In this document: piece after piece, positions 1 through 64,000 of the stretch | Position numbering within the stretch: position 1 is the stretch's first letter | Layout: each line of letters begins with the position of its first letter | Assembly (NCBI GenBank): GCA_963818455.1 | Contig: CAWFSE010000001.1 | Location: forward strand, 75,959 to 139,958 | Source: an uncultured Actinomycetota bacterium | GTDB lineage: Bacteria > Actinomycetota > Actinomycetes > CAVWCF01 | DNA length: 64,000 nt | Direction of reading: 5' to 3' | Notes under the pieces: generated by a model | Seen by the model: the letters and a program-made list of their open reading frames with translations, nothing else | Databases searched by the model: none | What the model was told of the DNA's origin: nothing | Translations under genes and position numbers: made by a program

Positions 1-406
1 TCGGCCCGCACCTGATCCGCGGACGGGCCAGCCGGCCGCGGGTGGCCGCCGCGGCGTACCTCGGCATGGGGGTCGCGGTGCTCGCGCTGGCGGCGCCCGT
101 CCTCGCCGGGGCGGGCGCGGGCTACCTGCGTCGTCTACCTGCTGATCGGCGTGCAGGGGCCGCTCACGTCCACCCTGCTGCACGACGAGGTCCCCGACTC
201 CACCCGCAGCACGATGCTGTCGATGGAGTCGCTCGCGCTGATGGCCGGCGGGGTGGCCGCCAGCGCGGGGCTCGGCGCCGCGGCGGCGGCCTTCGGCGTG
301 CCGCCCGTGCTCGTCGCGCTCGCCCTCGCGGCGGCCGCCGCCGCCCTGCTGCTGGTCGGCGCGCGGCCGACCCCGAAGGCCCGAGCCCGCGGCTCAGGAC
401 TCGTAG
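1..406 (+). CDS. MFS-type transporter, C-terminal part (5' end outside the window); frame-disrupted
   Basis: TM-rich translation is spread over ORFs 42..488 and 151..687 (..GVQGPLTSTLLHDEVPDSTRSTMLSMESLALMAGGVAASAGLG..VLVALALAAAAAALLLVG..). There is a frame switch near 125-150. The stop is uncertain (tag 404-406 lies in the third frame). Confidence 0.4.
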
Positions 407-675
407 TCGACGACCACCCGCGCGTCGAGCAGCGGCCGCAGCCAGCCGCCGAACGCCTCGTGCACCGGGTGGCCCTGGTAGGCCTTGAGCTCGTCGACCG
501 ACTCGTGCGTCGTCGTGAGCGCCAGGTCGTACGACACCGGCGAGCCGACGACGTCGAGGCCGACGTGCAGCGAGCGGATCTGCGGGATGTCCGGGGCCAG
601 CGCCTCGAGGCGGGCCTTGGCCTCCTCGCGGTTGGCGGGGTCGGCGAACTTCATCAGCACGACGTGGGTGATCAC
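394..675 (-). CDS. Dabb-family stress-responsive alpha/beta-barrel protein
   Basis: ORF 394..729. VITHVVLMKFADPANREEAKARLEALAPDIPQIRSLHVGLDVVGSPVSYDLALTTTHESVDELKAYQGHPVHEAF is the Dabb pattern. GTG 673-675 follows AGGAGG by 4 nt. Confidence 0.8.
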   Translation of the reverse strand: MITHVVLMKFADPANREEAKARLEALAPDIPQIRSLHVGLDVVGSPVSYDLALTTTHESVDELKAYQGHPVHEAFGGWLRPLLDARVVVDYES

Positions 676-761
676 GAGGCCTCCTAGGGTCGGTCTGCCG
701 AAGTGTAGGGTTGTGGAACGGCGTTTCACTTTTCGCCCCGCGCCCAGCTGAGGAGCCAGCC

Positions 762-1668
762 GTGCCCGACGTCACGATCGTCGAGGTCGCCGCCCGCGAC
801 GGCCTGCAGAACGACCCGGCCGACCTGACCACCGCGCAGAAGGTCGAGCTGATCGAGCGCTGCGTCGACGCGGGCCTCACCCGGCTCGAGGTCGCCTCGT
901 ACGTCAACCCGCAGCGGGTGCCGCGGATGGCCGACGCCGAGGCCGTGGTCGCCGCGCTCCCGCGGCGCGACGGCGTCTCGTACATCGGGCTGGTCCTCAA
1001 CGTGCGCGGCTTCGAGCGCGCGGCGCAGACCGCGATCCACGAGGTCAACTGCGTCGTCGTCTCGTCCGACACCTTCGCCCAGCGCAACCAGGGGATGACC
1101 ACCGAGCAGACCGTCGAGGTGGTCGAGGCCGTCGCGCCGCTGGCCCGCGCGGCCGGGCTCGTGCCGACCGTCACGCTCGCCGCGTCGTTCGGCTGCCCGT
1201 ACGAGGGCGAGGTCCCGATCGCGCGCACCGTCGCGCTGGCCGAGCGGCTGGCCGCCAGCGGCGTCGAGGAGATCGCGCTGGCCGACACCATCGGCGTGGG
1301 CGTCCCGCCCGACGTCCGCCGCCGGGTCGAGGCGGTCCGCGCCGTGACCGGCGACCTGCGGCTGCGCGCGCACTTCCACAACACCCGCAACACCGGCTAC
1401 GCCAACGCCCTGGCCGCCGTCGAGGCGGGCGTGACCGTCCTCGACTCCAGCCTCGGCGGGATCGGCGGCTGCCCGTTCGCCCCCAAGGCCACCGGCAACA
1501 TCGCCACCGAGGACCTCGTCTACCTGCTGGAGCGCTCCGGCTACCGCACCGGCGTCGACTTCGACGCGCTCGTCGGCCGCCAGCGACTGGCTCGGCGAGC
1601 AGGTCGGCCGGCCCACCCCCGCCCTGGTCAGCAAGGCCGGCGGCTTCCCGAAGGGAGACGCGGCGTGA
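762..1668 (+). CDS. HMGL-like lyase (hydroxymethylglutaryl-CoA lyase family TIM barrel); one frameshift
   Basis: GTG 762 follows AGGAG. VPDVTIVEVAARDGLQN...HFHNTRNTGYANALAAVEAGVTVLDSSLGGIGGCPFAPKATGNIATEDLVYLLE is the HMGL-like signature. The C-terminus ..WLGEQVGRPTPALVSKAGGFPKGDAA* is in the +1 frame (an apparent extra C near 1577). Stop 1666-1668 overlaps the next GTG. Confidence 0.85.
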
Positions 1669-3424
1669 GCGCCCCGACCCAGGCCCCCGTCGTCGTACGC
1701 GCGGTCGACGGCCCCGAGCCGGCCGCGGGCCACCTGCGGGTGGCGGCCGTGCAGTTCGCCGCGGGCACCGACGTCGACGACAACCTGGCGACCTGCCTGC
1801 GGATGATCGACGCCGCCGCGGCCGAGGGCGCCCGGGTCATCGTGCTGCCCGAGTTCGCCCACCACGTGTCCTGGTACGACGACCGCGACCACGCCCGGCG
1901 GATGGCGATCACCACCGACGGGCCGTTCGCCGCCGCGATCGGCCAGCGCGCCAAGCAGCACGGCGCCTGGGTGATGCTCAACGCCGTCGTCGCCCGCGCC
2001 GACGGCCGCTCGACCGGCAGCAACCTGCTGTTCTCCCCCGACGGCGAGCTCGTCGCCACCAGCGACAAGCAGGTGCTGATGGGCAGCGAGCGCGACCACA
2101 TCGACGACGCGCTCGAGGCCGGGCCGGTCGTCGAGACGCCGGTGGCCCGCTTCGGCATGTACTCCTGCATGGACGGCGTCATCAACGAGACGCCGCGCGG
2201 CCTGGCGCTGCGCGGGGCGCAGGTGCTGCTCAACTCGCTGAACTCCTTCGCCCGCGACGAGGGCAACCTGCACATCCCGGTGCGGGCGCCGGAGAACCGG
2301 GTCTGGATCGTGGCGGCCAACAAGGTCGGCCCGCTCATCCCGCCGGACCGCATCGAGGCCGTCTCGCAGGCCGTCGGCGTCCCGGTCGAGATGCTGCACG
2401 GCGCCGGCGACAGCCAGGTCGTGGCCCCCGACGGCACCGTGGTGGCCATGGCGCCGCCCACCGGCGAGGCCGTCGTCGTCGCCGACATCGACGTCGCGCT
2501 CGCCGACGACAAGCGCCGCCCGGACGGCACCGACGTGTACGCCGCGCGCCGCCCCTCGCTGTACGCCCCGCTCGCCGAGGCCCCCCGCGGGCGGGTCGAG
2601 CCGGCCGGCGCCGAGCGGCTGCGCGCCGCCCTGGTCCAGCCTGCCGCCGACGGCGAGGCCGCGATCGCCGAGGCCGCCGCGCTGGTCGCCGACGCCGTGG
2701 CGCAGGGCGCCGAGCTGATCGTGCTGCCCGAGCTGTTCTGCTTCGAGGGCGCCTCGGTCGACGTTCCCGCCGCCGAGGCCGCCGCCCGCGGCCGACGCGG
2801 CGATCGCCGCGCTGGCCGCGGCGCTGGCCGGATCGGGCGCCCACGCCGTCACCTCGCTGCCGCGAGGCGCCGCGCACGCGGCCGTGCTCGTCGGCGCCGA
2901 CGGGCGTGGTGGCCACCCAGGGCCAGCTGCACGCCACGGCCCGCCACCCCTGGGCCACCGACCTCGCCGACGACCTGGCCGTCCAGGTGCTGCCCTGGGG
3001 GCGGCTCGCGCTCGTCGTCGGCGACGACGCGGTCTACCCCGAGACGTTCCGGCTCGCGGCCCTCGCCGACGCCGACGTCGTCGCCCTGCCGTTCCACGCC
3101 CAGGAGCCCTGGGAGCTGGAGACCGGCCTGCTCGAGCGGGCGGCCGAGAACCGGGTCAACCTGGCCGCGGCCAGCCGCCCGACGCCGGCCGGGGCCAGCA
3201 TCGCGGTGCCGCTGAGCGGGGAGTTCACGCTGTGGTCGCCGAGCCGCACGAGGCCCTTCGACGGCGTGATCTCGCGGCCCGAGCCGGTGCTCGCCGACGC
3301 CGCCGATCGGGTGACGCTCGTCGACCTCAGCCCGGCCCAGGCGGTCAACCGGATGGTCTCCAAGGGCACCGACCTGGTCGACGGCCGGCCCTGGAACCTG
3401 CTCGACGCCCATCTCACCACCTGA
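1665..3424 (+). CDS. Tandem carbon-nitrogen hydrolase (nitrilase-superfamily) protein, two CN-hydrolase domains; frame-disrupted
   Basis: Starts at GTG 1665 (VSAPTQ..). Domain 1 has the Glu/Lys/Cys triad contexts VIVLPEF, SDKQVLMG and GMYSCMDG. Domain 2 (from ~2620, AELIVLPELF..) runs through frame switches at ~2790 and ~2905 into ORF 2906..3424 (..LALVVGDDAVYPETF..ENRVNLAAAS..). Confidence 0.75.
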
Positions 3425-3511
3425 GAAGGATTCCGTGGTTTCTCGCACATCCTGCTTAGAGGGTGGGAAGAATCGGGACTATGGTCCCTACGGTCGGGCG
3501 GGTTCGACCCG

Positions 3512-3540
3512 TTGACTCCACCCACACCCCATCGTAGAGT
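3512..3540 (+). promoter_or_regulatory. Sigma70-like promoter of the 3594-10814 operon
   Basis: TTGACT (3512-3517), a 17 nt spacer, then TAGAGT (3535-3540). It is the only non-coding gap (3425-3593) ahead of a tightly packed gene string. Confidence 0.5.
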
Positions 3541-3545
3541 GGGCA

Positions 3546-3575
3546 TTCGTAACAGCGTTCCAGCCGATGGAACGC
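3546..3575. promoter_or_regulatory. Operator-like site (module A)
   Basis: TTCGTAACAGCGTTCC (3546-3561) starts 5 nt after the -10 hexamer. It overlaps the perfect inverted repeat GCGTTCCA-N5-TGGAACGC (3555-3575). It is 15/16 identical to the minus-strand sequence at 19100-19115. Confidence 0.5.
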
Positions 3576-3593
3576 GGGCGAAAGGCAGGGACC

Positions 3594-4408
3594 GTGGGCG
3601 AGACCCTCAGCACCGTCGAGCAGCTCGTCGCCGAGAGCGGCCCGGTCGACGTCACCTGGATCTACGAGCAGTGGCGCGACGAGCTCGCCAGCCTCATGCA
3701 GCTGGTGGCCGACCGCTTCGAGCTCGAGCAGGACCCCTCCACCAACGGCCTCGAGGTCGCCGGCGAGCTGGGCTCCGGCATCCACGGCCAGGTGCAGTGC
3801 TTCGCCGGCCCGGACATCGACTGGATGGTCTACAGCTGGATGGCCGACCCGAAGAACGGGTTCGCCAACCTGCACCTCACCATCTCCCCCGGCGCCCACG
3901 TCGACCTGCCGACCTTCGGCCTGGCGTTCGCCAACTTCGGCATCCGCCCGTGGGGCTTCGTCGACTCGGTGCCGCGCCGCGACCTGACGACCAACCCCGA
4001 CTACCACGACCGCTACTACGGCTCGCTCAACGAGCGCTGGCTGGAGATCCGCCGCGACAACCCCCAGCTCGACTGGTTCACCTCGCCGACCTCGTACATC
4101 CGCGCGGTCACCTCGCCCACCGCGTTCTGCTACTCCGGGCCGATGGAGCAGAAGACCGTCGACATCATCCAGGGCTACGGCCGCGAGCACCTCGAGCGCT
4201 GGATCGGCTGGTGGGACGGCGCCGAGCCGACCCCCGTCGAGGAGCCGCGCCGCGCCTGTCGGCCTACACCGAGGACGCCCGCCGCACGATCGCCGTGCTC
4301 GACCCGGCCAACTCCGTGGCGGTCCGGCTGTTCGGCCAGGACATCTGCGACTCCCTCGTCAGCGCGCTGTGGGGGGCCGACCGCACGCTCCCCCGCGCCG
4401 GCGTCTAG
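3594..4408 (+). CDS. Red chlorophyll catabolite reductase (RCCR)-like / bilin-reductase-fold protein, paralog 1; one frameshift
   Basis: ORF 3567..4556, then a frame switch (~4250) into the tail of ORF 3512..4408 (..SAYTEDARRTIAVLDPANSVAVRLFGQDICDSLVSALWG..*). Blocks DIDWMVYSWMADP, VPRRDLTTNPDYHDRYYG and SPTSYIRAVTSPTAF match my recollection of plant RCCR (ACD2). Paralogous to 6787..7551 and 23418..24296. GTG 3594 (after AAAGGCAGGG) is preferred over ATG 3567. Confidence 0.65.
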
Positions 4409-4428
4409 GCCGCGGAGACCACACGCCG

Positions 4429-5439
4429 ATGACCCGCATGGTGCGTTCGCTCTGGGGCGCCGCGCGCGTGCCCGGCGCGGACGCCGCCGTACGACACCGC
4501 GCACCTGCGGGTCTTCTACCCGGCGCTGCGCGAGGACACCCACGACGAGCGGATGACGGGCGTCATGCGCCCCGACCCCGCGGCCGCGCCCTTCCCGGTG
4601 GCGGTGATCCTGCCCGGCGTCAACGTCGGGCAGGACGCCTACCGCTGGCTCGCGATCCGGCTCGCCGAGGCGGGCATCGCCGCCGTCACGTACGACCTGG
4701 TCGGCGCGCTCACGCCCGGCCTCGTCGGCGTGAGCCCCGGGCCTCGACCTGGCCGCCGTCGCCCCTGACGCGTACGGCACGCCGGCCCACCGCCCCGGCC
4801 ATCCAGGCCGTCCTCGACGGGGTGGCCGCGCTGGCCGCCGAGGGCGCGCTCGGCCGGGCGCCCTCGACCTCGACCGGATCGCGCTCATCGGCCACTCGGC
4901 CGGCGGCACCGTGGTCCTGCAGTCGGCCGCGACCCGGTGGTACCCCGGGCTGCGCGCGGCCGTCGTCTACGGCGCGCACACCCAGCCCGCCCAGGTGCTC
5001 GGCTACGACGCCGGCGCGATCCTGGCCTCCCCGGTCGACGTCCCGCTGCTGCTCATGCACGGCACCGAGGACGGCATCATGGCCGCCTCGCGCGGTGCGC
5101 TACGGCCAGGAGTCCGGCGCCCGCGTCGACCCCGTCGAGCGCACCTACGACGAGGCCACGGCCGCGTGCCCCGACGCCTGGCTGCTGCACCTTCAAGGGC
5201 GCCAACCACTTCGCCATCGGCCACCCGCACGACACCACGTCGGCGCGCGGGTTCCTCGACGGCGAGCCCACCACCGACCCGGCCGCCACCCGCGAGGCCC
5301 TGGCGGCCGTCGTCATCGACTTCCTCGTCCGCGCACCTGCTCCCTGGCGACGAGGCGGCCCACGCGGCTGAGCGACTCGCTGATCTGCCCACCGCCCCGC
5401 CGCACCGAGATCGCCACCGTCCGACGCCGCACCGTCTGA
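4429..5439 (+). CDS. Alpha/beta-fold serine hydrolase, chlorophyllase/dienelactone-hydrolase-like layout; heavily frame-disrupted
   Basis: ATG 4429 has GGAG 11 nt upstream. Reconstructed sequence: ..PYDTAHLRVFYPA..PFPVAVILPGVNVGQDAYRWLAIRLAEAGIAAVTYD..LDRIALIGHSAGGTVVLQSA..VPLLLMHGTEDG..FKGANHFAIGHP.. This needs at least 5 frame switches (ORFs 4369, 4553, 4911, 4937). The GHSAGG nucleophile elbow is followed by Asp and His in order. The 3' end is uncertain (5371 or 5439). Confidence 0.6.
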   Translation: MTRMVRSLWGAARVPGADAAVRHRAPAGLLPGAARGHPRRADDGRHAPRPRGRALPGGGDPARRQRRAGRLPLARDPARRGGHRRRHVRPGRRAHARPRRREPRASTWPPSPLTRTARRPTAPAIQAVLDGVAALAAEGALGRAPSTSTGSRSSATRPAAPWSCSRPRPGGTPGCARPSSTARTPSPPRCSATTPARSWPPRSTSRCCSCTAPRTASWPPRAVRYGQESGARVDPVERTYDEATAACPDAWLLHLQGRQPLRHRPPARHHVGARVPRRRAHHRPGRHPRGPGGRRHRLPRPRTCSLATRRPTRLSDSLICPPPRRTEIATVRRRTV

Positions 5440-5460
5440 CCTCACGAGGAGACACCCCCC

Positions 5461-6790
5461 ATGCTCAAGAACCTCTGGTACGCCGTGGAGTTCAGCCACG
5501 CGGTCACCAACAAGCCGCTGAAGATGCAGTGCCTCGGCCAGCACTTCGTGCTGTGGCGCGACCGCAAGGGCGAGGTCTCCTGCCTGTCCGACCTGTGCGT
5601 GCACCGCGGCGGCTCGCTCGCCGGCGGCTGGCTCACCCCCGACGAGCGACTGCATCGTCTGCCCGTACCACGGCTGGGAGTTCGAGGGCGACGGCGCCTG
5701 CTCGCGCATCCCCGCCCAGCCCGCAGCGCGGCATCCCGAAGAAGGCCCGCGTCGACTCGTACCCGGTCAAGGAGAAGTACGGCCTGGTCTTCGTCTTCCT
5801 CGGCGACCTGCCCGAGGAGGAGCGCCCGCCGATGCCGGACATCCCCGAGCTCGAAGACGAGACCATGGCGCGCGTCTACGGCGAGTACAACTGGAACGTC
5901 AACTACGAGCGGGCCATGGAGAACGCCATGGACCCCTCGCACGCGCCGTACGTCCACGGCAACCGCTTCGGCAACCCCGACAAGCCCGAGGTGGCCGACT
6001 TCGACGTCGTGCTCACCGAGTGGTCCGGCCTGGCCGACATCCCGCTCTACCCGCCGCCCGGCAACCCCAAGGGCGCCTGGGGCAAGCTGCTTCCGCAAGT
6101 CCGACGGGCCCGAGCGGCGAGCCGGTCATGGTCAACACGCGCGCCGGCTTCTTCCTGCCGAACATGAACATCCTGCACGTGCACCTGCCGTTCGGGAACC
6201 TCATCCTGATCGACGCCAACGTGCCGATCGACGAGCACCGCACCCGCTCGCTGTTCATCGGCCTGCGCGACTTCATCAAGGGCAAGTGGGCCGACAAGGA
6301 CGCCATCAAGCGCATCCAGTACATCTTCGAGCAGGACGACGCCGTCATCTCGCTGCAGCGCCCCGAGCTGCTGCCGTTCGACCTGACCGACGAGATGCAC
6401 GTGCGCTCCGACGCGCTGCAGGTCGCCTACCGCCGCCGCCGCAACCAGCTGATCGAGGCCGGCTGGGGCATCGACACCCACCAGATCGTCGGCGACGGCC
6501 CGCGCGACCTCGCCGTGGTCATCCCCTCGCCGGCCCGCAAGAACAACCCCGAGCTGGCCAACGCGTGGGTCCACAAGGAGGTCGAGTCGGCGAAGATCCG
6601 CAGCAAGCGGACCATCGGCGGCGACGCGGCCTTCGAGAAGGTCGAGGGCCGCGCGCTCAGCCTCGGCGAGGGGTCGATCGACGCCGCGCCGCCGGAGCAC
6701 ATGGAGAAGTCCGCCGACGACGTCGAGCTGCCCAACCCGCACGCGGGCAACGGCAACGGCTCGGCGCCCTCGAACGGCGCCGGCGCGTGA
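5461..6790 (+). CDS. Rieske [2Fe-2S] non-heme-iron oxygenase, PAO/Tic55/VanA-like class; frame-disrupted
   Basis: ATG 5461 follows GAGGAG. CVHRGGSL and DCIVCPYHGWEF supply the Rieske ligands. ENAMDPSHAPYVHG fits E-x3-D-x2-H-x4-H. The C-terminal region reads ..IFEQDDAVISLQRPELLP..SDALQVAYRRRRN.. Pieces lie in ORFs 5461.., 4911..6167 and 6020..6790 (at least 3 frame switches). Confidence 0.8.
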
Positions 6791-7551
6791 GCGAGCGGCT
6801 CGCCCACGCGCTCTGCCTGCGCACGATCCAGCGGATCGTCGACCGCTCCGGCGTCAAGGAGGTCTCGGGTGAGGACGGCGGCCCGTTCGCCGTCCTCACC
6901 TCGAAGCTGGGCCCGGAGCCCACGCCCACCGGCGAGGTGCGGATCTGGCTCGGCGACGGCCCGGTCGAGAAGGTCGTCTACGCCGGCATCTGGAACGACG
7001 TCATCGGCCTCGACAGCCACATGGTCTACGCGTTCACCGCGCCCGACAGCGCCGTCCCGCACTTCACGCTGGACTCCGTCTACGGCCACGGCTACTACGC
7101 GTTCCACCTCGACCTCACCCCGCGGGCCGACCTCGGCGCCAACCTCGCCTACATCGACGAGGTGTTCATGCCGCTGCAGGAGATGTACGACGAGACGCGC
7201 GCCCTCGAGGGCCTCACCGAGCCGGCCATCGGCCCGCGCCAGCGGGCGATGATGTCGCCGTGGATGCTGGTCTCCCGCTCCGAGGAGGCCACCTACCGCA
7301 AGCTCGACGCGCCGGTGAACACCTACCTCGACCACTGGTTCTCCCTCGCCGAGGGCGGCGTCTCGCAGGCCACCCTGGACAGCCTCGAGGGGGCCAGCCT
7401 CGCCGAGCGCGACGTGCTCAACCGCGGCAACATCTTCAGCCGCGAGGTCGACGCCGTCTGGGACCAGATCACCCCGCTGATCGGCCGCGAGGACGGCGAG
7501 CTGATCCGCCTCAACCTGCTCGCCAACGAGCTCGTGCAGAAGGAGTCCTAA
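6787..7551 (+). CDS. RCCR-like / bilin-reductase-fold protein, paralog 2 (intact)
   Basis: 254 uninterrupted codons from GTG 6787, which forms a GTGA overlap with the oxygenase stop. ..VPHFTLDSVYGHGYYAFHLDLTPRADLGANLAYIDEVF.. and ..NIFSREVDAVWDQITPLIG.. align with paralogs 1 and 3. Confidence 0.6.
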   Translation: MSERLAHALCLRTIQRIVDRSGVKEVSGEDGGPFAVLTSKLGPEPTPTGEVRIWLGDGPVEKVVYAGIWNDVIGLDSHMVYAFTAPDSAVPHFTLDSVYGHGYYAFHLDLTPRADLGANLAYIDEVFMPLQEMYDETRALEGLTEPAIGPRQRAMMSPWMLVSRSEEATYRKLDAPVNTYLDHWFSLAEGGVSQATLDSLEGASLAERDVLNRGNIFSREVDAVWDQITPLIGREDGELIRLNLLANELVQKES

Positions 7552-8500
7552 GTGGGCGAGCAGCAGCCCAGCGAGTGGCAGAAGAAGATCACCGGCGAGT
7601 GGTACGGCCGGCCGAGCGTCTTCGACCCCGACGGCAACCACGTCGGCTACGAGCGGGTCAGCCGGGCCAGCGTCTTCGAGGACGGCAAGACCCGCTACTG
7701 GATGAAGACCGACCTGTCCGACGTGCGCGGGGCGATCCGCAACCGCTTCGAGCTCGGCGCGCAGTTCGACTTCTCGGTGATCGACAGCGACATCAACCGG
7801 GTCTACATGGGCCCGGACTTCTACGGCACCGGCCAGCCGTACGGCACCTTCGTCGACAGCCACTACTACTCGACCGGGTGGGAGGCCGACCTGCGTCACC
7901 TGGAACCACATCCTCGCCGACGGCGAGACCCAGGTGTACTCCTCGGTGCTGCACGACGGCTGGACCACGTGCGCGGTCTTCAACGGCGTCTACAAGGTCG
8001 CCCAGGACTACGACACCAACCCCGAGACCAAGGCCCGCATCGACGCGTGGATCGACGCCGAGGAGAAGCGCGGCTCGGCGCCGCACGTGCTGCCCACCAA
8101 GCAGACCGGGCGCTGGACCGGCGTCTTCGAGGTCTACGGGCCCGACCAGAAGCTCATCGGCAACACCCTGGTGACCGTCGAGCACGAGCCGCTGTCGCTG
8201 GTGCGCTACCGGCAGACCACCACCTGGGAGGGCGTGGTCAACCGCCGCTACACCGTCGAGCGCACCCGCCACGCCAACAACTGGACGTACGACGGGCCGG
8301 ACCAGTTCGGCAACGCCCGCGCGTACGGCCGCGCGCTCTACGTCTCGCAGCACTTCACCGGCCCGGACGTCTGGAAGATCAAGGGCCGCGAGTTCCTGCT
8401 CGACGAGTCGCTGCAGATGGCCGTGACCTGGATGGCGTACGAGGGCAGCGTGCTCACCTACATCATGCACGGCCTGCTCGAGTGGACGGCTGACGCCTGA
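7552..8500 (+). CDS. Hypothetical protein made of two similar halves (possible tandem beta-barrel/calycin-like repeats); one frameshift
   Basis: GTG 7552 directly follows TAA 7549-7551. A frame switch at ~7890 leads into ORF 7934..8500. Each half opens with G-x-W-x-G (GEWYGRPSVFDPDGN and GRWTGVFEVYGPDQK). I recognised no family. Confidence 0.55.
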
Positions 8501-9373
8501 TGGCGGCGTCCAACGCGGCCGGCCGCGTCGTCGTCGTCACCGGCGTCCACCCGAGGGATCGGACTGCGGCCTGGCCCGCGAGCTGCTCAGCGCGGCGCCC
8601 GGGTCGTCGTCTCGGGCCGCTCGCAGGAGTCGGTCGACAAGGCGCTGGCCGCGCTCGGCGCCGGCGACCGCGCCGTCGGCGTGCCCGCCGACGTCGTCGA
8701 CGCGCCGAGGACCACCAGGCCGCTCTGGGACCGCGCCGTCGAGGCCTTCGGCCGCGTCGACATCTGGGTCAACAACGCCGGCATCTCGCTGGTGCGCAAG
8801 CCGGTGTGGGAGCAGTCGCCCGAAGACCTGCAGGCGATCGTCGACACCAACCTGGTCGGGCGTGATGCTACGGCACGTCGGTCGCCGTGCGCGGGCATGC
8901 TCGCCCAGGGCGGCCGCGGCATGGTCTGGAACATGGAGGGCTTCGGCTCCGGCGGCCAGAAGTCCGACGGGCTGGCGCCGTACGGCTCGACCAAGCGCGC
9001 CGTCACGTACTTCACCGACTGCGTCACCAAGGACCTCGAGGGCATGCCGGTCGGCGTCGCCCACCTGTCGCCCGGCATCGTCGTCACCGACCTGCTGGTC
9101 GACGACTACGAGGGCCAGCCGGAGAAGTTCGAGAAGGCCAAGAAGTTCTTCAACATCCTCGGCGACCAGGTCGAGACGGTCACCCCGTACCTCGCCGACG
9201 GCATCCTCGCCGAGCACAAGTCGGGCGACCGGGTCGCGTGGCTGACCACGCCCAAGGCCAGCGGCCGCTTCTTCAAGCGGTTCGTGCTGCAGCAGAAGCG
9301 CGACCTGTTCGCCGACGTCGCGCTGCCGGCTGCCGGCGGCGACACCGCGGCCGGCAAGCACCGGGCCTCCTAG
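8500..9373 (+). CDS. Short-chain dehydrogenase/reductase, NYC1/NOL (chlorophyll b reductase)-like subtype; frame-disrupted N-terminal half
   Basis: ATG 8500 (TGATG overlap). ..GRVVVVTG-STRGIG..VDIWVNNAGIS..YGSTKRAV (YxxxK)..LSPGIVVTDLL.., then the C-terminal extension AKKFFNILGDQVETVTPYLADGILAEHKSGDRVAWLTTPK. The stretch 8545-8900 needs several compensating frame switches. 8900-9373 is clean (ORF 8681..9373). Confidence 0.75.
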
Positions 9374-9384
9374 CGGAGCGCGCC

Positions 9385-10071
9385 ATGGACAACCCGTACG
9401 GCTACACCGTCCCGCTCGCGCTGTTCGACTACCTCCCGGTCCTGCTGTCCGGGCTGGGCGCGCTGTGGCTGTCGCGCGCCGCGTGGCGGCGCACGCCCGG
9501 CGGTCCGCCCGTACGCGCTGCTCGGCACCGCGTTCGTCGTCGCCGGCGGGGCGTGCAAGGCGACCTGGAAGCTCCTCGTCGCCTCGGGGCGGGCGACTTC
9601 GAGCGGCTCGAGCAGGCGCTGTTCCCGCTGCTGGCCACCGGCTTCTCGCTGCTGGCGTGGTCGCTGCTGTCGGGGGTGCGCGAGCGCGCGATGGCCTGGT
9701 GGCCGTTCGCCGCGGTGTGGGCGCTGGCGGTGATCGGCGCGCTGGCCCAGCGCACCGTGCGGCCGCTGTTCTTCACGACGGTCCTGCTGAGCCTGGCCGT
9801 CACCGCGTACGCGATTCGGCTCGCCCAGAAGGGGCACGAGCGCCCGGCGATCTGGCTGTTCGCGGCGCAGGTCTTCGGATCGCTCACCCTGGTGCCGTTG
9901 CAGCGGCTCGAGCCGACCCTCGCCGTGCAGTGGCTCGAGGAGTCCATCAACACCGTCGCGCAGGGGGCCTTCGCCCTCGGCGCGTGGCGGGTCCTGAGCG
10001 CGCTGTCCGCGCGCGATGCCGTGCCGGCGGGCGACGCGCCCGCCGCGCCTAGGGAGGGAACCCAGGCATGA
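9385..10071 (+). CDS. Integral membrane protein, unknown function
   Basis: ATG 9385 follows GGAG. About 6 hydrophobic segments (..LFDYLPVLLSGLGALWL.., ..FPLLATGFSLLAWSLL.., ..WWPFAAVWALAVIGAL..). A compensated frame slip lies at ~9490-9600. The stop overlaps the next ATG (ATGA at 10068). Confidence 0.6.
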   Translation: MDNPYGYTVPLALFDYLPVLLSGLGALWLSRAAWRRTPGGPPVRAARHRVRRRRRGVQGDLEAPRRLGAGDFERLEQALFPLLATGFSLLAWSLLSGVRERAMAWWPFAAVWALAVIGALAQRTVRPLFFTTVLLSLAVTAYAIRLAQKGHERPAIWLFAAQVFGSLTLVPLQRLEPTLAVQWLEESINTVAQGAFALGAWRVLSALSARDAVPAGDAPAAPREGTQA

Positions 10072-10814
10072 CCGACCAACTCGCGTGGCGCAAGAAGTTC
10101 GGCGTGCTGGCGCCCAGCACCAACTCGATCGTCGAGCCCGACTTCAACCGGATGGGCGTGCCGGGCGTGACCGCGCTGTTCTCGCGCATCCACATCACCG
10201 ACCCCGACCTGTCGAGCGAGGCGCAGCTGGAGAAGCTGCGCGTCCAGCTCGACGAGAACATCGACCGCGCCATCGACCAGGTGTGCACCGCCGAGGTCGA
10301 CTACATGGTGATGGGCATGTCGGCCGAGACGTTCTGGGACGGCAAGGCCGGCAACGACGCGTTCAAGCTGCGGGTCAAGGAGCGCTCCGGCGGCCTCGAC
10401 GTCGCGACCGGCGCCGAGGCGTGCGAGCGGGCGCTGCACAACTTCGGCGTCCGCACGATCGGCGTCGTCACGCCGTACCAGCCCAACGGCGACGCGCAGG
10501 TCATCAAGTTCTTCACCGAGCTCGGCTTCGACGTGGTCAAGCTGATCGGCCTCAAGCGGCCCACCGCGGTGTCGATCGCGCACACCACGCAGGACGAGCT
10601 GCGCGGCGCCCTGCTCGAGCTGAACGAGGAGAAGCCCGACGCCCTCGTCCAGGTCGGCACCAACCTGTCGATGGTCGGCCTGGCCGCCGAGGCCGAGCGC
10701 TGGCTGCACAAGCCCGTCATCGCCATCAACGCCGCCACCTGGTGGATGGCCCTGCGCGACAACGGCATCAACGACACCCTCTACGGCTTCGGCCGCCTCC
10801 TCGAAGAGTTCTAA
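10068..10814 (+). CDS. Asp/Glu/hydantoin-racemase-superfamily protein (maleate isomerase / arylmalonate decarboxylase-like)
   Basis: Intact 248-aa ORF: FGVLAPSTNSIVEPDF..DYMVMGMSAETFW..RTIGVVTPYQP..VQVGTNLSMVG..PVIAINAATWW. The two positions where I recall catalytic Cys in maleate isomerases read Ser (GMSAE) and Gly (VGTNL). Confidence 0.65.
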   Translation: MTDQLAWRKKFGVLAPSTNSIVEPDFNRMGVPGVTALFSRIHITDPDLSSEAQLEKLRVQLDENIDRAIDQVCTAEVDYMVMGMSAETFWDGKAGNDAFKLRVKERSGGLDVATGAEACERALHNFGVRTIGVVTPYQPNGDAQVIKFFTELGFDVVKLIGLKRPTAVSIAHTTQDELRGALLELNEEKPDALVQVGTNLSMVGLAAEAERWLHKPVIAINAATWWMALRDNGINDTLYGFGRLLEEF

Positions 10815-10890
10815 CCCAACGATTGAGGCGGGGGTCACACGTTCGAACGTGTGACCCCCGCCGCTTTCGTGTGACCCGTGCTGTGGACAA
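10813..10890. repeat. Left inverted repeat, containing a perfect 30-nt palindrome (terminator-like hairpin)
   Basis: AACCCAACGATTGAGGCG + GGGGGTCACACGTTCGAACGTGTGACCCCC (10829-10858), then ..CTGTGGACA. It starts at the TAA of the 10068..10814 gene. It matches the reverse complement of 11825-11905. Confidence 0.7.
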
Positions 10891-11180
10891 CGCAGTCCGC
10901 CAAACCCGTTGCGGCCCTTGGGTTGTCGATGGGACCTTCGCCCCTGGCTGAGATGATCAAGAAGACGAAACGCTGAAGGCGTCAGGGCGGCCTCGCCCGA
11001 CGAGTGGGCCTCCCCACGGGGGTGGGAACAATGCCCGCGCCAACCATCACGTTCTGGATGAACCCGGTCGCACCGGCTCCGCTCCCCTTTCGAGCGGGCG
11101 GCGCCTCACCCGTACCGGTGGGCTCGTCCCCCTGGCCACCATGGCGCTGATGGCGGCGGCGCTGAGCGGCGGCCACCTCG

Positions 11181-11786
11181 GTGAGTGGGGCGCCCTCCCG
11201 GGGCTGCGCGACGCCGTGCCGCCGGCCTCGGGCGGCGCCGAGCCGCCGCCCGCGGGGGCGAGACGGTGGCCCCGGCGCCGGGCGGCTCCGCGTCGGCACC
11301 CGGCTCGGGCAGTGGCTCCACGGCGTGAGCGCGCCGGCGGCGAGCGAGGTGGCCGCTCCGCCGACGACGGGCGAGCAGCCAGCCGCTCCTCCGGCCGAGC
11401 CGCCCTCCGCCACCGTGACCCGGCAGCAGATCACCTTCGCGGTGCTGCCCGGCCCCGTGCACATCGACGTGACCGCGGAGACGCTGTCGATCGCCGACGC
11501 GCGCGGGTCGACGTACGGCTGGGAGCTGACCCTCGGCAACGCCGCCGTGGGCCAGCAGATGGGCGTCCAGCCGGGGTCCGCCGCGGGCGTGGCGGCGAGC
11601 CGTACCTCCATCCGCAAGGACCTCACGCCCGGCGCCTACGGAAGCACGGGCGGCGCATGGGTGTGGCACCTCGATCAGGCGGACCCCGCTCGGGGCGTGA
11701 CCGTGACCTTCCGCGCGCCCGATTGCGGCACCGTCACGCACACGTACGCGCCGGCGGGCGGCGAGCTGCACGTGACGGTCGCGTGA
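11181..11786 (+). CDS. Hypothetical, probably secreted, small protein (Pro/Ala-rich linker plus C-terminal domain)
   Basis: The C-terminal ~130 codons of ORF 11181..11786 look genuinely coding (VTRQQITFAVLPGPVHIDVTAETLSIADARGSTYGWELTLGNAAVGQQ...VTVTFRAPDCGTVTHTYAPAGGELHVTVA*). The N-terminal part and the start are unresolved, and may begin ~11140 in another frame. Confidence 0.35.
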   Translation: MSGAPSRGCATPCRRPRAAPSRRPRGRDGGPGAGRLRVGTRLGQWLHGVSAPAASEVAAPPTTGEQPAAPPAEPPSATVTRQQITFAVLPGPVHIDVTAETLSIADARGSTYGWELTLGNAAVGQQMGVQPGSAAGVAASRTSIRKDLTPGAYGSTGGAWVWHLDQADPARGVTVTFRAPDCGTVTHTYAPAGGELHVTVA

Positions 11787-11824
11787 GTGGCGAAGGCGGC
11801 TGGGAGCGTCGCCCGCAGGTCGCC

Positions 11825-11905
11825 GGCTGTCCACAGGCCAGCCCCCACGTAAACGGGCGCACTCACACGTTCGAACGTGACGACAGCGCCTCAACCGTTG
11901 GGTTT
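11825..11905. repeat. Right inverted repeat (degenerate copy of 10813-10890)
   Basis: The reverse complement reads AAACCCAACGGTTGAGGCG..TCACGTTCGAACGTGTGA..CTGTGGACA. It ends 8 nt before the stop (11914-11916) of the minus-strand ABC gene. Confidence 0.7.
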
Positions 11906-11913
11906 GGGGGGGG

Positions 11914-14903
11914 TCAGCCGAGGACGGCGGCTTCGGCGGCGACGGGGAAGGCCCCGGAGCGCTCGACGGCGGCGACCTCGCCGCCGAGGTACGAGCGCAC
12001 GACCTCGGGGTGGTTGCGCACCTCCTGCGGCGTGCCGACGGCGATCACCTGGCCGAGCTCCATGGCGACCATCCGCTCGGCCATCCGGAACAGCAGCGGC
12101 AGGTCGTGCTCGACCACCACGACGGTGGCGTTGAGGTCGCGGCGGATCGCCGTCACCAGCTCGACGAGCTTGTCGCCCTCGGACTGCGCGAGGCCGCCGG
12201 CCGGCTCGTCGAGCAGCAGCAGCTTCGGCTCCAGCGCCAGCATGCAGGTGAGCTCGACCATCCGGCGGGTGCCGGTCGACAGCTCGCCGACGGCCCGGCG
12301 GCTGATCGCCCCGAGCCCCATCACGTCCAGCAGGTCGTCGGCGCGGGCGCGCTTGGCCCGCTCGGCCCGGGGCCAGCCGACGATGCGAGGCGCCGATCCG
12401 CGAGGGCTGCTCGCGCTCGCAGGCCACCATGACGGTCTCGCGCACCGTCATCGTCGGGAACAGCGCGCTGCTCTGGAACGAGCGCACCAGGCCGAGGTGG
12501 GCCCGCTTCTCCGGGGTGAGCGAGGTGATGTCGCGGCCGAGGAAGGCGACCGACCCCTCGTCGGCCTTGGTGAAGCCGGCCACGATCTCGAAGAACGTGG
12601 TCTTGCCGGCGCCGTTCGGGCCGATGATGCCGAGGATCTCGCCGGTGTAGACGTCGAGGTCGACCCCGCGGACGGCCTTGACGCCGCCGAACGAGCGGGC
12701 GATGCCGCGCGCGGACAGCAGCACCTCGGACGAGGCGGGGACCAGCGCCGGCTCGAGCCGGCCGTGCTCGATGAGCTCGAGCCCCGCCGCCGGGGTGTGG
12801 GCCGCCGGGATCTGCTCGGCCGGCGGGCCCAGCGGCGCGCCCGGCGCGGCGGCGCCCGCCGTCGCGGCGGCCAGCGAGGTCAGGTCGATCGAGCTCATCG
12901 CGTCCTCGGCCACGCCCGCCTCGTCGGCCCGCCGCGCCTCGGCCGGGTTGATCCCGCGCATGCGCGCGATCAGGTCGGCGATCCGGTTGCGGAACCACGC
13001 GACGACGCCCGCGAAACCGGCCGGCTGCACCACGATCAGCACCAGCCAGCCGATGGTCGCCACCGCGACGATGATCGTCGGGTCGCCGAGGCTGTTGAGC
13101 CGCAGCAGGCCGGGGATCGTCTGCAGGTAGATCGCGCCGAGGAACGGGCCGATCACCATGGACAGGCCGCCGACGACGCTCTGCGCCACGACGTCGATGG
13201 ACGCCTGGGCGAGGAACTGGTTGGACGTCAGCGTCGACTGCCCGTGGCCGATCACCGCGCCGCCGAGGCCGGCCAGCGCCCCCGCGGCCGCGTACACCTG
13301 CAGCTTGCGCAGCCGGGACGGGACGGCGAACGCCCGCGCGGCGTCCTCGTTGTCGCGCAGCGCCGTGGCCAGCCGGCCGAACGCCCCGCGGCGCAGGTTG
13401 GACGTGAGCCAGAAGCCGAGCGCGAGCACGCCGACGCTGAACAGGAAGTACCCCTTGGCCGTGGAGAAGACCAGCGAGCCGATGATCGGCTTGGCCGGGG
13501 TGACGCCGGTGCCCAGCATCCACTCCTGCCGCAGCAGCCACGAGCCGGTGATGAGCGCGAACGCCAGCGTGCTCACCGCGAGGGCCAGGCCGCGCAGCCG
13601 CAGGGCGGGCACGCCGACCAGCGCGGCCGCGACCGCGCCGACGATGGCCGCGGCCCACAGCCCGAGGTCGAAGTGGCCGGTGGCGTTGACCACCTGCACC
13701 GAGACGGCCGCGCCGATGCCGGCGAACGCGAACTGCCCCAGCGACAGCTGGCCGGCGAGCCCGGTCACCACGAAGACCGACAGGCCGACCAGCGTCGTGC
13801 CGACCAGGGTGGTGAGCACCGCCGCGACGCCGTTGGAGACCGCGAAGGCGAGGTAGGCGAGGTAGCCGACCACGGCCAGCATCGCGAACCGGCCCAGGTT
13901 GCGGATCAGCCAGACCCGCTCGTACGCGCTGGGCATGGCGACGCCCTTGACCTTGCTCCACTCGCCGCCCGGCTGCTGGCGGCGCGACAGCTCCTTCTGG
14001 CGCAGCAGCGCCACGATGATGATGACGCCGACGACGAGCTCGGCGGTGCCGTCGGACGCCGAGCGGGAGCGCACGACGTTCTCGACGATGCCGATGATCA
14101 TCGAGGCGAAGAACGCGATCGGCAGGCTGGTGAGCCGGCCGATCACGGCGCCGGCGAGGCCGAGCAGCAGCAGCGACGGGCCGAGGGAGTCGAAGTCCTG
14201 CACGCCGCGGGTGGGGAAGACGAGCGTCGCCGAGAAGGCCGCGATCGCGCCGGCCAGCGCCCACGACAGCGTGACCATCCGCTTGGCGGAGACCCCGGCC
14301 AGCGAGGCGGCGTCGGGGTTGTCGGCCGCCGCGCGGATCGCCAGGCCGTACCGGCTGCGCTTGAGGAACAGCGTCAGGCCGACCAGCAGGATCGGCGTGA
14401 GGACGATCATCGCGATGTACGGCGGGCCGACGACGGCGCCGGAGACCTCGAAGGACGGCAGCCCCGGCGGCTCGGGGTAGAGGTTGCCGCTGGAGGCCTT
14501 GCTGTTGATGCACCAGGGCGAAGACGAGCAGGAACGTGCCGAGGCCGAGCGTCGCGACCATGCCGAGGACGGTGGGCGCGCCCTTGAGCCGGCGGATGAT
14601 GCCGGCCTCGGTGAGCGCCGACACCGCGGCGGCGGCGGCCAGGCCGATCGGGAAGGCCACCCAGTACGGCACGCCGAGCTGGGTCACGAGCACGCCGACG
14701 ACCGAGGCGCCGAAGACGCCGATCGCGCCGTGGGCGAAGTTGATGAACTTGCTCGCGCGGTAGACCAGGACGAGGCCGACGGCGAGCAGGCCGTACGTGA
14801 GGCCGGTGAACGCCCCGACGAGCAGCCGGCCCGGCGACAGGTCGAAGCCGCCGACGTCGGCGGTGGCCACGGCCTGCAGGGCGGCCTGCACGGCGGCGCT
14901 CAC
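11914..14903 (-). CDS. Branched-chain-amino-acid-type ABC transporter, fused permease(LivH-like)-permease(LivM-like)-ATPase; frame-disrupted
   Basis: GTG 14903 (GTGA overlap with the upstream ATPase stop). ..FINFAHGAIGVFGASVVGVL.. (LivH-like). ORF 11891..14410 has ..GQLSLGQFAFAGIGAAVS.. (LivM-like), then GIIGPNGAGKTTFFEIVAGF (Walker A). ORF 11914..12324 has LLLLDEPAGGLAQSE. No in-frame stop separates the modules. Frame switches at ~14410-14500 and ~12330-12420. Confidence 0.75.
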
Positions 14904-15812
14904 GACGCGACCTTCGCCAGGGCGCCGGCGTGGCCGCCCAGGGTGATCTCGGCGACCAGGTCGGGGCGGCCGCGCAGGTCGGCGGCGAGGCCCTCGAAGA
15001 TGATCCGGCCCTTCTCCATGAAGTACGCGCGGTGCACGAGCGACAGCGCGACGTTGACCGACTGCTCGACGAGCAGCACCGCGGTGCCCTCGGCGTTGAG
15101 CTGGCGCACCATGCCCATCAGCTCGCCGACGATGACCGGCGCGAGGCCGAGGGAGAACTCGTCGACCATCAGGATCTTCGGCTTGAGCAGCAGCGCCTTG
15201 GACAGCCCGAGCATCTGCTGCTCGCCGCCGGACAGGGTGGACGCCAGCTGGTTGCGGCGCTCGGCCAGGCGCGGGAACGCGTCGTACGCCTTGTCGATGC
15301 CGTCGCGCGACCGCGGCCTTGTCGCGGGCGATCGAGAAGCCGTACATCCGCAGGTTCTCGGCGACGGTCATCGAGCCGAAGGTGGCCTGGCCGCCGACGA
15401 TCTCGGACAGGCCGAGCGCGACCCGCTTGGGGGCGCCGAGCTTGGTGACGTCGTCGCCGCCGAGGACGACGCGGCCCTCGTTGGGCTTGGCGAGGCCCGG
15501 ACAGCACGCGCAGCAGGGTGGTCTTGCCGACGCCGTTGGGGCCGAGCAGCGCGACCAGCTCGCCCTCGCCGACGTTCATCGTCGACGTCGAAGAGCACCT
15601 GCACCGAGCCGTACGAGTAGTCGACGCCGCGGGCCTCGAGCAGCCGGGGCCGGTCGCCGGACGGGGCGGTGCGGCACGGGCAGCGGCGCCGCGTGGTGGT
15701 GCGGCAGGGCGGCGGGCTCGTCGCCGCCGGAGACCGGCAGGGATGCGGCGATGACGGCCGCGCTGGCGCCGACCGCGTGCCGCGGGATCGTCGGCTCAAG
15801 CGCCTCGAGCAT
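14900..15812 (-). CDS. ABC transporter ATP-binding protein (LivG/LivF-type); frame-disrupted
   Basis: ATG 15812. ..RLLEARGVDYSYGSVQVLFDVD, MNVGEGELVALLGPNGVGKTTLLRVLSG (Walker A), TVAENLRMYGF, MLGLSKALLLKPKILMVDEFSLGLAP (tail of the signature motif plus Walker B, ORF 14900..15214). At least 4 frame switches. Confidence 0.75.
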
Positions 15813-17138
15813 GGCCGTTGAGGGGCGCGGCCGGCCCGTGGCCGTTCTGCGGACAGCGGCGCGGCCGGGGGCAGCGGCGCGCCGGGCAGGATCGTGGCGG
15901 CGCCCAGCGACGCGGTGCCGAGCACCTGCTCGATCGGGGCGGTGAGCGGGTCGAAGTCCGCCGGCGGGATCCAGGCCGGCGGCTCCACGGCCGCGGGGAC
16001 GCGGCGGGCGGCGACGCGGGCTCGGCGGTGGGCGCGGGGTCGAAGACGGTCGGGGTGCCGGCGAGCTCGGCGAGGTGCTCGGCCTGGGCGGCGGCGACGA
16101 CCTCCTCGAACGGCGCGTTGAGCGGGTCGAGGGCGGCCGACGGCGCCGGCATCGGGGGCGCCGGGGTCCACGGCGCGGCCGGCGGCGGCATCGGCGCGGC
16201 GTGCCAGCCCACGGTCGGCGGCCAGGTCGGCGGGGGGGCGGCCAGCGGCGGCGGGGCGAGCAGCCAGGCGGGGATCGCCGACTCGCTCGGCGCGGCCGCT
16301 GACGCCTCGTCGTCGCCGTGCAGCACCTCCAGCCGGAAGGCCAGCCCGTCCAGCCGCTCCTGGAACGACGTCGTGGCGGCCTTGGGCAGGCGGGTGCTGG
16401 CCGCGGCGCACGCGGCCACCGCCAGCGACAGCGTGGCGAACGCGACGAAGCCGTCGAAGCGGTTGGCGGCGAAGTTGACCCAGAGCACCGCCAGCACGGC
16501 GCCGCCGAGCACCGAGCAGGTCGCCAGCGCCGCCACGGCCGCCCGGTCGGCGGGCTCGGCCGACGACATCGCGGTGACGTCCAGGCACGCGGCGGCCAGC
16601 CCGGTCGCGGCCGCGACGACCCCGGCGGCCGCCAGCGCCCCTGCGGCGCTGGGGAGCGACGCGGCCAGCGCGATCCCGATCGCGGCGATGCCGAGCAGCA
16701 CGGGCACGGCCGTGGCCAGCCGGGCGGGGTCGGCGCGGCGGCGCGCCTCGAGGCCGTCGGCGGCCAGCACCACGACGAGCGCCGCCGCCGCCCAGGCCGC
16801 GGTCAGGCCGAGCAGCGCCGAGCCGATCGTGAGGTCCTTGTCCTGCAGCGCGACCACGGTCGCCGCGACCGAGCCGAGCCCGGCGAAGCCGACGCCGGCG
16901 AACCCGGTGCCGGAGACCCGCGCCCCGGCCGTGCGCGCGGCCCGGCCGAGCGAGGCGCCCACCGAGTCGATCTGCGCGGGCGGCGCGGCCTCGCCGGCGA
17001 CCTTGCGCAGCCGCGAGCAGCTCGAAGCCGCCGACCCCGGGGTCGTCGACGAAGGCGAGCGCGAGGCCGAGCAGCGCCGTGGCCACCGCGATGCCGGTGA
17101 GCACCGCGCGCCACGGCCACTCCGGGCCCGCTGAGCAC
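15796..17138 (-). CDS. Polytopic membrane protein with Pro-rich C-terminal tract, unknown function; frame-disrupted
   Basis: ORFs 15368..17104 and 15796..16962 give many Ala/Leu/Val-rich TM segments, then ..LLAPPPLAAPPPTWPPTVGWHAAPMPPPAAPWTPAPPMPAP.. I recognised no family. The start is uncertain. Confidence 0.4.
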
Positions 17139-17189
17139 GCCGGCCGCGAGGCCCGCCGCGACGGCCGCCCCGAAGACGGCGGCGCCGCG

Positions 17190-17642
17190 CTAGCGGGCGA
17201 GCGCGCGCACCCGCGCCTCCGGCGGCACCACGTCGACGAGCAGCGCGCGCTGCAGGGTCTGGCCGTACCCCAGCAGGATGCCGCGGCCGACGACGAGCAC
17301 GGCGAGCAGCGTGAGGGAGGAGACCTGGGCGGCGACCGCGGCCAGGATGGCGGCGTTGACCACGACGCCGACGAGCACCTTGAGCCGGGTGCCCCCGCGC
17401 GACGCGCGCACCGCCAGCAGCGAGCCGAGGCCGATCGCCAGCGCGCCGGCGATCAGCACGACCGCCACCTCGCCGGTCTTGGCCGGCAGGTCGGCGGCGA
17501 CGGCGCCCACGAGCAGGATCGCCGCGACGACGCCGGCCTGCTCGGCGAAGGAGACCCGCGCGATCGCGGTGACCCGCCCGCGCCCGCGGTCGCCGGCGGC
17601 CCGGCCGTACGAGGGGACCTGCTGCTCGCCCGTCACACCCAT
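17190..17642 (-). CDS. Small integral membrane protein, unknown function
   Basis: Tail of ORF 17190..18518 from ATG 17642: MGVTGEQQ..AGVVAAILLVGAVAADL..VAVVLIAGALAIGLGSLLAV..VLVGVVVNAAILAAVAAQV..LLAVLVVGRGILLGYG..*. Confidence 0.45.
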   Translation of the reverse strand: MGVTGEQQVPSYGRAAGDRGRGRVTAIARVSFAEQAGVVAAILLVGAVAADLPAKTGEVAVVLIAGALAIGLGSLLAVRASRGGTRLKVLVGVVVNAAILAAVAAQVSSLTLLAVLVVGRGILLGYGQTLQRALLVDVVPPEARVRALAR

Positions 17643-17686
17643 CGCGACGCGGGCGGCGTACGCGACGTGCGCGTCGAGCGGTCTGG

Positions 17687-19050
17687 TCACGTCGCGGCGT
17701 CCGGCAGCGGGGTGACTTCCGTGGCGTACGTGTAGCACTTGCAGGCCACGTCGTAGGCGAGCGCGCGGAACGCGGACGTGCCGGCGTAGTGGTCGGCCTC
17801 GAAGAAGGTGCCGAAGGACGGTGGCCGCCTGGAACTCCTCGCCGAGGGTGGCCGACGCGCCTCCTTGAAGGCCGCGGCGCTGGTGGTGGTCGCCTTGTCG
17901 AGGCCGGCCTTGAGGAAGAAGACGGCGTCGCAGTAGAGCAGCGCGGTGCGCGCCTCGCCCCGGCTCGCGAAGGTGATGCCCGCGCCGCTGAGGATGTCGA
18001 CGCACTGCTGCTCGCGCGGCTGCGGGAAGGCCAGCTGGTCGGTCTCGACGTCCCAGCCGGGGGCCACGCCGACGCCGACCGAGCCGGGCAGGCCCTCCTG
18101 CGGCACGGTGGCGGGGTTGCCGGTCATGAAGGTCGGGCTGTCCCAGGTGGAGATGGCGTACTGCGAGATCAGCTCGTTGGCGGCGGCGCTGAGCATGAAG
18201 AAGGGCGCCATCCGGGCCCCGCCCATGAAGATCACGTGCTCGGTGCCCTTGGTCTTCAGGCCGAGGGCGGCCTCGCCGAGGCCGACGTTGATGTCGTTGA
18301 CCGTCTCGGTCTTGATCCAGTACGAGTCGACCGAGCCGACGCCGGCCTGCTGGAGCCCGGGCTCGAGGATGTTCTCGACCTGCCGGCGGGTGCTGGGGTC
18401 CTCGACGGCGACGATGCCGACCGTGGCGCCCTGGGCGTCGTCGAGGTACGGCTGCGTGGTGAGGGTCTCCAGCAGGCCGGCGGTGAAGTCGTCGTACACC
18501 GGGAGGGACGGCGCCCACAGGTAGGGCGACAGCTCCTCGTACGCCTGCTGGTCCTGCGGGACGAGCGCGGCGTCGAGCATGACGGTGCCGGCCTGGGCGT
18601 AGCAGGGGCGGGCGTTGGCCTGGAACTGCCCGGTGAGGACGACGGCGAAGACCTTCTCGTCCTGGGTGAGCTTCTTGCAGAGCGCCTCTTCGGCCTCCGG
18701 GGAGTCGTCGGCGGCCTCGAAGACCACGACGACCGGCTCGATCTGCTTGCCGCCGAGGCCGCCTTGGGCGTTGACCGCGTCGACGAGCGCCTTGACCTGG
18801 GCCTCGCCGTCGCCCTGGTCGGGGGTGGTGAAGCCGAGGGAGGACGAGACGGTGCCGAGGTCGGTGACGATGAAGCCGACCCGCACGGTGCTGTCGGTGA
18901 CGCCCGGGACCGGCAGGTCGCCGCCGGAGCCGCGCCGCGCCGGGGAAGACCCCGTCGACGGTCGCGCCGAAGCAACCGGTGAGCGCGAGGCTGGCGGCCG
19001 TCAGCCCGGCGGCCGCGGTCGAGGCGGCGGCGCAGACGGGATGTCACCAT
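17687..19050 (-). CDS. ABC transporter substrate-binding lipoprotein (LivJ/Peripla_BP_6-like); frame-disrupted
   Basis: ATG 19050 follows GAAGGAG. A lipobox LALTGC is visible in a shifted frame at ~18975. The ORF 17687..18886 body reads ..VRVGFIVTDLG..KVFAVVLTGQFQANARPCYAQAGT..VGIVAVEDPSTRRQV.. The N-terminus and the ~17800-17900 region need frame switches. Confidence 0.7.
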
Positions 19051-19099
19051 GGCGGGGCGCTCCTTCTAGGGCCTGGCCGACGCTCGCGTATCGCCCACC

Positions 19100-19115
19100 G
19101 GAACGGTGTTACGAA
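19100..19115 (-). promoter_or_regulatory. Operator-like site (module B)
   Basis: The minus strand reads TTCGTAACACCGTTCC, 15/16 identical to 3546-3561. It starts 8 nt downstream of the -10 hexamer of the ABC-operon promoter. Confidence 0.5.
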
Positions 19116-19123
19116 GTGCGCCG

Positions 19124-19152
19124 AGCCTAGGTTCGGGGTCGGGGGGTGTCAA
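19124..19152 (-). promoter_or_regulatory. Sigma70-like promoter of the ABC importer operon
   Basis: Minus strand: TTGACA (19152-19147), a 17 nt spacer, then TAGGCT (19129-19124). It lies 74 nt upstream of ATG 19050. Confidence 0.5.
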
Positions 19153-19270
19153 CGGATGTCGCCCGTTCGAGACCTTGTCCTGTTCCACTCCGCACAGGTA
19201 CGGTCCACTGAACGGAACGGGCGGGCGCGGAACTCCCCGACCGCTTCAGCGCGTCAGACCACGCAATCTG

Positions 19271-19283
19271 GGGAACGGTTCCC
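19271..19283. promoter_or_regulatory. Palindrome GGGAAC-G-GTTCCC upstream of the surface-protein gene
   Basis: Perfect 6+1+6 palindrome, 52 nt upstream of ATG 19335. Further GGAAC/GTTCC half-sites lie at 19182-19186, 19214-19218 and 19229-19233. Confidence 0.35.
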
Positions 19284-19334
19284 GGCAATCGCTGCCACAC
19301 TCTGCGCAGCGTGCCACGAGTTGAGGGGTGCAGC

Positions 19335-20394
19335 ATGTCGGGTCGGACCACTGGGCGCGGTTGGGGCTCGCGCTGGACGCGGGGCCTGGCGGCCGTCGGC
19401 GCGCTCGGCGATCGCCCTGTCCGGCGCGCTCGTGCCGCTCGCGAGCCCCGCCTCCGCCGCCGACAACGGCTCCTGGTCGGTCTTCCCCTCCTCCACCGTC
19501 GAGGGCTCGCCGACCAAGCGCGAGTTCTTCGCGATCGAGACGAAGGAGGGCCAGGTCGTCAACGACGCGGTGACCGATCGCCAACGCGACCGACGGCTTC
19601 CTGACCCTGGAGCTCTACGCGCGCGACGCGATCAACACCGCGTCCGGCGGCGGCTTCGCCCCTCTGGATCCGGAGAAGGAGAACACCGACGTCGGAGCCT
19701 GGATCACCCTGTCCAAGGACAAGGTCGTGCTGCCACCCGAAGACCGCAGGAGAGCGTGCCCTTCACGCTGACGGTCCCGCAGGGGCGACCCCAGGCGACC
19801 ACGCGGGGGTGATCGTGGCGCGCAACCCCGTCGCCACACCGCAGGACGACGGCGGCGCGATCGCAGATCCTGATCCAGCAGGCGGTCGGATCGCGCGTCT
19901 ACGTGCGCGTGCAGGGCCCACTCAACCCCGCCCTGCAGATCAGCGACGTGACGATGAAGCCGGTCGGCGGCACCGCGGGCCTCACCACCAAGCAGATGCT
20001 GATCTCCTACAAGGTCACCAACGAGGGCAACCTGCGGATCACCGCCGACAGCACCCTGCAGGTCGAGGGGCTGTTCGGCCGGGACCTGTTCAAGGTCGAG
20101 AAGCCGCTGCCCGAGATCCTGCCCGGGCAGAGCACGACGATCCAGGAGGTCTGGGACGACCCGCCGCTCTTCGACCGCGCGGTGGCCACGGTCACGGCGA
20201 CGGCCGAAGGCGATGTCGAGACCTCTGCGGACACCGTCAAGTGGATCGTCCCGTGGCTGCTCGTGCTCGCGCTCGTCCTGGTCCTGGCGGCGATCGGCTT
20301 CTGGCGCTGGTGGAGGCGCCGCCAGGAGCAGCCCGACGAGGAGGCCGTCGCGTCTGGCGCCCCTCGCCGCCGCCACGCCCCGGTCAAGGGATAG
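19335..20394 (+). CDS. WxL-associated cell-surface protein (DUF916/DUF3324-like architecture, C-terminal TM anchor); frame-disrupted
   Basis: Signal-like ..ALSGALVPLASPASA, then DNGSWSVFPSSTVEGSPTKREFFAIETKEGQVVNDAVT..LELYARDAINTASGGGFAPL..VGAWITLSKDKVVLPP..VPFTLTVPQG. ORF 19903..20394 ends with the TM segment WLLVLALVLVLAAIGFW plus a basic tail. Several frame switches lie between 19340 and 19900. Confidence 0.55.
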
Positions 20395-20405
20395 CGGTCC
20401 CATGG

Positions 20406-21455
20406 GTGTCGCGACGGCGTCCGCTGCGCGCACTGGCGCTCGCCCTCGTGGCGTGCGCCAGCGTGCTGGCGCGTGACCCCGGCTCGGCCCGGCGCGTGCC
20501 GAGGACCCGGTGGGCGGGCACCGAGGCGGTCGCCCTGCCGCCGTTCGCCCCGCCCGGCACGCTGGTCCAGGTCCGAGGGCAGAACTGGCCGGCCAAGGCG
20601 CTTGATCAACGTCGTCCTCTGCGGCAACAACTTCCTCAACGGCGCCAGCGACTGCGCGCCCACGTCCAGGGCAACACCACCACCACCAACGATGACGGGC
20701 GCTTCTTCACCGAGATCCAGGTCGTCCCTCCCGCCCAAGCCCTGTCCCTGCGTGGTGCACGTCTCGACCCCCGAGGCGACCGATCACGCGTCGACATCCC
20801 CTTCGAGGTGATCGGCGCCGAGGTCGCGCCGCCCTCGGGCTCGGTCGCGACCCGCACGGTCACCATCACCCAGAAGCTCTCCGGCAGCGGCCCGCCCATC
20901 GCCCTGCTCGGCGGCGCCGCCGAGCGCACCCTCGAGTTGACCATCGCCAACACCGGGACCGTGCCCCTCGGCAACCTGCCGGTCACGGTGACGCTGGGCA
21001 CCGGCAAGAACCCCACCGACGTCGTGGCCCGGCCGAAGTTCCCCGAGATCTCGCCGGGGGCCTCGCAGAGCGTGGACGTCCCGATCACCCTCCCCGCGCC
21101 GGCCTTCGGCACCTACACCGTGAAGACCACGGTCAGCGGCATCGACCAGCCGACCTCGTCCACCGTCACCACCTCGACCTACCCGTGGCTGCTGCTGGCG
21201 GTCGCGATCCTGCTGCTGCAGATCCCGCTGCTCGGGCTGCACCGCCGGCGGATGGCCGCCGACGCGCCGGACGACCCGCTGGAGCTGGCCATCGAGGACC
21301 TCGCCGCGCCGCCGCCGGTCTACGGCATCACCACCGTGCGCGGCCTGGTCGACGACTACGCCGACCCGCTGGCCGCCGAGCGCGACCCCGACCCGCAGGT
21401 CATCGTCGCCGGCGCGGGCGCGGCCCCGTCCGGACGCGGCCGCCGACGCCGCTAG
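20406..21455 (+). CDS. Secreted/anchored surface protein with CARDB-like repeat and C-terminal TM segment; frame-disrupted
   Basis: VSRRRPLRALALALVACASVLA signal. ..RTLELTIANTGTVPLGNLPVTVTLGTGKNPTDVVARPKFPEISPGASQSVDVPITLPAPAFGTYTVKTTV.. (CARDB-like). TM segment YPWLLLAVAILLLQIPLLGL. Frame slips at ~20590-20760. Confidence 0.5.
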   Translation: MSRRRPLRALALALVACASVLARDPGSARRVPRTRWAGTEAVALPPFAPPGTLVQVRGQNWPAKALDQRRPLRQQLPQRRQRLRAHVQGNTTTTNDDGRFFTEIQVVPPAQALSLRGARLDPRGDRSRVDIPFEVIGAEVAPPSGSVATRTVTITQKLSGSGPPIALLGGAAERTLELTIANTGTVPLGNLPVTVTLGTGKNPTDVVARPKFPEISPGASQSVDVPITLPAPAFGTYTVKTTVSGIDQPTSSTVTTSTYPWLLLAVAILLLQIPLLGLHRRRMAADAPDDPLELAIEDLAAPPPVYGITTVRGLVDDYADPLAAERDPDPQVIVAGAGAAPSGRGRRRR

Positions 21456-21459
21456 GCGG

Positions 21460-22450
21460 TCAGCCCAGCATTCCGTTGCCCCGCAACCACTCCTCGGTGC
21501 GGGCCATCCCCTCGTCCAGGCCGACGGCCGGCACGAAACCCAGCGCGCGGATCCGCGCGTCGCTGTAGCGGGCGGTGCGGCCGATCCCGCGCACGGCGTC
21601 CGGCGGCAGGTCGAGGAAGTCGCGCGCGGACCGCGGCAGCGACTGCGCCAGCCGCGAGGCCGCCAGCGCCACCGGGTACGGCGTGGACGGCACGAGGCGC
21701 TGGCCGAGCATCCGCTGGTAGTGGGCGAAGAAGTCGCGCTGCAGCGTCCGCGCGCCGTCGGTCACGTGGTACGCCCGGCCCGACGCGCGCCGCTCCAGCA
21801 GCAGGTCGATCCCGTCGAGCAGGTTGTCGACGTACACGTGGTTGAGCACGGCCCGCGCGGGGTCGACGTGGGTGAAGACGCGGCGGCGCAGGTGCTGCAC
21901 CGGCCGGATCGTCCACGGCACCGAGCCCGGCCCGTACACATCGCCCGGGCCGCACCAGGTAGACGTCGAGCACGCCCGGCTCGTGCGCGGCCAGGGCGTG
22001 CTGCTCGCTGACGATCTTCGACCAGCAGTACGCGTTGCCGTCGCCGCGGATCCAGTCGTCCTCGTCGACGTCCTCGGGGTAGTCGAAGCCGTGCACCATC
22101 ACGCTCGACAGGTGCACCAGCTCGGGCACGCCCTCGGCCCGGCAGGCCTGGGCCACCGAGCGCACCGAGTGCGCGTTGACCCGGATGAACTGCCGCCAGT
22201 CCCCGGCCTCGGCCACGATCGCCGCGGTGTGCACCACGAGGTCGCAGCCGGCCGCGGCGGCGCGCACGTCCTCGACGTCGCAGGCGTCCCCGAGCACCAG
22301 GCGACCGCCCGACTCCACGCACAGCGCCTCGGCCGCGGGCGACGCCACCCGGTCGAGGCCGACCACCACGTCGCCGCGGTCGCGCAGCCGCTCGGCCAGC
22401 CGGCGGCCGATGAAGCCGCCGACCCCGGTGACCAGGACGCGGCGGCTCAC
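21460..22450 (-). CDS. NAD-dependent epimerase/dehydratase family protein; one frameshift
   Basis: GTG 22450 (GTGA overlap). VLVTGVGGFIGRRLAERL..VVHTAAIV..YCWSK (YxxxK). A frame switch at ~21940-21990 leads into ORF 21460..21939. Confidence 0.8.
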
Positions 22451-23238
22451 GCGCCGACTGCGCCGCGCTCGGCGGCCCGCCGGCGGGCCACCCGCCGCTG
22501 GTTGAAGCGGCCGATCCGGTCGAGCAGCGGGTGCAGCCGGACGACGGCGTCGGGGGCCATCGAGATCAGCCGCACCTGCGCGCCGCGCCAGTGCGGCACC
22601 GAGCGGACCAGCCGCGGCCGGTCGAGCAGGGCCAGGGTGCGCTCGGCCACGTGCTCCGGCGTCACCAGCCGCAGCCCGGAGAAGGTGAGCGCGGCGGCCG
22701 GGTCGTCGAGCAGCGGCTCGATCATCCCGGTGAGCATGCCGTCGGGGCAGACCACCGACAGCCGCACGCCGCGCACCCCCTGGGCCTTGAGCTCGGCGTG
22801 CAGGGCCAGCGTCCACGACAGCACGCCAGCCTTCGCCGCGGCGTACGCCGCCTCCCCCGGCACCGGCGACCACGAGGCCAGGGAGGCGACGGTGATGACG
22901 CGCCCGGGGTCGGCGGCCGGGCGCGAGCGCATCACCTCGACGGCGGCGCGGGTGCCGTGGATGACCCCGAGCAGGTCGACCTCGACCACCTGGCGGATGA
23001 CCGCGTCGTCCTGGGTCGCCGCGTCGCCGGCGCCGATGACGCCCGCGCAGTTGACCCAGACGTCCGGCCGGACCTCCTGGGCCAGCGCCCGGCACGCGTC
23101 GGCGTCGCGCACGTCGAGCACCCGGTCGGCGCCAGCGACATCCGTGCCGACCACCGCGTACCCGCGGGCGGCCAGCCCCGCCACCAGCGCCTGCCCCAAG
23201 CCGCCGGCCGCGCCGGTCACCACCGCAGTCCGCGTCAT
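22447..23238 (-). CDS. SDR-family oxidoreductase (intact)
   Basis: ATG 23238. MTRTAVVTGAAGGLGQALV..NCAGV..YAAAKAGV (YxxxK). 263 uninterrupted codons within ORF 22447..24042. Confidence 0.85.
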   Translation of the reverse strand: MTRTAVVTGAAGGLGQALVAGLAARGYAVVGTDVAGADRVLDVRDADACRALAQEVRPDVWVNCAGVIGAGDAATQDDAVIRQVVEVDLLGVIHGTRAAVEVMRSRPAADPGRVITVASLASWSPVPGEAAYAAAKAGVLSWTLALHAELKAQGVRGVRLSVVCPDGMLTGMIEPLLDDPAAALTFSGLRLVTPEHVAERTLALLDRPRLVRSVPHWRGAQVRLISMAPDAVVRLHPLLDRIGRFNQRRVARRRAAERGAVGA

Positions 23239-23417
23239 GGCGCGCACCGTAGGGCACCCGGCACCAGAAGGCAGGTTTGGGCCGGCGCGGACGTGGGCAC
23301 ACCACCGCCGAGGCGTCACACGCGCGGCAGGAGGGGTCCGCAGCCGGGTGAGCCCGCCCGCGCCCGTCGGCCGCCTGAGGTGGCCGGCGGGCGCTTGCGG
23401 CGTCGTGGGCCTGGCGG

Positions 23418-24296
23418 TCAGTTCAGCTGGTCGGTCGAGACCGGCGGCGGCCACTGCGTCGACAGGCCCGCGGCGGCCCGCGCGGCGACGATCTGCTCGT
23501 GGCCGTAGCGCACCTTGAGCAGCTGCTCGACGCGCTGCTCGCCGAGGAACCGCTTGGAGATCGCGTTCATCGGGTCGAGGGCGTAGCCCCAGGTGCGGAT
23601 CCGGTGGTCGCGGTCCATCAGCGCCAGCCGGTCGGCCTCGGGCACCGGGTCGCCGGCCGAGGCGCGGTCGACCCACGACAGCCAGCGGTTGACCCGGCCC
23701 TCGACGGCCGGGCGCAGGTTGTCGATGGTCTCCTGGGTGCGCGGCGCGGTGTAGGAGTGCGCGACCGGGGAGTTGAAGGCGCGCATGTAGACCCCGTGCG
23801 AGACCGACCAGGTGTACTGGGTGTCGCCGCGCATCGCCAGGAAGTCGGCGTCCTCCTCGGCGTAGTAGCGCTGCAGGTAGTCGATGTCGACCATCAGGTC
23901 GCTGCGCGGCACGAAGTCGGAGTAGTAGAAGATCTCCGGGATCGTGCCGAAGACCATCACCAGGTGCGGCACGTCGATGCTCTGGTCGAGCCAGACCTGC
24001 AGGTTCATGTCGAGGATCGAGGCCTTGCGGTTGCCGATCCACGAGTTGGCCAGGTGGTCGACGCCCGGCCCGGTCCAGGTCTGCATCGAGCCCTCGTAGT
24101 CGCCGGACTCGCTGGTCCAGTACTCCAGGTCGGCGCAGGCCGGCTGCACGGCGAGCCCCGGGAAGCGCGCCTCGATCTTCTCGCGCATCTCGACGAGCAT
24201 CCCGAAGAGCGCCTGGTGGGTCTCGGTGACGTCGACGTTGGGGTTCTCGGCGAAGTACTCGTGGATGGTCTTGGTCTGGCTCACGGCTCCGGTCAT
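23418..24296 (-). CDS. RCCR-like / bilin-reductase-fold protein, paralog 3 (intact)
   Basis: Intact 292-aa ORF. VDHLANSWIGNRKASILDMNLQVW, VPRSDLMVDIDYLQRYY, VSHGVYMRAFNSPVA and the C-terminal ..PMNAISKRFLGEQRVEQLLKV.. are the same blocks as paralog 1 and my recollection of plant RCCR. Confidence 0.65.
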   Translation of the reverse strand: MTGAVSQTKTIHEYFAENPNVDVTETHQALFGMLVEMREKIEARFPGLAVQPACADLEYWTSESGDYEGSMQTWTGPGVDHLANSWIGNRKASILDMNLQVWLDQSIDVPHLVMVFGTIPEIFYYSDFVPRSDLMVDIDYLQRYYAEEDADFLAMRGDTQYTWSVSHGVYMRAFNSPVAHSYTAPRTQETIDNLRPAVEGRVNRWLSWVDRASAGDPVPEADRLALMDRDHRIRTWGYALDPMNAISKRFLGEQRVEQLLKVRYGHEQIVAARAAAGLSTQWPPPVSTDQLN

Positions 24297-24328
24297 GCCG
24301 GAACTCTAGCGGGCCGATCCCGCCGAAT

Positions 24329-24341
24329 GGAACACCGTTCC
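24329..24341. promoter_or_regulatory. Operator-like perfect palindrome GGAAC-ACC-GTTCC (module C)
   Basis: Lies 33-45 nt upstream of ATG 24296. AACACCGTTCCAGC is 13/14 identical to 3551-3564. A minus-strand TAGAGT (24308-24303) sits only 6 nt before the ATG, suggesting a leaderless transcript. Confidence 0.45.
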
Positions 24342-24361
24342 AGCAGCCGGTCTGGCTCGGA

Positions 24362-25860
24362 TCAGAGCCGGAACGCGGGGTCCCAGGGCTGCTCGGCGAC
24401 GTCCATCTGGGCCTTCTGCAGCCGGCCGGAGTAGTCCCAGTTCACCGCCTGCCAGCGGGTGAACTGGTCGAGCACCCACACCCCGCTCTGCCGCGAGCCG
24501 TTGCCGCTCTTGCCGTTGCCGCCGAACGGCAGGTGCGCCTCGGCGCCCGAGGTGGAGTTGTTGACCGAGACCATGCCGGCGCCGATCCCGGCGCGGAACG
24601 CCCACACCGCCTGCGGGTCGCGGGTGTAGATCGACGACGACAGCCCGTAGCCGGGGCCGTTGGCCAGCTCGAGGGCCTCGTCGAGCGAGCCGAAGCGGCC
24701 CATCCCGACGAGCGGCCCGAACGTCTCCTCGCTGTAGAGCGCGTCGCCGGGCCGCACCCCCTCGACCAGCGTCGGGTGCGCGTAGACCCCGCGGTCGGGG
24801 TCGCCGACGAAGCCGGCCCGCGGCGATGACGACGTGATCTGGCCGACCGCGCTCGACCCCCGCACCGCGGTGGTGCGGCTGCACGAGGTCGAGGTTGCGC
24901 AGGTGCTGGTCGAGGTACGCCGGCGAGATCATCGGCCCGTAGAGCACGTCCTCGCGGGGGTCGCCGACGACCGCGGCCTCGACCGCGGCGGCCAGCCGGT
25001 CGGCGAAGGCGTCGTAGACGTCCGCGTGCGCCCACACCGTGCCGAGCGACGTGCACCGCTGGCCGGCGGTGCCGAAGCCGGAGAAGAGCGCGCCCTCGAC
25101 GGCCAGGTCGAGGTCGGCGTCGGGCATGACCACCATCGGGTTCTTGCCGCCGAGCTCCAGGCAGGGCGACTGCAGGTGCCGGCCGCACAGGGCCGCCGAT
25201 CAGCCGGCCCACCCGCGTCGACCCGGTGAAGCCGACCTTGTCGACCGTGCCGGCCTCCAGCGCCTGCTCCAGCCCCGCGTACGCCGCCTCGCCGCCGGCG
25301 ACGACGGTCTGCAGCACGCCGGCGGGCACCCCGCCGGCGTGGAAGAGCCGGGTCATCGCGTCGGCCACCGCGGACGAGACCTCCGACGGCTTCCAGACCA
25401 CCGCGTTGCCGCACAGCAGCGCGGGCACGAGGTACCAGGACGGCACCGCCGCCGGGAAGTTCGCCGCGGTGATGATCGCCGCCACGCCGACCGGCGCGCG
25501 GAACGTGAAGAGCTGCTTGTCCGGCATCTCGCTCGGCACGGTCTGCCCGTAGAGCCGCCGGCCCTCGCCGAGGAAGAAGTCGCAGGTGTCGACGACCTCC
25601 TGCACCTCGCCCAGCGCCTCGGCGTACGGCTTGCCGACCTCGCGGGTCACCAGCGCGGCGAGCGCCTCCTTGTTGGCCTCGACCAGCCGGCCGACCTGGG
25701 CGATCACCCGGCCGCGCGCGGGCGCGGGCACCGCGGCCCAGGCGCGCTGCGCCGCGCGGGCCCGGGCGCAGGCGGCGGCGAAGTCCTGCGCGGTCGCGAG
25801 GTCGACGTGCGCCACGACATCGTCGAGGTCGGCGGGGTTGACGGAGGTGAAGGCGGCCAT
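24362..25860 (-). CDS. NAD(P)-dependent aldehyde dehydrogenase; frame-disrupted
   Basis: ORF 24442..25860 (MAAFTSVNPADL..VVWKPSEV..FTGSTRVG), ORF 24306..25136 (..FGTAGQRCTSLG, catalytic Cys) and ORF 24362..24865 (..EETFGPL..NNSTSGAEAHLPFGG..) join into a ~499-aa ALDH. Confidence 0.85.
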
Positions 25861-25877
25861 GGCGCGAGACTAGGGCC

Positions 25878-27533
25878 GTGACCGACCAACGCCGCCGCCG
25901 AGTCCGGCCCGACCGCCGCCGCGCGCATCCTCGACGTGCTGGCGTCGGCCGGCGTCGAGGTCTGCTTCGGGCTGCCCGGCGTGCACAACCTCGCCTACTG
26001 GGAGGCCCAGGCGCCCGGCCGGCCGCGCATCCTCGGCGTGCGCCACGAGCAGGCCTGCGGCGTACGCCGCCGACGGGCTCGCCCGGGCGACCGGCGGGCT
26101 CGGGGTGGCCCTGACCACCAGCGGCCCGGGCGCCGCCAACGCCGTGGCCGCCTTCGGCGAGGCCGCGGCCAGCGGCTCGCCGGTCGTGCTGATCGCCTCG
26201 GAGGCCCCGCAGCGGCTGCGCCGCGAGGACGGGGCCAGCCGCGGCCTGCTGCACGAGATGGACGACCAGTCGGCGCTCTTCGCCCCGCTGGCCAAGGCGG
26301 TGCTGTCGGCCGCCACGCCCGACGAGGCCGTCGCCGCCGTCACCCGCGCCGCCGAGCTGGCGATGGCCGCCCCGCGGGGGCCGGTCTACGTCGGGATCCC
26401 CTCCGACCTGCTCGACCAGCCCGCCGAGCGCCGGCCGGCCGGTGCGCGCGCCCCTGCGCCTGGAGCCGGCCGCCGCCGACATCGACGCGGCCGCGCGGCT
26501 GATCGCGCAGTCCGAGCGCCCGCTGCTGTGGGTCGGCGGCGGCGCGGTCGCCTCCGGCGCCGCCGAGCAGGTCGACGCGATGGCCTGGCGGCTCGGGGCG
26601 CCCGGTCGTCACGACGTACGCCGCGCGCGGGCTGCTCGGCGACGGGCACATCCTGCTGGCCGACGCGCCCCCGCACGAGCCGGCCGTCGCGGACCTGATC
26701 GCCGCAGGCCGACCTGATGCTCGCGGTCGGCACCCAGTTCGACGGCATGACCACCCGCAACTGGGCGATGCCGGTGCCGCCCCGGCTGGTGCTCGTCGAC
26801 GTCGCCCCGGAGCGGGCCGCCGCCAACTACCCGCCGGACGCGGTGATCCGGGCCGACGCCGCGCTGGCGCTGGACGCCCTGGCCGTGCACTGCGCGCCGC
26901 CGCGAGCCGTGGCCCGACTCGGTCTTCCGGCTGCGCGAGGTCGTCCGGCGGCAGACCGCCGCCGACCCGGTGACGGCCGCGGCCGCGGCGATCCTGGACG
27001 CGGTCGAGGGCGCCTGGCCGGCCGAGGCCGCCGTGGTCTGCGACATGGCGGTGGCCGGCTACTGGGTCGGCGGCTACGCCGCGATGCCCCGGCCGCGCCG
27101 GCTGCAGTACCCGGTCGGCTGGGGCACCCTCGGCTACGCGCTGCCCGCGTCGATCGGGCCGGCCGCGGCGGGCATCCGCACGCTGGCCGTGGTCGGCGAC
27201 GGCGGGCTGGCGATGGCGGTCGGCGAGCTGGCGACGCTGGCGCAGGAGCGGCTGCCGGTCACGGTGCTGCTCGTCGACGACGGCGGCTACGGGATGCTCC
27301 GCTACGACCAGCAGCGCTTCGGCCACGCCGAGCGCGGGGTCGACCTGGCCGGGCCCGACTGGCTCGCGCTCGCCGAGGCGTACGGGATCCCGGCGGCCGC
27401 GGCGGGCAGCCCGGGGCGGCTGCACGCGGCGCTCGCCTCGGCGGCGTCAGCCGACGGGCCGAACCTCGTGCTGCTCCGCGGCGCCCTGGAGCCGCCGCGC
27501 ACCACCAGCCCGCGCTGGGGCGACCCCGTCTAG
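25878..27533 (+). CDS. Thiamine-diphosphate-dependent enzyme (acetolactate synthase / benzoylformate decarboxylase-like); frame-disrupted
   Basis: ILDVLASAGVEVCFGLPGVHNLAYWEA..VALTTSGPGAANAVAAFGEAAASGSPVVLIAS.. (ORFs 25936, 26105). The TPP-binding tail in ORF 26970..27533 reads ..GTLGYALPASIG..VVGDGGLAMAVGELATL... Several frame switches. Confidence 0.8.
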
Positions 27534-27607
27534 CCCGACCGGCCGGCTGGCCGCGGCCGCGCTGGGCCAGGCGGCGCGCGGCGACCGTACCGGTAGCGTC
27601 GCGCCCC

Positions 27608-28711
27608 ATGAGCGACGCGATCATCGCCCCGGGCGTCGCCACGGCCAACCGCCGCACCGGCCTCATCATGGCGGCGACCGCGTCGGTCTTCTTCGCCATC
27701 AACGGCACGGTGTCCAAGGCGATCCTGCTGTCCGGGATCGAGGCGGTGCGGCTGACCGAGTTCCGCTCGCTGGGGGCCTTCGTCGGGATCGCGCTGTGGC
27801 TGGCGTGGCGGCGGCCGTCGGCGCTGCGGCTGCGCTGGAGCGAGGTGCCGATGCTCGCGGTCTACGGCGTCGTCGGCTTCGCGTTCGTGCAGATCTTCTA
27901 CTTCATCTCGATCGGGCGGCTGCCGGTCGGGGTGGCGCTGCTCATCGAGTACACCGCGCCGATCCTGATCGCGCTGTGGGCGCGGTTCGGCGAGAAGCAG
28001 CCGCTGCGCAAGCGGTTCTGGGCGGCGCTGGCGCTGGCGATGCTCGGCCTGGCGATGGTGGCGCAGGTCTTCGACTCCGACGCCGACATCGACGGGCTCG
28101 GGGTCGCGGCCGGCTTCGCCGCGGCGCTCGCGCTGGCGCTCTACTTCATCCTCGGCGACCGGATCATCTCGTCCGGCCGGCGGGACGCGATCTCGCTGAC
28201 CTGCTGGGCGTTCGGCTTCGCCTCGCTCTTCCTGGCGATCGTCTTCCCGTGGTGGACGTTCCCGTTCGGCGAGCTGGCCGGCTCGACCACCCTGCTCGAG
28301 GGGCTGCCGGCGATCCCGATCTGGGCGCTGGCGCTGTGGCTGGTCGTGCTCGGCACGATCCTGCCGTTCACCCTGATCATCGCCTCGCTGTCGCACCTCA
28401 CCGCGACCGGCTCGTCGGTGGTCGGCATGCTCGAGCCGGTGCTCGCGGCGGTGGTCGCGTGGATCCTGCTCGGCGAGGTGCTCGCCGGCGTGCAGATCGT
28501 CGGCGGCATCGTGGTGCTGGTCGGGGTGCTGCTCGCCGAGACCTCCCGCGCCGGCGCCGTCCGCCGCGCCGCGGAGGCTGCGATCAGCGCCACCAGGTGC
28601 TTGATCAACACCAGGGGGGTCGGCGTTGTCAACACCGAGGGGTCGCGTGCCACACCCCGGGTTGATCAAGCAGGTTCGGCGCGGTACCACGGACGGCAGC
28701 TACCAGGGTGA
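27608..28711 (+). CDS. EamA/DMT-family transporter
   Basis: ATG 27608 within ORF 26717..28711. Ten hydrophobic segments (..FFAINGTVSKAILL.., ..LIEYTAPILIALWA.., ..VVGMLEPVLAAVVAWILLGE..). The last ~40 codons run through a structured repeat, so the stop may be earlier. Confidence 0.75.
   Translation: MSDAIIAPGVATANRRTGLIMAATASVFFAINGTVSKAILLSGIEAVRLTEFRSLGAFVGIALWLAWRRPSALRLRWSEVPMLAVYGVVGFAFVQIFYFISIGRLPVGVALLIEYTAPILIALWARFGEKQPLRKRFWAALALAMLGLAMVAQVFDSDADIDGLGVAAGFAAALALALYFILGDRIISSGRRDAISLTCWAFGFASLFLAIVFPWWTFPFGELAGSTTLLEGLPAIPIWALALWLVVLGTILPFTLIIASLSHLTATGSSVVGMLEPVLAAVVAWILLGEVLAGVQIVGGIVVLVGVLLAETSRAGAVRRAAEAAISATRCLINTRGVGVVNTEGSRATPRVDQAGSARYHGRQLPG
28598..28672. repeat. Inverted repeat (TGCTTGATCAACACC / GGGTTGATCAAGCA) enclosing two tandem ~22-nt units
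   Basis: Left arm 28598-28612 and right arm 28659-28672. Tandem units TTGATCAACACCAGGGGGGTCG (28601-28622) and TTGTCAACACCGAGGGGTCG (28626-28645). Sits at the convergent junction of the EamA and WxL genes. Confidence 0.6.
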
Positions 28712-29930
28712 TCGTCATGGTCGCGGTGTAGACGTCCGCGGCCTGGAAGGACGGCACGGTCAGGGTCAGCGGGGCGGAGACGGTGTAGATGCCACCGGAG
28801 GACTGGCTGGTCGGGTTGACCTGGCCGTCCTTGACGCACAGGGTGACCGTGCCGCCGAAGGTCTGGCTGCGACCCGGCGACCGCACCCGGCGCGACGCGT
28901 CGCCGGGTCGTAGCCGGCCACCACGGATCTGCCCGGGTGCGTCGTAGTCCCAGGCCTCCCCAGCGGCGGCAGGGGCACAGGCCGGAGACGCCGCGAGCCG
29001 CGAGTTGGCGATGGTGTTGCTGCCCGCGCCGGCGAAGTTGGTCATCGTGGCCGAGAGCGTCCAGCCGTAGCCACCGCCGCGGTTGTCGGTGACCGTGATC
29101 GGGTTGAGCGACGCCGGGCACGGCGTTGGGGCCAGCGGGGTTGTCACCGTCGCCCAGATCGACCGTCGTGCTGTTCGGGTTGCCGCCACCCTGGTAGGCG
29201 CGCTGGACGAGCCTGCCGGCCGTGATGGTCACCTCGACGTCTTGGGAGGTGGCGCAAGGCGGGTCGGCAGGCGTCGGGATCTCGCAGCGGTCCGGCGCTG
29301 GACCCGGGCACGCCAGTCACGGGCAGCTGAAGTGCCGATCGTCGGTGCGCAGCGTGCTCTCGGGGACTGCGACGTAGGAATCGGGCGCGTCGACCGCGAA
29401 GCAGCGAATCGAGCCGCCAGAGGGTCCGCGTCGCCGCCGGTCAGATCGATCCGGAAGGCCACCGGCACGAACTCGAACGACGTCGCCGAGGCAGCGCCGG
29501 CCGACGGGTAGGCCGCGACCGTGGCTGCGGCGCGGCAACGGGCCCGAAGGCCGCCAGGGACTGGGGCGCGGAGTTGGCGCCCGTCGCGGTCACGTCCGGC
29601 TGGGCGACCCCGTTCTTGAAGACCCGGAACTCGGCGCGCGCGGTGGCCGTCACCCCGCTGAGCGCCAGCGGCCCGTTGAGCGGGTCGGGGCTGAAGGATG
29701 CGCTCGACGTTCACGCTGCCCCCCACCGGCGCCGAGCTCGACACCGTGTAGGTCAGCGTGTGCACGCTCGTGGCAGCGGGCTGGTAGGTGCCCGAGTAGA
29801 GCGTCTGCGCACAGCGGAAGTTCGTCGTCTGCGCCCGGGTGGTGTCGGCCGCGGCCTGCGGCGCGACGGCGACCACGCCGACGGCAGCCAGCGCCACGGC
29901 GAGGCCCGCAGCGAGGGCGCGGCGGATCAC
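28629..29930 (-). CDS. WxL-domain cell-surface protein; heavily frame-disrupted
   Basis: GTG 29930 (GTGA overlap). Signal VIRRALAAGLAVALAAVGVVAVAPQAAA. The C-terminal domain in ORF 28629..29189 reads ..LNPITVTDNRGGGYGWTLSATMTNFAGAGSNTIANSRL...GIYTVSAPLTLTVPSFQAADVYTATMTITLVAA.. (WxL-domain pattern). At least 5 frame switches. Confidence 0.55.
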
Positions 29931-30835
29931 GGGGCCACCGGGGCGGTCGCGCCGCCGGTGAGAAGGTCGCGGAGGTACTCCGGGGCGACCAGCGAGCAGT
30001 AGAAGGCGCCCGTTGGCCCGCGGCCCGATCGGGTTGGCAGATCGTCCCAGCTCGGACACGAGCCGGCTGACCTCGGACCTGCAGGGTGCCGCCCTGATTC
30101 GACGGCGGGCTCCACGTAGTCGGCCGAGCCCGGCGAGATCGAGCGACGTCCAGGCGGGCCCAAGCGCGTTCACGGCATCCGCGGCCGTGACGAGCGTCGT
30201 GCCAGCAGGCGCAGGCTTGAACGGCGCGGCTGCCTGCTGAGCCGCGTCGAGCCCGGCCCAGACGGACTCGATCGTGCGCTGGTTGACGGCGCTGCAGGTC
30301 TCGTTCGTAGCAGTGTGCGCTGGGTCAAGCAGGGCAGCGCCCGCGGCACCGAAGCCGAAGTAGGGCGGCTGCTCGAAACCCGGGGTGTTGTTCTCGGAGC
30401 CACCCGGCCAGGCGCCCGCGGTGATGCTCGTCGCGGGTGCGCATCTTGCAGTTGAACTGCTTCGGGTCGGTCCCCTGGAACCCGCCGCCCTCGAGCGAGC
30501 CGTTGCGGTAGATCACCGAGGTGACCGTGTTGATGGTCTTGGCCGTCGGGTCGGCACCCGACTTCGACAGCACGAAGGCATCGTTGCCTCGTAGTCCTGC
30601 CCGGCGTCGTTCCTGCTGGTAGATCGTCGAGACGGTCCGGTAGCCGCCGGGCAGCGGGTCGACCAGGCCGGCGACGGTGACCTGGGCGTCGGCGCAGAAG
30701 TCGAACAGGGTCTGCACCTGCGCGGCGGCCGTGCCGGGCGGGTTCGAGCCGGGCGGCGAGCGCGCTGACACCGGCCGTGGCGGCGACCAGACCGGTCACG
30801 GCCAGGCCGACGACGGCAGCGCGGCGAACCCGCAT
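29927..30835 (-). CDS. Secreted hypothetical protein (first gene of the WxL operon); frame-disrupted
   Basis: ATG 30835 follows GGAGGGGG. Signal MRVRRAAVVGLAVTGLVAATAGVSA. The body in ORF 30325..30771 reads ..AAAQVQTLFDFCADAQVTVAGLVDPLPGGYRTVSTIYQQ..TINTVTSVIYRNGSLEGGGFQGTDPKQFNCK.. I recognised no family. Confidence 0.45.
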
Positions 30836-30863
30836 GACACCCCCTCCGGTGGCTGCGAAGCAT

Positions 30864-30904
30864 GGAACGGAATCCCGCTCAGCGGAACACCGATCCCGCG
30901 GAAC
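30864..30904. promoter_or_regulatory. Three GGAAC half-sites including GGAACACCGATCC (module D)
   Basis: GGAAC at 30864, 30884 and 30900. 30884-30896 matches the 24329-24341 palindrome at 12/13 positions. CGATCCCGC also occurs next to module C (24316-24324). Located 29-69 nt upstream of ATG 30835. Confidence 0.35.
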
Positions 30905-30977
30905 GCTACCTGGCACCCGCCGCCGCGGTAAAGGCCTTGCCGCGAGTCTTCATCCGACCGGGTTGCGGCCCCTGCCG

Positions 30978-32737
30978 TCAGGCGCCGGCATGGCCGTCAG
31001 GCGGCTGGTTCGCCGCGAAGGCGCGGTAGGCGGCCAGGGCGGTGGGCAGGGTCGGGAAGATCAGGTCGTCGCCGACCCGCTCGCTGAAGCCGGCCCGGTC
31101 GAGCACCACCCGCAGGTCCTGCTTGACCCGGGCCATCGCGAAGACGACGCCCGCGCTCGGCCAGCGTCGGCGCGCACCTCCTCGAGGGCCGTCGACGGCG
31201 GTGGAGTCGACCTCGATGTTGGCCTCGGCGTTGAGCAGGAACCACCGCACCGGGCGCACCGCTGCGGGCGCCTCGGCCACCGCGGCCAGGGCGCGGCGCG
31301 CGGAAGTCCTGGGCGTTGGCGAAGAACAGCGGCGAGTCGTACCGGTAGACGACGAGCCCGGGCTCCAGCTCGGCCTCCGGGTAGTCGTCGATGTCGTGCA
31401 TGCCGGCCAGCCCGGGCACGATCCCGAGGATGCCGTCGTGCGGGCGGGCCACCCGGTAGAGCAGCTCGGCCACCGACAGCGCCGACCGCGAGCAGCACCC
31501 CGTACAGGATGTCGAAGACGAGCACGCCGACCATCGCGGCCAGCGCGAGCAGGAACTCGTTGCGCCGGAACGCCCACAGCCGCCGGAACTCCGCCAGGTC
31601 GATCAGCCGCAGCGCCGCGTACACCACGATCCCGCCGAGCGCCGCGACCGGGAACGCCTCGAGCACCGGCCGGAACGCGACCAGCGCCACGACGACGGCC
31701 ACGGCCATCACCAGCGAGAACAGCTGCGACGCGCGAGCCGCTCGACTGGCCGATCGCGGTGCGGCTGCCGCTGCTGCTGACCGGCAGCCCGCGCACCAGG
31801 CCCGGCGGCGGCGTTGGCCCCGGCCAGCGCGAGCAGCTCGGCGTTGGCGTCCACCGGGTCGCCGGTGCGCGCGGCGAAGGCCCGCGCCGTGAGCACGTTG
31901 TCGGTGTAGCCGACGACGAGCACGCCGACGGCGGGCAGCAGCAGCGACTGGACGTCGGCCCAGGTGACGCCGCCGAGCCCCACCTCGGGCAGCCCCACCG
32001 GGATGTCGCCGACCACCGCCACGCCGTTGTCCTGCAACGAGAACACCGTCACCAGCCCGGCCGACACGACCACCGCCAGCAGCGGGCCCGGGCAGCCGCG
32101 GCCACCGCCGCTGCACGAGCAGCAGCGCCGCGACGGTCCCCAGCCCGATCGCCGTCGAGGCGGCGTCCACGCCGTCCGCGGCGACCGCCTGGACGAACGA
32201 GACCACCTCGGCGGCGATCGTGTCGCCCTCGACCTCCACGCCGAAGATCCGCGACAGCTGGCCGACGATCATGATCACCGCGACCCCGGCCAGGTAGCCG
32301 ATGAGCACCGGCCGCGACAGCAGGTCGGCCACGAAGCCGAGCCGGAACGCCCAGGCGACGAGCGCGTACGCCGCCACCACCAGCGCCAGCACGGCCGCGA
32401 GCACCGCGAAGCGCTGCGCGTCACCGCCCGCCAGCGGCGCGATCGTCGCGGCGGTGAGCACCGCCGTCGTCGACTCCGGGCCGACCGACAGCTGCCGCGA
32501 CGACCCGAGCACCGCGTAGACGCAGGCCGCCGCGATCAGCGACCACAGCCCCGCCCCGACCGGCACGCCGGCCAGCTGCGCGTACGCCATGACCTGCGGG
32601 ATCGCGTACGCCGCCACCGTGATCCCGGCCAGCACGTCGCCGCGCAGCCAGGACCGGTCGTACGCGCGCAGCACCGCCGCGCCCGGCGCCCAGCGGGCCA
32701 GCCGCGACGCGTGCGCGACTTCCCCGGGGCGGCCCAC
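30978..32737 (-). CDS. SulP-family anion transporter with C-terminal STAS domain; frame-disrupted
   Basis: GTG 32737. ..AGITVAAYAIPQVMAYAQLAGVPVGAGLWS..SRQLSVGPESTTA.. (ORF 31061..32737), ..LTARAFAARTGDPVDANAELLALAGANAAAG.. (ORF 31708..32073). The STAS-like tail reads ..GLVVYRYDSPLFFANA..VRWFLLNAEANIEVDSTAV..VFAMARVKQDLRVVLDRAGF.. (ORFs 30997, 30978). Confidence 0.8.
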
Positions 32738-32795
32738 CGCGCCAGGTTAGGACGCGCGCGGCCACCGGCAGGCGCTTCTCGGGGAGACTGGCCCG

Positions 32796-33791
32796 GTGGA
32801 CGACCGACGAGCTGCTCACCGCCGACCCCGCGCGCGCCGTCGAGGCGCTGCTCGCCGGCGGGCTCGTCGCGCTGCCGACCGAGACCGTGTACGGCCTCGG
32901 CGCCGACGCCGAGCAGCCGCACGCGGTGGCCCGCGTCTTCGCGGTCAAGGGCCGCCCCGCCGACCACCCGCTGATCGTGCACGTCCGCGGCGCCGAGCGA
33001 CCTCGACGCGTGGGCGCGCGACATCCCGCCGTACGCGCGGGCGCTCGCCGAGGCGCTGTGGCCCGGGCCCGCTCACCCTCGTGCTCCCCCGCAGCGCGCG
33101 GGCCGGCGACCACGTGACCGGCGGGCAGGACACCGTCGGCCTGCGGGCGCCGTCGCACCCGGTCGCCCGCGAGGTCCTCGCCGCCCTCGGCGGCCGCGGG
33201 ATCGCCGCCCCCAGCGCCAACCGGTTCGGCCGGGTCTCGCCGACCACCGCCCAGCACGTGCTCGACGAGCTCGGCGCGCTGCTCGACCCCGCGACCGACC
33301 TGGTCCTCGACGGCGGCGCCTGCGACGTCGGCGTGGAGTCGACGATCCTCGACTGCACCGGCGAGCGCCCCCGGCTGCTGCGCCCCGGCGCCGTCGACGC
33401 CGACACCGTCGCGATCGCCGGCGGCGTCCCGCTCGACCCGGAGGGCGTGTCGTCCGTACGCGCCCCCGGCACCCTCGCGTCGCACTACGCCCCCAGCGCC
33501 CGGGTCACGGTCGCGGGCGAGGACGGCCTCGACGAGGCGCTCGCCGCTCGCGGCCGCCGGCGGCCCGGGGCCGGTGGGCCTGCTCGCGGTCGCCGGCGCT
33601 CGCAGACCCCCGTGGGCGTGGTCCGGCTCTCCGAGCCCGCCGACGACGCCGCGTACGCCCAGGTGCTCTACGCCGCGCTGCGCGAGGCCGACGCCCTCGG
33701 CCTCGCCGCCGTCGTCGCCGTGCCGCCGCACGAGGGCCCGCTCGCCGCGGCCGTCGCCGACCGCCTCCGCCGCGCCGCCCACCGCCCCTGA
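32796..33791 (+). CDS. L-threonylcarbamoyladenylate synthase (Sua5/YwlC/TsaC family); frame-disrupted
   Basis: ..GGLVALPTETVYGLGADAEQPHAVARVFAVKGRPADHPLIVHV.., ..LTLVLPRS..GQDTVGLRAPSHPVAREVL..IAAPSANRFGRVSPTTAQHV.. plus a Sua5 C-terminal domain (ORF 32796..33791 and shifted pieces). Confidence 0.85.
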   Translation: MDDRRAAHRRPRARRRGAARRRARRAADRDRVRPRRRRRAAARGGPRLRGQGPPRRPPADRARPRRRATSTRGRATSRRTRGRSPRRCGPGPLTLVLPRSARAGDHVTGGQDTVGLRAPSHPVAREVLAALGGRGIAAPSANRFGRVSPTTAQHVLDELGALLDPATDLVLDGGACDVGVESTILDCTGERPRLLRPGAVDADTVAIAGGVPLDPEGVSSVRAPGTLASHYAPSARVTVAGEDGLDEALAARGRRRPGAGGPARGRRRSQTPVGVVRLSEPADDAAYAQVLYAALREADALGLAAVVAVPPHEGPLAAAVADRLRRAAHRP

Positions 33792-33798
33792 CCAAGAT

Positions 33799-33853
33799 CC
33801 CGGTTTGCGGTGGCAGGAGCGGTGAGATGCCGCTCGTACCACCGCAAACCGGG
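33799..33853. terminator. Perfect 15-bp inverted repeat with 25-nt loop
   Basis: CCCGGTTTGCGGTGG (33799-33813) pairs with CCACCGCAAACCGGG (33839-33853). It starts 8 nt after the Sua5 stop. No U-tract follows. Confidence 0.45.
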
Positions 33854-33877
33854 GGCGTGGCGTGGTGTACTCGCGCG

Positions 33878-34352
33878 GTGGAGTCTGGTGAGGAGCGCGC
33901 CGCCGCCGCGCTGGCCGCCTCCGGCATCGCCCACACCGCGACCCGGCACGGCCGGGTGGGCAGCCTCGAGGAGGCCGCCGCCGCCCGCGGCCTGCGCCCC
34001 GACCAGGTGCTCAAGACGATCGTGGTCCGGCGCGGCGAGGGCGACCACGTCTTCGTCCTCGTCCCCGGCGGGCGCGCCATCGCCTGGCCCAAGCTGCGCG
34101 AGGCGCTCGGGGTCAGCCGGCTGTCGCTGCCCGACGCCGAGGCCGCCCGCGCCGCGACCGGGTACGAGCGCGGCACCATCACGCCGTTCGGCTCGACGCA
34201 CGCCTGGCCGGTCATCGCCGACGCGCGCATCCCCGCGGCCGGCCCGGTGAGCATCGGCGGCGGCGCGCACGGCGTGGCCTACACCGTCGACGCGCGACGC
34301 GCTGGTCGCCGCGCTGGCCGCGACCGTCGCCGACGTCACCGACCCGGAGTAG
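33878..34352 (+). CDS. YbaK/EbsC-type aminoacyl-tRNA deacylase domain protein; one frameshift near the 3' end
   Basis: ..LEEAAAARGLRPDQVLKTIVVRRGEGDHVFVLVPGGRAIAWPKLREALGVSRLSLPDAEAARAATGYERGTITPFG..VSIGGGAHGVAYTV.. The tail ..LVAALAATVADVTDPE* lies in a shifted frame (stop 34350-34352). An alternative start is ATG 33827. Confidence 0.75.
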
Positions 34353-34365
34353 CCGCCCGCCGCGC

Positions 34366-35437
34366 TCACGGCACCAGCGCGGTGAACATGAACCCCGCGA
34401 AGACCGCCAGGTGGGCGGTGCCCTGCATCACCGTGGCCCGGTGGTTGACCAGGGTGAGGATGCCGACGGCGACGGTGAGCGCCAGCAGCACGATCTGGGT
34501 CGGCCCCAGCCCGAGGACCAGCGGGCCGGACAGCCAGATCGACGCCACCGCGATCACCGGGATGGTCAGCCCGATGCTGGCCAGCGCCGAGCCGTACGCG
34601 AGGTTGAGGCTGGTCTGCACCCGGTCCAGCCGCGCGGCCCGGACCGCGGCCAGCGTCTCCGGCAGCAGCACGAGCAGCGCGATCACGACGCCGACGAAGG
34701 CGGCCGGGGCGTTGAGCGCCGCGACCCCGTCCTCGATGGCCGGCGACTCCACCTTGGCCAGCCCGACCACCGCGACCAGCGAGACCAGCAGCAGCCCGAC
34801 GCTGGCCGCCCGTCTGGCGGTTCGTCGGCGGCGCCGCGTGCGCCTCGTCGTCGTGCGCCCCCGTCGCCGACCGGCAGGAAGTAGTCGCGGTGGCGCACGG
34901 TCTGGACGAAGACGTAGACCCCGTAGACGACCAGCGCGGACGACGCGCCGCGAAGGCCAGCTGGCTCGCCGAGAAGACCGGCCCCGGCTCGCTGGTGGTG
35001 AACGTCGGCAGCACCAGGCTCAGCGTCGCCAGCACCGCGATCGCGCTCAGCGCCGCGGTGCTGCCCTCGGGGTTGAACGACACGGTCCGGTGCCGCAGCG
35101 CGCCGAGCAGCAGGCAGATCCCGACGATGCCGTTGCAGGTGATCATCACGGCCGCGAAGACCGTGTCGCGCGCCAGCGAGGACGTCTCGTCGCCCTTGGA
35201 CACCACCAGGCTCACGATCAGCGCGACCTCGATGACGGTGACCGCGACCGCGAGCACCAGCGACCCGTACGGCTCGCCGACCCGGTGCGCGACCACCTCG
35301 GCGTGGTGCACCGCGGCCAGCACCGCCGCCACGAGCGCGACGGCGGCCAGCGCGACCGCCCACCCGGGCAGCTCGCGCCCCCAGGCCGGCACGAGCACCG
35401 CGATCGCGGCGAAGGGGGCGACCGTGCTGGCTCTCAT
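34366..35437 (-). CDS. Calcium/proton (CaCA/ChaA-type) antiporter; frame-disrupted
   Basis: ATG 35437. ..VGEPYGSLVLAVAVTVIEVALIVSL.. (alpha-repeat 1, ORF 33668..35512) and ..LLPETLAAVRAARLDRVQTSLNLAYGSALASIGLTIPV.. (alpha-repeat 2, ORF 34366..34770). Confidence 0.75.
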
Positions 35438-35529
35438 GGGACCACCCTGCCTCATCCGGTTCGGATGACGGCGCGGCGGCGGCTCCGACAGTAGGGTCGG
35501 AAACCGACGCACACCGAAGGAGCCGAGCC

Positions 35530-36062
35530 GTGAGCGAGCCCACGGGCGCCGAGGTCGAGGTGGCGGGCGCCGCGCCTGCCGCGCTCGACCCGTTGGCCGC
35601 CGCGGCGATCCCGGAGGTCAACCAGCACGGGATCCCCGCGTGGGCCGGCCGTCGGCTCCGCCAGGACCTGTCGAACTGGCGGCTCTTCCTGGTCCGCGTG
35701 GTCACCAGCGGCCTGGCGGTGATCCTCACCGTGGTCCTCGTGCCCGGGCTCGGGTTCACCACGCTTCGGGTGGGGCTCGTTCACGCTGATCGGCCTGGTC
35801 TTCGGCCTGCTCAACGGACTGGTCAAGCCCTTCCTGCAGTTCTTCTCGCTGCGCTACCTGGTCGCCAGCTACGGGCTGGTCGTCGTGGTCATCAACGCGT
35901 TCCTGCTCGGGCTGCTCTCGTGGATCCTCGACGGCAAGATCGAGGCCCGAAGCGTGCTGTCCTTCCTGCTTGGGGGGCCTGCTGATCGGCTTGATCGGCA
36001 CCTTCCTCGACACCCTGGCCGGCACCACGCCGCCGATCATCGACCGGAGGCGCGCACCGTGA
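35530..36062 (+). CDS. Small 4-TM membrane protein (phage-holin-family-IV-like); frame-disrupted
   Basis: GTG 35530 follows GAAGGAG. ..RLFLVRVVTSGLAVILTVVLVPGLGF.., ..FGLLNGLVKPFLQFFSLRYLVASYGLVVVVINAFLLGLLSWIL.. The 3' end is unresolved and adjoins the next GTG. Confidence 0.5.
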
Positions 36063-37782
36063 GCGGGAGCCTCGACACGGTCAACGAGAACCTGCGGATC
36101 CAGCAGGTCTACTCGACGCTGCTGAACTTCGGCGCCTCCGGCGCTGATCGACCGCCCGCCGCTGGGCGGGCCGCGCCGCGCGATGCAGCGCTGGATCTAC
36201 CGGCTGCCCGAGCCGGTCGAGGCGCTGTCGCCCGCCGTGAGCACCCGCATCCTGATGGAGAAGCTCGGCCCGACGTACGTCAAGCTCGGGCAGATCGTCT
36301 CCAGCCAGGCCAACGTGCTGCCCGACGAGTGGCGCATCGAGCTGGACAAGCTGCAGAACGAGGTGCCGCCCGTTCCCGTACGAGCAGGTGCGCGAGGTGA
36401 TCATCGCCGAGCTGGGCGCGCCGCCGGAGGAGCTGTACGCGGAGTTCGACCCGAAGCCGCTGGCCGCGGCCTCGCTCGGCCAGGTGCACCGCGGCGGTGC
36501 TGCACGACGGCACGCAAGGTGGCGGTCAAGGTCCAGCGGCCCAACCTCGACAAGCAGGTGCGCGCCGACCTCGGCATCATCCGGCTGTTCGGCGGCTACG
36601 CCGAGCGGCGCAGCACGTGGGCCCGCGAGGTCGGCATCCGCTCGATGCTCGACGAGTTCGGCAGCACCCTGCAGGAGGAGCTCGACTACTACGCCGAGGC
36701 CTACAACATGGAGCGGCTCGCCACCAACCTCGAGCCGATCGAGGGCGTGCACGTCGCCGACGCTCTACCGGGACCTGTCGACCAAGCGGGTGCTGACCCA
36801 GGAGTTCGTCACCGGGGTGAAGATCTCCGACGTCGAGGCGATGACGGCCGCCGGCCTCGACCTGCGCAGCGATCGGCGACGCGGCGCTGCGCGCGGCGAT
36901 GAAGATGCTGCTGATCGACGGCTTCTTCCACGCCGACCCGCACCCCGGCAACCTCATCGTCAACCTCGACACCGGCGTCGTGACCTTCCTCGACTGCGGG
37001 ATGGTCGGCGAGCTCATCGATCGCCGCAGCGCGCCCACCTGGTGATGTTCCTGTGGACGTTCGTCAAGGGCGACGTCGCCGGCGATGGGCCAGCAGCTGC
37101 GCTCGCTCAGCGTGCCGTTCCGGCCGATCGACGAGAACCGCGTTCCTCAAGGACTTCGAGCGCCGGATGAGCCGCTACCAGCAGGGCAGCAAGCCCGACG
37201 TCAAGCTCGTGATGTCCGAGGCCACCGGCGTCCTGCGCGACAACGGGCTGCGCCTCGACCCGCAGCTGACCCTCGCGCTCAAGGCGATGGTGCAGGCGTC
37301 GGCGTTCTTCACCCGGCTCGCCCCGCCGGACCGCACCTTCACCGACGCGGCGCTGGAGGACGTACGCGAGCTCGCCGCGGACACCTTCACCGAGGACGTC
37401 GCTGATCGCCGCCGGCAAGAAGGAGGCCACCAAGATCGCCGGGCGGGCCCTGCAGGAGGCCCCCGAGTACCTCAAGGGCCTGGTGTCCTGGCGCGACCAG
37501 GTCAAGAAGGGCAAGTTCACCCTCTACCTCGACACCACCTCGCTCAACCAGCAGGTCGACACCCTGCGCTCGATCGCCGCGATGCTCGTCGTCGCGCTGC
37601 TGGTGGCGGGCGGGATGATCGGCGGCGCGATCGCCTCCAACGTGTTCAACAGCCAGGGCTCCGAGCGGGCGGCGACGTACGCGGGGTGGGTGTTCTTCGC
37701 CTCGGTGGGCGTGGGGGTCGTCCTCGTCCTGGTCTTCCTGGTGCGGATGGTCCGCGACCTGCGCGGCCGGCGCCGCGAGTAG
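36059..37782 (+). CDS. ABC1/UbiB-family atypical protein kinase with C-terminal TM segments; frame-disrupted
   Basis: ..LMEKLGPTYVKLGQIVSSQANVLPDEWRIELDKLQNEVPP..AAASLGQVHRA..VAVKVQRPNL..LQEELDYYAEAYNMERL..GFFHADPHPGNLIVN..FLDCGMVGEL.. The C-terminal TM pair lies in ORF 37483..37782. At least 6 frame switches. Confidence 0.85.
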
Positions 37783-37785
37783 CCG

Positions 37786-40263
37786 GTGAGCGACCACCCC
37801 GAGACCGGGGCATCCCAGGGGCCGCGCGCCGCCCGGACCCGTTGGCGGATCAGGGGCGTCCGGGTCTTCTCGTCGGCGGCCGACGCCCCCCGGGCGAGGC
37901 GGCCGACGGACGTCCTGCTCGCCGGCCTGATGCTGCTCGTCCTGCTCCTTCTGTGGTGGCCGGCCCCCGGGCCGGGCACGCTCGACCAGCAGGTCACTGA
38001 GTTCCTCACCGGCCTCACCGGCATCTGGGAGGACCTCTGGTCCCTCGGCTACGCGCTGCTCGCGCTGTGGCCGCTCACGGTCCTGCTGCTCGCCCTCGCC
38101 CGGCGCGGCCGTCGACGGCTCCTGCTGGACTACCTGGTCGCCGCGGCCGTCACGCTCGGCGCCGCCCTCCTCTTCGGGTGGCTCGCCGGAACGGACTGGG
38201 CCAAGAGCCTCGAGGCGATCGTCGCGACCGGCCCGCCCCAGGTCTACGTCGGGGTGCGGCTGGCGCTGGCGATGGCGCTCATCGCCACCGCCTCACCCCA
38301 CCTCTCCCGCCCCTTCCGCCTGGTCGGCCGGGCCGTCCTCCTCCTCGGGGCGGTCTCCGCGGTCGCCCTCGGGGCGGCCTACCCGATCGGCATCGCCGCC
38401 GGGCTGGCCGTCGGGCTCCTGGGCGCGGCGGTCGCCCACCTGATCTTCGGCTCGCCCGGGGGCCAGCTCACCGCCGAGCAGGTCGCCGAGGCCCTCGTCG
38501 ACCTCGACCTGACCGCGACCGACGTGCGGCCGGCGCGCGAGCAGGTGCCCGGGGCCGCGCTGTTCGGGGCCGCCGACGGCGGCGGAGCCCTGCTCATCAA
38601 GGTGTACGGCCGCGACGCCTGGGACAGCCAGTTCCTCGCCTCGCTCTGGACGGCGCTGGTCATGCGGGGCGAGCGGCCGCAGCTCGGGCGGACCCGGACC
38701 GCCCAGCTCGAGCACGAGGCGGTCGCGACGCTGATGGCCGAGCGGGCCGGCGTCCCGGTCCTCCCCGTCGTGACGGTCGGCGAGACCTCCGAGGGCGACG
38801 CGCTGCTCGTCACCCGGCTGGCCGGCCGGCCCCTGGCCGCGCTGGCCGCAGACGACGTCACCGACGGGCTGCTCGCGGCCGCCTGGCGGGCGATGGTCAG
38901 CCTGCACACCAGCGGGCTGTCGCACGGCCGCGTCACCCTGCAGCGGATCCTCGTCCTCGACGACGACGGCGTCGCCCTGACCGACCTCGGAGAGGCCGAG
39001 CTCGCCCCGAACGAGGACGACCTCGCGCGGGACGACGCCGGGCTGCTCGTGGCCACGGCGGCCGTGGTCGGGCACCCGCGGGCCGTGGCCGCCGCGCTCG
39101 CCGAGCTGGGCCCGGACGGGGTTGCCGCCGCGCTGCCCTTCCTGCAGCCTGCCGCCCTCGACGCGGCGACCCGCAAGGCCGTCCGGGACGCCGACTGGGA
39201 GCTCGAGGAGCTGCGCGACGCCGCGGCCGCGGCGGCCGGCGTCGAGCCGCCGCCGCTGGAGCGGCTGCGCCGCGTCACGCTCAAGGGCGCGGTGTTCACC
39301 GTCCTGGGCACCCTGTTCGCGTACTACCTGATCACCTCGCTGGCCGACGTCAACTGGAGCGAGATCGCCGCCGACTTCCAGGGGGCGAACTGGGCGCTGA
39401 TCGGGCTGGGCCTGCTGATCTCGCCGTTCGTGCAGGCGTCGTACTCCTCGGCACCCTCGGCGCGTCGATCAAGCGGCTGCGCTACCTGCCCGTGCTCATG
39501 CTGCAGTACGCGATCCAGTTCCTGGCGATCGCGGCGCCCGCGACCGCCGCCCGGCTGGCCCTGGAGATCCGCTTCTTCCAGCGCTTCGGGCTGGCCGCCG
39601 CCGCGGCGGTCTCGATCGGGGTGGTCGACAGCGTGAGCGGGTTCGTCGTGCAGATCCTGCTCCTGCTGCTCATCGGGCTCAGCTCGCTGCCCGGCCTCAC
39701 CGAGCCGATCAACACGGACGATTCGTCCTCCTCGTCGGACTCCTCCAGCGGCGCCTCGACCGGCGAGATGGTGCTGATCCTGCTGGCCATCGTGGTGGTC
39801 GCGTTCCTGATCGCGCTGCTGATCCCCAAGGTGCGGGCCCGGGTGAGGGCCCGGATCCCGGTGATCCGCGCCCAGTTCAAGGAGCAGGCGGCCGCGGCCC
39901 GGCGCACCTTGGTGGTCCTGCGCCACCCCGCCAAGGTCGCGCTGATGCTGGGCGGCAACCTCGGCGCCCAGGTGATCCAGGCGGTCATCCTCGGCGTCTG
40001 CCTGGCCGCGTTCGGCGAGAGCGCAGCGCTGTCGCAGCTGATCCTCATCAACACGTTCGTCAGCCTCTTCGCCGGGCTCATGCCGGTGCCCGGAGGCGTC
40101 GGCGTCGCCGAGGCCGGCTACACCGTCGGGCTGCAGGCGATCGGGGTGCCGAGCTCGATCGCCATCTCCACGGCGCTGGCCTTCCGGCTGGTCACGTTCT
40201 ACCTGCCGCCGATCTGGGGCGGGCCGGCGATGGCGCTGGCTGCGCCGCCGCGAGTACGTCTAG
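37786..40263 (+). CDS. Large membrane protein: N-terminal TM bundle, kinase-like middle domain, C-terminal flippase-like (LPG-synthase-TM/UPF0104) domain; two frameshifts
   Basis: GTG 37786. ORF 37786..39636, then the frame of ORF 38067..41327 (..LRYLPVLMLQYAIQFLAIAAPATAARLALEIRFFQRFG..LMPVPGGVGVAEAGYTVGL..). The tail PIWGGPAMRWLRRREYV* lies in a shifted frame (stop 40261-40263). The middle domain reads ..ALLIKVYGRDAWDS..LVTRLAGRPL..SLHTSGLSHGRVTLQRILV.. Confidence 0.65.
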
Positions 40264-40691
40264 GCCGTCTCGTCGGCCAGCGCCACGCCCCCTGGAGCCT
40301 CCGCCCGCTCGGCAGAGCGCCCCCGCGCCGGCTCCGGCCGCCGCACGATCCAGGTGAAGACCGCGGCCAGCGTCAGCGCCATCACGGTCAGCGGGACGGC
40401 GGACACCCCGAAGACCAGCCCGGCGATCAGCACGGACGACAGCATCCCGAGCCCGGCGGCGACCTTTGCGCTGCGCGGGATGCTGCGGCCTTGCTCCCAG
40501 TCGCTGAGGTAGCGGCCGAACACGCGGTGGCCGCGCAGCCAGGCCTCCATCCGCGGGGAGGCCTTGGTGAAGCACCACGCGGCGATGAGCAGGAAGACCG
40601 TGGTCGGCAACACGGGCACCACCACGCCGACCGCACCGACGCCGACGCTGAGGAATCCCAGCGCGACGTACAGGGGGCGGGTCAGGCGCAC
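40260..40691 (-). CDS. YbaN-family (DUF454) inner-membrane protein (intact)
   Basis: Intact 143-aa ORF: ..GVVVPVLPTTVFLLIAAWCFTKASPRMEAWLRGHRVFGRYLSDW.. Confidence 0.8.
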   Translation of the reverse strand: MRLTRPLYVALGFLSVGVGAVGVVVPVLPTTVFLLIAAWCFTKASPRMEAWLRGHRVFGRYLSDWEQGRSIPRSAKVAAGLGMLSSVLIAGLVFGVSAVPLTVMALTLAAVFTWIVRRPEPARGRSAERAEAPGGVALADETA

Positions 40692-40765
40692 CCCTCAAGG
40701 GTAAGCGGGACCAAGGCCCGATGCGACCGCCGCATCCCTGGTCCAGCCTGGGACGTGGAGGCGCC

Positions 40766-41696
40766 ATGTCATCCGGTCCGGCGGTCCTCGTCGAGGGACT
40801 GCGCAAGGCGTACGGAGAGGTCCGCGCGGTCGACGGCGTGGACCTGGTCATCGAGGTCGGCGAGGTCGTCGCGCTGCTCGGCCCGAACGGCGCCGGCAAG
40901 ACCACAACGGTCGAGATCCTGGAGGGGTACCGGCGGCGCGACGCGGGCCGGGTCGAGGTGCTGGGCGCCGACCCCCAGCAGGCCGGCCGGCGCTACCGCG
41001 AGCGGATCGGCATCGTGCTGCAGGAGGCCGGCTTCGAGGACCAGTTCTCGGTCGCCGAGCTGGTCCGGCTGCATGCCGGCTACTACCCGCACCCCCGCCC
41101 GGTCGACGCGACCATCGAGGTGGTCGGCCTCGGCGACAAGCGCGACGCGCGGGTCAAGACGCTCTCCGGCGGCCAGCGCCGCCGCCTCGACCTCGCCCTC
41201 GGCATCATCGGCGACCCCGAGCTGCTCTTCCTCGACGAGCCCACGACCGGGTTCGACCCGTCCGCGCGCCGCAAGGCCTGGGAGCTCGTCGACCGGCTCC
41301 GCGACCTCGGCACCACGATCCTGCTGACCACGCACTACATGGACGAGGCCGAGCACCTCGCCGACCGCCTGGTGGTCATCGACCGCGGACGTGTCGTGGC
41401 CGACGGGCACCCCGGCCCAGCTGGCGGCCCGCGGCGGGGCGCGCACCGTCGTGTCGTTCCGGCTGCCGCCCGGGGTCGCGGCCGAGGAGCTGCCCGCGCT
41501 GACCGGGGCGGTGCGGCCCTCCGGCGCGACCGTGGACGTGCTCACCCCCGATCCCACCGGCGACGTGCAGGCGGTCACCGCCTGGGCGCTGGCCCGCGGC
41601 GTCGCGCTCGAGGAGCTCGCGCTGGCCCGGCCGAGCCTGGAGGACGTCTACCTCGAGCTGGTCGAGGAGCCGGCCGGGGAGCCCGACCATGCTTGA
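40766..41696 (+). CDS. ABC transporter ATP-binding protein (DrrA/ABC-2 exporter type); one frameshift
   Basis: ATG 40766. GLRKAYGEVRAVDGVDL..LLGPNGAGKTTTVEIL..LSGGQRRRLDLALGIIGDPELLFLDEPTTGFDP..TTHYMDEAEHLADR. A frame switch at ~41400 leads into ORF 41391..41696. Confidence 0.85.
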
Positions 41697-42600
41697 GGCG
41701 CCGGCCCCGCCCGCGGCCGCCGCACGCGGCCCGTCGACGCCGAGGCTCGTGCTCCACCAGGCCGCCCACGAGCTGCGGGCCCTGATCCGCGAGCCGATTG
41801 CGCTGTTCTTCGCGCTGGTCTTCCCGCTGCTGTTCTTCGTCGATCATCAGCTCGCTGGTCGGCAACGAGGTCCATCGACGCCCGCAGCGGGGTGCGGGTG
41901 GCCCAGTTCATGGCCCCGGCGTTCGCCTCGTTCGGGCTGGTGATGGCGACCTTCGCGAGCCTGGCGATCGGGCTCACCGACGCGCGCGAGGACGGCATCC
42001 TCAAGCGGCTGCGCGGCACCCCCCTCAGCCGCCGGCGCCCTGTGGCCGCGAAGGTGCTCGCCGGAGGGGCGATCGGGTTCGCTGTCGGTCCTCTTGCTGG
42101 AGGTCGTCGGCATCGTCTTCTACGACGTCCAGGTGATCGGGCGCACGCTGCCCGCGGCGCTCCTCACGCTGCTCGTCGCGATCGCCTGCTTCAGCGCCCT
42201 CGGCATCGCCGTCGCGGCGTTCGCGCCCACCAGCCAGTCGGCGCAGGCGATCGCCAACGGGCTGGTGATCCCGCTCGCGTTCGTCTCGGACATCTTCGCC
42301 GTCGGGGTCGCCGAACTGCCCGCCTGGATGGAGGCCGTCGGCTGGTTCTTCCCCCTGCGCCACCTGGTCAACGCCCTCGGCGACGCGACCAACCCGTTCC
42401 TCACGGGCAGCGGGCTCTACCTCGACCACCTCGCGGTGCTCGCGGCCTGGGCGCTGGCCGGGGCCGTCGTCGCCACCCGCCGGCTGTCGTTCGAGCCGCG
42501 GAGCGCGGCCAAGCAGGCGGCGGCGCCGCACCGGCGCGGCCGAGAGCCCGCAAGGGCGCGCCCCGGCTCGGGCTGGTCGCCATCTGGGGCAGGGAGGTGA
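41689..42600 (+). CDS. ABC-2-type transporter permease 1; frame-disrupted
   Basis: ATG 41689 overlaps the ATPase stop. ..ELRALIREPIALFFALVFPLLFF.., ..FMAPAFASFGLVMATFASLAIGLTDAREDGILKRLRGTPL.. ORF 42094..42600 gives ..LVIPLAFVSDIFAVGVAELPAWMEAVGWFFPLRHLVNAL.. The 3' end is uncertain. Confidence 0.7.
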
Positions 42601-43347
42601 GGCACGCCAACGCGCTGCTGTGGCGCGACCCGGGGTCGGTCTTCTTCGCCATCGCGTTCCCGATCCTGCTGGTGCTGATCATCCCGCAGATCTACGGCGC
42701 CGACGTCGAGGTCGAGGGCGGGACCCCGCTGCCGCGGTTCTACGCCCCGACGATGGCGGTGTACGGCGCGGCGGTCACGGCGTACGTGAACATGCCGGAG
42801 GGGCTGGCGCGGGCCCGCGAGCGCGGGGTGCTCAAGCGGCTGAGCGGGACGCCCTTGCCGATGGCGGCCCTGCTCGCCGGGCGGATCGCCTCGACCGTGT
42901 GGGTGGCGCTGATCACCCTGGTCGGCGTGCTGGGGCTGGCCGGGATCCTCTACGACGTGCCGGTGCCGGGCACCTGGCCCGGGGTCGTGGTGACCTTCGT
43001 GCTGACCACGATCTGCTTCGCGGTGCTGGGCACAGCGCTGGTCACCCTGCTGGGCAGCTCGCGCTCGGTGACGGCGGTGGCCCTGGCCACGCTGCTGCCG
43101 CTGTCGTTCGTCTCCGACATCTTCGTGGTGGGGGCGCAGTTCCCCGCGCCGCTCGACGTGGCTGGGCTGGGCGACCCCGCTGCGGCACGCCACCAACGCG
43201 GTCTCGTCGGCGTACTCCGTCGGCGCGACCGGGTCCGGGCTCGACCTGGGCCACCTGGCGGTGATCCTCGGCTGGCTGCTCGCCGGACTGGCCGTGATCG
43301 CCGTACGGACCCGTTCGGGCCACCTGACCGGCACCGGCGAGCGCTGA
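42522..43347 (+). CDS. ABC-2-type transporter permease 2; start unresolved, one frameshift near the 3' end
   Basis: In the frame of ORF 41892..44918: ..RLGLVAIWGREVRHANALLWRDPGSVFFAIAFPILLVLIIPQ..RERGVLKRLSGTPLP..LLPLSFVSDIFVVGAQFPAPL.. The tail ..LDLGHLAVILGWLLAGLAVIAVRTRSGHLTGTGER* lies in a shifted frame (stop 43345-43347). Confidence 0.65.
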
Positions 43348-43370
43348 CCCGTCGCCCTCGGCCCGCACCA

Positions 43371-44378
43371 TCAGACGGTGAGGACGACCTTGCCGCGGGC
43401 CCGCCCGGACTCCAGGTGCTCGATCGCGGCAGCGGCCTCGGCCAGCGGATACGTGCGGTCGATGATCGGGCGCAGCCGGCCCTCGGCCGCGAGCCGGGCG
43501 AGCTCGGGCATCGCGTCGGGCCCGGGGCCCGCGAAGTCCGGGCGGGGCAGGTGGTCGCTCCGCAGCGAGCCCAGCGCGAGGCCCAGCACCCGGGGCAGGC
43601 TGCCCAGCCAGCGCCGGCCCTCGGCGCCGTACTGGTCGTGCCCGATCAGGACGTACCGGCCGTGCGGCGTGAGGACCCGCTTGACCTGTGCGTACGGGTG
43701 GTTGCCGGGGATGTCGATGACGGCGTCGTACCGCGCCGACCCACGAGTGAAGTCCGTCTGCTCGTAGTCGATGACCTCGTCGGCGCCGATCTCGCGCAGC
43801 GCATCCAGCCGGTCGCCGGCGTCGACCGCGGTCACGTGGGCGCCGTCGGCCTTGGCCAGCTGGACGACGAACATGCCGACCCCGCCGGCCGCGCCGTTGA
43901 CCAGGACGCGGTCTCCGCGGCGCGGCTTGGCCTCGGCCCGCAGGTTGTAGAGCGCGATCAGGGCCGACGTCGGGATTGCCGCGGCCTCGGTGAAGGACAG
44001 CGCCTCCGGCTTGGGCTCCAGCGCGGACTCGGCGGCGGCCACGTACTCGGCGAAGGCCCCGCCGTTGCGCCACTGCATCCCGGCCACGACCTCGCCGAAG
44101 ACCGCGTCGCCAGGCTGGAACCGGGTGGCCCCCGGCCCCACCTGCTCGACGATCCCGGCCATGTCGGTGCCCGGGATGGGGTGGGAGGGGCGCCTCAGGC
44201 CGCCGCCCATGATCCGCAGCACGTACGGGAAGCCGCGCACCATGTGCCAGACGTCGGCGTGCACGGAGGCCGCGTGCACGCGGACGAGCACCTGCCCCTC
44301 GCCGGGGACCGGCCGCGGCACCTCCGCCAGCCGCAGCGCGCTGGCCGGGCCGTACCGGTCCTGGACGATCGCCTTCAT
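43371..44378 (-). CDS. Zinc-type alcohol dehydrogenase / NADPH:quinone oxidoreductase (MDR family, intact)
   Basis: Intact 335-aa ORF: MKAIVQDRYGP..GEGQVLVRVHAASV..VNGAAGGVGMFVVQLAK..GRARGKVVLTV*. Confidence 0.85.
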   Translation of the reverse strand: MKAIVQDRYGPASALRLAEVPRPVPGEGQVLVRVHAASVHADVWHMVRGFPYVLRIMGGGLRRPSHPIPGTDMAGIVEQVGPGATRFQPGDAVFGEVVAGMQWRNGGAFAEYVAAAESALEPKPEALSFTEAAAIPTSALIALYNLRAEAKPRRGDRVLVNGAAGGVGMFVVQLAKADGAHVTAVDAGDRLDALREIGADEVIDYEQTDFTRGSARYDAVIDIPGNHPYAQVKRVLTPHGRYVLIGHDQYGAEGRRWLGSLPRVLGLALGSLRSDHLPRPDFAGPGPDAMPELARLAAEGRLRPIIDRTYPLAEAAAAIEHLESGRARGKVVLTV

Positions 44379-44537
44379 CTCGGCCTCCTCGGCAGCCAGT
44401 CAAGCGACCTGCGCCCGGCACGTCGACCCTGCCCGCCAACGTCCCGGCCGGCGGCGCCGCCCGTACCCTGCCCCACGAAGGGGCCGAGGGAAGCTCGGCC
44501 CCACGTGGCCAACCGAACGCACGATCGAGGAGCGCCC

Positions 44538-44918
44538 ATGCCCCGCACTGCCGTCACCGCGTCCGGCGGCGTCGCCGTCGGGCCGTACTCCCACGGCGTC
44601 GAGGCCGACCGGCTGGTCTTCCTGTCGGGTCAGACGCCGCTCGACCCCGCGACCGGTGCGCTCGTGGGCGGCGGTATCGAGGAGCAGACGCACCGCTGCC
44701 TGGACAACCTGGCCGCCGTGCTGGAGGGCGCCGGACTCGGCCTCGATGACGTCGTCAAGTGCACGGTCTTCCTGACCGACATGGCCGACTTCGCGGCCAT
44801 GAACGCCGCCTACAGCGGCTACTTCGCCGAGCCCTTCCCCGCGCGCACGACCATCGGCGTCGCCGCACTGCCGCTGGGCGCCGCCGTCGAGATCGAGCTG
44901 GTCGCGCTTCGGCCGTGA
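44538..44918 (+). CDS. ridA: RidA/YjgF-family reactive-intermediate deaminase (intact)
   Basis: ATG 44538. GPYSHGVEADRLVFLSGQTPLDPATG..QTHRCLDNLAAVLEGAGLGLDDVVKCTVFLTDMADFAAMNAAY..PARTTIGVAALPLGAAVEIE. Confidence 0.85.
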   Translation: MPRTAVTASGGVAVGPYSHGVEADRLVFLSGQTPLDPATGALVGGGIEEQTHRCLDNLAAVLEGAGLGLDDVVKCTVFLTDMADFAAMNAAYSGYFAEPFPARTTIGVAALPLGAAVEIELVALRP

Positions 44919-45006
44919 AGGGCTCGCCGAGGGCGGAGCATCTCGATGACCGGGGTGATCCGCGAGTTCGCCGACCGTTGGCACGCCTGGAGCATTGGGC
45001 TGGCGG

Positions 45007-46440
45007 TCACAAGGCCCGCAGGATGTCCTCCACGCGGTCCTTGGCGTCACCGAAGAGCATGGCCGCGTTCTCCCGGAAGAACAGCGGGTTCTGCACGCCC
45101 GCGTATCCGGATGCCATCGACCGCTTGAAGACGATGACGTTGCTGGCCTCCCACACCCGCAGCACCGGCATGCCCGCGATGGGGCTGGCCGGGTCGTCCT
45201 CGGCGGCGGGGTTGACGGTGTCGTTGGCGCCGATCACGAGCACGACGTCGGTGTCGGGGAAGTCGTCGTTGATCTCGTCCATCTCCAGGACGATGTCGTA
45301 GGGCACCTTCGCCTCGGCCAGCAGCACGTTCATGTGCCCCGGCAGCCGGCCCGCGACCGGGTGGATCCCGAATCGGACGTTGACGCCGGCGTCACGCAGC
45401 TTGCGGGTGAGCTCGGCCACCCCGTGCTGCGCCTGCGCCACCGCCATGCCGTACCCCGGGGTGATGATGACCGACGTCGCCGCGGTGAGCAGCTCGGCGG
45501 CCTGCTCGGCGTTGACCTCGCGGTGCTCGCCGTAGTCGACGTCGGCGGCCATCGTGCCGCCCTCCACCCCGAACCCGCCGGCGATCACCGAGATGAACGA
45601 GCGGTTCATCGCCCGGCACATGATGTAGGACAGGTAGGCACCGGAGGAGCCGACCAACGCGCCCGTGATGATCAGCAGGTCGTTGTTCAGCAGGAAGCCC
45701 GCGGCGGCCGCCGCCCAGCCGGAGTAGCTGTTCAGCATCGAGACCACGACCGGCATGTCGCCACCGCCGATCGAGGACACCAGGTGCCATCCGAGCAGCA
45801 GCGCGAGGACCGTCATGGCGCCGAGCAGCGACTGGCGCTGGACCTCGTTGTCCTGCGGGATCAGAACGTAGACGGCGGTCATCACGAAGAAGGCGGCGAT
45901 GATCCCGAGGTTCACGGCGTTGTGGGCCGGCAGCATCTTGGGGGCTGAGCCGATCTTGCCCGAGAGCTTGAGGTAGGCCACGATCGAGCCGGTGAGCGTC
46001 ACCGCACCGATGAACACCCCGACGAAGACCTCCACGTCGTGGACCACCGGATAGGCGCTGTCCTCGAACGAGCTGTTCCAGCCGACCAGCACGGCGGCCA
46101 GGCCGACGAAGCTGTGCAGCATCGCGATGAGCTCGGGCATGCCGGTCATCTCGACCTTGCGGGCCTTCCAGATGCCGATCACGGCGCCGATCCCCATCGC
46201 GATCGCGATGAGCAGCAGGCCCTGCGCGCCCGTCCCCTCCGACTGGATCGCTCCGCCGGCGAGGGACACACCCAGCACCGCGGCCAGGACGGTGAACACC
46301 AGGGCGACGGTCATGCCCACGATGCCGAACCGGTTGCCCAGGCGGGCACTCTCGTGCTTGGACAGCCCGGCGAGGGCGAGGATGAACAGCAGGCCGGCGA
46401 CGATGTAGGCGCCCTGCACCAGGGTGAACGAGATCGTCAT
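45007..46440 (-). CDS. pntB: NAD(P) transhydrogenase subunit beta (intact)
   Basis: Intact 477-aa ORF with an N-terminal TM bundle and a C-terminal dIII domain (..[53 protein letters not shown]..). Confidence 0.95.
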
Positions 46441-47972
46441 CGCGCGGCGTCCTCGCGCTTGAACATCTGCAGCATCCGTTCGGTCACGGTGAAACCGCCG
46501 AACACGTTGATGCTGGCCACCAGGATGGCGACGAAAGCCAGGACCGACACCCAGACGCTGCCGTGGCCGACCTGCAGCAGCGCCCCCACCAGGATGATGC
46601 CGCTGATCGCATTGGTGACCGACATCAGCGGCGTGTGCAGGGCGTGGTGGACGTTGCCGATCACGTAGAAGCCGATGACCACCGAGAGCATGAACACCAT
46701 GAACCGGCCGAGGAAGGGCTCGGGCATCACGGTCGACAGCAGCAGGAAGCCTGCGGCGCCGGCGCCGATCAGCCCCAGCTTCTTCCCCTGGGCCATCGGC
46801 TGCTTGGGCGGGGGCGGCTCAGGCGGTGGCGCGGCCGCCGCTGCCGGCGCGGCCGACACCTTCACCTCGGGCGGCGGCCAGGTGACCTCGCCGTCTCGGG
46901 CAACGGTGACAGCCCGCAGCACGACGTCGTCCCAGTCGAGCACGCAGACGCCGTCCTTGGCCGGCGTCATCAGCTTCATCAGGTTGACCAGGTTGGTGCC
47001 GTACAGCTGCGAGGCCTGCGCGGCCAGCCGGCCGGCCATGTCGGTGTAGCCGAGGATCGTGACGCCGTTGGCGGTGACCGCCTTCTCGCCCGGCACGGTG
47101 CCCTCGACGTTGCCGCCGTTGGCGGCGGCGAGGTCCACGATCACGCTGCCCGGTCGCATGCTGGCGACCATGTCGGCGGTGATGAGCTTCGGCGCCGGGC
47201 GGCCGGGGATCAGCGCGGTGGTGATGATGATGTCGACGTCCTTGCACTGCTCGGCGTACAGCGCGGCGGCGCGCTGGTTGTAGTCGTCGGACATCTCCTT
47301 GGCGTAGCCGGTGGCGCTGACCTCGACGTCGGCGGCCTGCACCGCGAGGTACTCCCCGCCGAGGGACTTCACCTGGTCGGCGACCTCCGGGCGCGGGTCG
47401 GTCGCCCGCACGATCGCCCCCAGGCTGCCGGCCGCGCCGATAGCGGCCAGGCCGGCCACACCCGCGCCCACGACGAGCACCTTCGCCGGCGGCACCTTGC
47501 CGGCGGCGGTCACCTGGCCGGTGAAGAACCGCCCGAACTCGTTGGCGGCCTCGATCACGGCGCGGTAGCCGGCGATGTTGGCCATCGAGCTGAGGACGTC
47601 AAGGGACTGCGCGCGCGAGATGCGCGGCACGGCGTCCATCGCCAGCGCCGTGATGCGACGCCGGGCCAGGTCGGACACGAGGTCGGGGTTCAGGCCCGGC
47701 GCCATCAAGCAGACCAGCGTCGTCCCCTCGCGCATCGCGTCGAGCTGCTCGACGGCCGGCGCGTTCACCCCGAACACGAGGTCGGCGCCGGTCGCGGCGC
47801 CGATCGAGGCGCCCGCGGCGACGAACGAGTCGTCCGGGAAGTCGGAGGCAGCCCCGGCTCCGGGGTCGACGACCACCTCGTAGCCGAGCTTGATCAGCTG
47901 GACGACCGTCGCGGGGGTGGCCGCCACCCGGGTCTCGCCCGGCCGTGCCTCCGCCAGCACTCCGATGATCAC
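46437..47972 (-). CDS. pntA: NAD(P) transhydrogenase subunit alpha (dI plus membrane dII part, intact)
   Basis: Intact 511-aa ORF: [59 protein letters not shown].. plus C-terminal TM helices. ATGA overlap with pntB. Confidence 0.95.
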
Positions 47973-48210
47973 GCTGCTCCCCTCGGGTCGGGTCAGATCG
48001 GTACCGCGTGTACCGCTCCAGTCTCCGCTGGGGCGCCGCGGACGCTGAGACCGGGCCCCTGGGAAGGAGGCAGTACTCCCGCAACCTATCCAGGCCGATC
48101 CGCACGCCGACCCCGACTACCGCCCCGTCCGCGCGGGACCTTCGCCCTGACCTCGTCCTGGGCTGGTGACCCGATCGGGTCCTTCCGGGCGGCACCGGCG
48201 AGGCGACCCA

Positions 48211-49452
48211 GGTGGAATCCTTGACGCTCCGTTTCGGAATCTAGCGCCGGGGACTGGTTCCGGCGGCGCGCTTCTTGCGGATGGGTCTGGGGTCGGTGCG
48301 GGTCACGGTCTTCACGAGCTGGTCGCCGATCCAGAACTGCAGCGTCTGCCCGGTGACCAGGACGTCGCAGTGGCTGCCGGCGAAGTTCTTCCCGACGCTG
48401 ACCTGCTGGGCGCCGACGCAGGCCACCCCGTTGGTGGTGACCTTGCGCGCGACCCACTCCTGCCCTGCCCCGGCCTCGCGCTCGGGGCGCGCGGCGACCG
48501 CCCGGGGCGGGGCGCCCGCTGGCCGTGGAACCGGTCTGCGGGGGTCGCATCGGACAGGGACTGGTGCGGGCGGTCGGTGTTGTAGTACTCCACCCACTCA
48601 TCGAGGGCGCCCTGGGCCAGGGCCAGCGACGCGAACACCCGGGTGGTGTCGAACTCCAGCCGCAGGGTGCGGTGGAACCGCTCGACCTTCCCCGTCGTGG
48701 TCGGCGAGCGGGGCGCGGTCAGCAGGTGCTCCACGCCGTTCTCCCGGCAGATCCGATCGAACAGGACCTCGACCGGCGGGGCGTGGAACCGGCCGGTGAA
48801 CACCTTGCCGTTGTCGGTCAGGATCTGCTCCGGCACGCCGTGCGCGCGCATCGCCGCCGCCAGGCCGTCGCAGACCGCCTGCGTCCGCTCCCGCGGCATC
48901 AGCCGCGCCGACACGCAGAACCGGGAGTGGTCGTCGATCCCGGTCAACGCCTTCGCCGCCGTGCCGTCGGCCAGGTGGAACCCCCCGACCACGTCCATCT
49001 GCCACAGCTCCATCGGCGCGCCCCGCTCCCACCGCTTGAACGCCTCGCTGCGCCGCTGGCGAGCGCACCGGGGCGATCACCCCGGCCCGCACCAGCGCCC
49101 GGTAGACCGCCGACTCGCTCGGCAGCGGCTCGAGCCCCGCGCGGGCAAGCTCCACCACGATCCGCCGCGGCCCCCAGAACGGGTGCGCCCGGCGCATCTC
49201 CAGCACCCGGGCCTCGACCGCCCCGGGCATCTGGTGCGGACACCCCGCCGGGCGGTGCGAGCGGTCGGCCAGGCCCTCCAGGCCCTCGGCCTCGTAGCGA
49301 GCCAGCCACGCGTGCAGCGTCTGCCGGCTCACCCTCCACCGCGCGGCCACCTCGGTGACCGACCGGCCCTCCGCGATCACCGCGAGAACGGCCTGATAGC
49401 GCTGCTCAGCCACACTCATCTCCCTCATGCCAGGGAGTGTCAAGAATCAACC
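48211..49452 (-). mobile_element. IS481-family insertion sequence (~1.24 kb)
   Basis: Imperfect terminal inverted repeats: GGTGGAATCCTTGAC (48211-48225) versus the reverse complement of GTCAAGAATCAACC (49439-49452). They bracket a DDE/rve transposase gene. I saw no clear target-site duplication. Confidence 0.7.
48241..49419 (-). CDS. IS481-family transposase (HTH + rve integrase core); frame-disrupted
   Basis: MSVAEQRYQAVLAVIAEGRSVTEVAARWRVSRQTLHAWLARYEAEGLEGLADRSHRP (ORF 48598..49443). ..ELWQMDVVGGFHLADGT..ILTDNGKVFTGRF..HLLTAPRSPTTTGKVERFHRTLRLEF..YNTDRPHQSL (ORF 48312..49013). The tail lies in ORF 48241..48597. Confidence 0.85.
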
Positions 49453-49460
49453 GGAGTAGC

Positions 49461-49526
49461 TGTCAACCATCAGCCGAAGACGTGTAAAGCCTCAGCCGAA
49501 GCCCAAATGTCAGGCATCAACCGAGG
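49461..49526. repeat. Two extra copies of the IS terminal-repeat motif between the IS and the tRNA
   Basis: TGTCAACCATCAGCCGAAG (49461-49479) and TGTCAGGCATCAACCGAGG (49508-49526) each match TGTCAAGAATCAACCGGAG (49438-49456) at about 14/18 positions after the leading T. Confidence 0.55.
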
Positions 49527-49541
49527 CTCTACAGGATGCGG

Positions 49542-49614
49542 TGGGCCCCGCGGGGATCGAACCCGCAACCCGCGGATTAAAAGTCCGCTGCTCTGCCAAT
49601 TGAGCTAGAGGCCC
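49542..49614 (-). tRNA. tRNA-Lys: tRNA-Lys (anticodon UUU)
   Basis: The minus strand reads GGGCCTCTAGCTCAATTGGCAGAGCAGCGGACTTTTAATCCGCGGGTTGCGGGTTCGATCCCCGCGGGGCCCA. It has a 7-bp acceptor stem, an anticodon stem GCGGA/TCCGC with loop CTTTTAA, and a GGTTCGATCC T-arm. No CCA is encoded. Confidence 0.95.
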
Positions 49615-49783
49615 TTGCGGGGCATGAGTGTAGGCGTGCCGCAGACGTCGGGCCCGATGGCTGCGCGAGGTCGCTGAGGCGACGGTCGTCGCGCCGGACA
49701 GCCCGGCCTGGACGCGGCCGGACCGGCTGTAGCGTGCCGCGCGTCCGGCCGACGACACGCACCTCAACCGTTGGGAGCACCGC

Positions 49784-50332
49784 ATGTCCGCCGCCCACCG
49801 CTGGCTCGACCTGGCCAACCGCCCCACCGAGGCCCTGCCCAGGGACGCGCTCGAGGAGCGGATCGAGCGGGTCCTGACGCTGACGAACCTGGGATTCATG
49901 GCGACGGTCGGCCGCAACGGCCCGATCTGCAGCCCGGTGGAGTTCTACAGCGAGAACCTCGACATCTACATCTACCCGCAGCCGAACAGCCCGAAGGTCA
50001 AGGCGCTGCGCCGGGACCCGCAGATGTCGTTCGCCGTCGCGAATTCGATGGCGGGCTGGGCGAGCGCGTTCGGCGTGCAGCTGTTCGGCGCCGGCGAGCT
50101 GCTCGAGCCCGGGTCACCGGACTGGGAGCACGGCATGACGGTCTTCAAGTACCCCGCCTCGAACTGGGAGGTCGGCCGCCCCGTCGACCAGGTGCCCGAC
50201 GGGGAGCTGCTCCGGCTGCGGCCGGACCGGATCACCCTCACCGAGCACTTCCTGCGCCGGTCGGGCTTCGCGGCCCGGCAGTTCTGGGAGCGCGACCCCG
50301 CCGCGGCGACCACCCGGGTCGCCACGGTCTGA
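49784..50332 (+). CDS. Pyridoxamine 5'-phosphate oxidase-like FMN-binding split-barrel protein (intact)
   Basis: Intact 182-aa ORF: ..LTNLGFMATVGRNGPICSPVEFYSENLDIYIYPQPNSPKVKALRRDPQMSFAV.. Confidence 0.65.
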   Translation: MSAAHRWLDLANRPTEALPRDALEERIERVLTLTNLGFMATVGRNGPICSPVEFYSENLDIYIYPQPNSPKVKALRRDPQMSFAVANSMAGWASAFGVQLFGAGELLEPGSPDWEHGMTVFKYPASNWEVGRPVDQVPDGELLRLRPDRITLTEHFLRRSGFAARQFWERDPAAATTRVATV

Positions 50333-50367
50333 GCCGGCCGCCTCCGGCGGGCGCCGTCGCGCGGGGG

Positions 50368-51341
50368 TCAGACGGTGAGGACGAGCTTGCCGAGCGCGCG
50401 GCCCTCGTGCAGGTCGCGGACCGCGTCCGCGCCGGCGGCGAGCGGGTAGGTGCGTCCCACGTGCGGGACGACCGCGCCGGACTCCACCAGGGCGGTGAGC
50501 TCCTCCAGCTCGGCGAGCCGCTCGTGCGCGGTCACGCCCGGACAGCGACTGGCTCACGAACAGCGACGCGATCGGGGCCACCAGCAGGCGCCCGAAGCCG
50601 CCGAGCACCTTGCCGCCGCCTTCGCCCCCGACGATGACGAGCCTGCCGCGCGGCGTCATCGCGCGGCGCAGCTGCCCCAGCGGCCGCCGCCCGGCGATGT
50701 CGATGATCACGTCGTACACCGGGCCGCGGGCGTCGACCTCCTCGACGGTGCGGTCGATCGCCTCGTCGGCGCCCAGCGCGGTCGACCGCCTCGAGGCGCT
50801 CGGGCGCCACCAGCGCCGGTGACGTGCGCCCCGGCGGCCTGGGCGATCTGGACGACGTACGAGCCGACCCCGCCTCCGGCGCCGGTCACCAGCACGCGCT
50901 CGCCCGGCCTGCACGCCGGCCTTGCGCACCGCCTCCACCGCCGTGATCCCGGACACCGGCATCGCCGCGGCCTGCTCGAAGGAGAGCCCGGCCGGCTTGT
51001 GCACGAGCTTGCCCTCCACGGCGACGGCGTACTCGGCGAAGGCGGCGCGCCCGATGCCGAGCACCTCGTCGCCGACGGCGAACCGGGTGACCCCCGGGCC
51101 GACGGCCTCCACGACCCCGGCGAGGTCGAGGCCCGGCGTCGGGTTCTTCGGCGCGCGCAGCCCGAAGCCCATGCCGCGCACGAGGTACGGCATGCCGGCC
51201 ACGACGTGCCACACCCCGGCGTCGACGCCGGCCGCGCGCACGCGCACGAGGACCTCGCCGGCGCCGGCGGTCGGCACCTCGACGTCGCTGAGCGTCGAGC
51301 ACCTCGGGCGGGCCGTAGCGTTCCTGGGTCAGGGCCTTCAT
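50368..51341 (-). CDS. NADPH:quinone oxidoreductase (MDR family); frame-disrupted
   Basis: MKALTQERYGPPEVL (ORF 50886..51341), ..GEVLVRVRAAGVDAGVWHVVAGMPYLVRGMGFGLRAPKNPTPGLDLAGVV.. (ORF 50114..51277). The tail ..GRALGKLVLTV* lies in a shifted frame (stop 50368-50370). Confidence 0.8.
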
Positions 51342-51562
51342 GACTGCTCTCCATCGGGGTAGTCGAAGACGTCGTCCAGCGGTACGCCGAACGCACGTGC
51401 GATCTGGAACGCCATCTCCAGCGAGGGCGAGTAGCGGCCCTGCTCGATGGCGATGACGGTCTGGCGGGTCACCCCGAGCCGTTCGGCCAGCTCGGCCTGG
51501 GTCATCTCCGCGTGGGCGAAGCGCAGGGCGCGGATGCGGTTGGTCACCCGCGTGGGCCTCAC
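51338..51562 (-). CDS. XRE-family helix-turn-helix transcriptional regulator
   Basis: ..NRIRALRFAHAEMTQAELAERLGVTRQTVIAIEQGRYSPSLEMAFQIARAFGVPLDDVF.. GTG 51562 forms a GTGA overlap with the upstream gene, and the stop forms an ATGA overlap with the reductase gene. Confidence 0.85.
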   Translation of the reverse strand: MRPTRVTNRIRALRFAHAEMTQAELAERLGVTRQTVIAIEQGRYSPSLEMAFQIARAFGVPLDDVFDYPDGEQS

Positions 51563-51987
51563 CACTGGGGGAGCCCCCGCCGGTACGCGACGACCTTGGC
51601 GACGCCCTCGAAGATCGCCGACAGCGCGAAGCAGACGAAGATCACGTTGGCGATCCAGAACCAGTCCCACTCCGCCATCGCCATGGCCAGCGCGGCGACC
51701 GCGCCGATCACCACCCAGGCCTGCCCCATCCTGGTGCCGAAGGCGCTGATCTCCTTGTCGCGCTGGTCGCGGCGGAACGTGCGCTCGCCGCTGGCGATCG
51801 AGAAGGCGATGCTCAGCAGGATCGAGGCCGCGATCGACAGGCCGATCACCCACAGCATCGTCGACTGGTACGCCACGTCGACCAGCGGCCCGCCGTCGGC
51901 CTTGCCGAGCACGAGGACGACGTAGGTGAGGAACCCTGCGACCCCCACCAGCAGTTGCGCCCAGGTGTTCCGCTCGTCGTAGCTCAT
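51559..51987 (-). CDS. Small 4-TM membrane protein partnered with the XRE regulator
   Basis: ATG 51987 follows GAGGAG. MSYDERNTWAQLLVGVAGFLTYVVLVL..MLWVIGLSIAASILLSIAFSI..AWVVIGAVAALAMAMA..IANVIFVCFALSAIFEG.. Confidence 0.65.
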   Translation of the reverse strand: MSYDERNTWAQLLVGVAGFLTYVVLVLGKADGGPLVDVAYQSTMLWVIGLSIAASILLSIAFSIASGERTFRRDQRDKEISAFGTRMGQAWVVIGAVAALAMAMAEWDWFWIANVIFVCFALSAIFEGVAKVVAYRRGLPQW

Positions 51988-52003
51988 CGGGACGCTCCTC
52001 GTC

Positions 52004-52056
52004 ATGTCAGAAATGTTTGACATCTCGAACGTAAAGCAACACGGACACCGTGTCAA
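52004..52056 (-). promoter_or_regulatory. Promoter plus palindromic operator of the membrane-protein/XRE/reductase operon
   Basis: Minus strand: TTGACA (52056-52051), a 17 nt spacer, then TACGTT (52033-52028). The palindrome ATGTCA-N8-TGACAT (52004-52023) lies just downstream. A second palindrome GACAC-C-GTGTC is at 52044-52054. Confidence 0.4.
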
Positions 52057-52121
52057 CTTTTCTTGACATACCGCGGCCAGCCGCGGGAGGAGGTGAAGGC
52101 GGCGTCCGGCACACTGGGCCG

Positions 52122-52614
52122 GTGACTGACCTGCTGGCCCTGTCGGCCGACCTGCCCGTGGCGGCCGTCTCGGCCGGGACCGCGCTCATCGAGGAGGGCT
52201 CCGCGCCGTCCCGGATGTACGTGCTCGTCTCGGGGTCGATGACCGATCGAGCGCGACGGGGTCGCCTTCGCCCGCATCGACTCGCCCGGCGCGGTCTTCG
52301 GCGAGATGTCGGTGGTGCTCGGCCGGCCGGCCACGGCGACCGTGCGCGCCACGACCGACGTCGACGTGCACGTCATCGACGACCCCGAGGGCTTCCTGGT
52401 CGAGCGGCCGGGTGCGGCGCTCAGCGTCCTGCGCACGACGGCCGCGCGCCTCGACGGGCTCACCCAGTACCTCGTGGACGTCAAGGCGCAGTTCGCCGGG
52501 CAGGAGGGCCACCTGGGGATGGTCGACCAGATCCTGGACACCCTGGTCCACCACCAGGCGCCGCCCGCCCGTACGGGCTCGGTCCGCGACCCCGAGGGCG
52601 ACCACCAGCACTGA
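52122..52614 (+). CDS. Stand-alone cyclic-nucleotide-binding-domain protein; one frameshift
   Basis: ..AGTALIEEGSAPSRMYVLVSGSM..GAVFGEMSVVLGRPATATVRATTDVDVHVI.. (cNMP-binding beta-roll with FGE..R-ATA motif). No DNA-binding domain follows. The start is uncertain. Confidence 0.65.
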
Positions 52615-52642
52615 GGCGCGGCAGGGCTCGGGCGTCCGCCGC

Positions 52643-53362
52643 TCAGAGGCTGATCGAGTCCACCTCGAACACCCCGAACCACTCGGCGGTCCCCGCCTCG
52701 GTGTCGAGGGTGATGTGCGGCGGCACCTTGCCCATCTGCTTGCCGGCGTTGAAGACCCAGGTCTCGCCGAGACGCGCGTGCCACGAGCCGCCCTCGACCC
52801 ACGGCGCCTGGTGGATGTGCCCGCACAGCACGATGTCCGGCCGGTGCTCGTCGATCCAGCCGGCGAGGTCGTGGTCGGGGAAGTCGCGTCGGCCGTCGTG
52901 GCAGAGCACCGTGCCGGCCGGAGGCGAGTGGTAGAGCCAGATCCAGCGCTCGGGGCGATCCCGCGCCGCCTCGGCGAGCTGATCGGCGACGGCCTGCCTG
53001 GTGGCCGGGCCGTCCCACCAGGGGCAGATGGTGAACCGCGTGCCGTCGAGGTCGACCGACGTCCCGTCGACGTGGACGCGGGCCTCCGCCGGCCGCCTGC
53101 AGCCAGGCCGCCACCTGCTCGCCGTGCGGCGCCCGGGCCGTCGAGGTCGTGGTTGCCGGACGACGCCAGCACCGTGGCCTTCTCCGCCAGCAGGCCGAGG
53201 TACTTCTCCAGCACCACCACCTGCACGGTGAACGGCACCGCGTTGACCACGTCGGCGAGGTCGCCCACCAGGGCCACGACGTCGACGTCGTCGGCCGCCG
53301 TGCACCAACCAGTCGTAGTGCGGAAGGCGGTAGTGGAGGTCCGACACCACGAGGATCCGCAC
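52643..53362 (-). CDS. Metallophosphoesterase (calcineurin-like); frame-disrupted
   Basis: GTG 53362. RILVVSDLHYR..VVALVGDLADV..LASSGNHDLDG..DIVLCGHIHQAPW..WVFNAGK (ORFs 52643..53791 and 52186..53493). Confidence 0.8.
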   Translation of the reverse strand: MRILVVSDLHYRLPHYDWLVHGGRRRRRRGPGGRPRRRGQRGAVHRAGGGAGEVPRPAGGEGHGAGVVRQPRPRRPGRRTASRWRPGCRRPAEARVHVDGTSVDLDGTRFTICPWWDGPATRQAVADQLAEAARDRPERWIWLYHSPPAGTVLCHDGRRDFPDHDLAGWIDEHRPDIVLCGHIHQAPWVEGGSWHARLGETWVFNAGKQMGKVPPHITLDTEAGTAEWFGVFEVDSISL

Positions 53363-53426
53363 GAGGCGGGAGTCTGCCGCACCCGGCACCCGCGCCCGCG
53401 CCACCGGGCGGGCCGACCGCCGGCGG

Positions 53427-53807
53427 CTACGCGGGCAGGGGGGACCGCAGCAGGCAGAACTCGTTGCCCTCGGGGTCGGCCAGCACGTGCCACGTTCGTC
53501 GCCGGTCTGCCCGATGGCCGCCGGGCGGGCGCCGGCCCGCAGCAGCCGTTCGAGCTCGGCCGCCTGGTCGCACCCCACCGGGCTCACATCGAAGTGCAGC
53601 GGCAGCTTCGCGCGGCGCGGGTCGCTTGAGGGGCTGAAGACGATCGTCGGCTGGAGGCCGCCGAACCCCACACTCCGGTGGGCCGATCTCGACGCTCCCG
53701 TCCTCCTCCCGCCCCAAGACCACGAAGCCCAAGACCTCGCACCAGAACGCCGCGAGCGCCTCTGGGTCGCGCGCGTCGACGACCAGCTCACTGATCCGGC
53801 AGGCCAC
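53427..53807 (-). CDS. VOC (glyoxalase/bleomycin-resistance fold) family protein; frame-disrupted
   Basis: MACRISELVVDARDPEALAAFWCEVLGFVVLGREEDGSVEIG.. and ..TWHVLADPEGNEFCLLRSP (ORF 53427..53807). The middle part ..LQPTIVFSPSSDPRRAKLPLHFDV.. lies in the frame of ORF 52643..53791. Confidence 0.75.
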   Translation of the reverse strand: MACRISELVVDARDPEALAAFWCEVLGFVVLGREEDGSVEIGPPECGVRRPPADDRLQPLKRPAPREAAAALRCEPGGVRPGGRARTAAAGRRPPGGHRADRRRTWHVLADPEGNEFCLLRSPLPA

Positions 53808-53816
53808 GAGCGGGAC

Positions 53817-54658
53817 CTACTTGTCCGGTCCGGAGAGGTCGGCCGCGCGGTCGCCGTGGCCGGTCCACGTCGACATCATCGTGCCGCCGCCGAACAGCCC
53901 CACCACCCGGTCGAAGATCGGGGTGGGCAGCGCCTGCAGCACCGGGCGCGAACTTCGACAGCCAGGGGATCAGCACGATCGCCTTGCGCTTGGACACCCC
54001 GTCGACCGTCGCCTTCGCGACGTCCTCCGCCGTCAGGAGCGTGGTGAGCCGCAGCGGCGGCACCCCCTCGAACAGCCCGGTGTCGACCACGCTGGGGCAG
54101 ATCGTGGTCACCCCCACGTGGTCGTGGCCGAGCTGGGCCATCTCGACCCGCAGCGACTCGGTGAACCCGATGGCCGCCCACTTGCTCGCGCCGTAGCTCG
54201 TCCCGAAGGGAGCCGGCCCCCACCCCGCGACGCTCGCCACGGTCACCACAGCCGCCTTGGGCCGCTCGATCAGCCCGGGGAGGAACGCGTGGGTCACCGC
54301 GATCACGCCCTCGGTGTTCACCCGGATCGTCCGCAGGTGCTGCTCGAGGGGCACCTCGAGGAAGGCGCCGCCGGCGACGGTGCCCGCGTTGTTCACGAGG
54401 ATGTCGACGGCGCCGAGCTCGTCGGCGATCCGGTCGCGCACCGCGAGGATCTCGTCGAGATCGGTGACGTCGAGCCGGTACGCGGTCGCGGTCACCCCGG
54501 TCGGCGCGCATCTGCTCGGCCGCGGCCCGCGCGCCGACCTCGTCGAGGTCCGCCAGCACCACCTCGGCGCCGCGATCGGCGAACTCCGCGGCGATGGCGA
54601 GGCCGATCCCGGCCGCCCCGCCCGTCACGAGTACGCGGGCACCTCGGTAGCTGCTCAT
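53817..54658 (-). CDS. SDR-family oxidoreductase; frame-disrupted
   Basis: ATG 54658 follows GAGGAG. ARVLVTGGAAGIGLAIA..ILVNNAGTV..YGASKWAAIG (YxxxK). ORF 53788..54495 plus shifted N- and C-terminal pieces. Stop 53817-53819. Confidence 0.8.
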
Positions 54659-54976
54659 CTCGACTCCTCGGCTCGCCAGGGGACGCGGCCATCCGGGCTC
54701 CGGTCCGCAGCCCTCGTTCTCTCGCAGGCTAACGCGGCGACTCCCCGACTGCGTGCCGAGGGCCGGTGTGGCCAGGAACACCCTCCGCCGATAGCAGGGT
54801 TTGGGCCAGGTGCGGGGACACTGGAGGTGAACCCAACGAGAGGAATCCAATATGCGCATCTTCAAGCGAACCCGCAGTGCCTCCGCAGGCAGTGTCGCCG
54901 ACGCCCGGCACACGGCCCGATCGAGCGCGCTCGGCACCGCCAACGCCATCATCACCGCCTCCGGGCGCCTCATGGC

Positions 54977-55540
54977 GTGCACCCGCTAGACCCACCCGCG
55001 GTCCTCTCGGGACCACGGCTCGACCTCGTCCTGGTCACCGTCGAGCAGCTGCTCAGCCGGGCCGAGGGCGGCGGCGAGCCCGTCCCGCTCCCGTACGACG
55101 ACCCCGACGACGTCCTCAACCCCGACCGGTCCGCGCTGCGCTTCCGGGTCGCGCAGGTGCGCGAGGACCCGTCGGTCAACCCCTGGCTGATCCGCCTGGC
55201 GGTGCTCCGCGAGACCGGGCGTCATCGTCGGCAACGGCGGCTTCCACGACCGGCCGGACGCGCCGCGGGATGGTCGAGGTCGGCTACACCGTGCTGGCGC
55301 AGGCACCGCCGCCAGGGGTACGGCCGCGAGCTGGCCGAGACGCTGTGGACGTACGCCGCGAGCCATCCCGACGTCCGCGTGCTGCGGGCCAGCGTGAGCC
55401 CGGACAACGCGGCGTCGCTCGCGATCATCCGCGGCGCGGGGCTCGTGCACGTCGGCGAGCAGGACGACCCCGAGGACGGCCTGGAGTGGGTCTTCGAGAT
55501 CCCCGCCGCGGACTACCGCCCGCCCGCCGACCGGCGCTGA
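54977..55540 (+). CDS. GNAT-family N-acetyltransferase; compensated frameshift
   Basis: Tail of ORF 54257..55540: ..WLIRLAVLRETG..(shifted: IVGNGGFHDRPDAAGMVEVGYTV)..HRRQGYGRELAETLWTYAASHPDVRVLRASVSPDNAASLAIIRGAGL.. The GTG 54977 start is tentative. Confidence 0.65.
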   Translation: MHPLDPPAVLSGPRLDLVLVTVEQLLSRAEGGGEPVPLPYDDPDDVLNPDRSALRFRVAQVREDPSVNPWLIRLAVLRETGRHRRQRRLPRPAGRAAGWSRSATPCWRRHRRQGYGRELAETLWTYAASHPDVRVLRASVSPDNAASLAIIRGAGLVHVGEQDDPEDGLEWVFEIPAADYRPPADRR

Positions 55541-55550
55541 ACGCTCGCCG

Positions 55551-57090
55551 CTACTGCGGCAGCATCCGGCGCAGGATCTTGCCGGACGCCGACTTCGGGA
55601 TCGCGTCGGTGAACTCGACTCGGCTGAGCCGCTTGTAGTGCGCGACCTGCTCGGCGACGAAGTCCCCGATCTCCTGCGCGGTGGCCTCCGCGCCCGGCCG
55701 CAGCACGACGAACGCCACCGGCACCTCGCCGGCCTCCGGGTCCGGACGGCCGACCACGGCGGCGTCGGCCACCGCCGGGTGGGTGAGCAGCAGCGCCTCG
55801 AGCTCGGCCGGCGGCACCTGGAAGCCCTTGTACTTGATGAGCTCCTTGAGCCGGTCGACGATGAAGAGGTGCCCGTCGGCGTCGATGTGGCCGATGTCGC
55901 CGGTGTGCAGCCAGCCGTCGCGGTCGATCGTGCTCTCGGTGGCCTGCGGGTTGTTGAGGTAGCCGCGTCATCACCTGCGGCCCGCGCACGCAGACCTCGC
56001 CGTCCTCGTCGACGCCGAGGTCGGCTCCGTTGGCGGGGTTGACGATCCGGGTCTCGGTGTTGGGGGCGGTGACGCCGACGGATCCGGGCTTGAACTGCCC
56101 GGGCGGGGTCAGGTGCGACACCGGCGACAGCTCGGTCATCCCGTACCCCTGCGCGACCTCGCAGCCGAGCCGCGCGCCCGCCTCGATCGCCAGCTCGGCC
56201 GACAGCGGCGCCGCGCCGGAGAAGACCTGCCGCAGCGCCGACAGGTCGTACGCGTCGACGAGCGGGTGCTTGGCCAGCGCCACCACGATCGGCGGGGCGA
56301 CGAACGAGCGGGTGATCCCGTGCTGCTGGTGCAGGCTCAGGAACTGCTCGAGGTCGAAGCGCGGCATCGTCACGACGGTCGCGCCGGCGCGCAGCCCGGT
56401 GTTCATCAGCACCTGCATGCCGTAGATGTGGAAGAACGGCAGGACGGCGATGAACGTCTCGTCCTCGGCGATATCGGCGCGGAGAGCACCTGGGCGATGT
56501 TGGCCACCAGGTTGCCGTGCGTCAGCATGACGCCCTTGCTCAGGCCGGTCGTGCCCGACGAGTACGGCAGCGCGACCAGGTCGTCGGCCGAGACCGCGAC
56601 GTGCTCGGCCAGCGGCGCGCCGAACAGCGACGCCAGCGGGAGGGCGCCCTCGGCCTCCCCGATCACGACGATCTCGCGCACCGCCGTCTCGGCGGCGCCC
56701 TCGGTGGCCACCTCGAGGAACATCGGGATCGTGATGAGCATCGTCGCCCCGGAGTCGACGAGCTGGTGGTGCACCTCCTGGTGCGTGTAGGTCGGGTTGA
56801 TCGTGGTGACGACTCCCCCGGCCATCGCGACGCCGTGGAAGACGACCGCGTACTCGGGGATGTTCGGGCGCCAGCAGCGCGACCACCTCGCCCTTGGCGA
56901 AGCCCCGCGCCACCAGACCGCCCGCCAGCGAGCGGATCGCGCCGTCCAGCGCGGCGTACGTGAGGGTGCGCCCGGTCGGCCCGTCGACCAGGGCCGGCTT
57001 GTCGCCCAGCTCGGCGGCGCGCGCCATGACGTACGTCGTCAGCGGGAGGTCGGGGATCTCGACGGGCGGGAGCGGGCTGGCGAACGGCAT
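55551..57090 (-). CDS. AMP-dependent acyl-CoA synthetase/ligase (4-coumarate-CoA-ligase-like); frame-disrupted
   Basis: ..[21 protein letters not shown].. (AMP-binding motif, ORF 56406..56825), ..[11 protein letters not shown].., ..[33 protein letters not shown].. The tail ..[16 protein letters not shown] lies in ORF 55551..55817. Confidence 0.85.
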
Positions 57091-57120
57091 GGCGGTCTCC
57101 TCGGAGGGGGTTGCCGAAGG

Positions 57121-57975
57121 CTACTGCGGGTCGAGCCGCTCGACCTGAATCGCGGGCGGCTCGGGCAGCCGGCCGGTCACCGCGCGACCGGCCGCGCCGG
57201 CGACGTGCTTGGCGATCCCGGCCGGGCCGAGCAGCCGCAGGCTCTTCGGCGGGCTGGGGCGGTCGAGCGCGTCGACGAGCGCGGCCGCGGCGACGTCCGG
57301 CGGCTCGCCGAAGATCCGGGTGATGGTCGGGTACGGCCTCATCGCCCGCTCGCCGTCCTCGCCGACGACCCGGGGGGCCATCAGCATGTCGGTGAGCATC
57401 ATCCCGGGGTTGAAGCCGACGATCCGGATGCCGGTGTCGCGGTACTCCGCCTGCAGGCTGCGGGTGAACGAGCGCGCCCACGCCTTGCTCGCGCCGTACG
57501 GGCTGGTGTGCGGGGTGGCCCGCACGTCGTCGCCGCGGCCCAGCATGTTGACCAGCACCCCGCTGCCGCCCTGGGCGAGCATCCGGGCCATCGCGGCGCG
57601 CGAGCCGTAGTAGGTGCCCAGGACGTTGACCGCGATGCTGCGCTCGAACTCGGCCGGGTCCAGGTCGAACGAGCGGCCGACCGGGGTCGCGGCGGCGGCG
57701 TTGTTGACCCAGATGTCGAGGCGGCCGAACGCCTCCACCGCGGCCGCGGCCAGGCCCTCGACCTGTGCGGGGTCGGTGACGTCGCCGGGCGCGACCACCG
57801 CCTCGGCGCCGCGCTCGCGCAGCTCGGCGGCGAACTGCTCCGACTCCTCCGGCCACGGGCTGGAGACCACGGCCCGCGCCCCGCGATCGGCCAGCTGGCC
57901 GACCAGCACGCGGCCGAAGCCGCGCGTGCACCCGGTCACGACGACCGACCTGCCGGACAACCTCGACGCAGACAT
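57121..57975 (-). CDS. SDR, second NYC1/NOL-like member (intact)
   Basis: Intact 284-aa ORF: SVVVTGCTRGFG..LDIWVNNAAAA..YGASKAWA..FNPGMMLTDMLM, then a C-terminal extension ..ITRIFGEPPDVAAAALVDAL..SLRLLGPAGIAKHV.. resembling that of 8500..9373. Confidence 0.75.
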   Translation of the reverse strand: MSASRLSGRSVVVTGCTRGFGRVLVGQLADRGARAVVSSPWPEESEQFAAELRERGAEAVVAPGDVTDPAQVEGLAAAAVEAFGRLDIWVNNAAAATPVGRSFDLDPAEFERSIAVNVLGTYYGSRAAMARMLAQGGSGVLVNMLGRGDDVRATPHTSPYGASKAWARSFTRSLQAEYRDTGIRIVGFNPGMMLTDMLMAPRVVGEDGERAMRPYPTITRIFGEPPDVAAAALVDALDRPSPPKSLRLLGPAGIAKHVAGAAGRAVTGRLPEPPAIQVERLDPQ

Positions 57976-57981
57976 ACCGCT

Positions 57982-58024
57982 CCCCCTAGGTGCTCGGTCA
58001 CTGCTGACCGAGCACCCTAGGGGG
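57982..58024. terminator. Near-perfect 19-bp hairpin with a 4-nt loop
   Basis: CCCCCTAGGTGCTCGGTCA-CTGC-TGACCGAGCACCCTAGGGGG. It lies between the stop of the upstream minus-strand membrane-protein gene and ATG 57975. Its arm contains the GGGGAG Shine-Dalgarno of the SDR gene. Confidence 0.55.
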
Positions 58025-58032
58025 AAGGGCGA

Positions 58033-59175
58033 TCACAGGGTCGCGAGAAGGGCGATCGCGGCGGCTGTGCCGACCGCCACCACCCCGGCCAACGCCAGGG
58101 CCACCTTGGGCGGGCCCTCCCGCAGGTCACGGCCGGACTTCGGCGGCCGGAGCCGCGGTGCGCGAGCGCCGCGCGGTCAGGACGGCCGTGACGACCAGCA
58201 GGATGCCGACGATCGAACAGCGCGATCGCGGCGGAGAGCTCGCCGGGGAAGAAGGTCTCGACGACGCGAGGCAGCGTCAGCAGGGTCGCCGAACGAGGCC
58301 AGGCCGAGCAGCGGCAGGTCGCGCAGCGCCACGGCGGCGGCGACCAGGCCCACCACCGTCACGAGGGCCAGGACCGCGGCCCACTCCTGGCCGCCGAGGG
58401 CCATCGCCCCGACGATGGCCACCGCGGAGCCGAGCCACATGCCGGCGCGCCGGGTCTGGATGATCCCGCCCCAGGCGAGCAGGGCCCAGACCAGGCCGAG
58501 CCCCCAGACCGCGAGCCCGAGCAGGCTGGCCGAGGGCTCGCCTTCGACCTCGGTCACCTCGATCATCGAGGCGAGGGTGCCCACGCCGGCCGCCAGCAGG
58601 CCCAGCACCACCAGGTGCTGCGGCAGCCGCCGGTGGAAGAACCACAGCACGCCGGAGTACGCCGCGGCGACGAGGGTGGCGAAGGCGACGCCCTCCTCGT
58701 TCTGCCAGCCGATGACCAGATCGGCCACCAGCACCAGCGCGCCCACCATGGCCGCCGAGGAGCGCGGCCCACAGCACGGAGCGCAGCCGCTCGGCCGGCG
58801 GGCCCAGCCGCTGCGGGACGGCGACGCCGGCCGCCAGCATGCAGCGCGGCGATCGCGAACACCAGGGCGATCTGCACGCCATCGGAGAACTCGTCCCAGA
58901 CGTTGCCCGCGACGAGCCCGGCGGCGACGAAGATCACGACGCCGCCGAGGTAGCCCAGCGCCTCGGTGACGAGGGATGCGCCGCGCGGATGCGGCGCGGG
59001 GGCCGCCGGAGCGCCGGGGGCCGGGGCGCCGAGGACGGCGTGCAGCCCCTCCGTCGGACCGGGTGGCCACGTCGATGCGGATCCGAGCTGCCTGCTCAGC
59101 AGTGATGAGTCCCCGCTCCACCCAGCCGTCCAGCTCGGTCGACAGGTCAGGCATGGAGGACAGGCTTGTACCCAT
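58033..59175 (-). CDS. Polytopic membrane protein (DUF2157-like N-terminus); frame-disrupted
   Basis: ATG 59175. ..MPDLSTELDGWVERGLITAEQAARIRIDVA.., then many TM segments (ORFs 58177..60336, 58563..58937, 58277..58882). The 3' end is either 58127 or 58033 depending on frame. Confidence 0.5.
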
Positions 59176-59228
59176 ACCTTCAGCGTGCTCGCCCCGCGCC
59201 TCGGGCGGCAGAGGACAAGTGCCTGCGG

Positions 59229-61518
59229 CTACGCGCCGATCAGGCTGAAGGCGCCCTCCTCCTCTTGGGCGTTGTGCAGGCGCAGCACGGAGTAGAGGCC
59301 GTACAGCAGCCCGCGCAGCTCGATCACGTCCTCCGGCTCGGCCGGGTCGTCGCCGAGGTCGGCGAGCAGCCGGGCCAGCCGCCCCACCTGGTGCTCGATC
59401 TCCGCGTGGGTGCGGGTCATCGCCCCGGTCGGGTCGGCGCCGCCCAGGGCCTTGGCGACCACCGGGTAGAGCAGCAGCTGCTCGGCGCGCTCGTGCGGCA
59501 GCGTCTCGTTCTCCAGCCGGACCAAGAGCGCCCGCACGGGCGCGAGGTCGCACCCCTCGGTGGCCAGGCCGTCGGCGGCGACCCGCACCTGCTCGACGAT
59601 GGGGCGCACCGCGCTGTGCTCGTCGCGCAGCCGGCGCGCGATGACGGCGTCGGCCGGGGCCAGCGTCACGGTGTGGGCCTCGGCTGGCAGCACCGCGCGC
59701 AGCGCGATCGCGATGGCCAGCACGTCGATGGCCTCCTGCACCAAGGCTCCCGCCACCGGCGCCAGCAGGCCGGCCGCGGCCGCCAGCATCGCGATCAGCG
59801 AGAGCCCCATGCCGACGGCGGCGGCCTGCAGGGCGATCCCGCGCGACCGCCGGGCGATCAGGATGGCGTCGGCGAGGGCGTCGATGCGGTCGACGGCGAG
59901 CACGACGTCGGCGGTCTCGGAGGACGCCGTCGCGCCGCGGGCGGCGAGGGCCACCCCGACCGACGCGGCCGCCAGCGCCGGGGCGTCGTTGATGCCGTCG
60001 CCCACCATGATCGTGCGGCCGCGCGCCGACTCCTCGGCCACCACGGCCAGCTTCTCCGCCGGGTCGCGGTCGGCCTGCACGGCGTCGACCCCGACGATCC
60101 GGCCGACCGTCTCGGCGATGTCCGCGCGGTCGCCGGTGACCAGGACCGTCCGCTCGATGCCGGCGGCCCGCAGCGCCCGGAGCATCCGCGGCGCATCGGG
60201 GCGCACCGGGTCCTCCAGCAGGAAGACCCCGGCGGGCATGCCGTCGATCGCGGCGAAGACGGTGAGCGACCCGTCGAGCGACGCGCGCCGCCGCGCCTGC
60301 CGGACCCACCCGGGCGCCGCGCCGGGCACGATCCACTCCGACTTGCCCAGGCGGACGACGCGGGCGCCGACAGCGCCCTCAAGGCCGTACCCGTGGCGCT
60401 CGACGACGTCGGCGGGCAGCTCCAGCCGCAGGCCCCGGGCCTGCGCGGCCGAGACGATCGACCCGGCCAGGACGTGCGGGGACACCTGGTCGAGCGACGC
60501 CGCGAGCCGCAGCACCTCGTCGGGGTCGAAGCCGTCCGCGGCCACCACGTCGGCGACCACCGGCTTGCCGAGGGTGAGCGTCCCGGTCTTGTCGAAGAGC
60601 AGGATCGCGGCCCGACCCCAGCGCCTCCAGCGCGGCGCCGCCCTTGACGATGACACCGGCCTTGGCCGCCCGCGAGAGCCCGGACATGATCGCGATGGGG
60701 GCGGCCAGCAGCAGCGGGCACGGGGTCGCGACGACGAGCACGGCGACCGCGCGCACCGGGTCGCCGCTGACCAGCCACGCGAAGCCCGCGAGGGCGAGGG
60801 TGAGGGGCACGAAGTACACCGCGATGCGGTCGGCCGCCCGCACGAAGGGCGCCGACGACGCCTGGGCCTGCTCGACCAGCCGCAGCACCCCCGCGTACGT
60901 GGAGTCCGCCGCGACCGCGACCGCGATCAGCTCCAGCGGCGGCCCGGCGTTGACCACTCCGCTGCGGACCTCATCGCCGCCGAGCGCGCTCGACCGGCAG
61001 CGGCTCCCCGGTGAGCGCCGACTCGTCCAGGATGGCCAGCCCCATCAGGCGGCCGTCCACCGGGACGACCTCGCCGGTGCCGACGAGCAGCCGGTCGCCG
61101 CGCGACCACCTCCTCGACCGGGATCCGCTCGAGCTCGTCCCCCACCCGGCGCTGCGCCGACCGCGGGGCGCGGGCGACCAGGGCGCTGAGCTCGCGGCGG
61201 GCCCGGGCGGCGGCGCGGGCCTCCAGCAGCACGCCCGTGGTCAGCATCCAGGTGATGACGGCGCCGGCGAGCGGCTCGCCCACGACGAGCGCGCCGACCA
61301 GGGCGAGCAGCGCGATGACGTCGACGCTCGGCTGGCGGCGGCGCACCGCGTCGATGGTGGCCGCGCGCCGAGAGCAGCAGCCCCAGGACCGTGCCGGCGA
61401 CCCAGGCGGCCTCGGCCCAGGCGTCCGCCCCGGCCCAGGCCGCGACAAGACCCGCGGCCAACAGCGCGCAGGCCGCGCCGAAGGCCGCGGCGTGCCGATG
61501 CTCGGTCCACCAGGTCAT
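59229..61518 (-). CDS. P1B-type heavy-metal ATPase, P1B-5-like (TPCP / QExxD motifs) with C-terminal hemerythrin-like domain; frame-disrupted in the N-terminal half
   Basis: [13 protein letters not shown].. (ORF 61045..61518). ..[21 protein letters not shown].. (ORF 60379..60957). [44 protein letters not shown], then [41 protein letters not shown] (HHE pattern) in ORF 59229..60656. No N-terminal metal-binding domain. Confidence 0.8.
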
Positions 61519-61599
61519 CGCGACTCACCGTCCAGGCTCCCGCAGCACGGCGCTCCCGGGCAGGGGCCTAAGTCCGCCCTCGCCCGAACTCGGTGGCGC

Positions 61600-62220
61600 T
61601 CAATCGCACTCGCACGCCTCGCCGCGCCACGCCTCGCGCCCCTCGCGGGCGGCCACCGCCGCGACCACCAGGGCGGCGACGGGATCGGCCCACGACCAGC
61701 CCCAGAGGGCGTTGAGCAGGAGGCCGCCGAGCAGGGCGGCCGACAGGTAGGTGCAGAGCAGGGTCTGCACGGAGTCCGCGACGACCGCTCGGCTGCCCAG
61801 CTCGCGCCCGGTGCGGCGCTTCAGCCAGCTCAGCAGCGGCATCACCACCAGCGAGACCGCCGCCAGCGCGATGCCCACCGGGCTGGGGTCGGCGTCCGCG
61901 CCGGTGGCCAGCGCCCGGAGCGACTCGACGGTGACGTACGCGGCGAGGGCGAAGAACGCCAGGCCGATCAGTCGCAGCGCGCGGCGCTCTCGATCCTCGG
62001 CCACCCCGTGGAACTGCCAGAGGATCACGACCGCGGAGAGGCACTCCACGAGGGAGTCGCCGCCGAACGAGATGAGGGCGATCGACCCGGCGGCCACGCC
62101 CGCCGCAATCGCGACCGCGCCCTCCGCCAGGTTGTAGGCGATCGTCGCCCGCGCCAGCCAGCGCGCGCGTCGCTCCAGCGCCTCCCGTCGCGAGGCCGCC
62201 GCTGACGTGGTCGCATCCAC
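61600..62220 (-). CDS. Short cation-efflux (CDF-like, membrane domain only) transporter (intact)
   Basis: Intact 206-aa ORF: ..IAYNLAEGAVAIAAGVAAGSIALISFGGDSLVECLSAVVILW..VVADSVQTLLCTYLSAALLGG.. It ends in ..EACECD. Confidence 0.6.
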   Translation of the reverse strand: MDATTSAAASRREALERRARWLARATIAYNLAEGAVAIAAGVAAGSIALISFGGDSLVECLSAVVILWQFHGVAEDRERRALRLIGLAFFALAAYVTVESLRALATGADADPSPVGIALAAVSLVVMPLLSWLKRRTGRELGSRAVVADSVQTLLCTYLSAALLGGLLLNALWGWSWADPVAALVVAAVAAREGREAWRGEACECD

Positions 62221-62247
62221 CTGGAACCCCTCTGGTTGGGCTCCACG

Positions 62248-63210
62248 CTAACGCGGGACTAGCGGGAACCCGCTGCGGCGAGCCGTCCGGTACGAGTCCA
62301 GGTGCGCGGTCAGCACGTCGTCCCACGGGGTCGGGGCCAGGCCCAGCTCGGTCTGCGCGGCGGTGCTGTCCATCACGAACGGCTCGCTCATCTGGTACGC
62401 CACATCCGGCCAGCTCGCGGACCACCGGCGAGAAGAGCCCCATCGCGCGCAGGACGAAGCGCCGGCACGGTCGAGACCTTCACCGGCTCGACGCCGGCGA
62501 TGCGCGCCAGGTCGCCGATCGCCTCGCGCTGGGTGCGCGGCGCGTTCGAGGGCACGTGCCAGGCACGGCCCCAGGCCCGCTCGTCGGCGGCGATCGCCAC
62601 GAGGGTGCGCGCCATGTCGCGGGTGTACGTCCAGGTGTGCGGGGTGTCCGGGCTGTCGAGCACCTGGACGTTCTTGCCGGCGAGCAGGCGCGGGGCGACC
62701 CGGTCGCCGAGGTGGCTCTGCGCCTGCGGGCCCACGTAGTCGGCGCCGCGGGCGCTGGTGAAGCGGACGCGCCCGGCCTCGTGCGCGGCGAGCCCGTCGA
62801 GCCACATCTGCTTGCGCACCAAGGCCTTCGGGTAGGAGCCCAGCCAGCGGCGTCTGCTCGGTCATCGGCGCGGTGACCCGGCCGTACGCGTACAGGTTGT
62901 CGGCCATCGCCAGCACCGCGCCGCTCGACTCCGCTGCGGCCAGCAGCGCCTGGGCGACCGGGGGCCAGTCCTGGCTCCACCGGTTGTAGGGCGGGTTGAC
63001 GCAGTTGTAGAGGGCGACCGATCCGGCGGCGAGCTCGCCGAGCCGCGCGGCGTCGGCGGCGTCGGCGCGGACCCGCTCGACCTGCGGCGACTCGGGGCCG
63101 CTTCCCGACCGGGTGACCACGCGGACCCGGTGGCCCTGCTCGGCCAGGATCTCGGCCACCGCGGACCCGACCGGCCCGGCTCCGACGACGACGTGCAGAT
63201 CGTTCGACAT
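62248..63210 (-). CDS. NAD(P)-binding Rossmann protein (NmrA/epimerase-like); frame-disrupted
   Basis: ATG 63210. MSNDLHVVVGAGPVGSAVAEILAEQGHRVRVVTRS.. (ORF 62248..63246), middle part in ORF 62388..62822, tail ..MSEPFVMDSTAAQTELGLAPTPWDDVL..*. Confidence 0.7.
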   Translation of the reverse strand: MSNDLHVVVGAGPVGSAVAEILAEQGHRVRVVTRSGSGPESPQVERVRADAADAARLGELAAGSVALYNCVNPPYNRWSQDWPPVAQALLAAAESSGAVLAMADNLYAYGRVTAPMTEQTPLAGLLPEGLGAQADVARRARRARGRARPLHQRPRRRLRGPAGAEPPRRPGRPAPARRQERPGARQPGHPAHLDVHPRHGAHPRGDRRRRAGLGPCLARALERAAHPARGDRRPGAHRRRRAGEGLDRAGASSCARWGSSRRWSASWPDVAYQMSEPFVMDSTAAQTELGLAPTPWDDVLTAHLDSYRTARRSGFPLVPR

Positions 63211-63230
63211 GGTTGCTCCCTTAGCGTTGA

Positions 63231-63261
63231 TCTGAACTGTGAGCACCGCTCACAGTTCAGA
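63231..63261. promoter_or_regulatory. TetR-type operator: perfect 14-bp inverted repeat with a 3-nt spacer
   Basis: TCTGAACTGTGAGC-ACC-GCTCACAGTTCAGA lies in the 132-nt divergent gap between 63210 (-) and 63343 (+). A further CACCGCTCAC half-site is at 63312-63321. Confidence 0.65.
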
Positions 63262-63342
63262 CTGTGACACCTGTCTAGGCACCTGTCAAGAGCACTGCTC
63301 GCATTTCTTGCCACCGCTCACGTCTTACGGCAGACTGGCGCT

Positions 63343-64000
63343 GTGAGCGCACCCCGCACCGCCCGAGAGCGGGCCCGCCTGGAGATCACCCAGGAGATCG
63401 TCGACACCGCGCGCGCCCATCTGTCCCGCTACGGCGCGGCCGGGCTCAGCCTGCGCGCCGTCGCCCGCGACCTCGGGATGGCGAGCTCCGCGGTCTACCG
63501 CTACTTCCCCAGCCGCGACGACCTGCTGACCCGGCTGATCATCGACGCCTTCAACGGCCTCGGCGAGGCCGCCGAGCAGGCCGAGGCCCTCGTCGACCGC
63601 GACGACCTGCTGGGCCGCCACGCCGCGCTGTGGAACGCGGTGCGCGGGTGGGCCCTCGAGCGGCCGCAGGAGTACCTGCTCATCTACGGCTCGCCGGTCC
63701 CCGGCTACGTCGCCCCCGTCGACACCGTGCAGCCGGCCACGCGGGTGTCGACGGTGCTGACCGTGCTCCTGGTCGAGGGCCTGGCGGCCGGCCGCGTCCA
63801 TCCGCCCCAGGAGCCCGTCAACCGCCGCACCAAGGCGGCGCTCGTCCCCGCCCGCCAGTACTTCCCCAAGCAGATCGGCGACGACCTGCTGCTGCGCGGC
63901 CTGATGAGCTGGGCGGGGATGTTCGGCAACATCAACTTCGAGCTCAACGGCATGTTCCACAACGTGGTCGGCGACGCCGAGGGCGACCGCCAGGCGTACT
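63343..64000 (+). CDS. TetR/AcrR-family transcriptional regulator (3' end beyond the window)
   Basis: GTG 63343. VSAPRTARERARLEITQEIVDTARAHLSRYGAAGLSLRAVARDLGMASSAVYRYFPSRDDLLTRLIIDAFN.. The ORF is open to the window end, so it is absent from the supplied ORF track. Confidence 0.85.
   Translation, partial: MSAPRTARERARLEITQEIVDTARAHLSRYGAAGLSLRAVARDLGMASSAVYRYFPSRDDLLTRLIIDAFNGLGEAAEQAEALVDRDDLLGRHAALWNAVRGWALERPQEYLLIYGSPVPGYVAPVDTVQPATRVSTVLTVLLVEGLAAGRVHPPQEPVNRRTKAALVPARQYFPKQIGDDLLLRGLMSWAGMFGNINFELNGMFHNVVGDAEGDRQAY

Follow-up and report, generated by a model that had tools for sequence, protein, structure and literature searches.

All characterised members of the FDBR/RCCR fold act on tetrapyrroles. 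In plants, RCCR detoxifies RCC (PMC2716323). RCCR has been treated as an outgroup to the bilin reductases, and coproporphyrinogen oxidase has the same fold (PMC10151467). Pre-PcyA FDBRs are known from non-photosynthetic bacteria (PMC10151467, PMC13446030). We found no paper describing a gene cluster such as the one reported here, or a bacterial route of this kind for consuming chlorophyll- or haem-derived pigments, nor did we find a paper or experiment that connects these genes with tetrapyrroles. Here, we show to which families and folds the products of this cluster belong and that the cluster is conserved and modular.

Results

Organization of the locus. The features of the window (the whole 64-kb stretch of DNA that was analysed) are as follows.

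397-675, minus strand: Dabb (dimeric alpha/beta-barrel) small protein, divergent from the cluster (tblastn, 69% identity to L001 and 55% to L003)
759-1664, plus strand: HMG-CoA-lyase-like (HMGL-like) lyase, 68% identical to the L001 orthologue
1664-3424, plus strand: two-domain carbon-nitrogen hydrolase, amidase/nitrilase superfamily (tblastn, 54-72% identity to CN_hydrolase orthologues)
3512-3540, plus strand: sigma70-like promoter match TTGACT-17-TAGAGT (consensus match only)
3594-4408, plus strand: gene A, RCCR-like (FDBR/RCCR superfamily; Pfam RCC_reductase), one frameshift near 4245
4429-5439, plus strand: gene B, alpha/beta serine hydrolase (GHSAGG), DLH/PETase/chlorophyllase clan (weak Pfam hits)
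5461-6790, plus strand: gene C, Rieske non-haem-iron oxygenase, VanA_C type, three frameshifts (Pfam Rieske, 79 bits; VanA_C, 96 bits)
6787-7551, plus strand: gene D, divergent FDBR/RCCR-fold protein, intact, 254 aa (hhalign, AlphaFold, Foldseek)
7552-8500, plus strand: gene E, double beta-barrel, DUF3598/BFA1-like, lipocalin-type (model and Foldseek)
8500-9373, plus strand: gene F, classical SDR with a C-terminal extension of ~70 residues, several frameshifts in 8540-8600 (Pfam adh_short)
9385-10071, plus strand: gene G, polytopic membrane protein, conserved SDR partner (tblastn, 31-36% identity to L001 and L004 proteins)
10068-10814, plus strand: gene H, Asp/Glu-racemase superfamily, Amdase/maleate-isomerase-like (Pfam Amdase, 53 bits)
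10827-10862, plus strand: terminator-like hairpin 3' of gene H, 16 bp with 12 G-C, followed by a T-rich stretch
23418-24296, minus strand: third RCCR-like paralogue, second locus, intact, 292 aa (Pfam RCC_reductase, 55.8 bits)
24365-25860, minus strand: aldehyde dehydrogenase, frameshifted, immediately upstream of the third paralogue (tblastn to the cluster Aldedh proteins and frame model)

We found that the genes from 3594 to 10814 form one tightly packed operon, which lies behind the sigma70-like site and is closed by the strong hairpin. The promoter match is the sole one of its kind between 300 and 11300 (~11 kb), where 0.2 would be expected from shuffles. Junctions within the operon are GTGA at 6787, TAAGTG at 7549-7554, TGATG at 8497-8502, and ATGA at 10068, and the other intergenic gaps are 11 to 21 nt. 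The site and the junctions are as a preliminary description had claimed. That description placed the unit at 3512-9373; the operon is real, but the functional unit is larger, reaching the terminator at 10862 and having conserved partners upstream. These are the HMG-CoA-lyase-like gene and the two-domain CN-hydrolase gene. The L001 orthologue of the former reaches 290.7 bits against a cut-off of 246 for NCBIfam NF004283, which models an HMG-CoA lyase subfamily. The start of the latter overlaps the HMGL stop (GTGA); it has a frameshift near 2803, and two stretches of it match Pfam CN_hydrolase. The Dabb protein is also a conserved neighbour (15/64 related loci). At its left end the window starts mid-cluster, where relatives have further pathway genes.

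Between 3594 and 9373 the reading frame changes more than 12 times, as might be expected if the locus were a decaying pseudogene array with genuine frameshifts. We consider this extremely improbable. The frame changes are spread through the entire 64-kb window, and a strong codon-position GC bias persists through each of them. A sister MAG (L007, 96.7% identical) has A, B, and the SDR gene intact and is broken elsewhere, and intact proteins at 96-97% identity are known for A, D, and E. The frameshifts across the locus are assembly errors.

FDBR/RCCR-fold proteins. Gene A, whose GTG start at 3594 agrees with homologue N-termini (tblastn), scores 40.3 bits on Pfam RCC_reductase (cut-off, 24.9 bits). 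When the A-family profile was compared with the PDB, the best match was Arabidopsis RCCR (E 7.5e-16, near full length), followed by HY2, PebB, and PebA. We found an invariant Asp-Pro in the A family that aligns with the DP motif of bilin reductases, a motif holding a catalytic Asp. The position of the acidic RCCR residue Glu154 is Ala in this family. Gene A and the third paralogue are 29% identical (E 6e-33).

Gene D matched no Pfam family, and its pairwise similarity to the other RCCR-like paralogues was weak (E 0.001). An hhalign profile comparison with the A family gave a probability of 97.1% and an E value of 5.8e-11. Judged from these profiles, gene D is a remote homologue of gene A, visible only by profile comparison. 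In its AlphaFold model (pLDDT, 95.5), Foldseek placed RCCR at the top, followed by PcyA, PebB, HY2, and PebA, and nearly all of the 45 PDB matches at E < 1e-3 were RCCR or ferredoxin-dependent bilin reductases. The Asp equivalent to that of the A-family DP motif is invariant in the D family too, which comprises 1457 clusters.

Three RCCR paralogues had been proposed from the outset. The link to RCCR holds, through Pfam for two paralogues, through the PDB profile for the A family, and through the model match for D. The products of 3594-4408 and 23418-24296 are above the RCC_reductase threshold and carry the shared blocks (VPRRDL.../VPRSDL... and SPTSYIRAV.../VYMRAFNSPVA); that of 6787-7551 has no Pfam hit and is not the source of these pairs.

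Other products of the operon. All of the motifs quoted earlier for genes C (CVH...CPYH and ENAMDPSHAPYVH), B (GHSAGG), and F (AKKFFNILGDQVETVTPYLADGI...VAWLTTPK) were found in the three-frame translation, and the Rieske ligands, the serine hydrolase, and the SDR stand. The plant-like family labels given to them fared differently. No PaO domain was hit in gene C or in the 28 orthologues tested, all 28 of which have Rieske plus VanA_C. Gene C is not a member of the PAO family, and "PAO-like" fails at the family level. The closest solved relatives are SxtT/SxtDIOX, NdmA/B, and DdmC. The nearest relatives of gene C carry out hydroxylation or demethylation of small N-heterocycles.

In the window, gene B is frameshifted at five or more places; the L007 copy is intact in one frame. 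It gave weak Pfam hits to Hydrolase_4, PETase, and DLH. The likeness to chlorophyllase is marginal: orthologues score at most 25.7 bits on Pfam Chlorophyllase, in one orthologue just under the cut-off (26), and the hydrolases of the window's own lineage gave no hit. For gene F, only core residues 5-198 matched PDB SDRs. A provisional Arabidopsis NOL sequence, for which the protein collection has no exact match, is 36% identical to it over 257 residues, the C-terminal extension included, and the suggested NYC1/NOL likeness, which depends on this provisional sequence, is tentative. SDR-MFS fusion proteins also exist.

Gene E has one frameshift near 7893 and an intact 315-aa homologue at 97% identity; its model (pLDDT, 94.8) matched BFA1 (5yvf) and DUF3598 (2o62) in Foldseek (E 5e-9 to 1e-7). 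Gene G matched no Pfam family. Gene H is 81% identical to its L001 orthologue, with sub-threshold hits to EutA and arylmalonate decarboxylase. Since SDR, alpha/beta-hydrolase, and Rieske proteins are common in catabolic clusters, the tetrapyrrole reading leans on the RCCR/FDBR-fold proteins.

Conservation of the cluster. A D-type gene is present in 430 species genomes from Actinomycetota, Chloroflexota, Gammaproteobacteria, and others. Nocardioides cavernae, Mumia, Catellatospora, and Microbulbifer are among the carriers of the cluster. Across 64 full-size loci, D was found in 64, E in 58, the SDR in 55, the Rieske gene in 52, the hydrolase in 50, Amdase in 49, and A and membrane protein G in 48 each. 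The order A-Hyd-Rieske-D-E-SDR is common to Actinomycetota, Chloroflexota, and delta-type MAGs. We found that A, Hyd, and Rieske are jointly present in 48 loci and jointly absent in 12 (60/64 all-or-none), and all 12 are from Gammaproteobacteria. Lineage L001/L002 keeps A and the hydrolase and is missing the Rieske gene. In Microbulbifer loci without a Rieske gene, a rubredoxin fused to an NAD(P)H reductase adjoins D and E, which fits a one-electron donor for an FDBR-type protein.

Loci of Actinomycetota and Gammaproteobacteria hold a CN-hydrolase, an isochorismatase-family amidase, Amdase-family proteins, ICL/methylisocitrate-lyase-like and HMG-CoA-lyase proteins, a family III CoA-transferase, an ACAD-like monooxygenase with a flavin reductase, a FAD_binding_3 monooxygenase, and two Aldedh proteins. 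Those of Chloroflexota hold an allantoinase/hydantoinase-like cyclic amidohydrolase and a homoaconitase-type hydratase. Transporters and catabolic-type regulators (GntR/UTRA and IclR) are found alongside. These data support a cluster that is catabolic in character and strongly conserved.

No Mg-dechelatase, haem oxygenase, ferredoxin, or Rieske reductase was recognisable in the annotated operon and the annotated parts of related loci. Pre-PcyA enzymes of heterotrophic bacteria offer a precedent (PMC10151467, PMC13446030) for another role, in which the RCCR/FDBR-like proteins might synthesise the bilin cofactor of a sensor or pigment protein. We think this very improbable, as neither haem oxygenase, globin, phytochrome, nor lyase was seen in annotated loci, A is nearest to RCCR by sequence, and the gene context is catabolic.

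Discussion

We tentatively propose that a conserved, uncharacterised bacterial pathway for degrading a tetrapyrrole-derived substrate has this operon at its core. The pyrrole rings of the substrate would leave as imides and substituted maleates. We infer that the substrate is most likely a tetrapyrrole-derived pigment, such as a catabolite of chlorophyll, a bilin, or another product of this kind. The reaction steps and electron donors are putative throughout.

In this proposal, A (an RCCR-like reductase), B (an esterase-type hydrolase), and C (a Rieske monooxygenase) would make up an upper module, gained and lost together, that prepares the pigment by ester removal, oxygenation, and ferredoxin-type reduction of the reactive product. 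Plant PPH/MES16, PAO/TIC55, and RCCR are formal analogues of the roles of B, C, and A. The universal core would be D (a second FDBR/RCCR-fold reductase), E (a double lipocalin-like barrel), F (the SDR), and G (its membrane partner), and here the linear pigment may be bound and further reduced or rearranged near the membrane. A lower module, partly outside the window, would comprise two-component and single-component flavin monooxygenases, two aldehyde dehydrogenases, the CN-hydrolase, isochorismatase-type or cyclic amidohydrolases, maleate-isomerase-like H, aconitase-type hydratases, ICL-type and HMG-CoA-lyase-type lyases, and a CoA-transferase. It would cut the chain into pyrrole units, open imides or lactams with release of ammonia, and cleave substituted maleates to pyruvate and short acids.

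The genes of the lower module fit a route in which five-membered imides or lactams are opened and 2,3-disubstituted maleates are then hydrated and cleaved. Maleimides of this type, haematinic acid and methyl vinyl maleimide, are known to arise when chlorophyll and haem are broken down chemically (PMC7318184, PMC10343206). The amidases, cyclic amidohydrolases, and flavin reductases would also be compatible with pyrimidine- or hydantoin-like substrates.

Counting against the tetrapyrrole reading are the oxygenase without a PaO domain, the Ala at RCCR Glu154, the missing Rieske gene in L001/L002, the marginal chlorophyllase and tentative NOL likenesses, and the lack of a recognisable Mg-dechelatase, haem oxygenase, ferredoxin, or Rieske reductase in the annotated operon and annotated parts of related loci. 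The cluster might instead degrade a non-tetrapyrrole N-heterocycle of the hydantoin, pyrimidine, pyridone, indole, or alkaloid type, its RCCR/FDBR-fold proteins having been recruited to another conjugated substrate. The unkept Glu154 would agree with this, saxitoxin, methylxanthines, and dicamba are the substrates of the solved relatives nearest to the Rieske enzyme, and several neighbours (allantoinase/hydantoinase-like, RutB/BiuH-like, CN-hydrolase, flavin reductase, ACAD-like monooxygenase, and alpha/beta hydrolase) are reminiscent of the Rut, hydantoin, nicotinate, and indole pathways. We nevertheless regard it as unlikely, while giving it real weight. We know of no member of the FDBR/RCCR/CPOX fold with a non-tetrapyrrole substrate, and the cluster core holds two to three FDBR/RCCR paralogues, with D the most conserved single gene. 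No cluster protein scored high enough to count as an equivalog in any known heterocycle pathway, and homoaconitase-type hydratases and ICL-/HMG-CoA-lyase-type lyases are foreign to the Rut, hydantoin, and purine routes.

The core genes could also detoxify phototoxic pigment catabolites taken up from decaying phototrophs with no assimilation, the flanking catabolic genes being unrelated. This would match the role of plant RCCR in RCC detoxification (PMC2716323), and the lower-module genes do vary between phyla. Their functions recur across phyla despite differing families, however; Actinomycetota, Chloroflexota, and Gammaproteobacteria all have them in tight linkage and same-strand orientation; and transporters and GntR/UTRA and IclR regulators accompany the cluster. 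We judge detoxification alone improbable.

Of the tetrapyrrole ring-opening operon first described, the RCCR link and a conserved catabolic operon remain, and the PAO, chlorophyllase, and NOL assignments are weak or unsupported. Under the tetrapyrrole reading, opening of the chlorophyll macrocycle by the operon is possible, and the broader set of genes suggests, past ring opening itself, a complete degradation of the pyrrole units. Hosts are found in soil, lakes, activated sludge, and the sea, all of them places where photosynthetic pigments are plentiful. If this reading is true, the cluster, which is present in a soil actinobacterium and widely conserved, would let bacteria consume pigments derived from chlorophyll or haem.

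Organization of the operon and origin of its frameshifts

The sole σ70-like match between positions 300 and 11300 (TTGACT-17-TAGAGT; 0.2 expected from shuffles) lies upstream of eight plus-strand genes that run from 3594 to 10814. We found four junctions between these genes (GTGA at 6787, TAAGTG at 7549-7554, TGATG at 8497-8502, and ATGA at 10068), and the remaining intergenic gaps are 11 to 21 nt. A preliminary description had reported a single-promoter, tightly packed operon with these same junctions, and our results confirm that observation. Rfam and tRNA scans of the operon gave no match.

Features of the operon and its flanks
759-1664, upstream of the operon, HMG-CoA-lyase-type gene
1664-3424, upstream of the operon, two-domain CN-hydrolase
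3512-3540, plus strand, σ70-like match
3594-4408, plus strand, gene A, RCCR-like protein
4429-5439, plus strand, gene B, hydrolase
5461-6790, plus strand, gene C, Rieske oxygenase
6787-7551, plus strand, gene D, divergent FDBR/RCCR-fold protein
7552-8500, plus strand, gene E, double-barrel protein
8500-9373, plus strand, gene F, SDR
9385-10071, plus strand, gene G, membrane protein
10068-10814, plus strand, gene H, Amdase-type protein
10827-10862, operon end, G+C-rich hairpin of 16 bp

The window has a G+C content of 70 to 79%, and its reading frame changes every few hundred bases over the whole of 1-64000. Such changes are typical of indel errors in long-read metagenome assemblies. We compared the operon with that of a sister genome, MAG MFD00032.bin.2.210 (L007), which is 96.7% identical across 17.5 kb. 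In the sister genome A, the hydrolase, and the SDR are each in a single frame, and E and the last gene are broken at other positions. Intact proteins 96 to 97% identical to A, D, and E are also present in other data sets. We concluded from this pattern that the frameshifts are assembly errors and not decay. That the genes are pseudogenes is scarcely conceivable, and pseudogenization of the locus is ruled out by the intact genes and differently placed breaks of the sister genome. Gene calls here therefore need frameshift-tolerant handling, and our analyses were made on stitched translations and intact orthologues. The motifs quoted in the preliminary description (CVH...CPYH, ENAMDPSHAPYVH, GHSAGG, and the SDR C-terminal block) were all present in a three-frame translation.

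RCCR-like proteins A and D and the third paralogue

To our knowledge, no protein fold apart from the FDBR/RCCR type reduces open tetrapyrroles, and we know of no other fold-specific clue in this cluster than the presence of such proteins, which act on open tetrapyrroles. We found that A scored 40.3 bits on Pfam RCC_reductase (PF06405; cut-off, 24.9) and that a third paralogue elsewhere in the window, 29% identical to A, scored 55.8 bits against the same cut-off. When the A-family profile was compared with the PDB, Arabidopsis RCCR was the top match (E, 7.5e-16; residues 31-258 against 23-269, about 230 residues), followed by HY2, PebB, and PebA. The alignment of A to RCCR, HY2, and PebB is near full length, and the alignment of the A-family profile with Arabidopsis RCCR reproduces the plant RCCR sequence blocks that had been cited in the preliminary description. 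The two peptide pairs given there as shared blocks belong to 3594-4408 and 23418-24296, and neither is found in 6787-7551. Judged by the Pfam test, A belongs to the RCCR family.

The D protein of the window has no Pfam match, and one D orthologue reached only 16.8 bits on RCC_reductase (cut-off, 24.9). The D-family profile found nothing significant in the PDB by sequence; its relationship is visible only by fold and by profile-profile comparison. The D-family profile matched the A-family profile with 97.1% probability (E, 5.8e-11; 198 columns). The predicted model of D (pLDDT, 95.5) had RCCR as its best match (E, 2e-10; TM, about 0.68) and also matched PcyA, PebB, HY2, PebA, and PebS (TM-scores, 0.6 to 0.78). 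We concluded that D belongs to the RCCR/FDBR superfamily only. The earlier assignment of both operon genes to RCCR thus stood for A, but for D it held at the level of the superfamily and not of the family. The D type comprises 1457 sequence clusters. Database names for these proteins are "oxidoreductase," "hypothetical," and "RCC reductase."

We located Arabidopsis RCCR Glu154 and Asp291 in the HMMER alignment by counting residues of the crystal chain; we take these two to be the residues that, according to proposals in the structural literature, lie on either side of the reduced double bond. By this count, both the A and the D family have an Asp without exception where RCCR has Asp291, and the A family has Ala at the position of Glu154 and of the acidic residue of PebB. 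An Asp-Pro that is invariant in the A family lines up with the EKDP motif of HY2 and PebB and, by the same count, with Asp291 of RCCR; the Asp of D that aligns with the Asp of this motif is invariant across the D family.

A and the third paralogue are like plant RCCR/ACD2 (PDB 2zxk and 3aga) in passing the family threshold, and D is like it in fold. They differ in that they are bacterial, cytoplasmic, and operon encoded, with two to three divergent paralogues per genome, and in that the A family retains an Asp-Pro motif that is characteristic of true bilin reductases and absent from RCCR. Their partner oxygenase is not of the PAO family. Earlier work mentioned RCCR-like genes of cyanobacteria and "RCCR-related" sequences of bacteria only as curiosities or as an outgroup (PMC2716323, PMC10151467).

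The fold and the DP motif are shared with the bilin reductases PcyA, PebA/B, PebS, and HY2, and pre-PcyA proteins are likewise found in heterotrophic, non-photosynthetic bacteria (PMC10151467). A role in bilin biosynthesis would be in keeping with this likeness, but it is highly improbable and we rejected it because no haem oxygenase, globin, or photoreceptor (chromoprotein) context was seen in the annotated parts of the loci. In contrast to FDBRs and pre-PcyA proteins, the proteins here stay below threshold on Pfam Fe_bilin_red (14 bits; cut-off, 31), and their context is catabolic instead of biosynthetic.

Second RCCR-like locus and other regions of the window

The third RCCR-like gene is surrounded by a second locus at 21474-28642.

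Features of the second locus
21474-22451, minus strand, NAD-dependent epimerase/3beta-HSD-like gene
about 22452-23240, minus strand, SDR
23418-24296, minus strand, third RCCR-like gene
24365-25860, minus strand, aldehyde dehydrogenase
25884-27532, divergent, thiamine-diphosphate enzyme
27533-28642, divergent, EamA transporter

Several other regions of the window were characterized. Translations of 11917-18944 (minus strand) indicate a large ABC transporter operon of the branched-chain-amino-acid type, with two ATPases, fused permeases, and a binding protein. It is convergent with the pigment-like operon and meets its end; in relatives, different ABC systems occupy this position. The 2.4 kb or so at 28643-31000 is without the usual codon-position G+C bias and is called noncoding by the frame model; its open reading frames resemble secreted or cell surface proteins rich in Thr, Ala, and Gly. 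A tRNA-Lys (UUU) gene lies at 49540-49614 on the minus strand, and beside it, within 48261-49614, are frameshifted transposase-like open reading frames with a helix-turn-helix and an integrase-core-like segment. By tblastn and inspection, 55554-57961 (minus strand) holds a second SDR, 35% identical to the core of F and lacking its C-terminal extension, followed by an AMP-binding (acyl-CoA-synthetase-like) gene.

The Rieske oxygenase and the remaining operon proteins

Gene C scored 79 bits on Pfam Rieske and contains the domain pair Rieske plus VanA_C, with the Rieske motif CVH...CPYH and the mononuclear iron motif D-x2-H-x4-H (ENAMDPSHAPYVH). VanA_C was found in C and in all of 28 orthologues, and the PaO domain (PF08417) had no match at an E of ≤1 in any of them. 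The nearest solved relatives are SxtT/SxtDIOX, NdmA/B, and DdmC (E, 6e-36 to 1e-22). C shares its domain pair with the alpha3 Rieske monooxygenases SxtT/GxtA, NdmA/B, DdmC, and VanA but differs from them in a C-terminal extension of about 80 to 100 residues, in genomic context, and in having no reductase partner encoded nearby. By its domain content, C falls outside the PAO family. The Rieske and mono-iron motifs of the "PAO-like" oxygenase were real, but its link to PAO was not upheld.

B is a serine hydrolase of the DLH/PETase/chlorophyllase clan. On Pfam Chlorophyllase (PF07224; cut-off, 26), the best score was 25.7 bits, from a Nonomuraea orthologue; a Nocardioides orthologue scored 19.4 bits, and the hydrolase of the window lineage had no match. 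The PDB matches of B are weak and are to polyester hydrolases and dienelactone hydrolases. The description of B as chlorophyllase-like did not hold up on these scores, and we could not confidently call B a chlorophyllase.

The model of E (pLDDT, 94.8) contains two consecutive lipocalin-like beta-barrels and matches the BFA1/DUF3598 structures 5yvf and 2o62 (E, 5e-9 to 1e-7); on Pfam DUF3598_N it scored 15.6 bits, below threshold. G belongs to no known Pfam family. H belongs to the Amdase/maleate-isomerase superfamily (Pfam Amdase, 53 bits; cut-off, 25.9) and scored far below the cut-offs of the NCBIfam EutA and arylmalonate decarboxylase models.

F has a classical SDR core (adh_short, 101 to 136 bits; PDB core matches of 93 bits or less) and, as had been described, a C-terminal extension, which no PDB SDR covers. 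By BLASTP, F was 36% identical over 257 residues, through the extension, to an unverified Arabidopsis NOL sequence (E, 7e-45). That exact sequence was absent from the protein collection. In an exhaustive search with F, the top 150 matches were unnamed or generically named bacterial representatives only, and no plant name appeared among the ten of them looked up. Because this NOL sequence was unconfirmed and the top matches carried no informative names, the link of F to NOL stays a lead. Some Acidobacteria, e.g., Pyrinomonadaceae, have relatives of F fused to the C terminus of an MFS transporter (P0309, P0320, P0322, and P0387; about 700 aa), an arrangement that parallels the conserved pair of SDR and membrane protein G. 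These fusions suggest that the SDR acts where its substrate is taken up.

Taken together, these results support the earlier interpretation in part: A stands as an RCCR family member and D as a superfamily member only, but neither the PAO family nor a confident chlorophyllase is represented.

Conservation, distribution, and gene content of related clusters

We found a D-type gene in 430 genomes in a pattern scan of one genome per species; the plasmid collection yielded no such gene. Hosts include Actinomycetota (Nocardioides, Mumia, Catellatospora, and Nanopelagicales), Chloroflexota (Anaerolineae and Promineifilaceae), Gammaproteobacteria (Microbulbifer, Halieaceae, and other Pseudomonadales), delta-type MAGs, and one cyanobacterial MAG. 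The conservation of the neighborhood suggested for checking in the preliminary description was borne out: the order A-hydrolase-Rieske-D-E-SDR recurs across phyla.

Occurrence of cluster genes in the 64 loci with full flanks
D, 64/64
E, 58/64
SDR, 55/64
Rieske, 52/64
Hydrolase, 50/64
Amdase, 49/64
A, 48/64
Membrane protein G, 48/64
Aldedh, 45/64
ACAD-like monooxygenase, 39/64
FAD monooxygenase, 36/64
CN-hydrolase, 28/64

A, the hydrolase, and the Rieske gene were all present in 48 of these loci, all absent in 12 (every one from Gammaproteobacteria), and mixed in 4. We concluded that the hydrolase, the Rieske enzyme, and the RCCR-like protein behave as one evolutionary module. One metagenomic lineage outside the 64-locus set has A and the hydrolase without a Rieske gene. 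On a 7-kb contig of a Leptolyngbyaceae MAG (L078), two VanA_C-type Rieske genes, a G-like membrane protein gene, and a D-type gene lie side by side; if the contig is correctly binned, the D/Rieske pairing therefore occurs also in a phototroph.

Nocardioides also encodes, directly upstream of A, two aldehyde dehydrogenases and a methylisocitrate-lyase-like protein together with two monooxygenases, one ACAD-like with a flavin reductase and one of the FAD type. Further contigs from actinobacteria contribute an isochorismatase-type amidase, a second Amdase protein, and a family III CoA-transferase, for which the best match, below threshold, is succinate-glutarate transferase. Chloroflexota replace some genes and carry an allantoinase/hydantoinase-like amidohydrolase, a homoaconitase-type hydratase, a GntR/UTRA regulator, DUF3891, and three more proteins without a Pfam family, which we read, from their E-like N termini only, as putative barrel proteins. 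An extra conserved block in Chloroflexota and delta-type clusters (L037, 1192-6706 and 14127-15968; L063; L083; L071; L052; L064) comprises the regulator, a 150-aa protein, DUF3891, two proteins of about 300 aa with E-like N termini and no Pfam family, the amidohydrolase, and a homoaconitase-type hydratase pair; none of this block is in the window. In Microbulbifer (L005, 2701-4152), a rubredoxin fused to a NorW-like NAD(P)H reductase adjoins the E-type and SDR genes of a cluster without a Rieske gene. We regard this fusion as a candidate donor of single electrons to D, the FDBR-fold protein. The TonB receptor adjoining the Microbulbifer cluster shows no specific affiliation with the haem or B12 receptor types.

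Comparison with known pathways and a proposed route

Family and fold assignments, conservation, and modularity are established by the data. Whether the substrate of the cluster is tetrapyrrole derived is close to an even call, which for us falls slightly on the doubtful side; the basis for this reading is the presence of two RCCR/FDBR-type proteins in the operon and a third nearby, with D the most conserved gene of the cluster. Within the tetrapyrrole reading, we lean modestly toward chlorophyll catabolites for clusters that have the upper module (B, C, and A).

The cluster shares four broad enzyme classes with the plant PAO/phyllobilin pathway (NYC1/NOL, PPH or chlorophyllase, PAO, RCCR, TIC55, and MES16): an SDR, an alpha/beta hydrolase, a Rieske monooxygenase, and an RCCR-type reductase. 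It differs in its Rieske enzyme, of the VanA_C type without PaO, and in its hydrolase, which is no confident chlorophyllase. As in the preliminary description, we recognized no SGR-type dechelatase in the cluster. Beyond the steps of the plant pathway, the cluster extends into genes for complete breakdown, a process not found in plants. Detoxification without assimilation appears improbable to us.

The flanks share enzyme superfamilies with the maleamate and dimethylmaleate branches of bacterial nicotinate degradation (NicD/NicF/NicE; dimethylmalate dehydratase and lyase of E. barkeri) and with the cyclic-imide pathway (imidase and half-amidase), namely, isochorismatase-type amidase, maleate-isomerase-type protein, alpha/beta hydrolase, aconitase-type hydratase, ICL/PEP-mutase-type lyase, and cyclic amidohydrolase. 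In contrast to those routes, no protein reaches a named-equivalog threshold and there is no NicX-type ring-cleaving dioxygenase. We take this likeness to reflect superfamily logic and general knowledge of these routes, not orthology. A different nitrogen heterocycle as the substrate, which fits the relatives of the Rieske enzyme and the amidohydrolases but leaves the fold-specific proteins and the lyase set unexplained, is in our view rather unlikely.

On the tetrapyrrole reading, the upper module would de-esterify, oxygenate, and then reduce the pigment. The RCCR/FDBR-type proteins may reduce a linear tetrapyrrole in a ferredoxin-dependent manner, of which the Microbulbifer fusion near D/E is the one indirect hint. 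The core (D, E, F, and G) would handle the linear molecule at the membrane. The lower module would cut it into pyrrole units, hydrolyze imides or lactams with release of ammonia, and then isomerize, hydrate, and cleave substituted maleates. As a hypothetical example, haematinic acid, a haem- or chlorophyll-derived imide, would yield methyl-carboxyethyl-maleate and, after hydration, pyruvate and glutarate. The formation of such maleimides by chemical breakdown of chlorophyll and haem is documented (PMC7318184, PMC10343206). We tentatively propose, as a possibility that we rate below the tetrapyrrole origin of the substrate itself, a widespread bacterial pathway for the uptake and complete mineralization of chlorophyll-derived or other linear tetrapyrroles, with an RCCR-type reductase, a non-PAO Rieske enzyme, and an esterase on top, a new FDBR-fold clade in the core, and pyrroles leaving as maleimide/maleate-type intermediates.

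In the searchable papers on bacterial RCCR/Rieske clusters, pre-PcyA, bilin and phyllobilin catabolism, maleimides, and maleamate pathways, this cluster is nowhere described. The riboflavin catabolism described in PMC12746152 depends on different enzymes, and an RCCR-like protein is absent from it.

Implications

Chlorophyll turnover is on the order of a billion tonnes per year. Breakdown in plants ends with phyllobilins; from algae and cyanobacteria, pigments and bilins are released. We found no pathway in the searchable literature that accounts for the final mineralization of these tetrapyrroles in soil and water. Because the cluster is built around the only fold known to us to reduce open tetrapyrroles and is conserved in several phyla, it offers concrete genes, cultured host strains, and testable reactions for the disposal of tetrapyrroles by bacteria.

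With the D type, the bilin-reductase superfamily gains a new and large clade. The cluster also offers a possible bacterial origin of plant RCCR, which may descend from such catabolic enzymes; bacterial descent has reportedly been argued likewise for the SGR dechelatase. Plant RCCR has no algal homologues (PMC2716323, PMC9306834). If the substrate is not a tetrapyrrole, the cluster would provide the first member of this fold with a different chemistry.

Follow-up and report, generated by a model that had tools for sequence, protein, structure and literature searches.

A putative three-box operator of IclR type shared by an RCCR/Rieske oxygenase operon and an ABC importer operon of an uncultured actinomycetote

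Two operons on opposite strands of a DNA stretch from an uncultured Actinomycetota bacterium (64,000 nucleotides, analysed at its full length and hereafter called the window; 73.7% G+C) begin with near-identical promoter-operator modules. One operon encodes RCCR-like proteins and a Rieske oxygenase, and the other encodes an ABC importer. We asked whether a single regulator may serve both operons, to which family such a regulator would belong, and what kind of pathway it might control. A sequence-only reading of this DNA had proposed the shared modules, and its coordinates and spacings for them were all correct when both strands were re-read. The features discussed below are collected in Table 1.

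Table 1. Predicted promoters, operators and operons in the window, with the distance of each palindrome centre from the gene that follows
Feature	Position	Strand	Composition	Palindrome centre
Promoter A	3512..3540	+	-35 TTGACT 3512-3517, 17-nt spacer, -10 TAGAGT 3535-3540	
Operator A	3549..3573	+	box 1 GTAAC 3549-3553, N3 (agc), box 2 GTTCC 3557-3561, N7 (agccgat), box 3 GGAAC 3569-3573	39 nt upstream of GTG 3594
Operon under promoter A	3594..10814	+	several genes with apparent frameshifts; genes 1-4: RCCR-like 1, alpha/beta hydrolase, Rieske/VanA_C oxygenase, RCCR-like 2; genes 5-8: unknown 320-aa protein, SDR, membrane protein, Amdase/maleate-isomerase-like protein	
Promoter B	19124..19152	-	-35 TTGACA 19152-19147, 17-nt spacer, -10 TAGGCT 19129-19124	
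Operator B	19088..19112	-	box 1 GTAAC 19112-19108, N3 (acc), box 2 GTTCC 19104-19100, N7, box 3 GATAC 19092-19088	56 nt upstream of ATG 19050
Branched-chain-amino-acid-type ABC importer operon	11891..19050	-	Peripla_BP_6 lipoprotein, two BPD_transp_2 permeases, ABC_tran ATPases	
Second conserved island	19173..19218	-	GTTCC-N7-GGACC ... GGAAC ... ACAAGG	
715 site	706..727	+	-10 TAGGGT 706-711, 3 nt, GGAAC-ggc-GTTTC 715-727	41 nt upstream of gene start
24329 site	24303..24341	-	perfect GGAAC-ggt-GTTCC 24341-24329, N7, GGGAT 24321-24317, then -10 TAGAGT 24308-24303	at -39 from start codon
30884 site	30864..30908	-	-10 TAGCGT 30908-30903, 6 nt, GGATC-ggt-GTTCC 30896-30884 (12/13), N7, GGGAT 30876-30872, N3, GTTCC 30868-30864	55 nt upstream of ATG 30835

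In module A the -10 box is followed after 5 nt by the 16-mer TTCGTAACAGCGTTCC (3546-3561, + strand), and in module B it is followed after 8 nt by TTCGTAACACCGTTCC (19115-19100, - strand). Promoter A was called by a promoter scan at a 9/12 consensus match, with 0 in shuffles. Promoter B was not called by the consensus scan despite its perfect -35 and 17-nt spacing, because TAGGCT agrees with TATAAT at only 3/6 positions; it is compatible with the actinobacterial TAnnnT form. The 16-mer pattern TTCGTAACAsCGTTCC occurred exactly twice in the window, at these two places. Allowing up to 3 mismatches still returned only 2 matches (0.23 expected; 3 of 100 shuffles reached 2). The two 16-mers are 15/16 identical. 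The core GGAACNNNGTTCC (GGAAC-N3-GTTCC) with at most 1 mismatch matched 6 times against 1.43 expected, a number that 0 of 100 shuffles reached. These matches begin at 715, 3549, 19100, 24329, 30884 and 37134, and all are intergenic except the last. That match (AGAACCGCGTTCC, 37134-37146) lies within coding sequence beside an ABC1-kinase-like gene, away from any promoter context; a chance match is probable.

The shared element had been described as an imperfect GGAAC-N3-GTTCC palindrome. Its core agreed with the counts above, but the notion of a simple 13-bp palindrome did not hold, because a further half-site, overlooked in that description, lies 7 nt downstream of the core. Among 109 unique related sites, a third box GRAMC was present at N7 in 83 and at N6 in 28, the latter because GGAACC fits both the N6 and the N7 readings; other control offsets gave 0-2. 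Judged by its sequence, the shared element is a three-box operator, GnAAC-N3-GTTCC-N7-GRAMC, and not a plain palindrome. A position weight matrix (PWM) scored operator A at 20.6, compared with a mean null maximum of 3.6, and operator B at 20.2. Box 3 of operator B (GATAC) deviates from GRAMC.

Elsewhere in the window, the earlier list of four sites was right about the perfect palindrome at 24329-24341 and the 12/13 match at 30884-30896, but it was incomplete: a fifth site at 715-727 had been missed. This site falls within the 86 bp that separate the divergent Dabb (394-675, - strand) and HMGL-like/CN-hydrolase (762-, + strand) genes, has no third box, and obtained a PWM score of 19. The same site was also seen in L001, L002, L004, L011 and L059 (related loci carry L numbers throughout), where it precedes the RCCR gene by about 2.9 kb. 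The 24329 site precedes RCCR-like paralog 3 and scored 11.0, which exceeds the 95% null (9.2). The 30884 site scored below 8 because its box 1 is GGATC; the PWM was built from strict-pattern sites, and is thus biased and misses this site. At both the 24329 and 30884 sites, box 3 (GGGAT) deviates from GRAMC. The 30884 site consists of two palindromes whose centres are 20 nt apart. The gene that begins at ATG 30835 encodes a signal peptide and has no Pfam match; this operon had been called a WxL operon, a label that was not confirmed, WxLIP_PGBD-like genes being located at 19462-21416 instead. RCCR-like paralog 3 starts at ATG 24296, six nt past TAGAGT, which is the layout expected for a leaderless mRNA.

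A genome scan with an RCCR alignment yielded 66 loci. The 62-nt block that runs from the -35 through box 3 of module A was identical in L001, an independent MAG of an uncultured actinomycetote with 97% identity to the window at the protein level, and its flanks were different. Many genes in the window are broken across several frames relative to their homologs (e.g. 4400-6600, 17190-19050, 24365-25860, 29900-30835 and 55516-57120), a pattern that points to indels introduced by long-read assembly and not to true pseudogenes. Because module A is identical in L001, we consider the regulatory sites to be untouched by such errors. The tRNA gene at 49542-49614 adjoins a fragment of an integrase-core (rve) gene (48315-49076); this neighbourhood may be an insertion-sequence or integration hotspot and is unrelated to the operator finding.

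Motif counts were made over 45 high-GC loci from Actinomadura, Streptomyces, Nocardia, Acidimicrobiia and MAGs, many of them mutually related. The strict motif G-N-AAC-N3-GTT-N-C was present at fixed positions in 40 of the 45. The sequence-only reading had named a similar frequency in random intergenic or coding DNA as the result that would speak against it; the motif instead showed a strong intergenic bias, with 88 of 94 matches in the 13.6% of bases that are intergenic (binomial P ~1e-68, uncorrected for kinship, and with site counts that are not independent because many supporting loci are related to one another). Sites orthologous to operator A were found directly past the -10 of the RCCR gene in L002, L003, L005, L011, L045, L046, L049 and L051. 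As had been predicted for orthologous operons, the RCCR operons of MAG relatives, Actinomadura, Streptomyces, Nocardia and Acidimicrobiia carry the element after the -10. In Actinomadura, Streptomyces and Nocardia the motif also stands directly past the -10 of the operon-heading CN-hydrolase gene and upstream of hydrolase genes. The -35/-10 hexamer pairs of promoters A and B were both kept in orthologs.

Could the likeness of the two modules be due to chance, or to a recent local duplication of a promoter that carries no shared function? The 15/16 identity would fit either origin, as would the C-rich spacers, which by eye are identical at 20 of 29 positions. We find this barely credible, given that the expectation is 0.23 even at 3 mismatches and that the element was kept upstream of orthologs with 37-80% protein identity despite diverged flanks.

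Box 1 reads GTAAC, with T at position 2, specifically at the RCCR-operon and importer promoters, distant lineages included (both modules of the window, L002, L003, L011, L045, L099, L120 and L121), and it reads GGAAC or GAAAC at the remaining regulon promoters. The GTAAC form may tune affinity or reflect constraints at the start site. The record of L006 is titled as a Bifidobacterium breve MAG, yet its G+C content is 57% and the DNA upstream of its RCCR gene almost matches that of L007, an uncultured freshwater-type actinobacterium, so that the taxonomic label looks doubtful.

Other palindromes occur near the RCCR promoter. A perfect GGGAC-tatg-GTCCC at 3475-3488, which precedes the -35 of promoter A by about 25 nt, resembles a DosR/NarL-type box and may be the site of a second regulator. 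In L001 and L005-L009, kindred palindromes (GGGAC-N4-GTCCC, GGGGACAAAGTCCC) precede the RCCR gene, in some cases without an IclR-type site. The DosR-like GGGAC-N4-GTCCC was not enriched in the window (3 matches vs 8.35 expected). Another palindrome, TGAGT-N4-ACTCA, is kept at the RCCR promoter of L002, L003, L004 and L011, about 60-110 nt upstream of the gene; it lies just upstream of the -35 in L002, L003 and L011, and between the -35 and -10 in L004.

For module B, metagenome relatives of the binding protein were found by an alignment-based scan; a metagenome scan with the single binding-protein sequence as query gave 0 relatives. The binding proteins of L120 and L121 have only 47% identity to that of the window, and module B was retained in both. 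These loci keep TTGACA-17-TAcnCT-8-TTnGTAACGCyGTTCC-N7-GGGAC; that is, the hexamers, the spacing and the operator were retained and the spacer sequence diverged. L120 carries TTGTAACGCTGTTCC-N7-GGGAC at a distance from the -10 equal to that in the window. For more distant homologs (~40% identity) the motif was not found directly upstream of the binding-protein gene, which lies there inside Amdase-ACAD-binding-protein operons, with the motif, where present, further upstream. In ~45 metagenome loci, genes for homologs of the binding protein adjoin those for Amdase, ACAD, FAD-monooxygenase, SDR and hydrolases. This linkage, the sites in orthologous RCCR operons and the retention of module B in L120 and L121 give comparative support to the proposal of an operator in the repressor position common to the RCCR/oxygenase and ABC importer operons.

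The second conserved island, which had also been overlooked, reads GTTCCGTTsAGTGGACCGTACCT ... AGTGGAACA..ACAAGG, and about 23 nt plus 9 nt of it are invariant across the window, L120 and L121. A possible -10 (TACGGT) lies on the opposite strand. The WxLIP_PGBD-like genes (+ strand) are divergent from the ABC operon, and the orthology of the divergent genes is supported across loci. The island is probably a divergent promoter with a group-1-type operator (see below) for these genes, and their operon is probably a further target of the same factor.

The alternating boxes resemble the published sites of one regulator family. Three boxes of alternating direction are the layout reported for 32 IclR orthologous groups (Suvorova & Gelfand 2021, PMC8222616). 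The same survey gives TGRAACA-N1-2-TGTTYCA as the consensus of the group 2 pair and GKTYC-RY-W3-4-RY-GRAMC as that of the group 1 pair, places IclR-family sites typically at -20 to -80 from the gene start, and gives a tandem spacing of 18-22 nt for IclR tetramers. An inverted GRAAC/GTTYC pair, 3-4 nt apart as in group 2, is present in operators A and B and at the 24329 and 715 sites, with the departure that position 2 of box 1 is T and not R in operators A and B. The group 1 pair (GKTYC/GRAMC, 7-8 nt apart) is present in operator A and is weaker in operator B and at the 24329 and 30884 sites, and related sites contain one pair of each type in three boxes of alternating direction. All five centres in the window lie 39-56 nt upstream of start codons, and the 20-nt tandem spacing at 30884 agrees with that of IclR tetramers.

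We clustered 876 predicted proteins of the related loci, and the sole recurrent regulator was an IclR-family protein (Pfam HTH_IclR + IclR_C). Its gene lies beside the cluster in 17 loci, of Actinomadura and, at about 50% identity, of Acidimicrobiia/Microthrixaceae. All four readable upstream regions of this gene carry group-1 or three-box sites, and in Actinomadura and Acidimicrobiia the regulator appears, from these sites, to be self-regulating. In the 64-kb window no IclR gene was found by tblastn, and the best E value of a profile search was 0.56; a search of 10 kb to either side in L001-L011 and in the Streptomyces loci also found none. The regulators found in the window were only a TetR gene (63268-63999) and a cNMP-binding fragment (52243-52611). 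Neither is near the operons, so the earlier statement that no cognate regulator is adjacent was correct. An IclR-type factor is assigned here by association in other lineages, and we regard the assignment as likely.

A different reading would be that the operator is real and bound by a regulator of another family (e.g. of TetR, GntR or LuxR type), and that the IclR gene controls something else. An IclR gene is missing from the window and from many related loci, a TetR gene is present, and, to our knowledge, short inverted repeats of the GnAAC/GTTnC kind are not peculiar to a single regulator family. We nevertheless consider a regulator of another family decidedly unlikely: the TetR gene is 44-60 kb from the operators, IclR is the only regulator family that recurs beside the cluster and has the motif in its upstream regions, and the three-box N3 + N7 layout is a published IclR-family signature (PMC8222616).

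How would an IclR-type factor act at these promoters? The 16-mer is probably the core of a three-box operator at which such a factor represses by occlusion. With transcription taken to start ~7 nt past the -10, operators A and B would each span about +1 to +27 of the transcript, a start placed from the -10 box only. On the same basis the 24329 operator would cover about -45 to -21. At promoters A and B an IclR-type dimer or tetramer would bind across the transcription start, and at other promoters it would bind over the -35/-10 region. Occupancy of the operator would block RNA polymerase, and a substrate or intermediate of the pathway would release the factor. In Actinomadura, Streptomyces and the MAG relatives the motif lies 3-11 nt past TAnnnT -10 boxes. 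In marine-type loci it lies within a TTGACC-17-TAGTCT spacer, and in several binding-protein loci the operon is preceded by GTTTC-gTTGACC-GGAAC-N3-GTTTC-gttc-TAGTCT, such that the boxes wrap the -35 and fill the spacer. Repression is likely because the boxes would cover the start site (A and B), -45 to -21 (24329) or the spacer (marine-type), all of which are occluding positions.

We also considered that the IclR-type factor may not simply repress but may activate, or act in both ways, at some of the promoters or at every one. The IclR members PobR, PcaU and PcaR activate (PMC8222616, table). The 24329 site, at -45 to -21, has no good -35 hexamer, which an activator could replace, and its position is compatible with either repression or activation. 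In contrast, the boxes at A, B, 715, 30884 and most orthologs begin 3-11 nt past the -10 and cover the start, whereas those of the marine type fill the -35/-10 spacer. Since both of these positions would occlude RNA polymerase, we give the activator role little credence.

One factor would act on at least five promoters in the window, namely those of the HMGL-like/CN-hydrolase gene, the RCCR/Rieske operon, the ABC importer, RCCR paralog 3 and the secreted-protein operon. The proposed union of uptake and oxygenase functions in one regulon is supported by the comparisons, and its surface-protein arm is supported in part, the targets being secreted proteins.

Where the boxes follow the -10 they could also act as RNA, with a hairpin in the 5' leader (GCGUUCC...GGAACGC) controlling stability or translation. 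Boxes 2 and 3 can pair in module A and L120, and the fold predicted for the module A leader has an energy of -18.1 kcal/mol (z = -1.9). However, z values of five leaders ranged from -1.9 to +1.0, and the folds predicted for module B, L002 and L003 lacked the hairpin. GTTCC opposite GAAAC breaks the pair in L002, L003 and L011, and the boxes of other lineages are untranscribed because they lie upstream of the -10. A scan of the window against Rfam at the gathering score returned the tRNA at 49542-49614 as its sole match, and none at the operators. An RNA element is thus very improbable, and binding by an IclR-type factor remains our preferred account.

The genes under these operators belong to a conserved cluster of ~14 protein families (window 394-10814, 11891-19050 and 23418-26482; loci L001-L066 and L067-L121). 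The families comprise two to three RCCR-like proteins, a Rieske/VanA_C oxygenase, chlorophyllase/PETase-like hydrolases, CN-hydrolase, HMGL-like, Dabb, Aldedh, ACAD, FAD monooxygenase, SDR and Amdase-like proteins, a membrane protein and the ABC importer; an isochorismatase is additionally present in L002. Besides Actinomadura and Streptomyces from soil, the carriers of the cluster comprise Nocardia, Acidimicrobiia, Chloroflexota-type MAGs and many metagenome contigs. Plant RCC reductase is a remote relative of the RCCR-like proteins (E 4e-6), and the RCC_reductase-like protein that begins at GTG 3594 has the N-terminus MGETLSTV, which matches its homologs. The Rieske protein is closest to monooxygenases of the SxtT/NdmA/DdmC type. 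No description of the cluster was found in the literature on bacterial RCCR-type clusters; in PMC10151467, RCCRs appear only as the outgroup to bilin reductases.

The enzymes of the regulon are three RCCR-like reductases, a Rieske oxygenase, chlorophyllase/PETase-like hydrolases of which one is secreted, a CN-hydrolase, a maleate-isomerase-like enzyme and an aldehyde dehydrogenase, to which a dedicated ABC importer is added. Because genes of the RCCR-like, Rieske, chlorophyllase/PETase-like, CN-hydrolase and maleate-isomerase-like kinds co-occur, we tentatively suggest, as an idea that is more speculative than probable, that the operator marks an undescribed bacterial pathway for the import and breakdown of chlorophyll- or bilin-derived tetrapyrroles or related pyrrole/N-heterocyclic compounds. 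If the tetrapyrrole reading were true, the IclR factor would sense a catabolite of that pathway.

The regulatory device itself would be a standard IclR-type catabolic switch, and this regulon and its gene content were not found described in the literature, including the accessible part of the supplementary tables of the IclR survey (PMC8222616). Its logic is conventional; of greater interest is the question of what the regulated pathway degrades. A 25-bp operator and a candidate IclR protein link the ABC importer, secreted proteins and the ~14-family cluster into a testable regulon. The cluster is found widely in Actinomycetota, culturable Actinomadura and Streptomyces among them. Screening for inducers with the regulator would be the shortest route to the substrate of the RCCR/Rieske pathway. 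The operator also offers a handle for a genome-wide search for further members and a possible basis for a reporter or biosensor.

Among known operators, the KstR (TetR-family) operator TnnAACnnGTTnnA of actinobacterial cholesterol genes is an AAC/GTT inverted repeat at catabolic promoters. We rejected it, as its AAC/GTT spacing is 2 nt vs 3 nt here and there are no third box and no steroid genes. The LexA box, GlnR boxes, ClgR and ECF sigma -35 elements, considered as look-alikes, were rejected on spacing or sequence. In the E. coli IclR and AllR operators (TGGAAATNATTTCCA; KTTGGAAWAWTWTTCCAAC) the GGAA...TTCC arms of the IclR box are five bases apart, as in GGAAC-N3-GTTCC, and both proteins are repressors released by small metabolites; they differ in their AT-rich centres and their pathways (glyoxylate bypass and allantoin), and a third box has not been described for them. 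The KdgR box of gamma-proteobacteria (RWWGAAACGNCGTTTCAKKA) has a GAAAC-N3-GTTTC core layout identical to that of Actinomadura sites such as GAAACAGCGTTTC, and KdgR represses a catabolic regulon that includes transport genes. In contrast to the operators described here, KdgR sites are AT-rich and two-box and serve pectin/uronate use in Proteobacteria, and we found no evidence of orthology between KdgR and the IclR group at these loci. A close parallel in layout is offered by the IclR-family three-box operators (PMC8222616), with experimental precedent in PcaU of Acinetobacter: the alternating layout is common to both, whereas here the RCCR and ABC promoters have an unusual box 1, GTAAC, and the regulator gene is unlinked.
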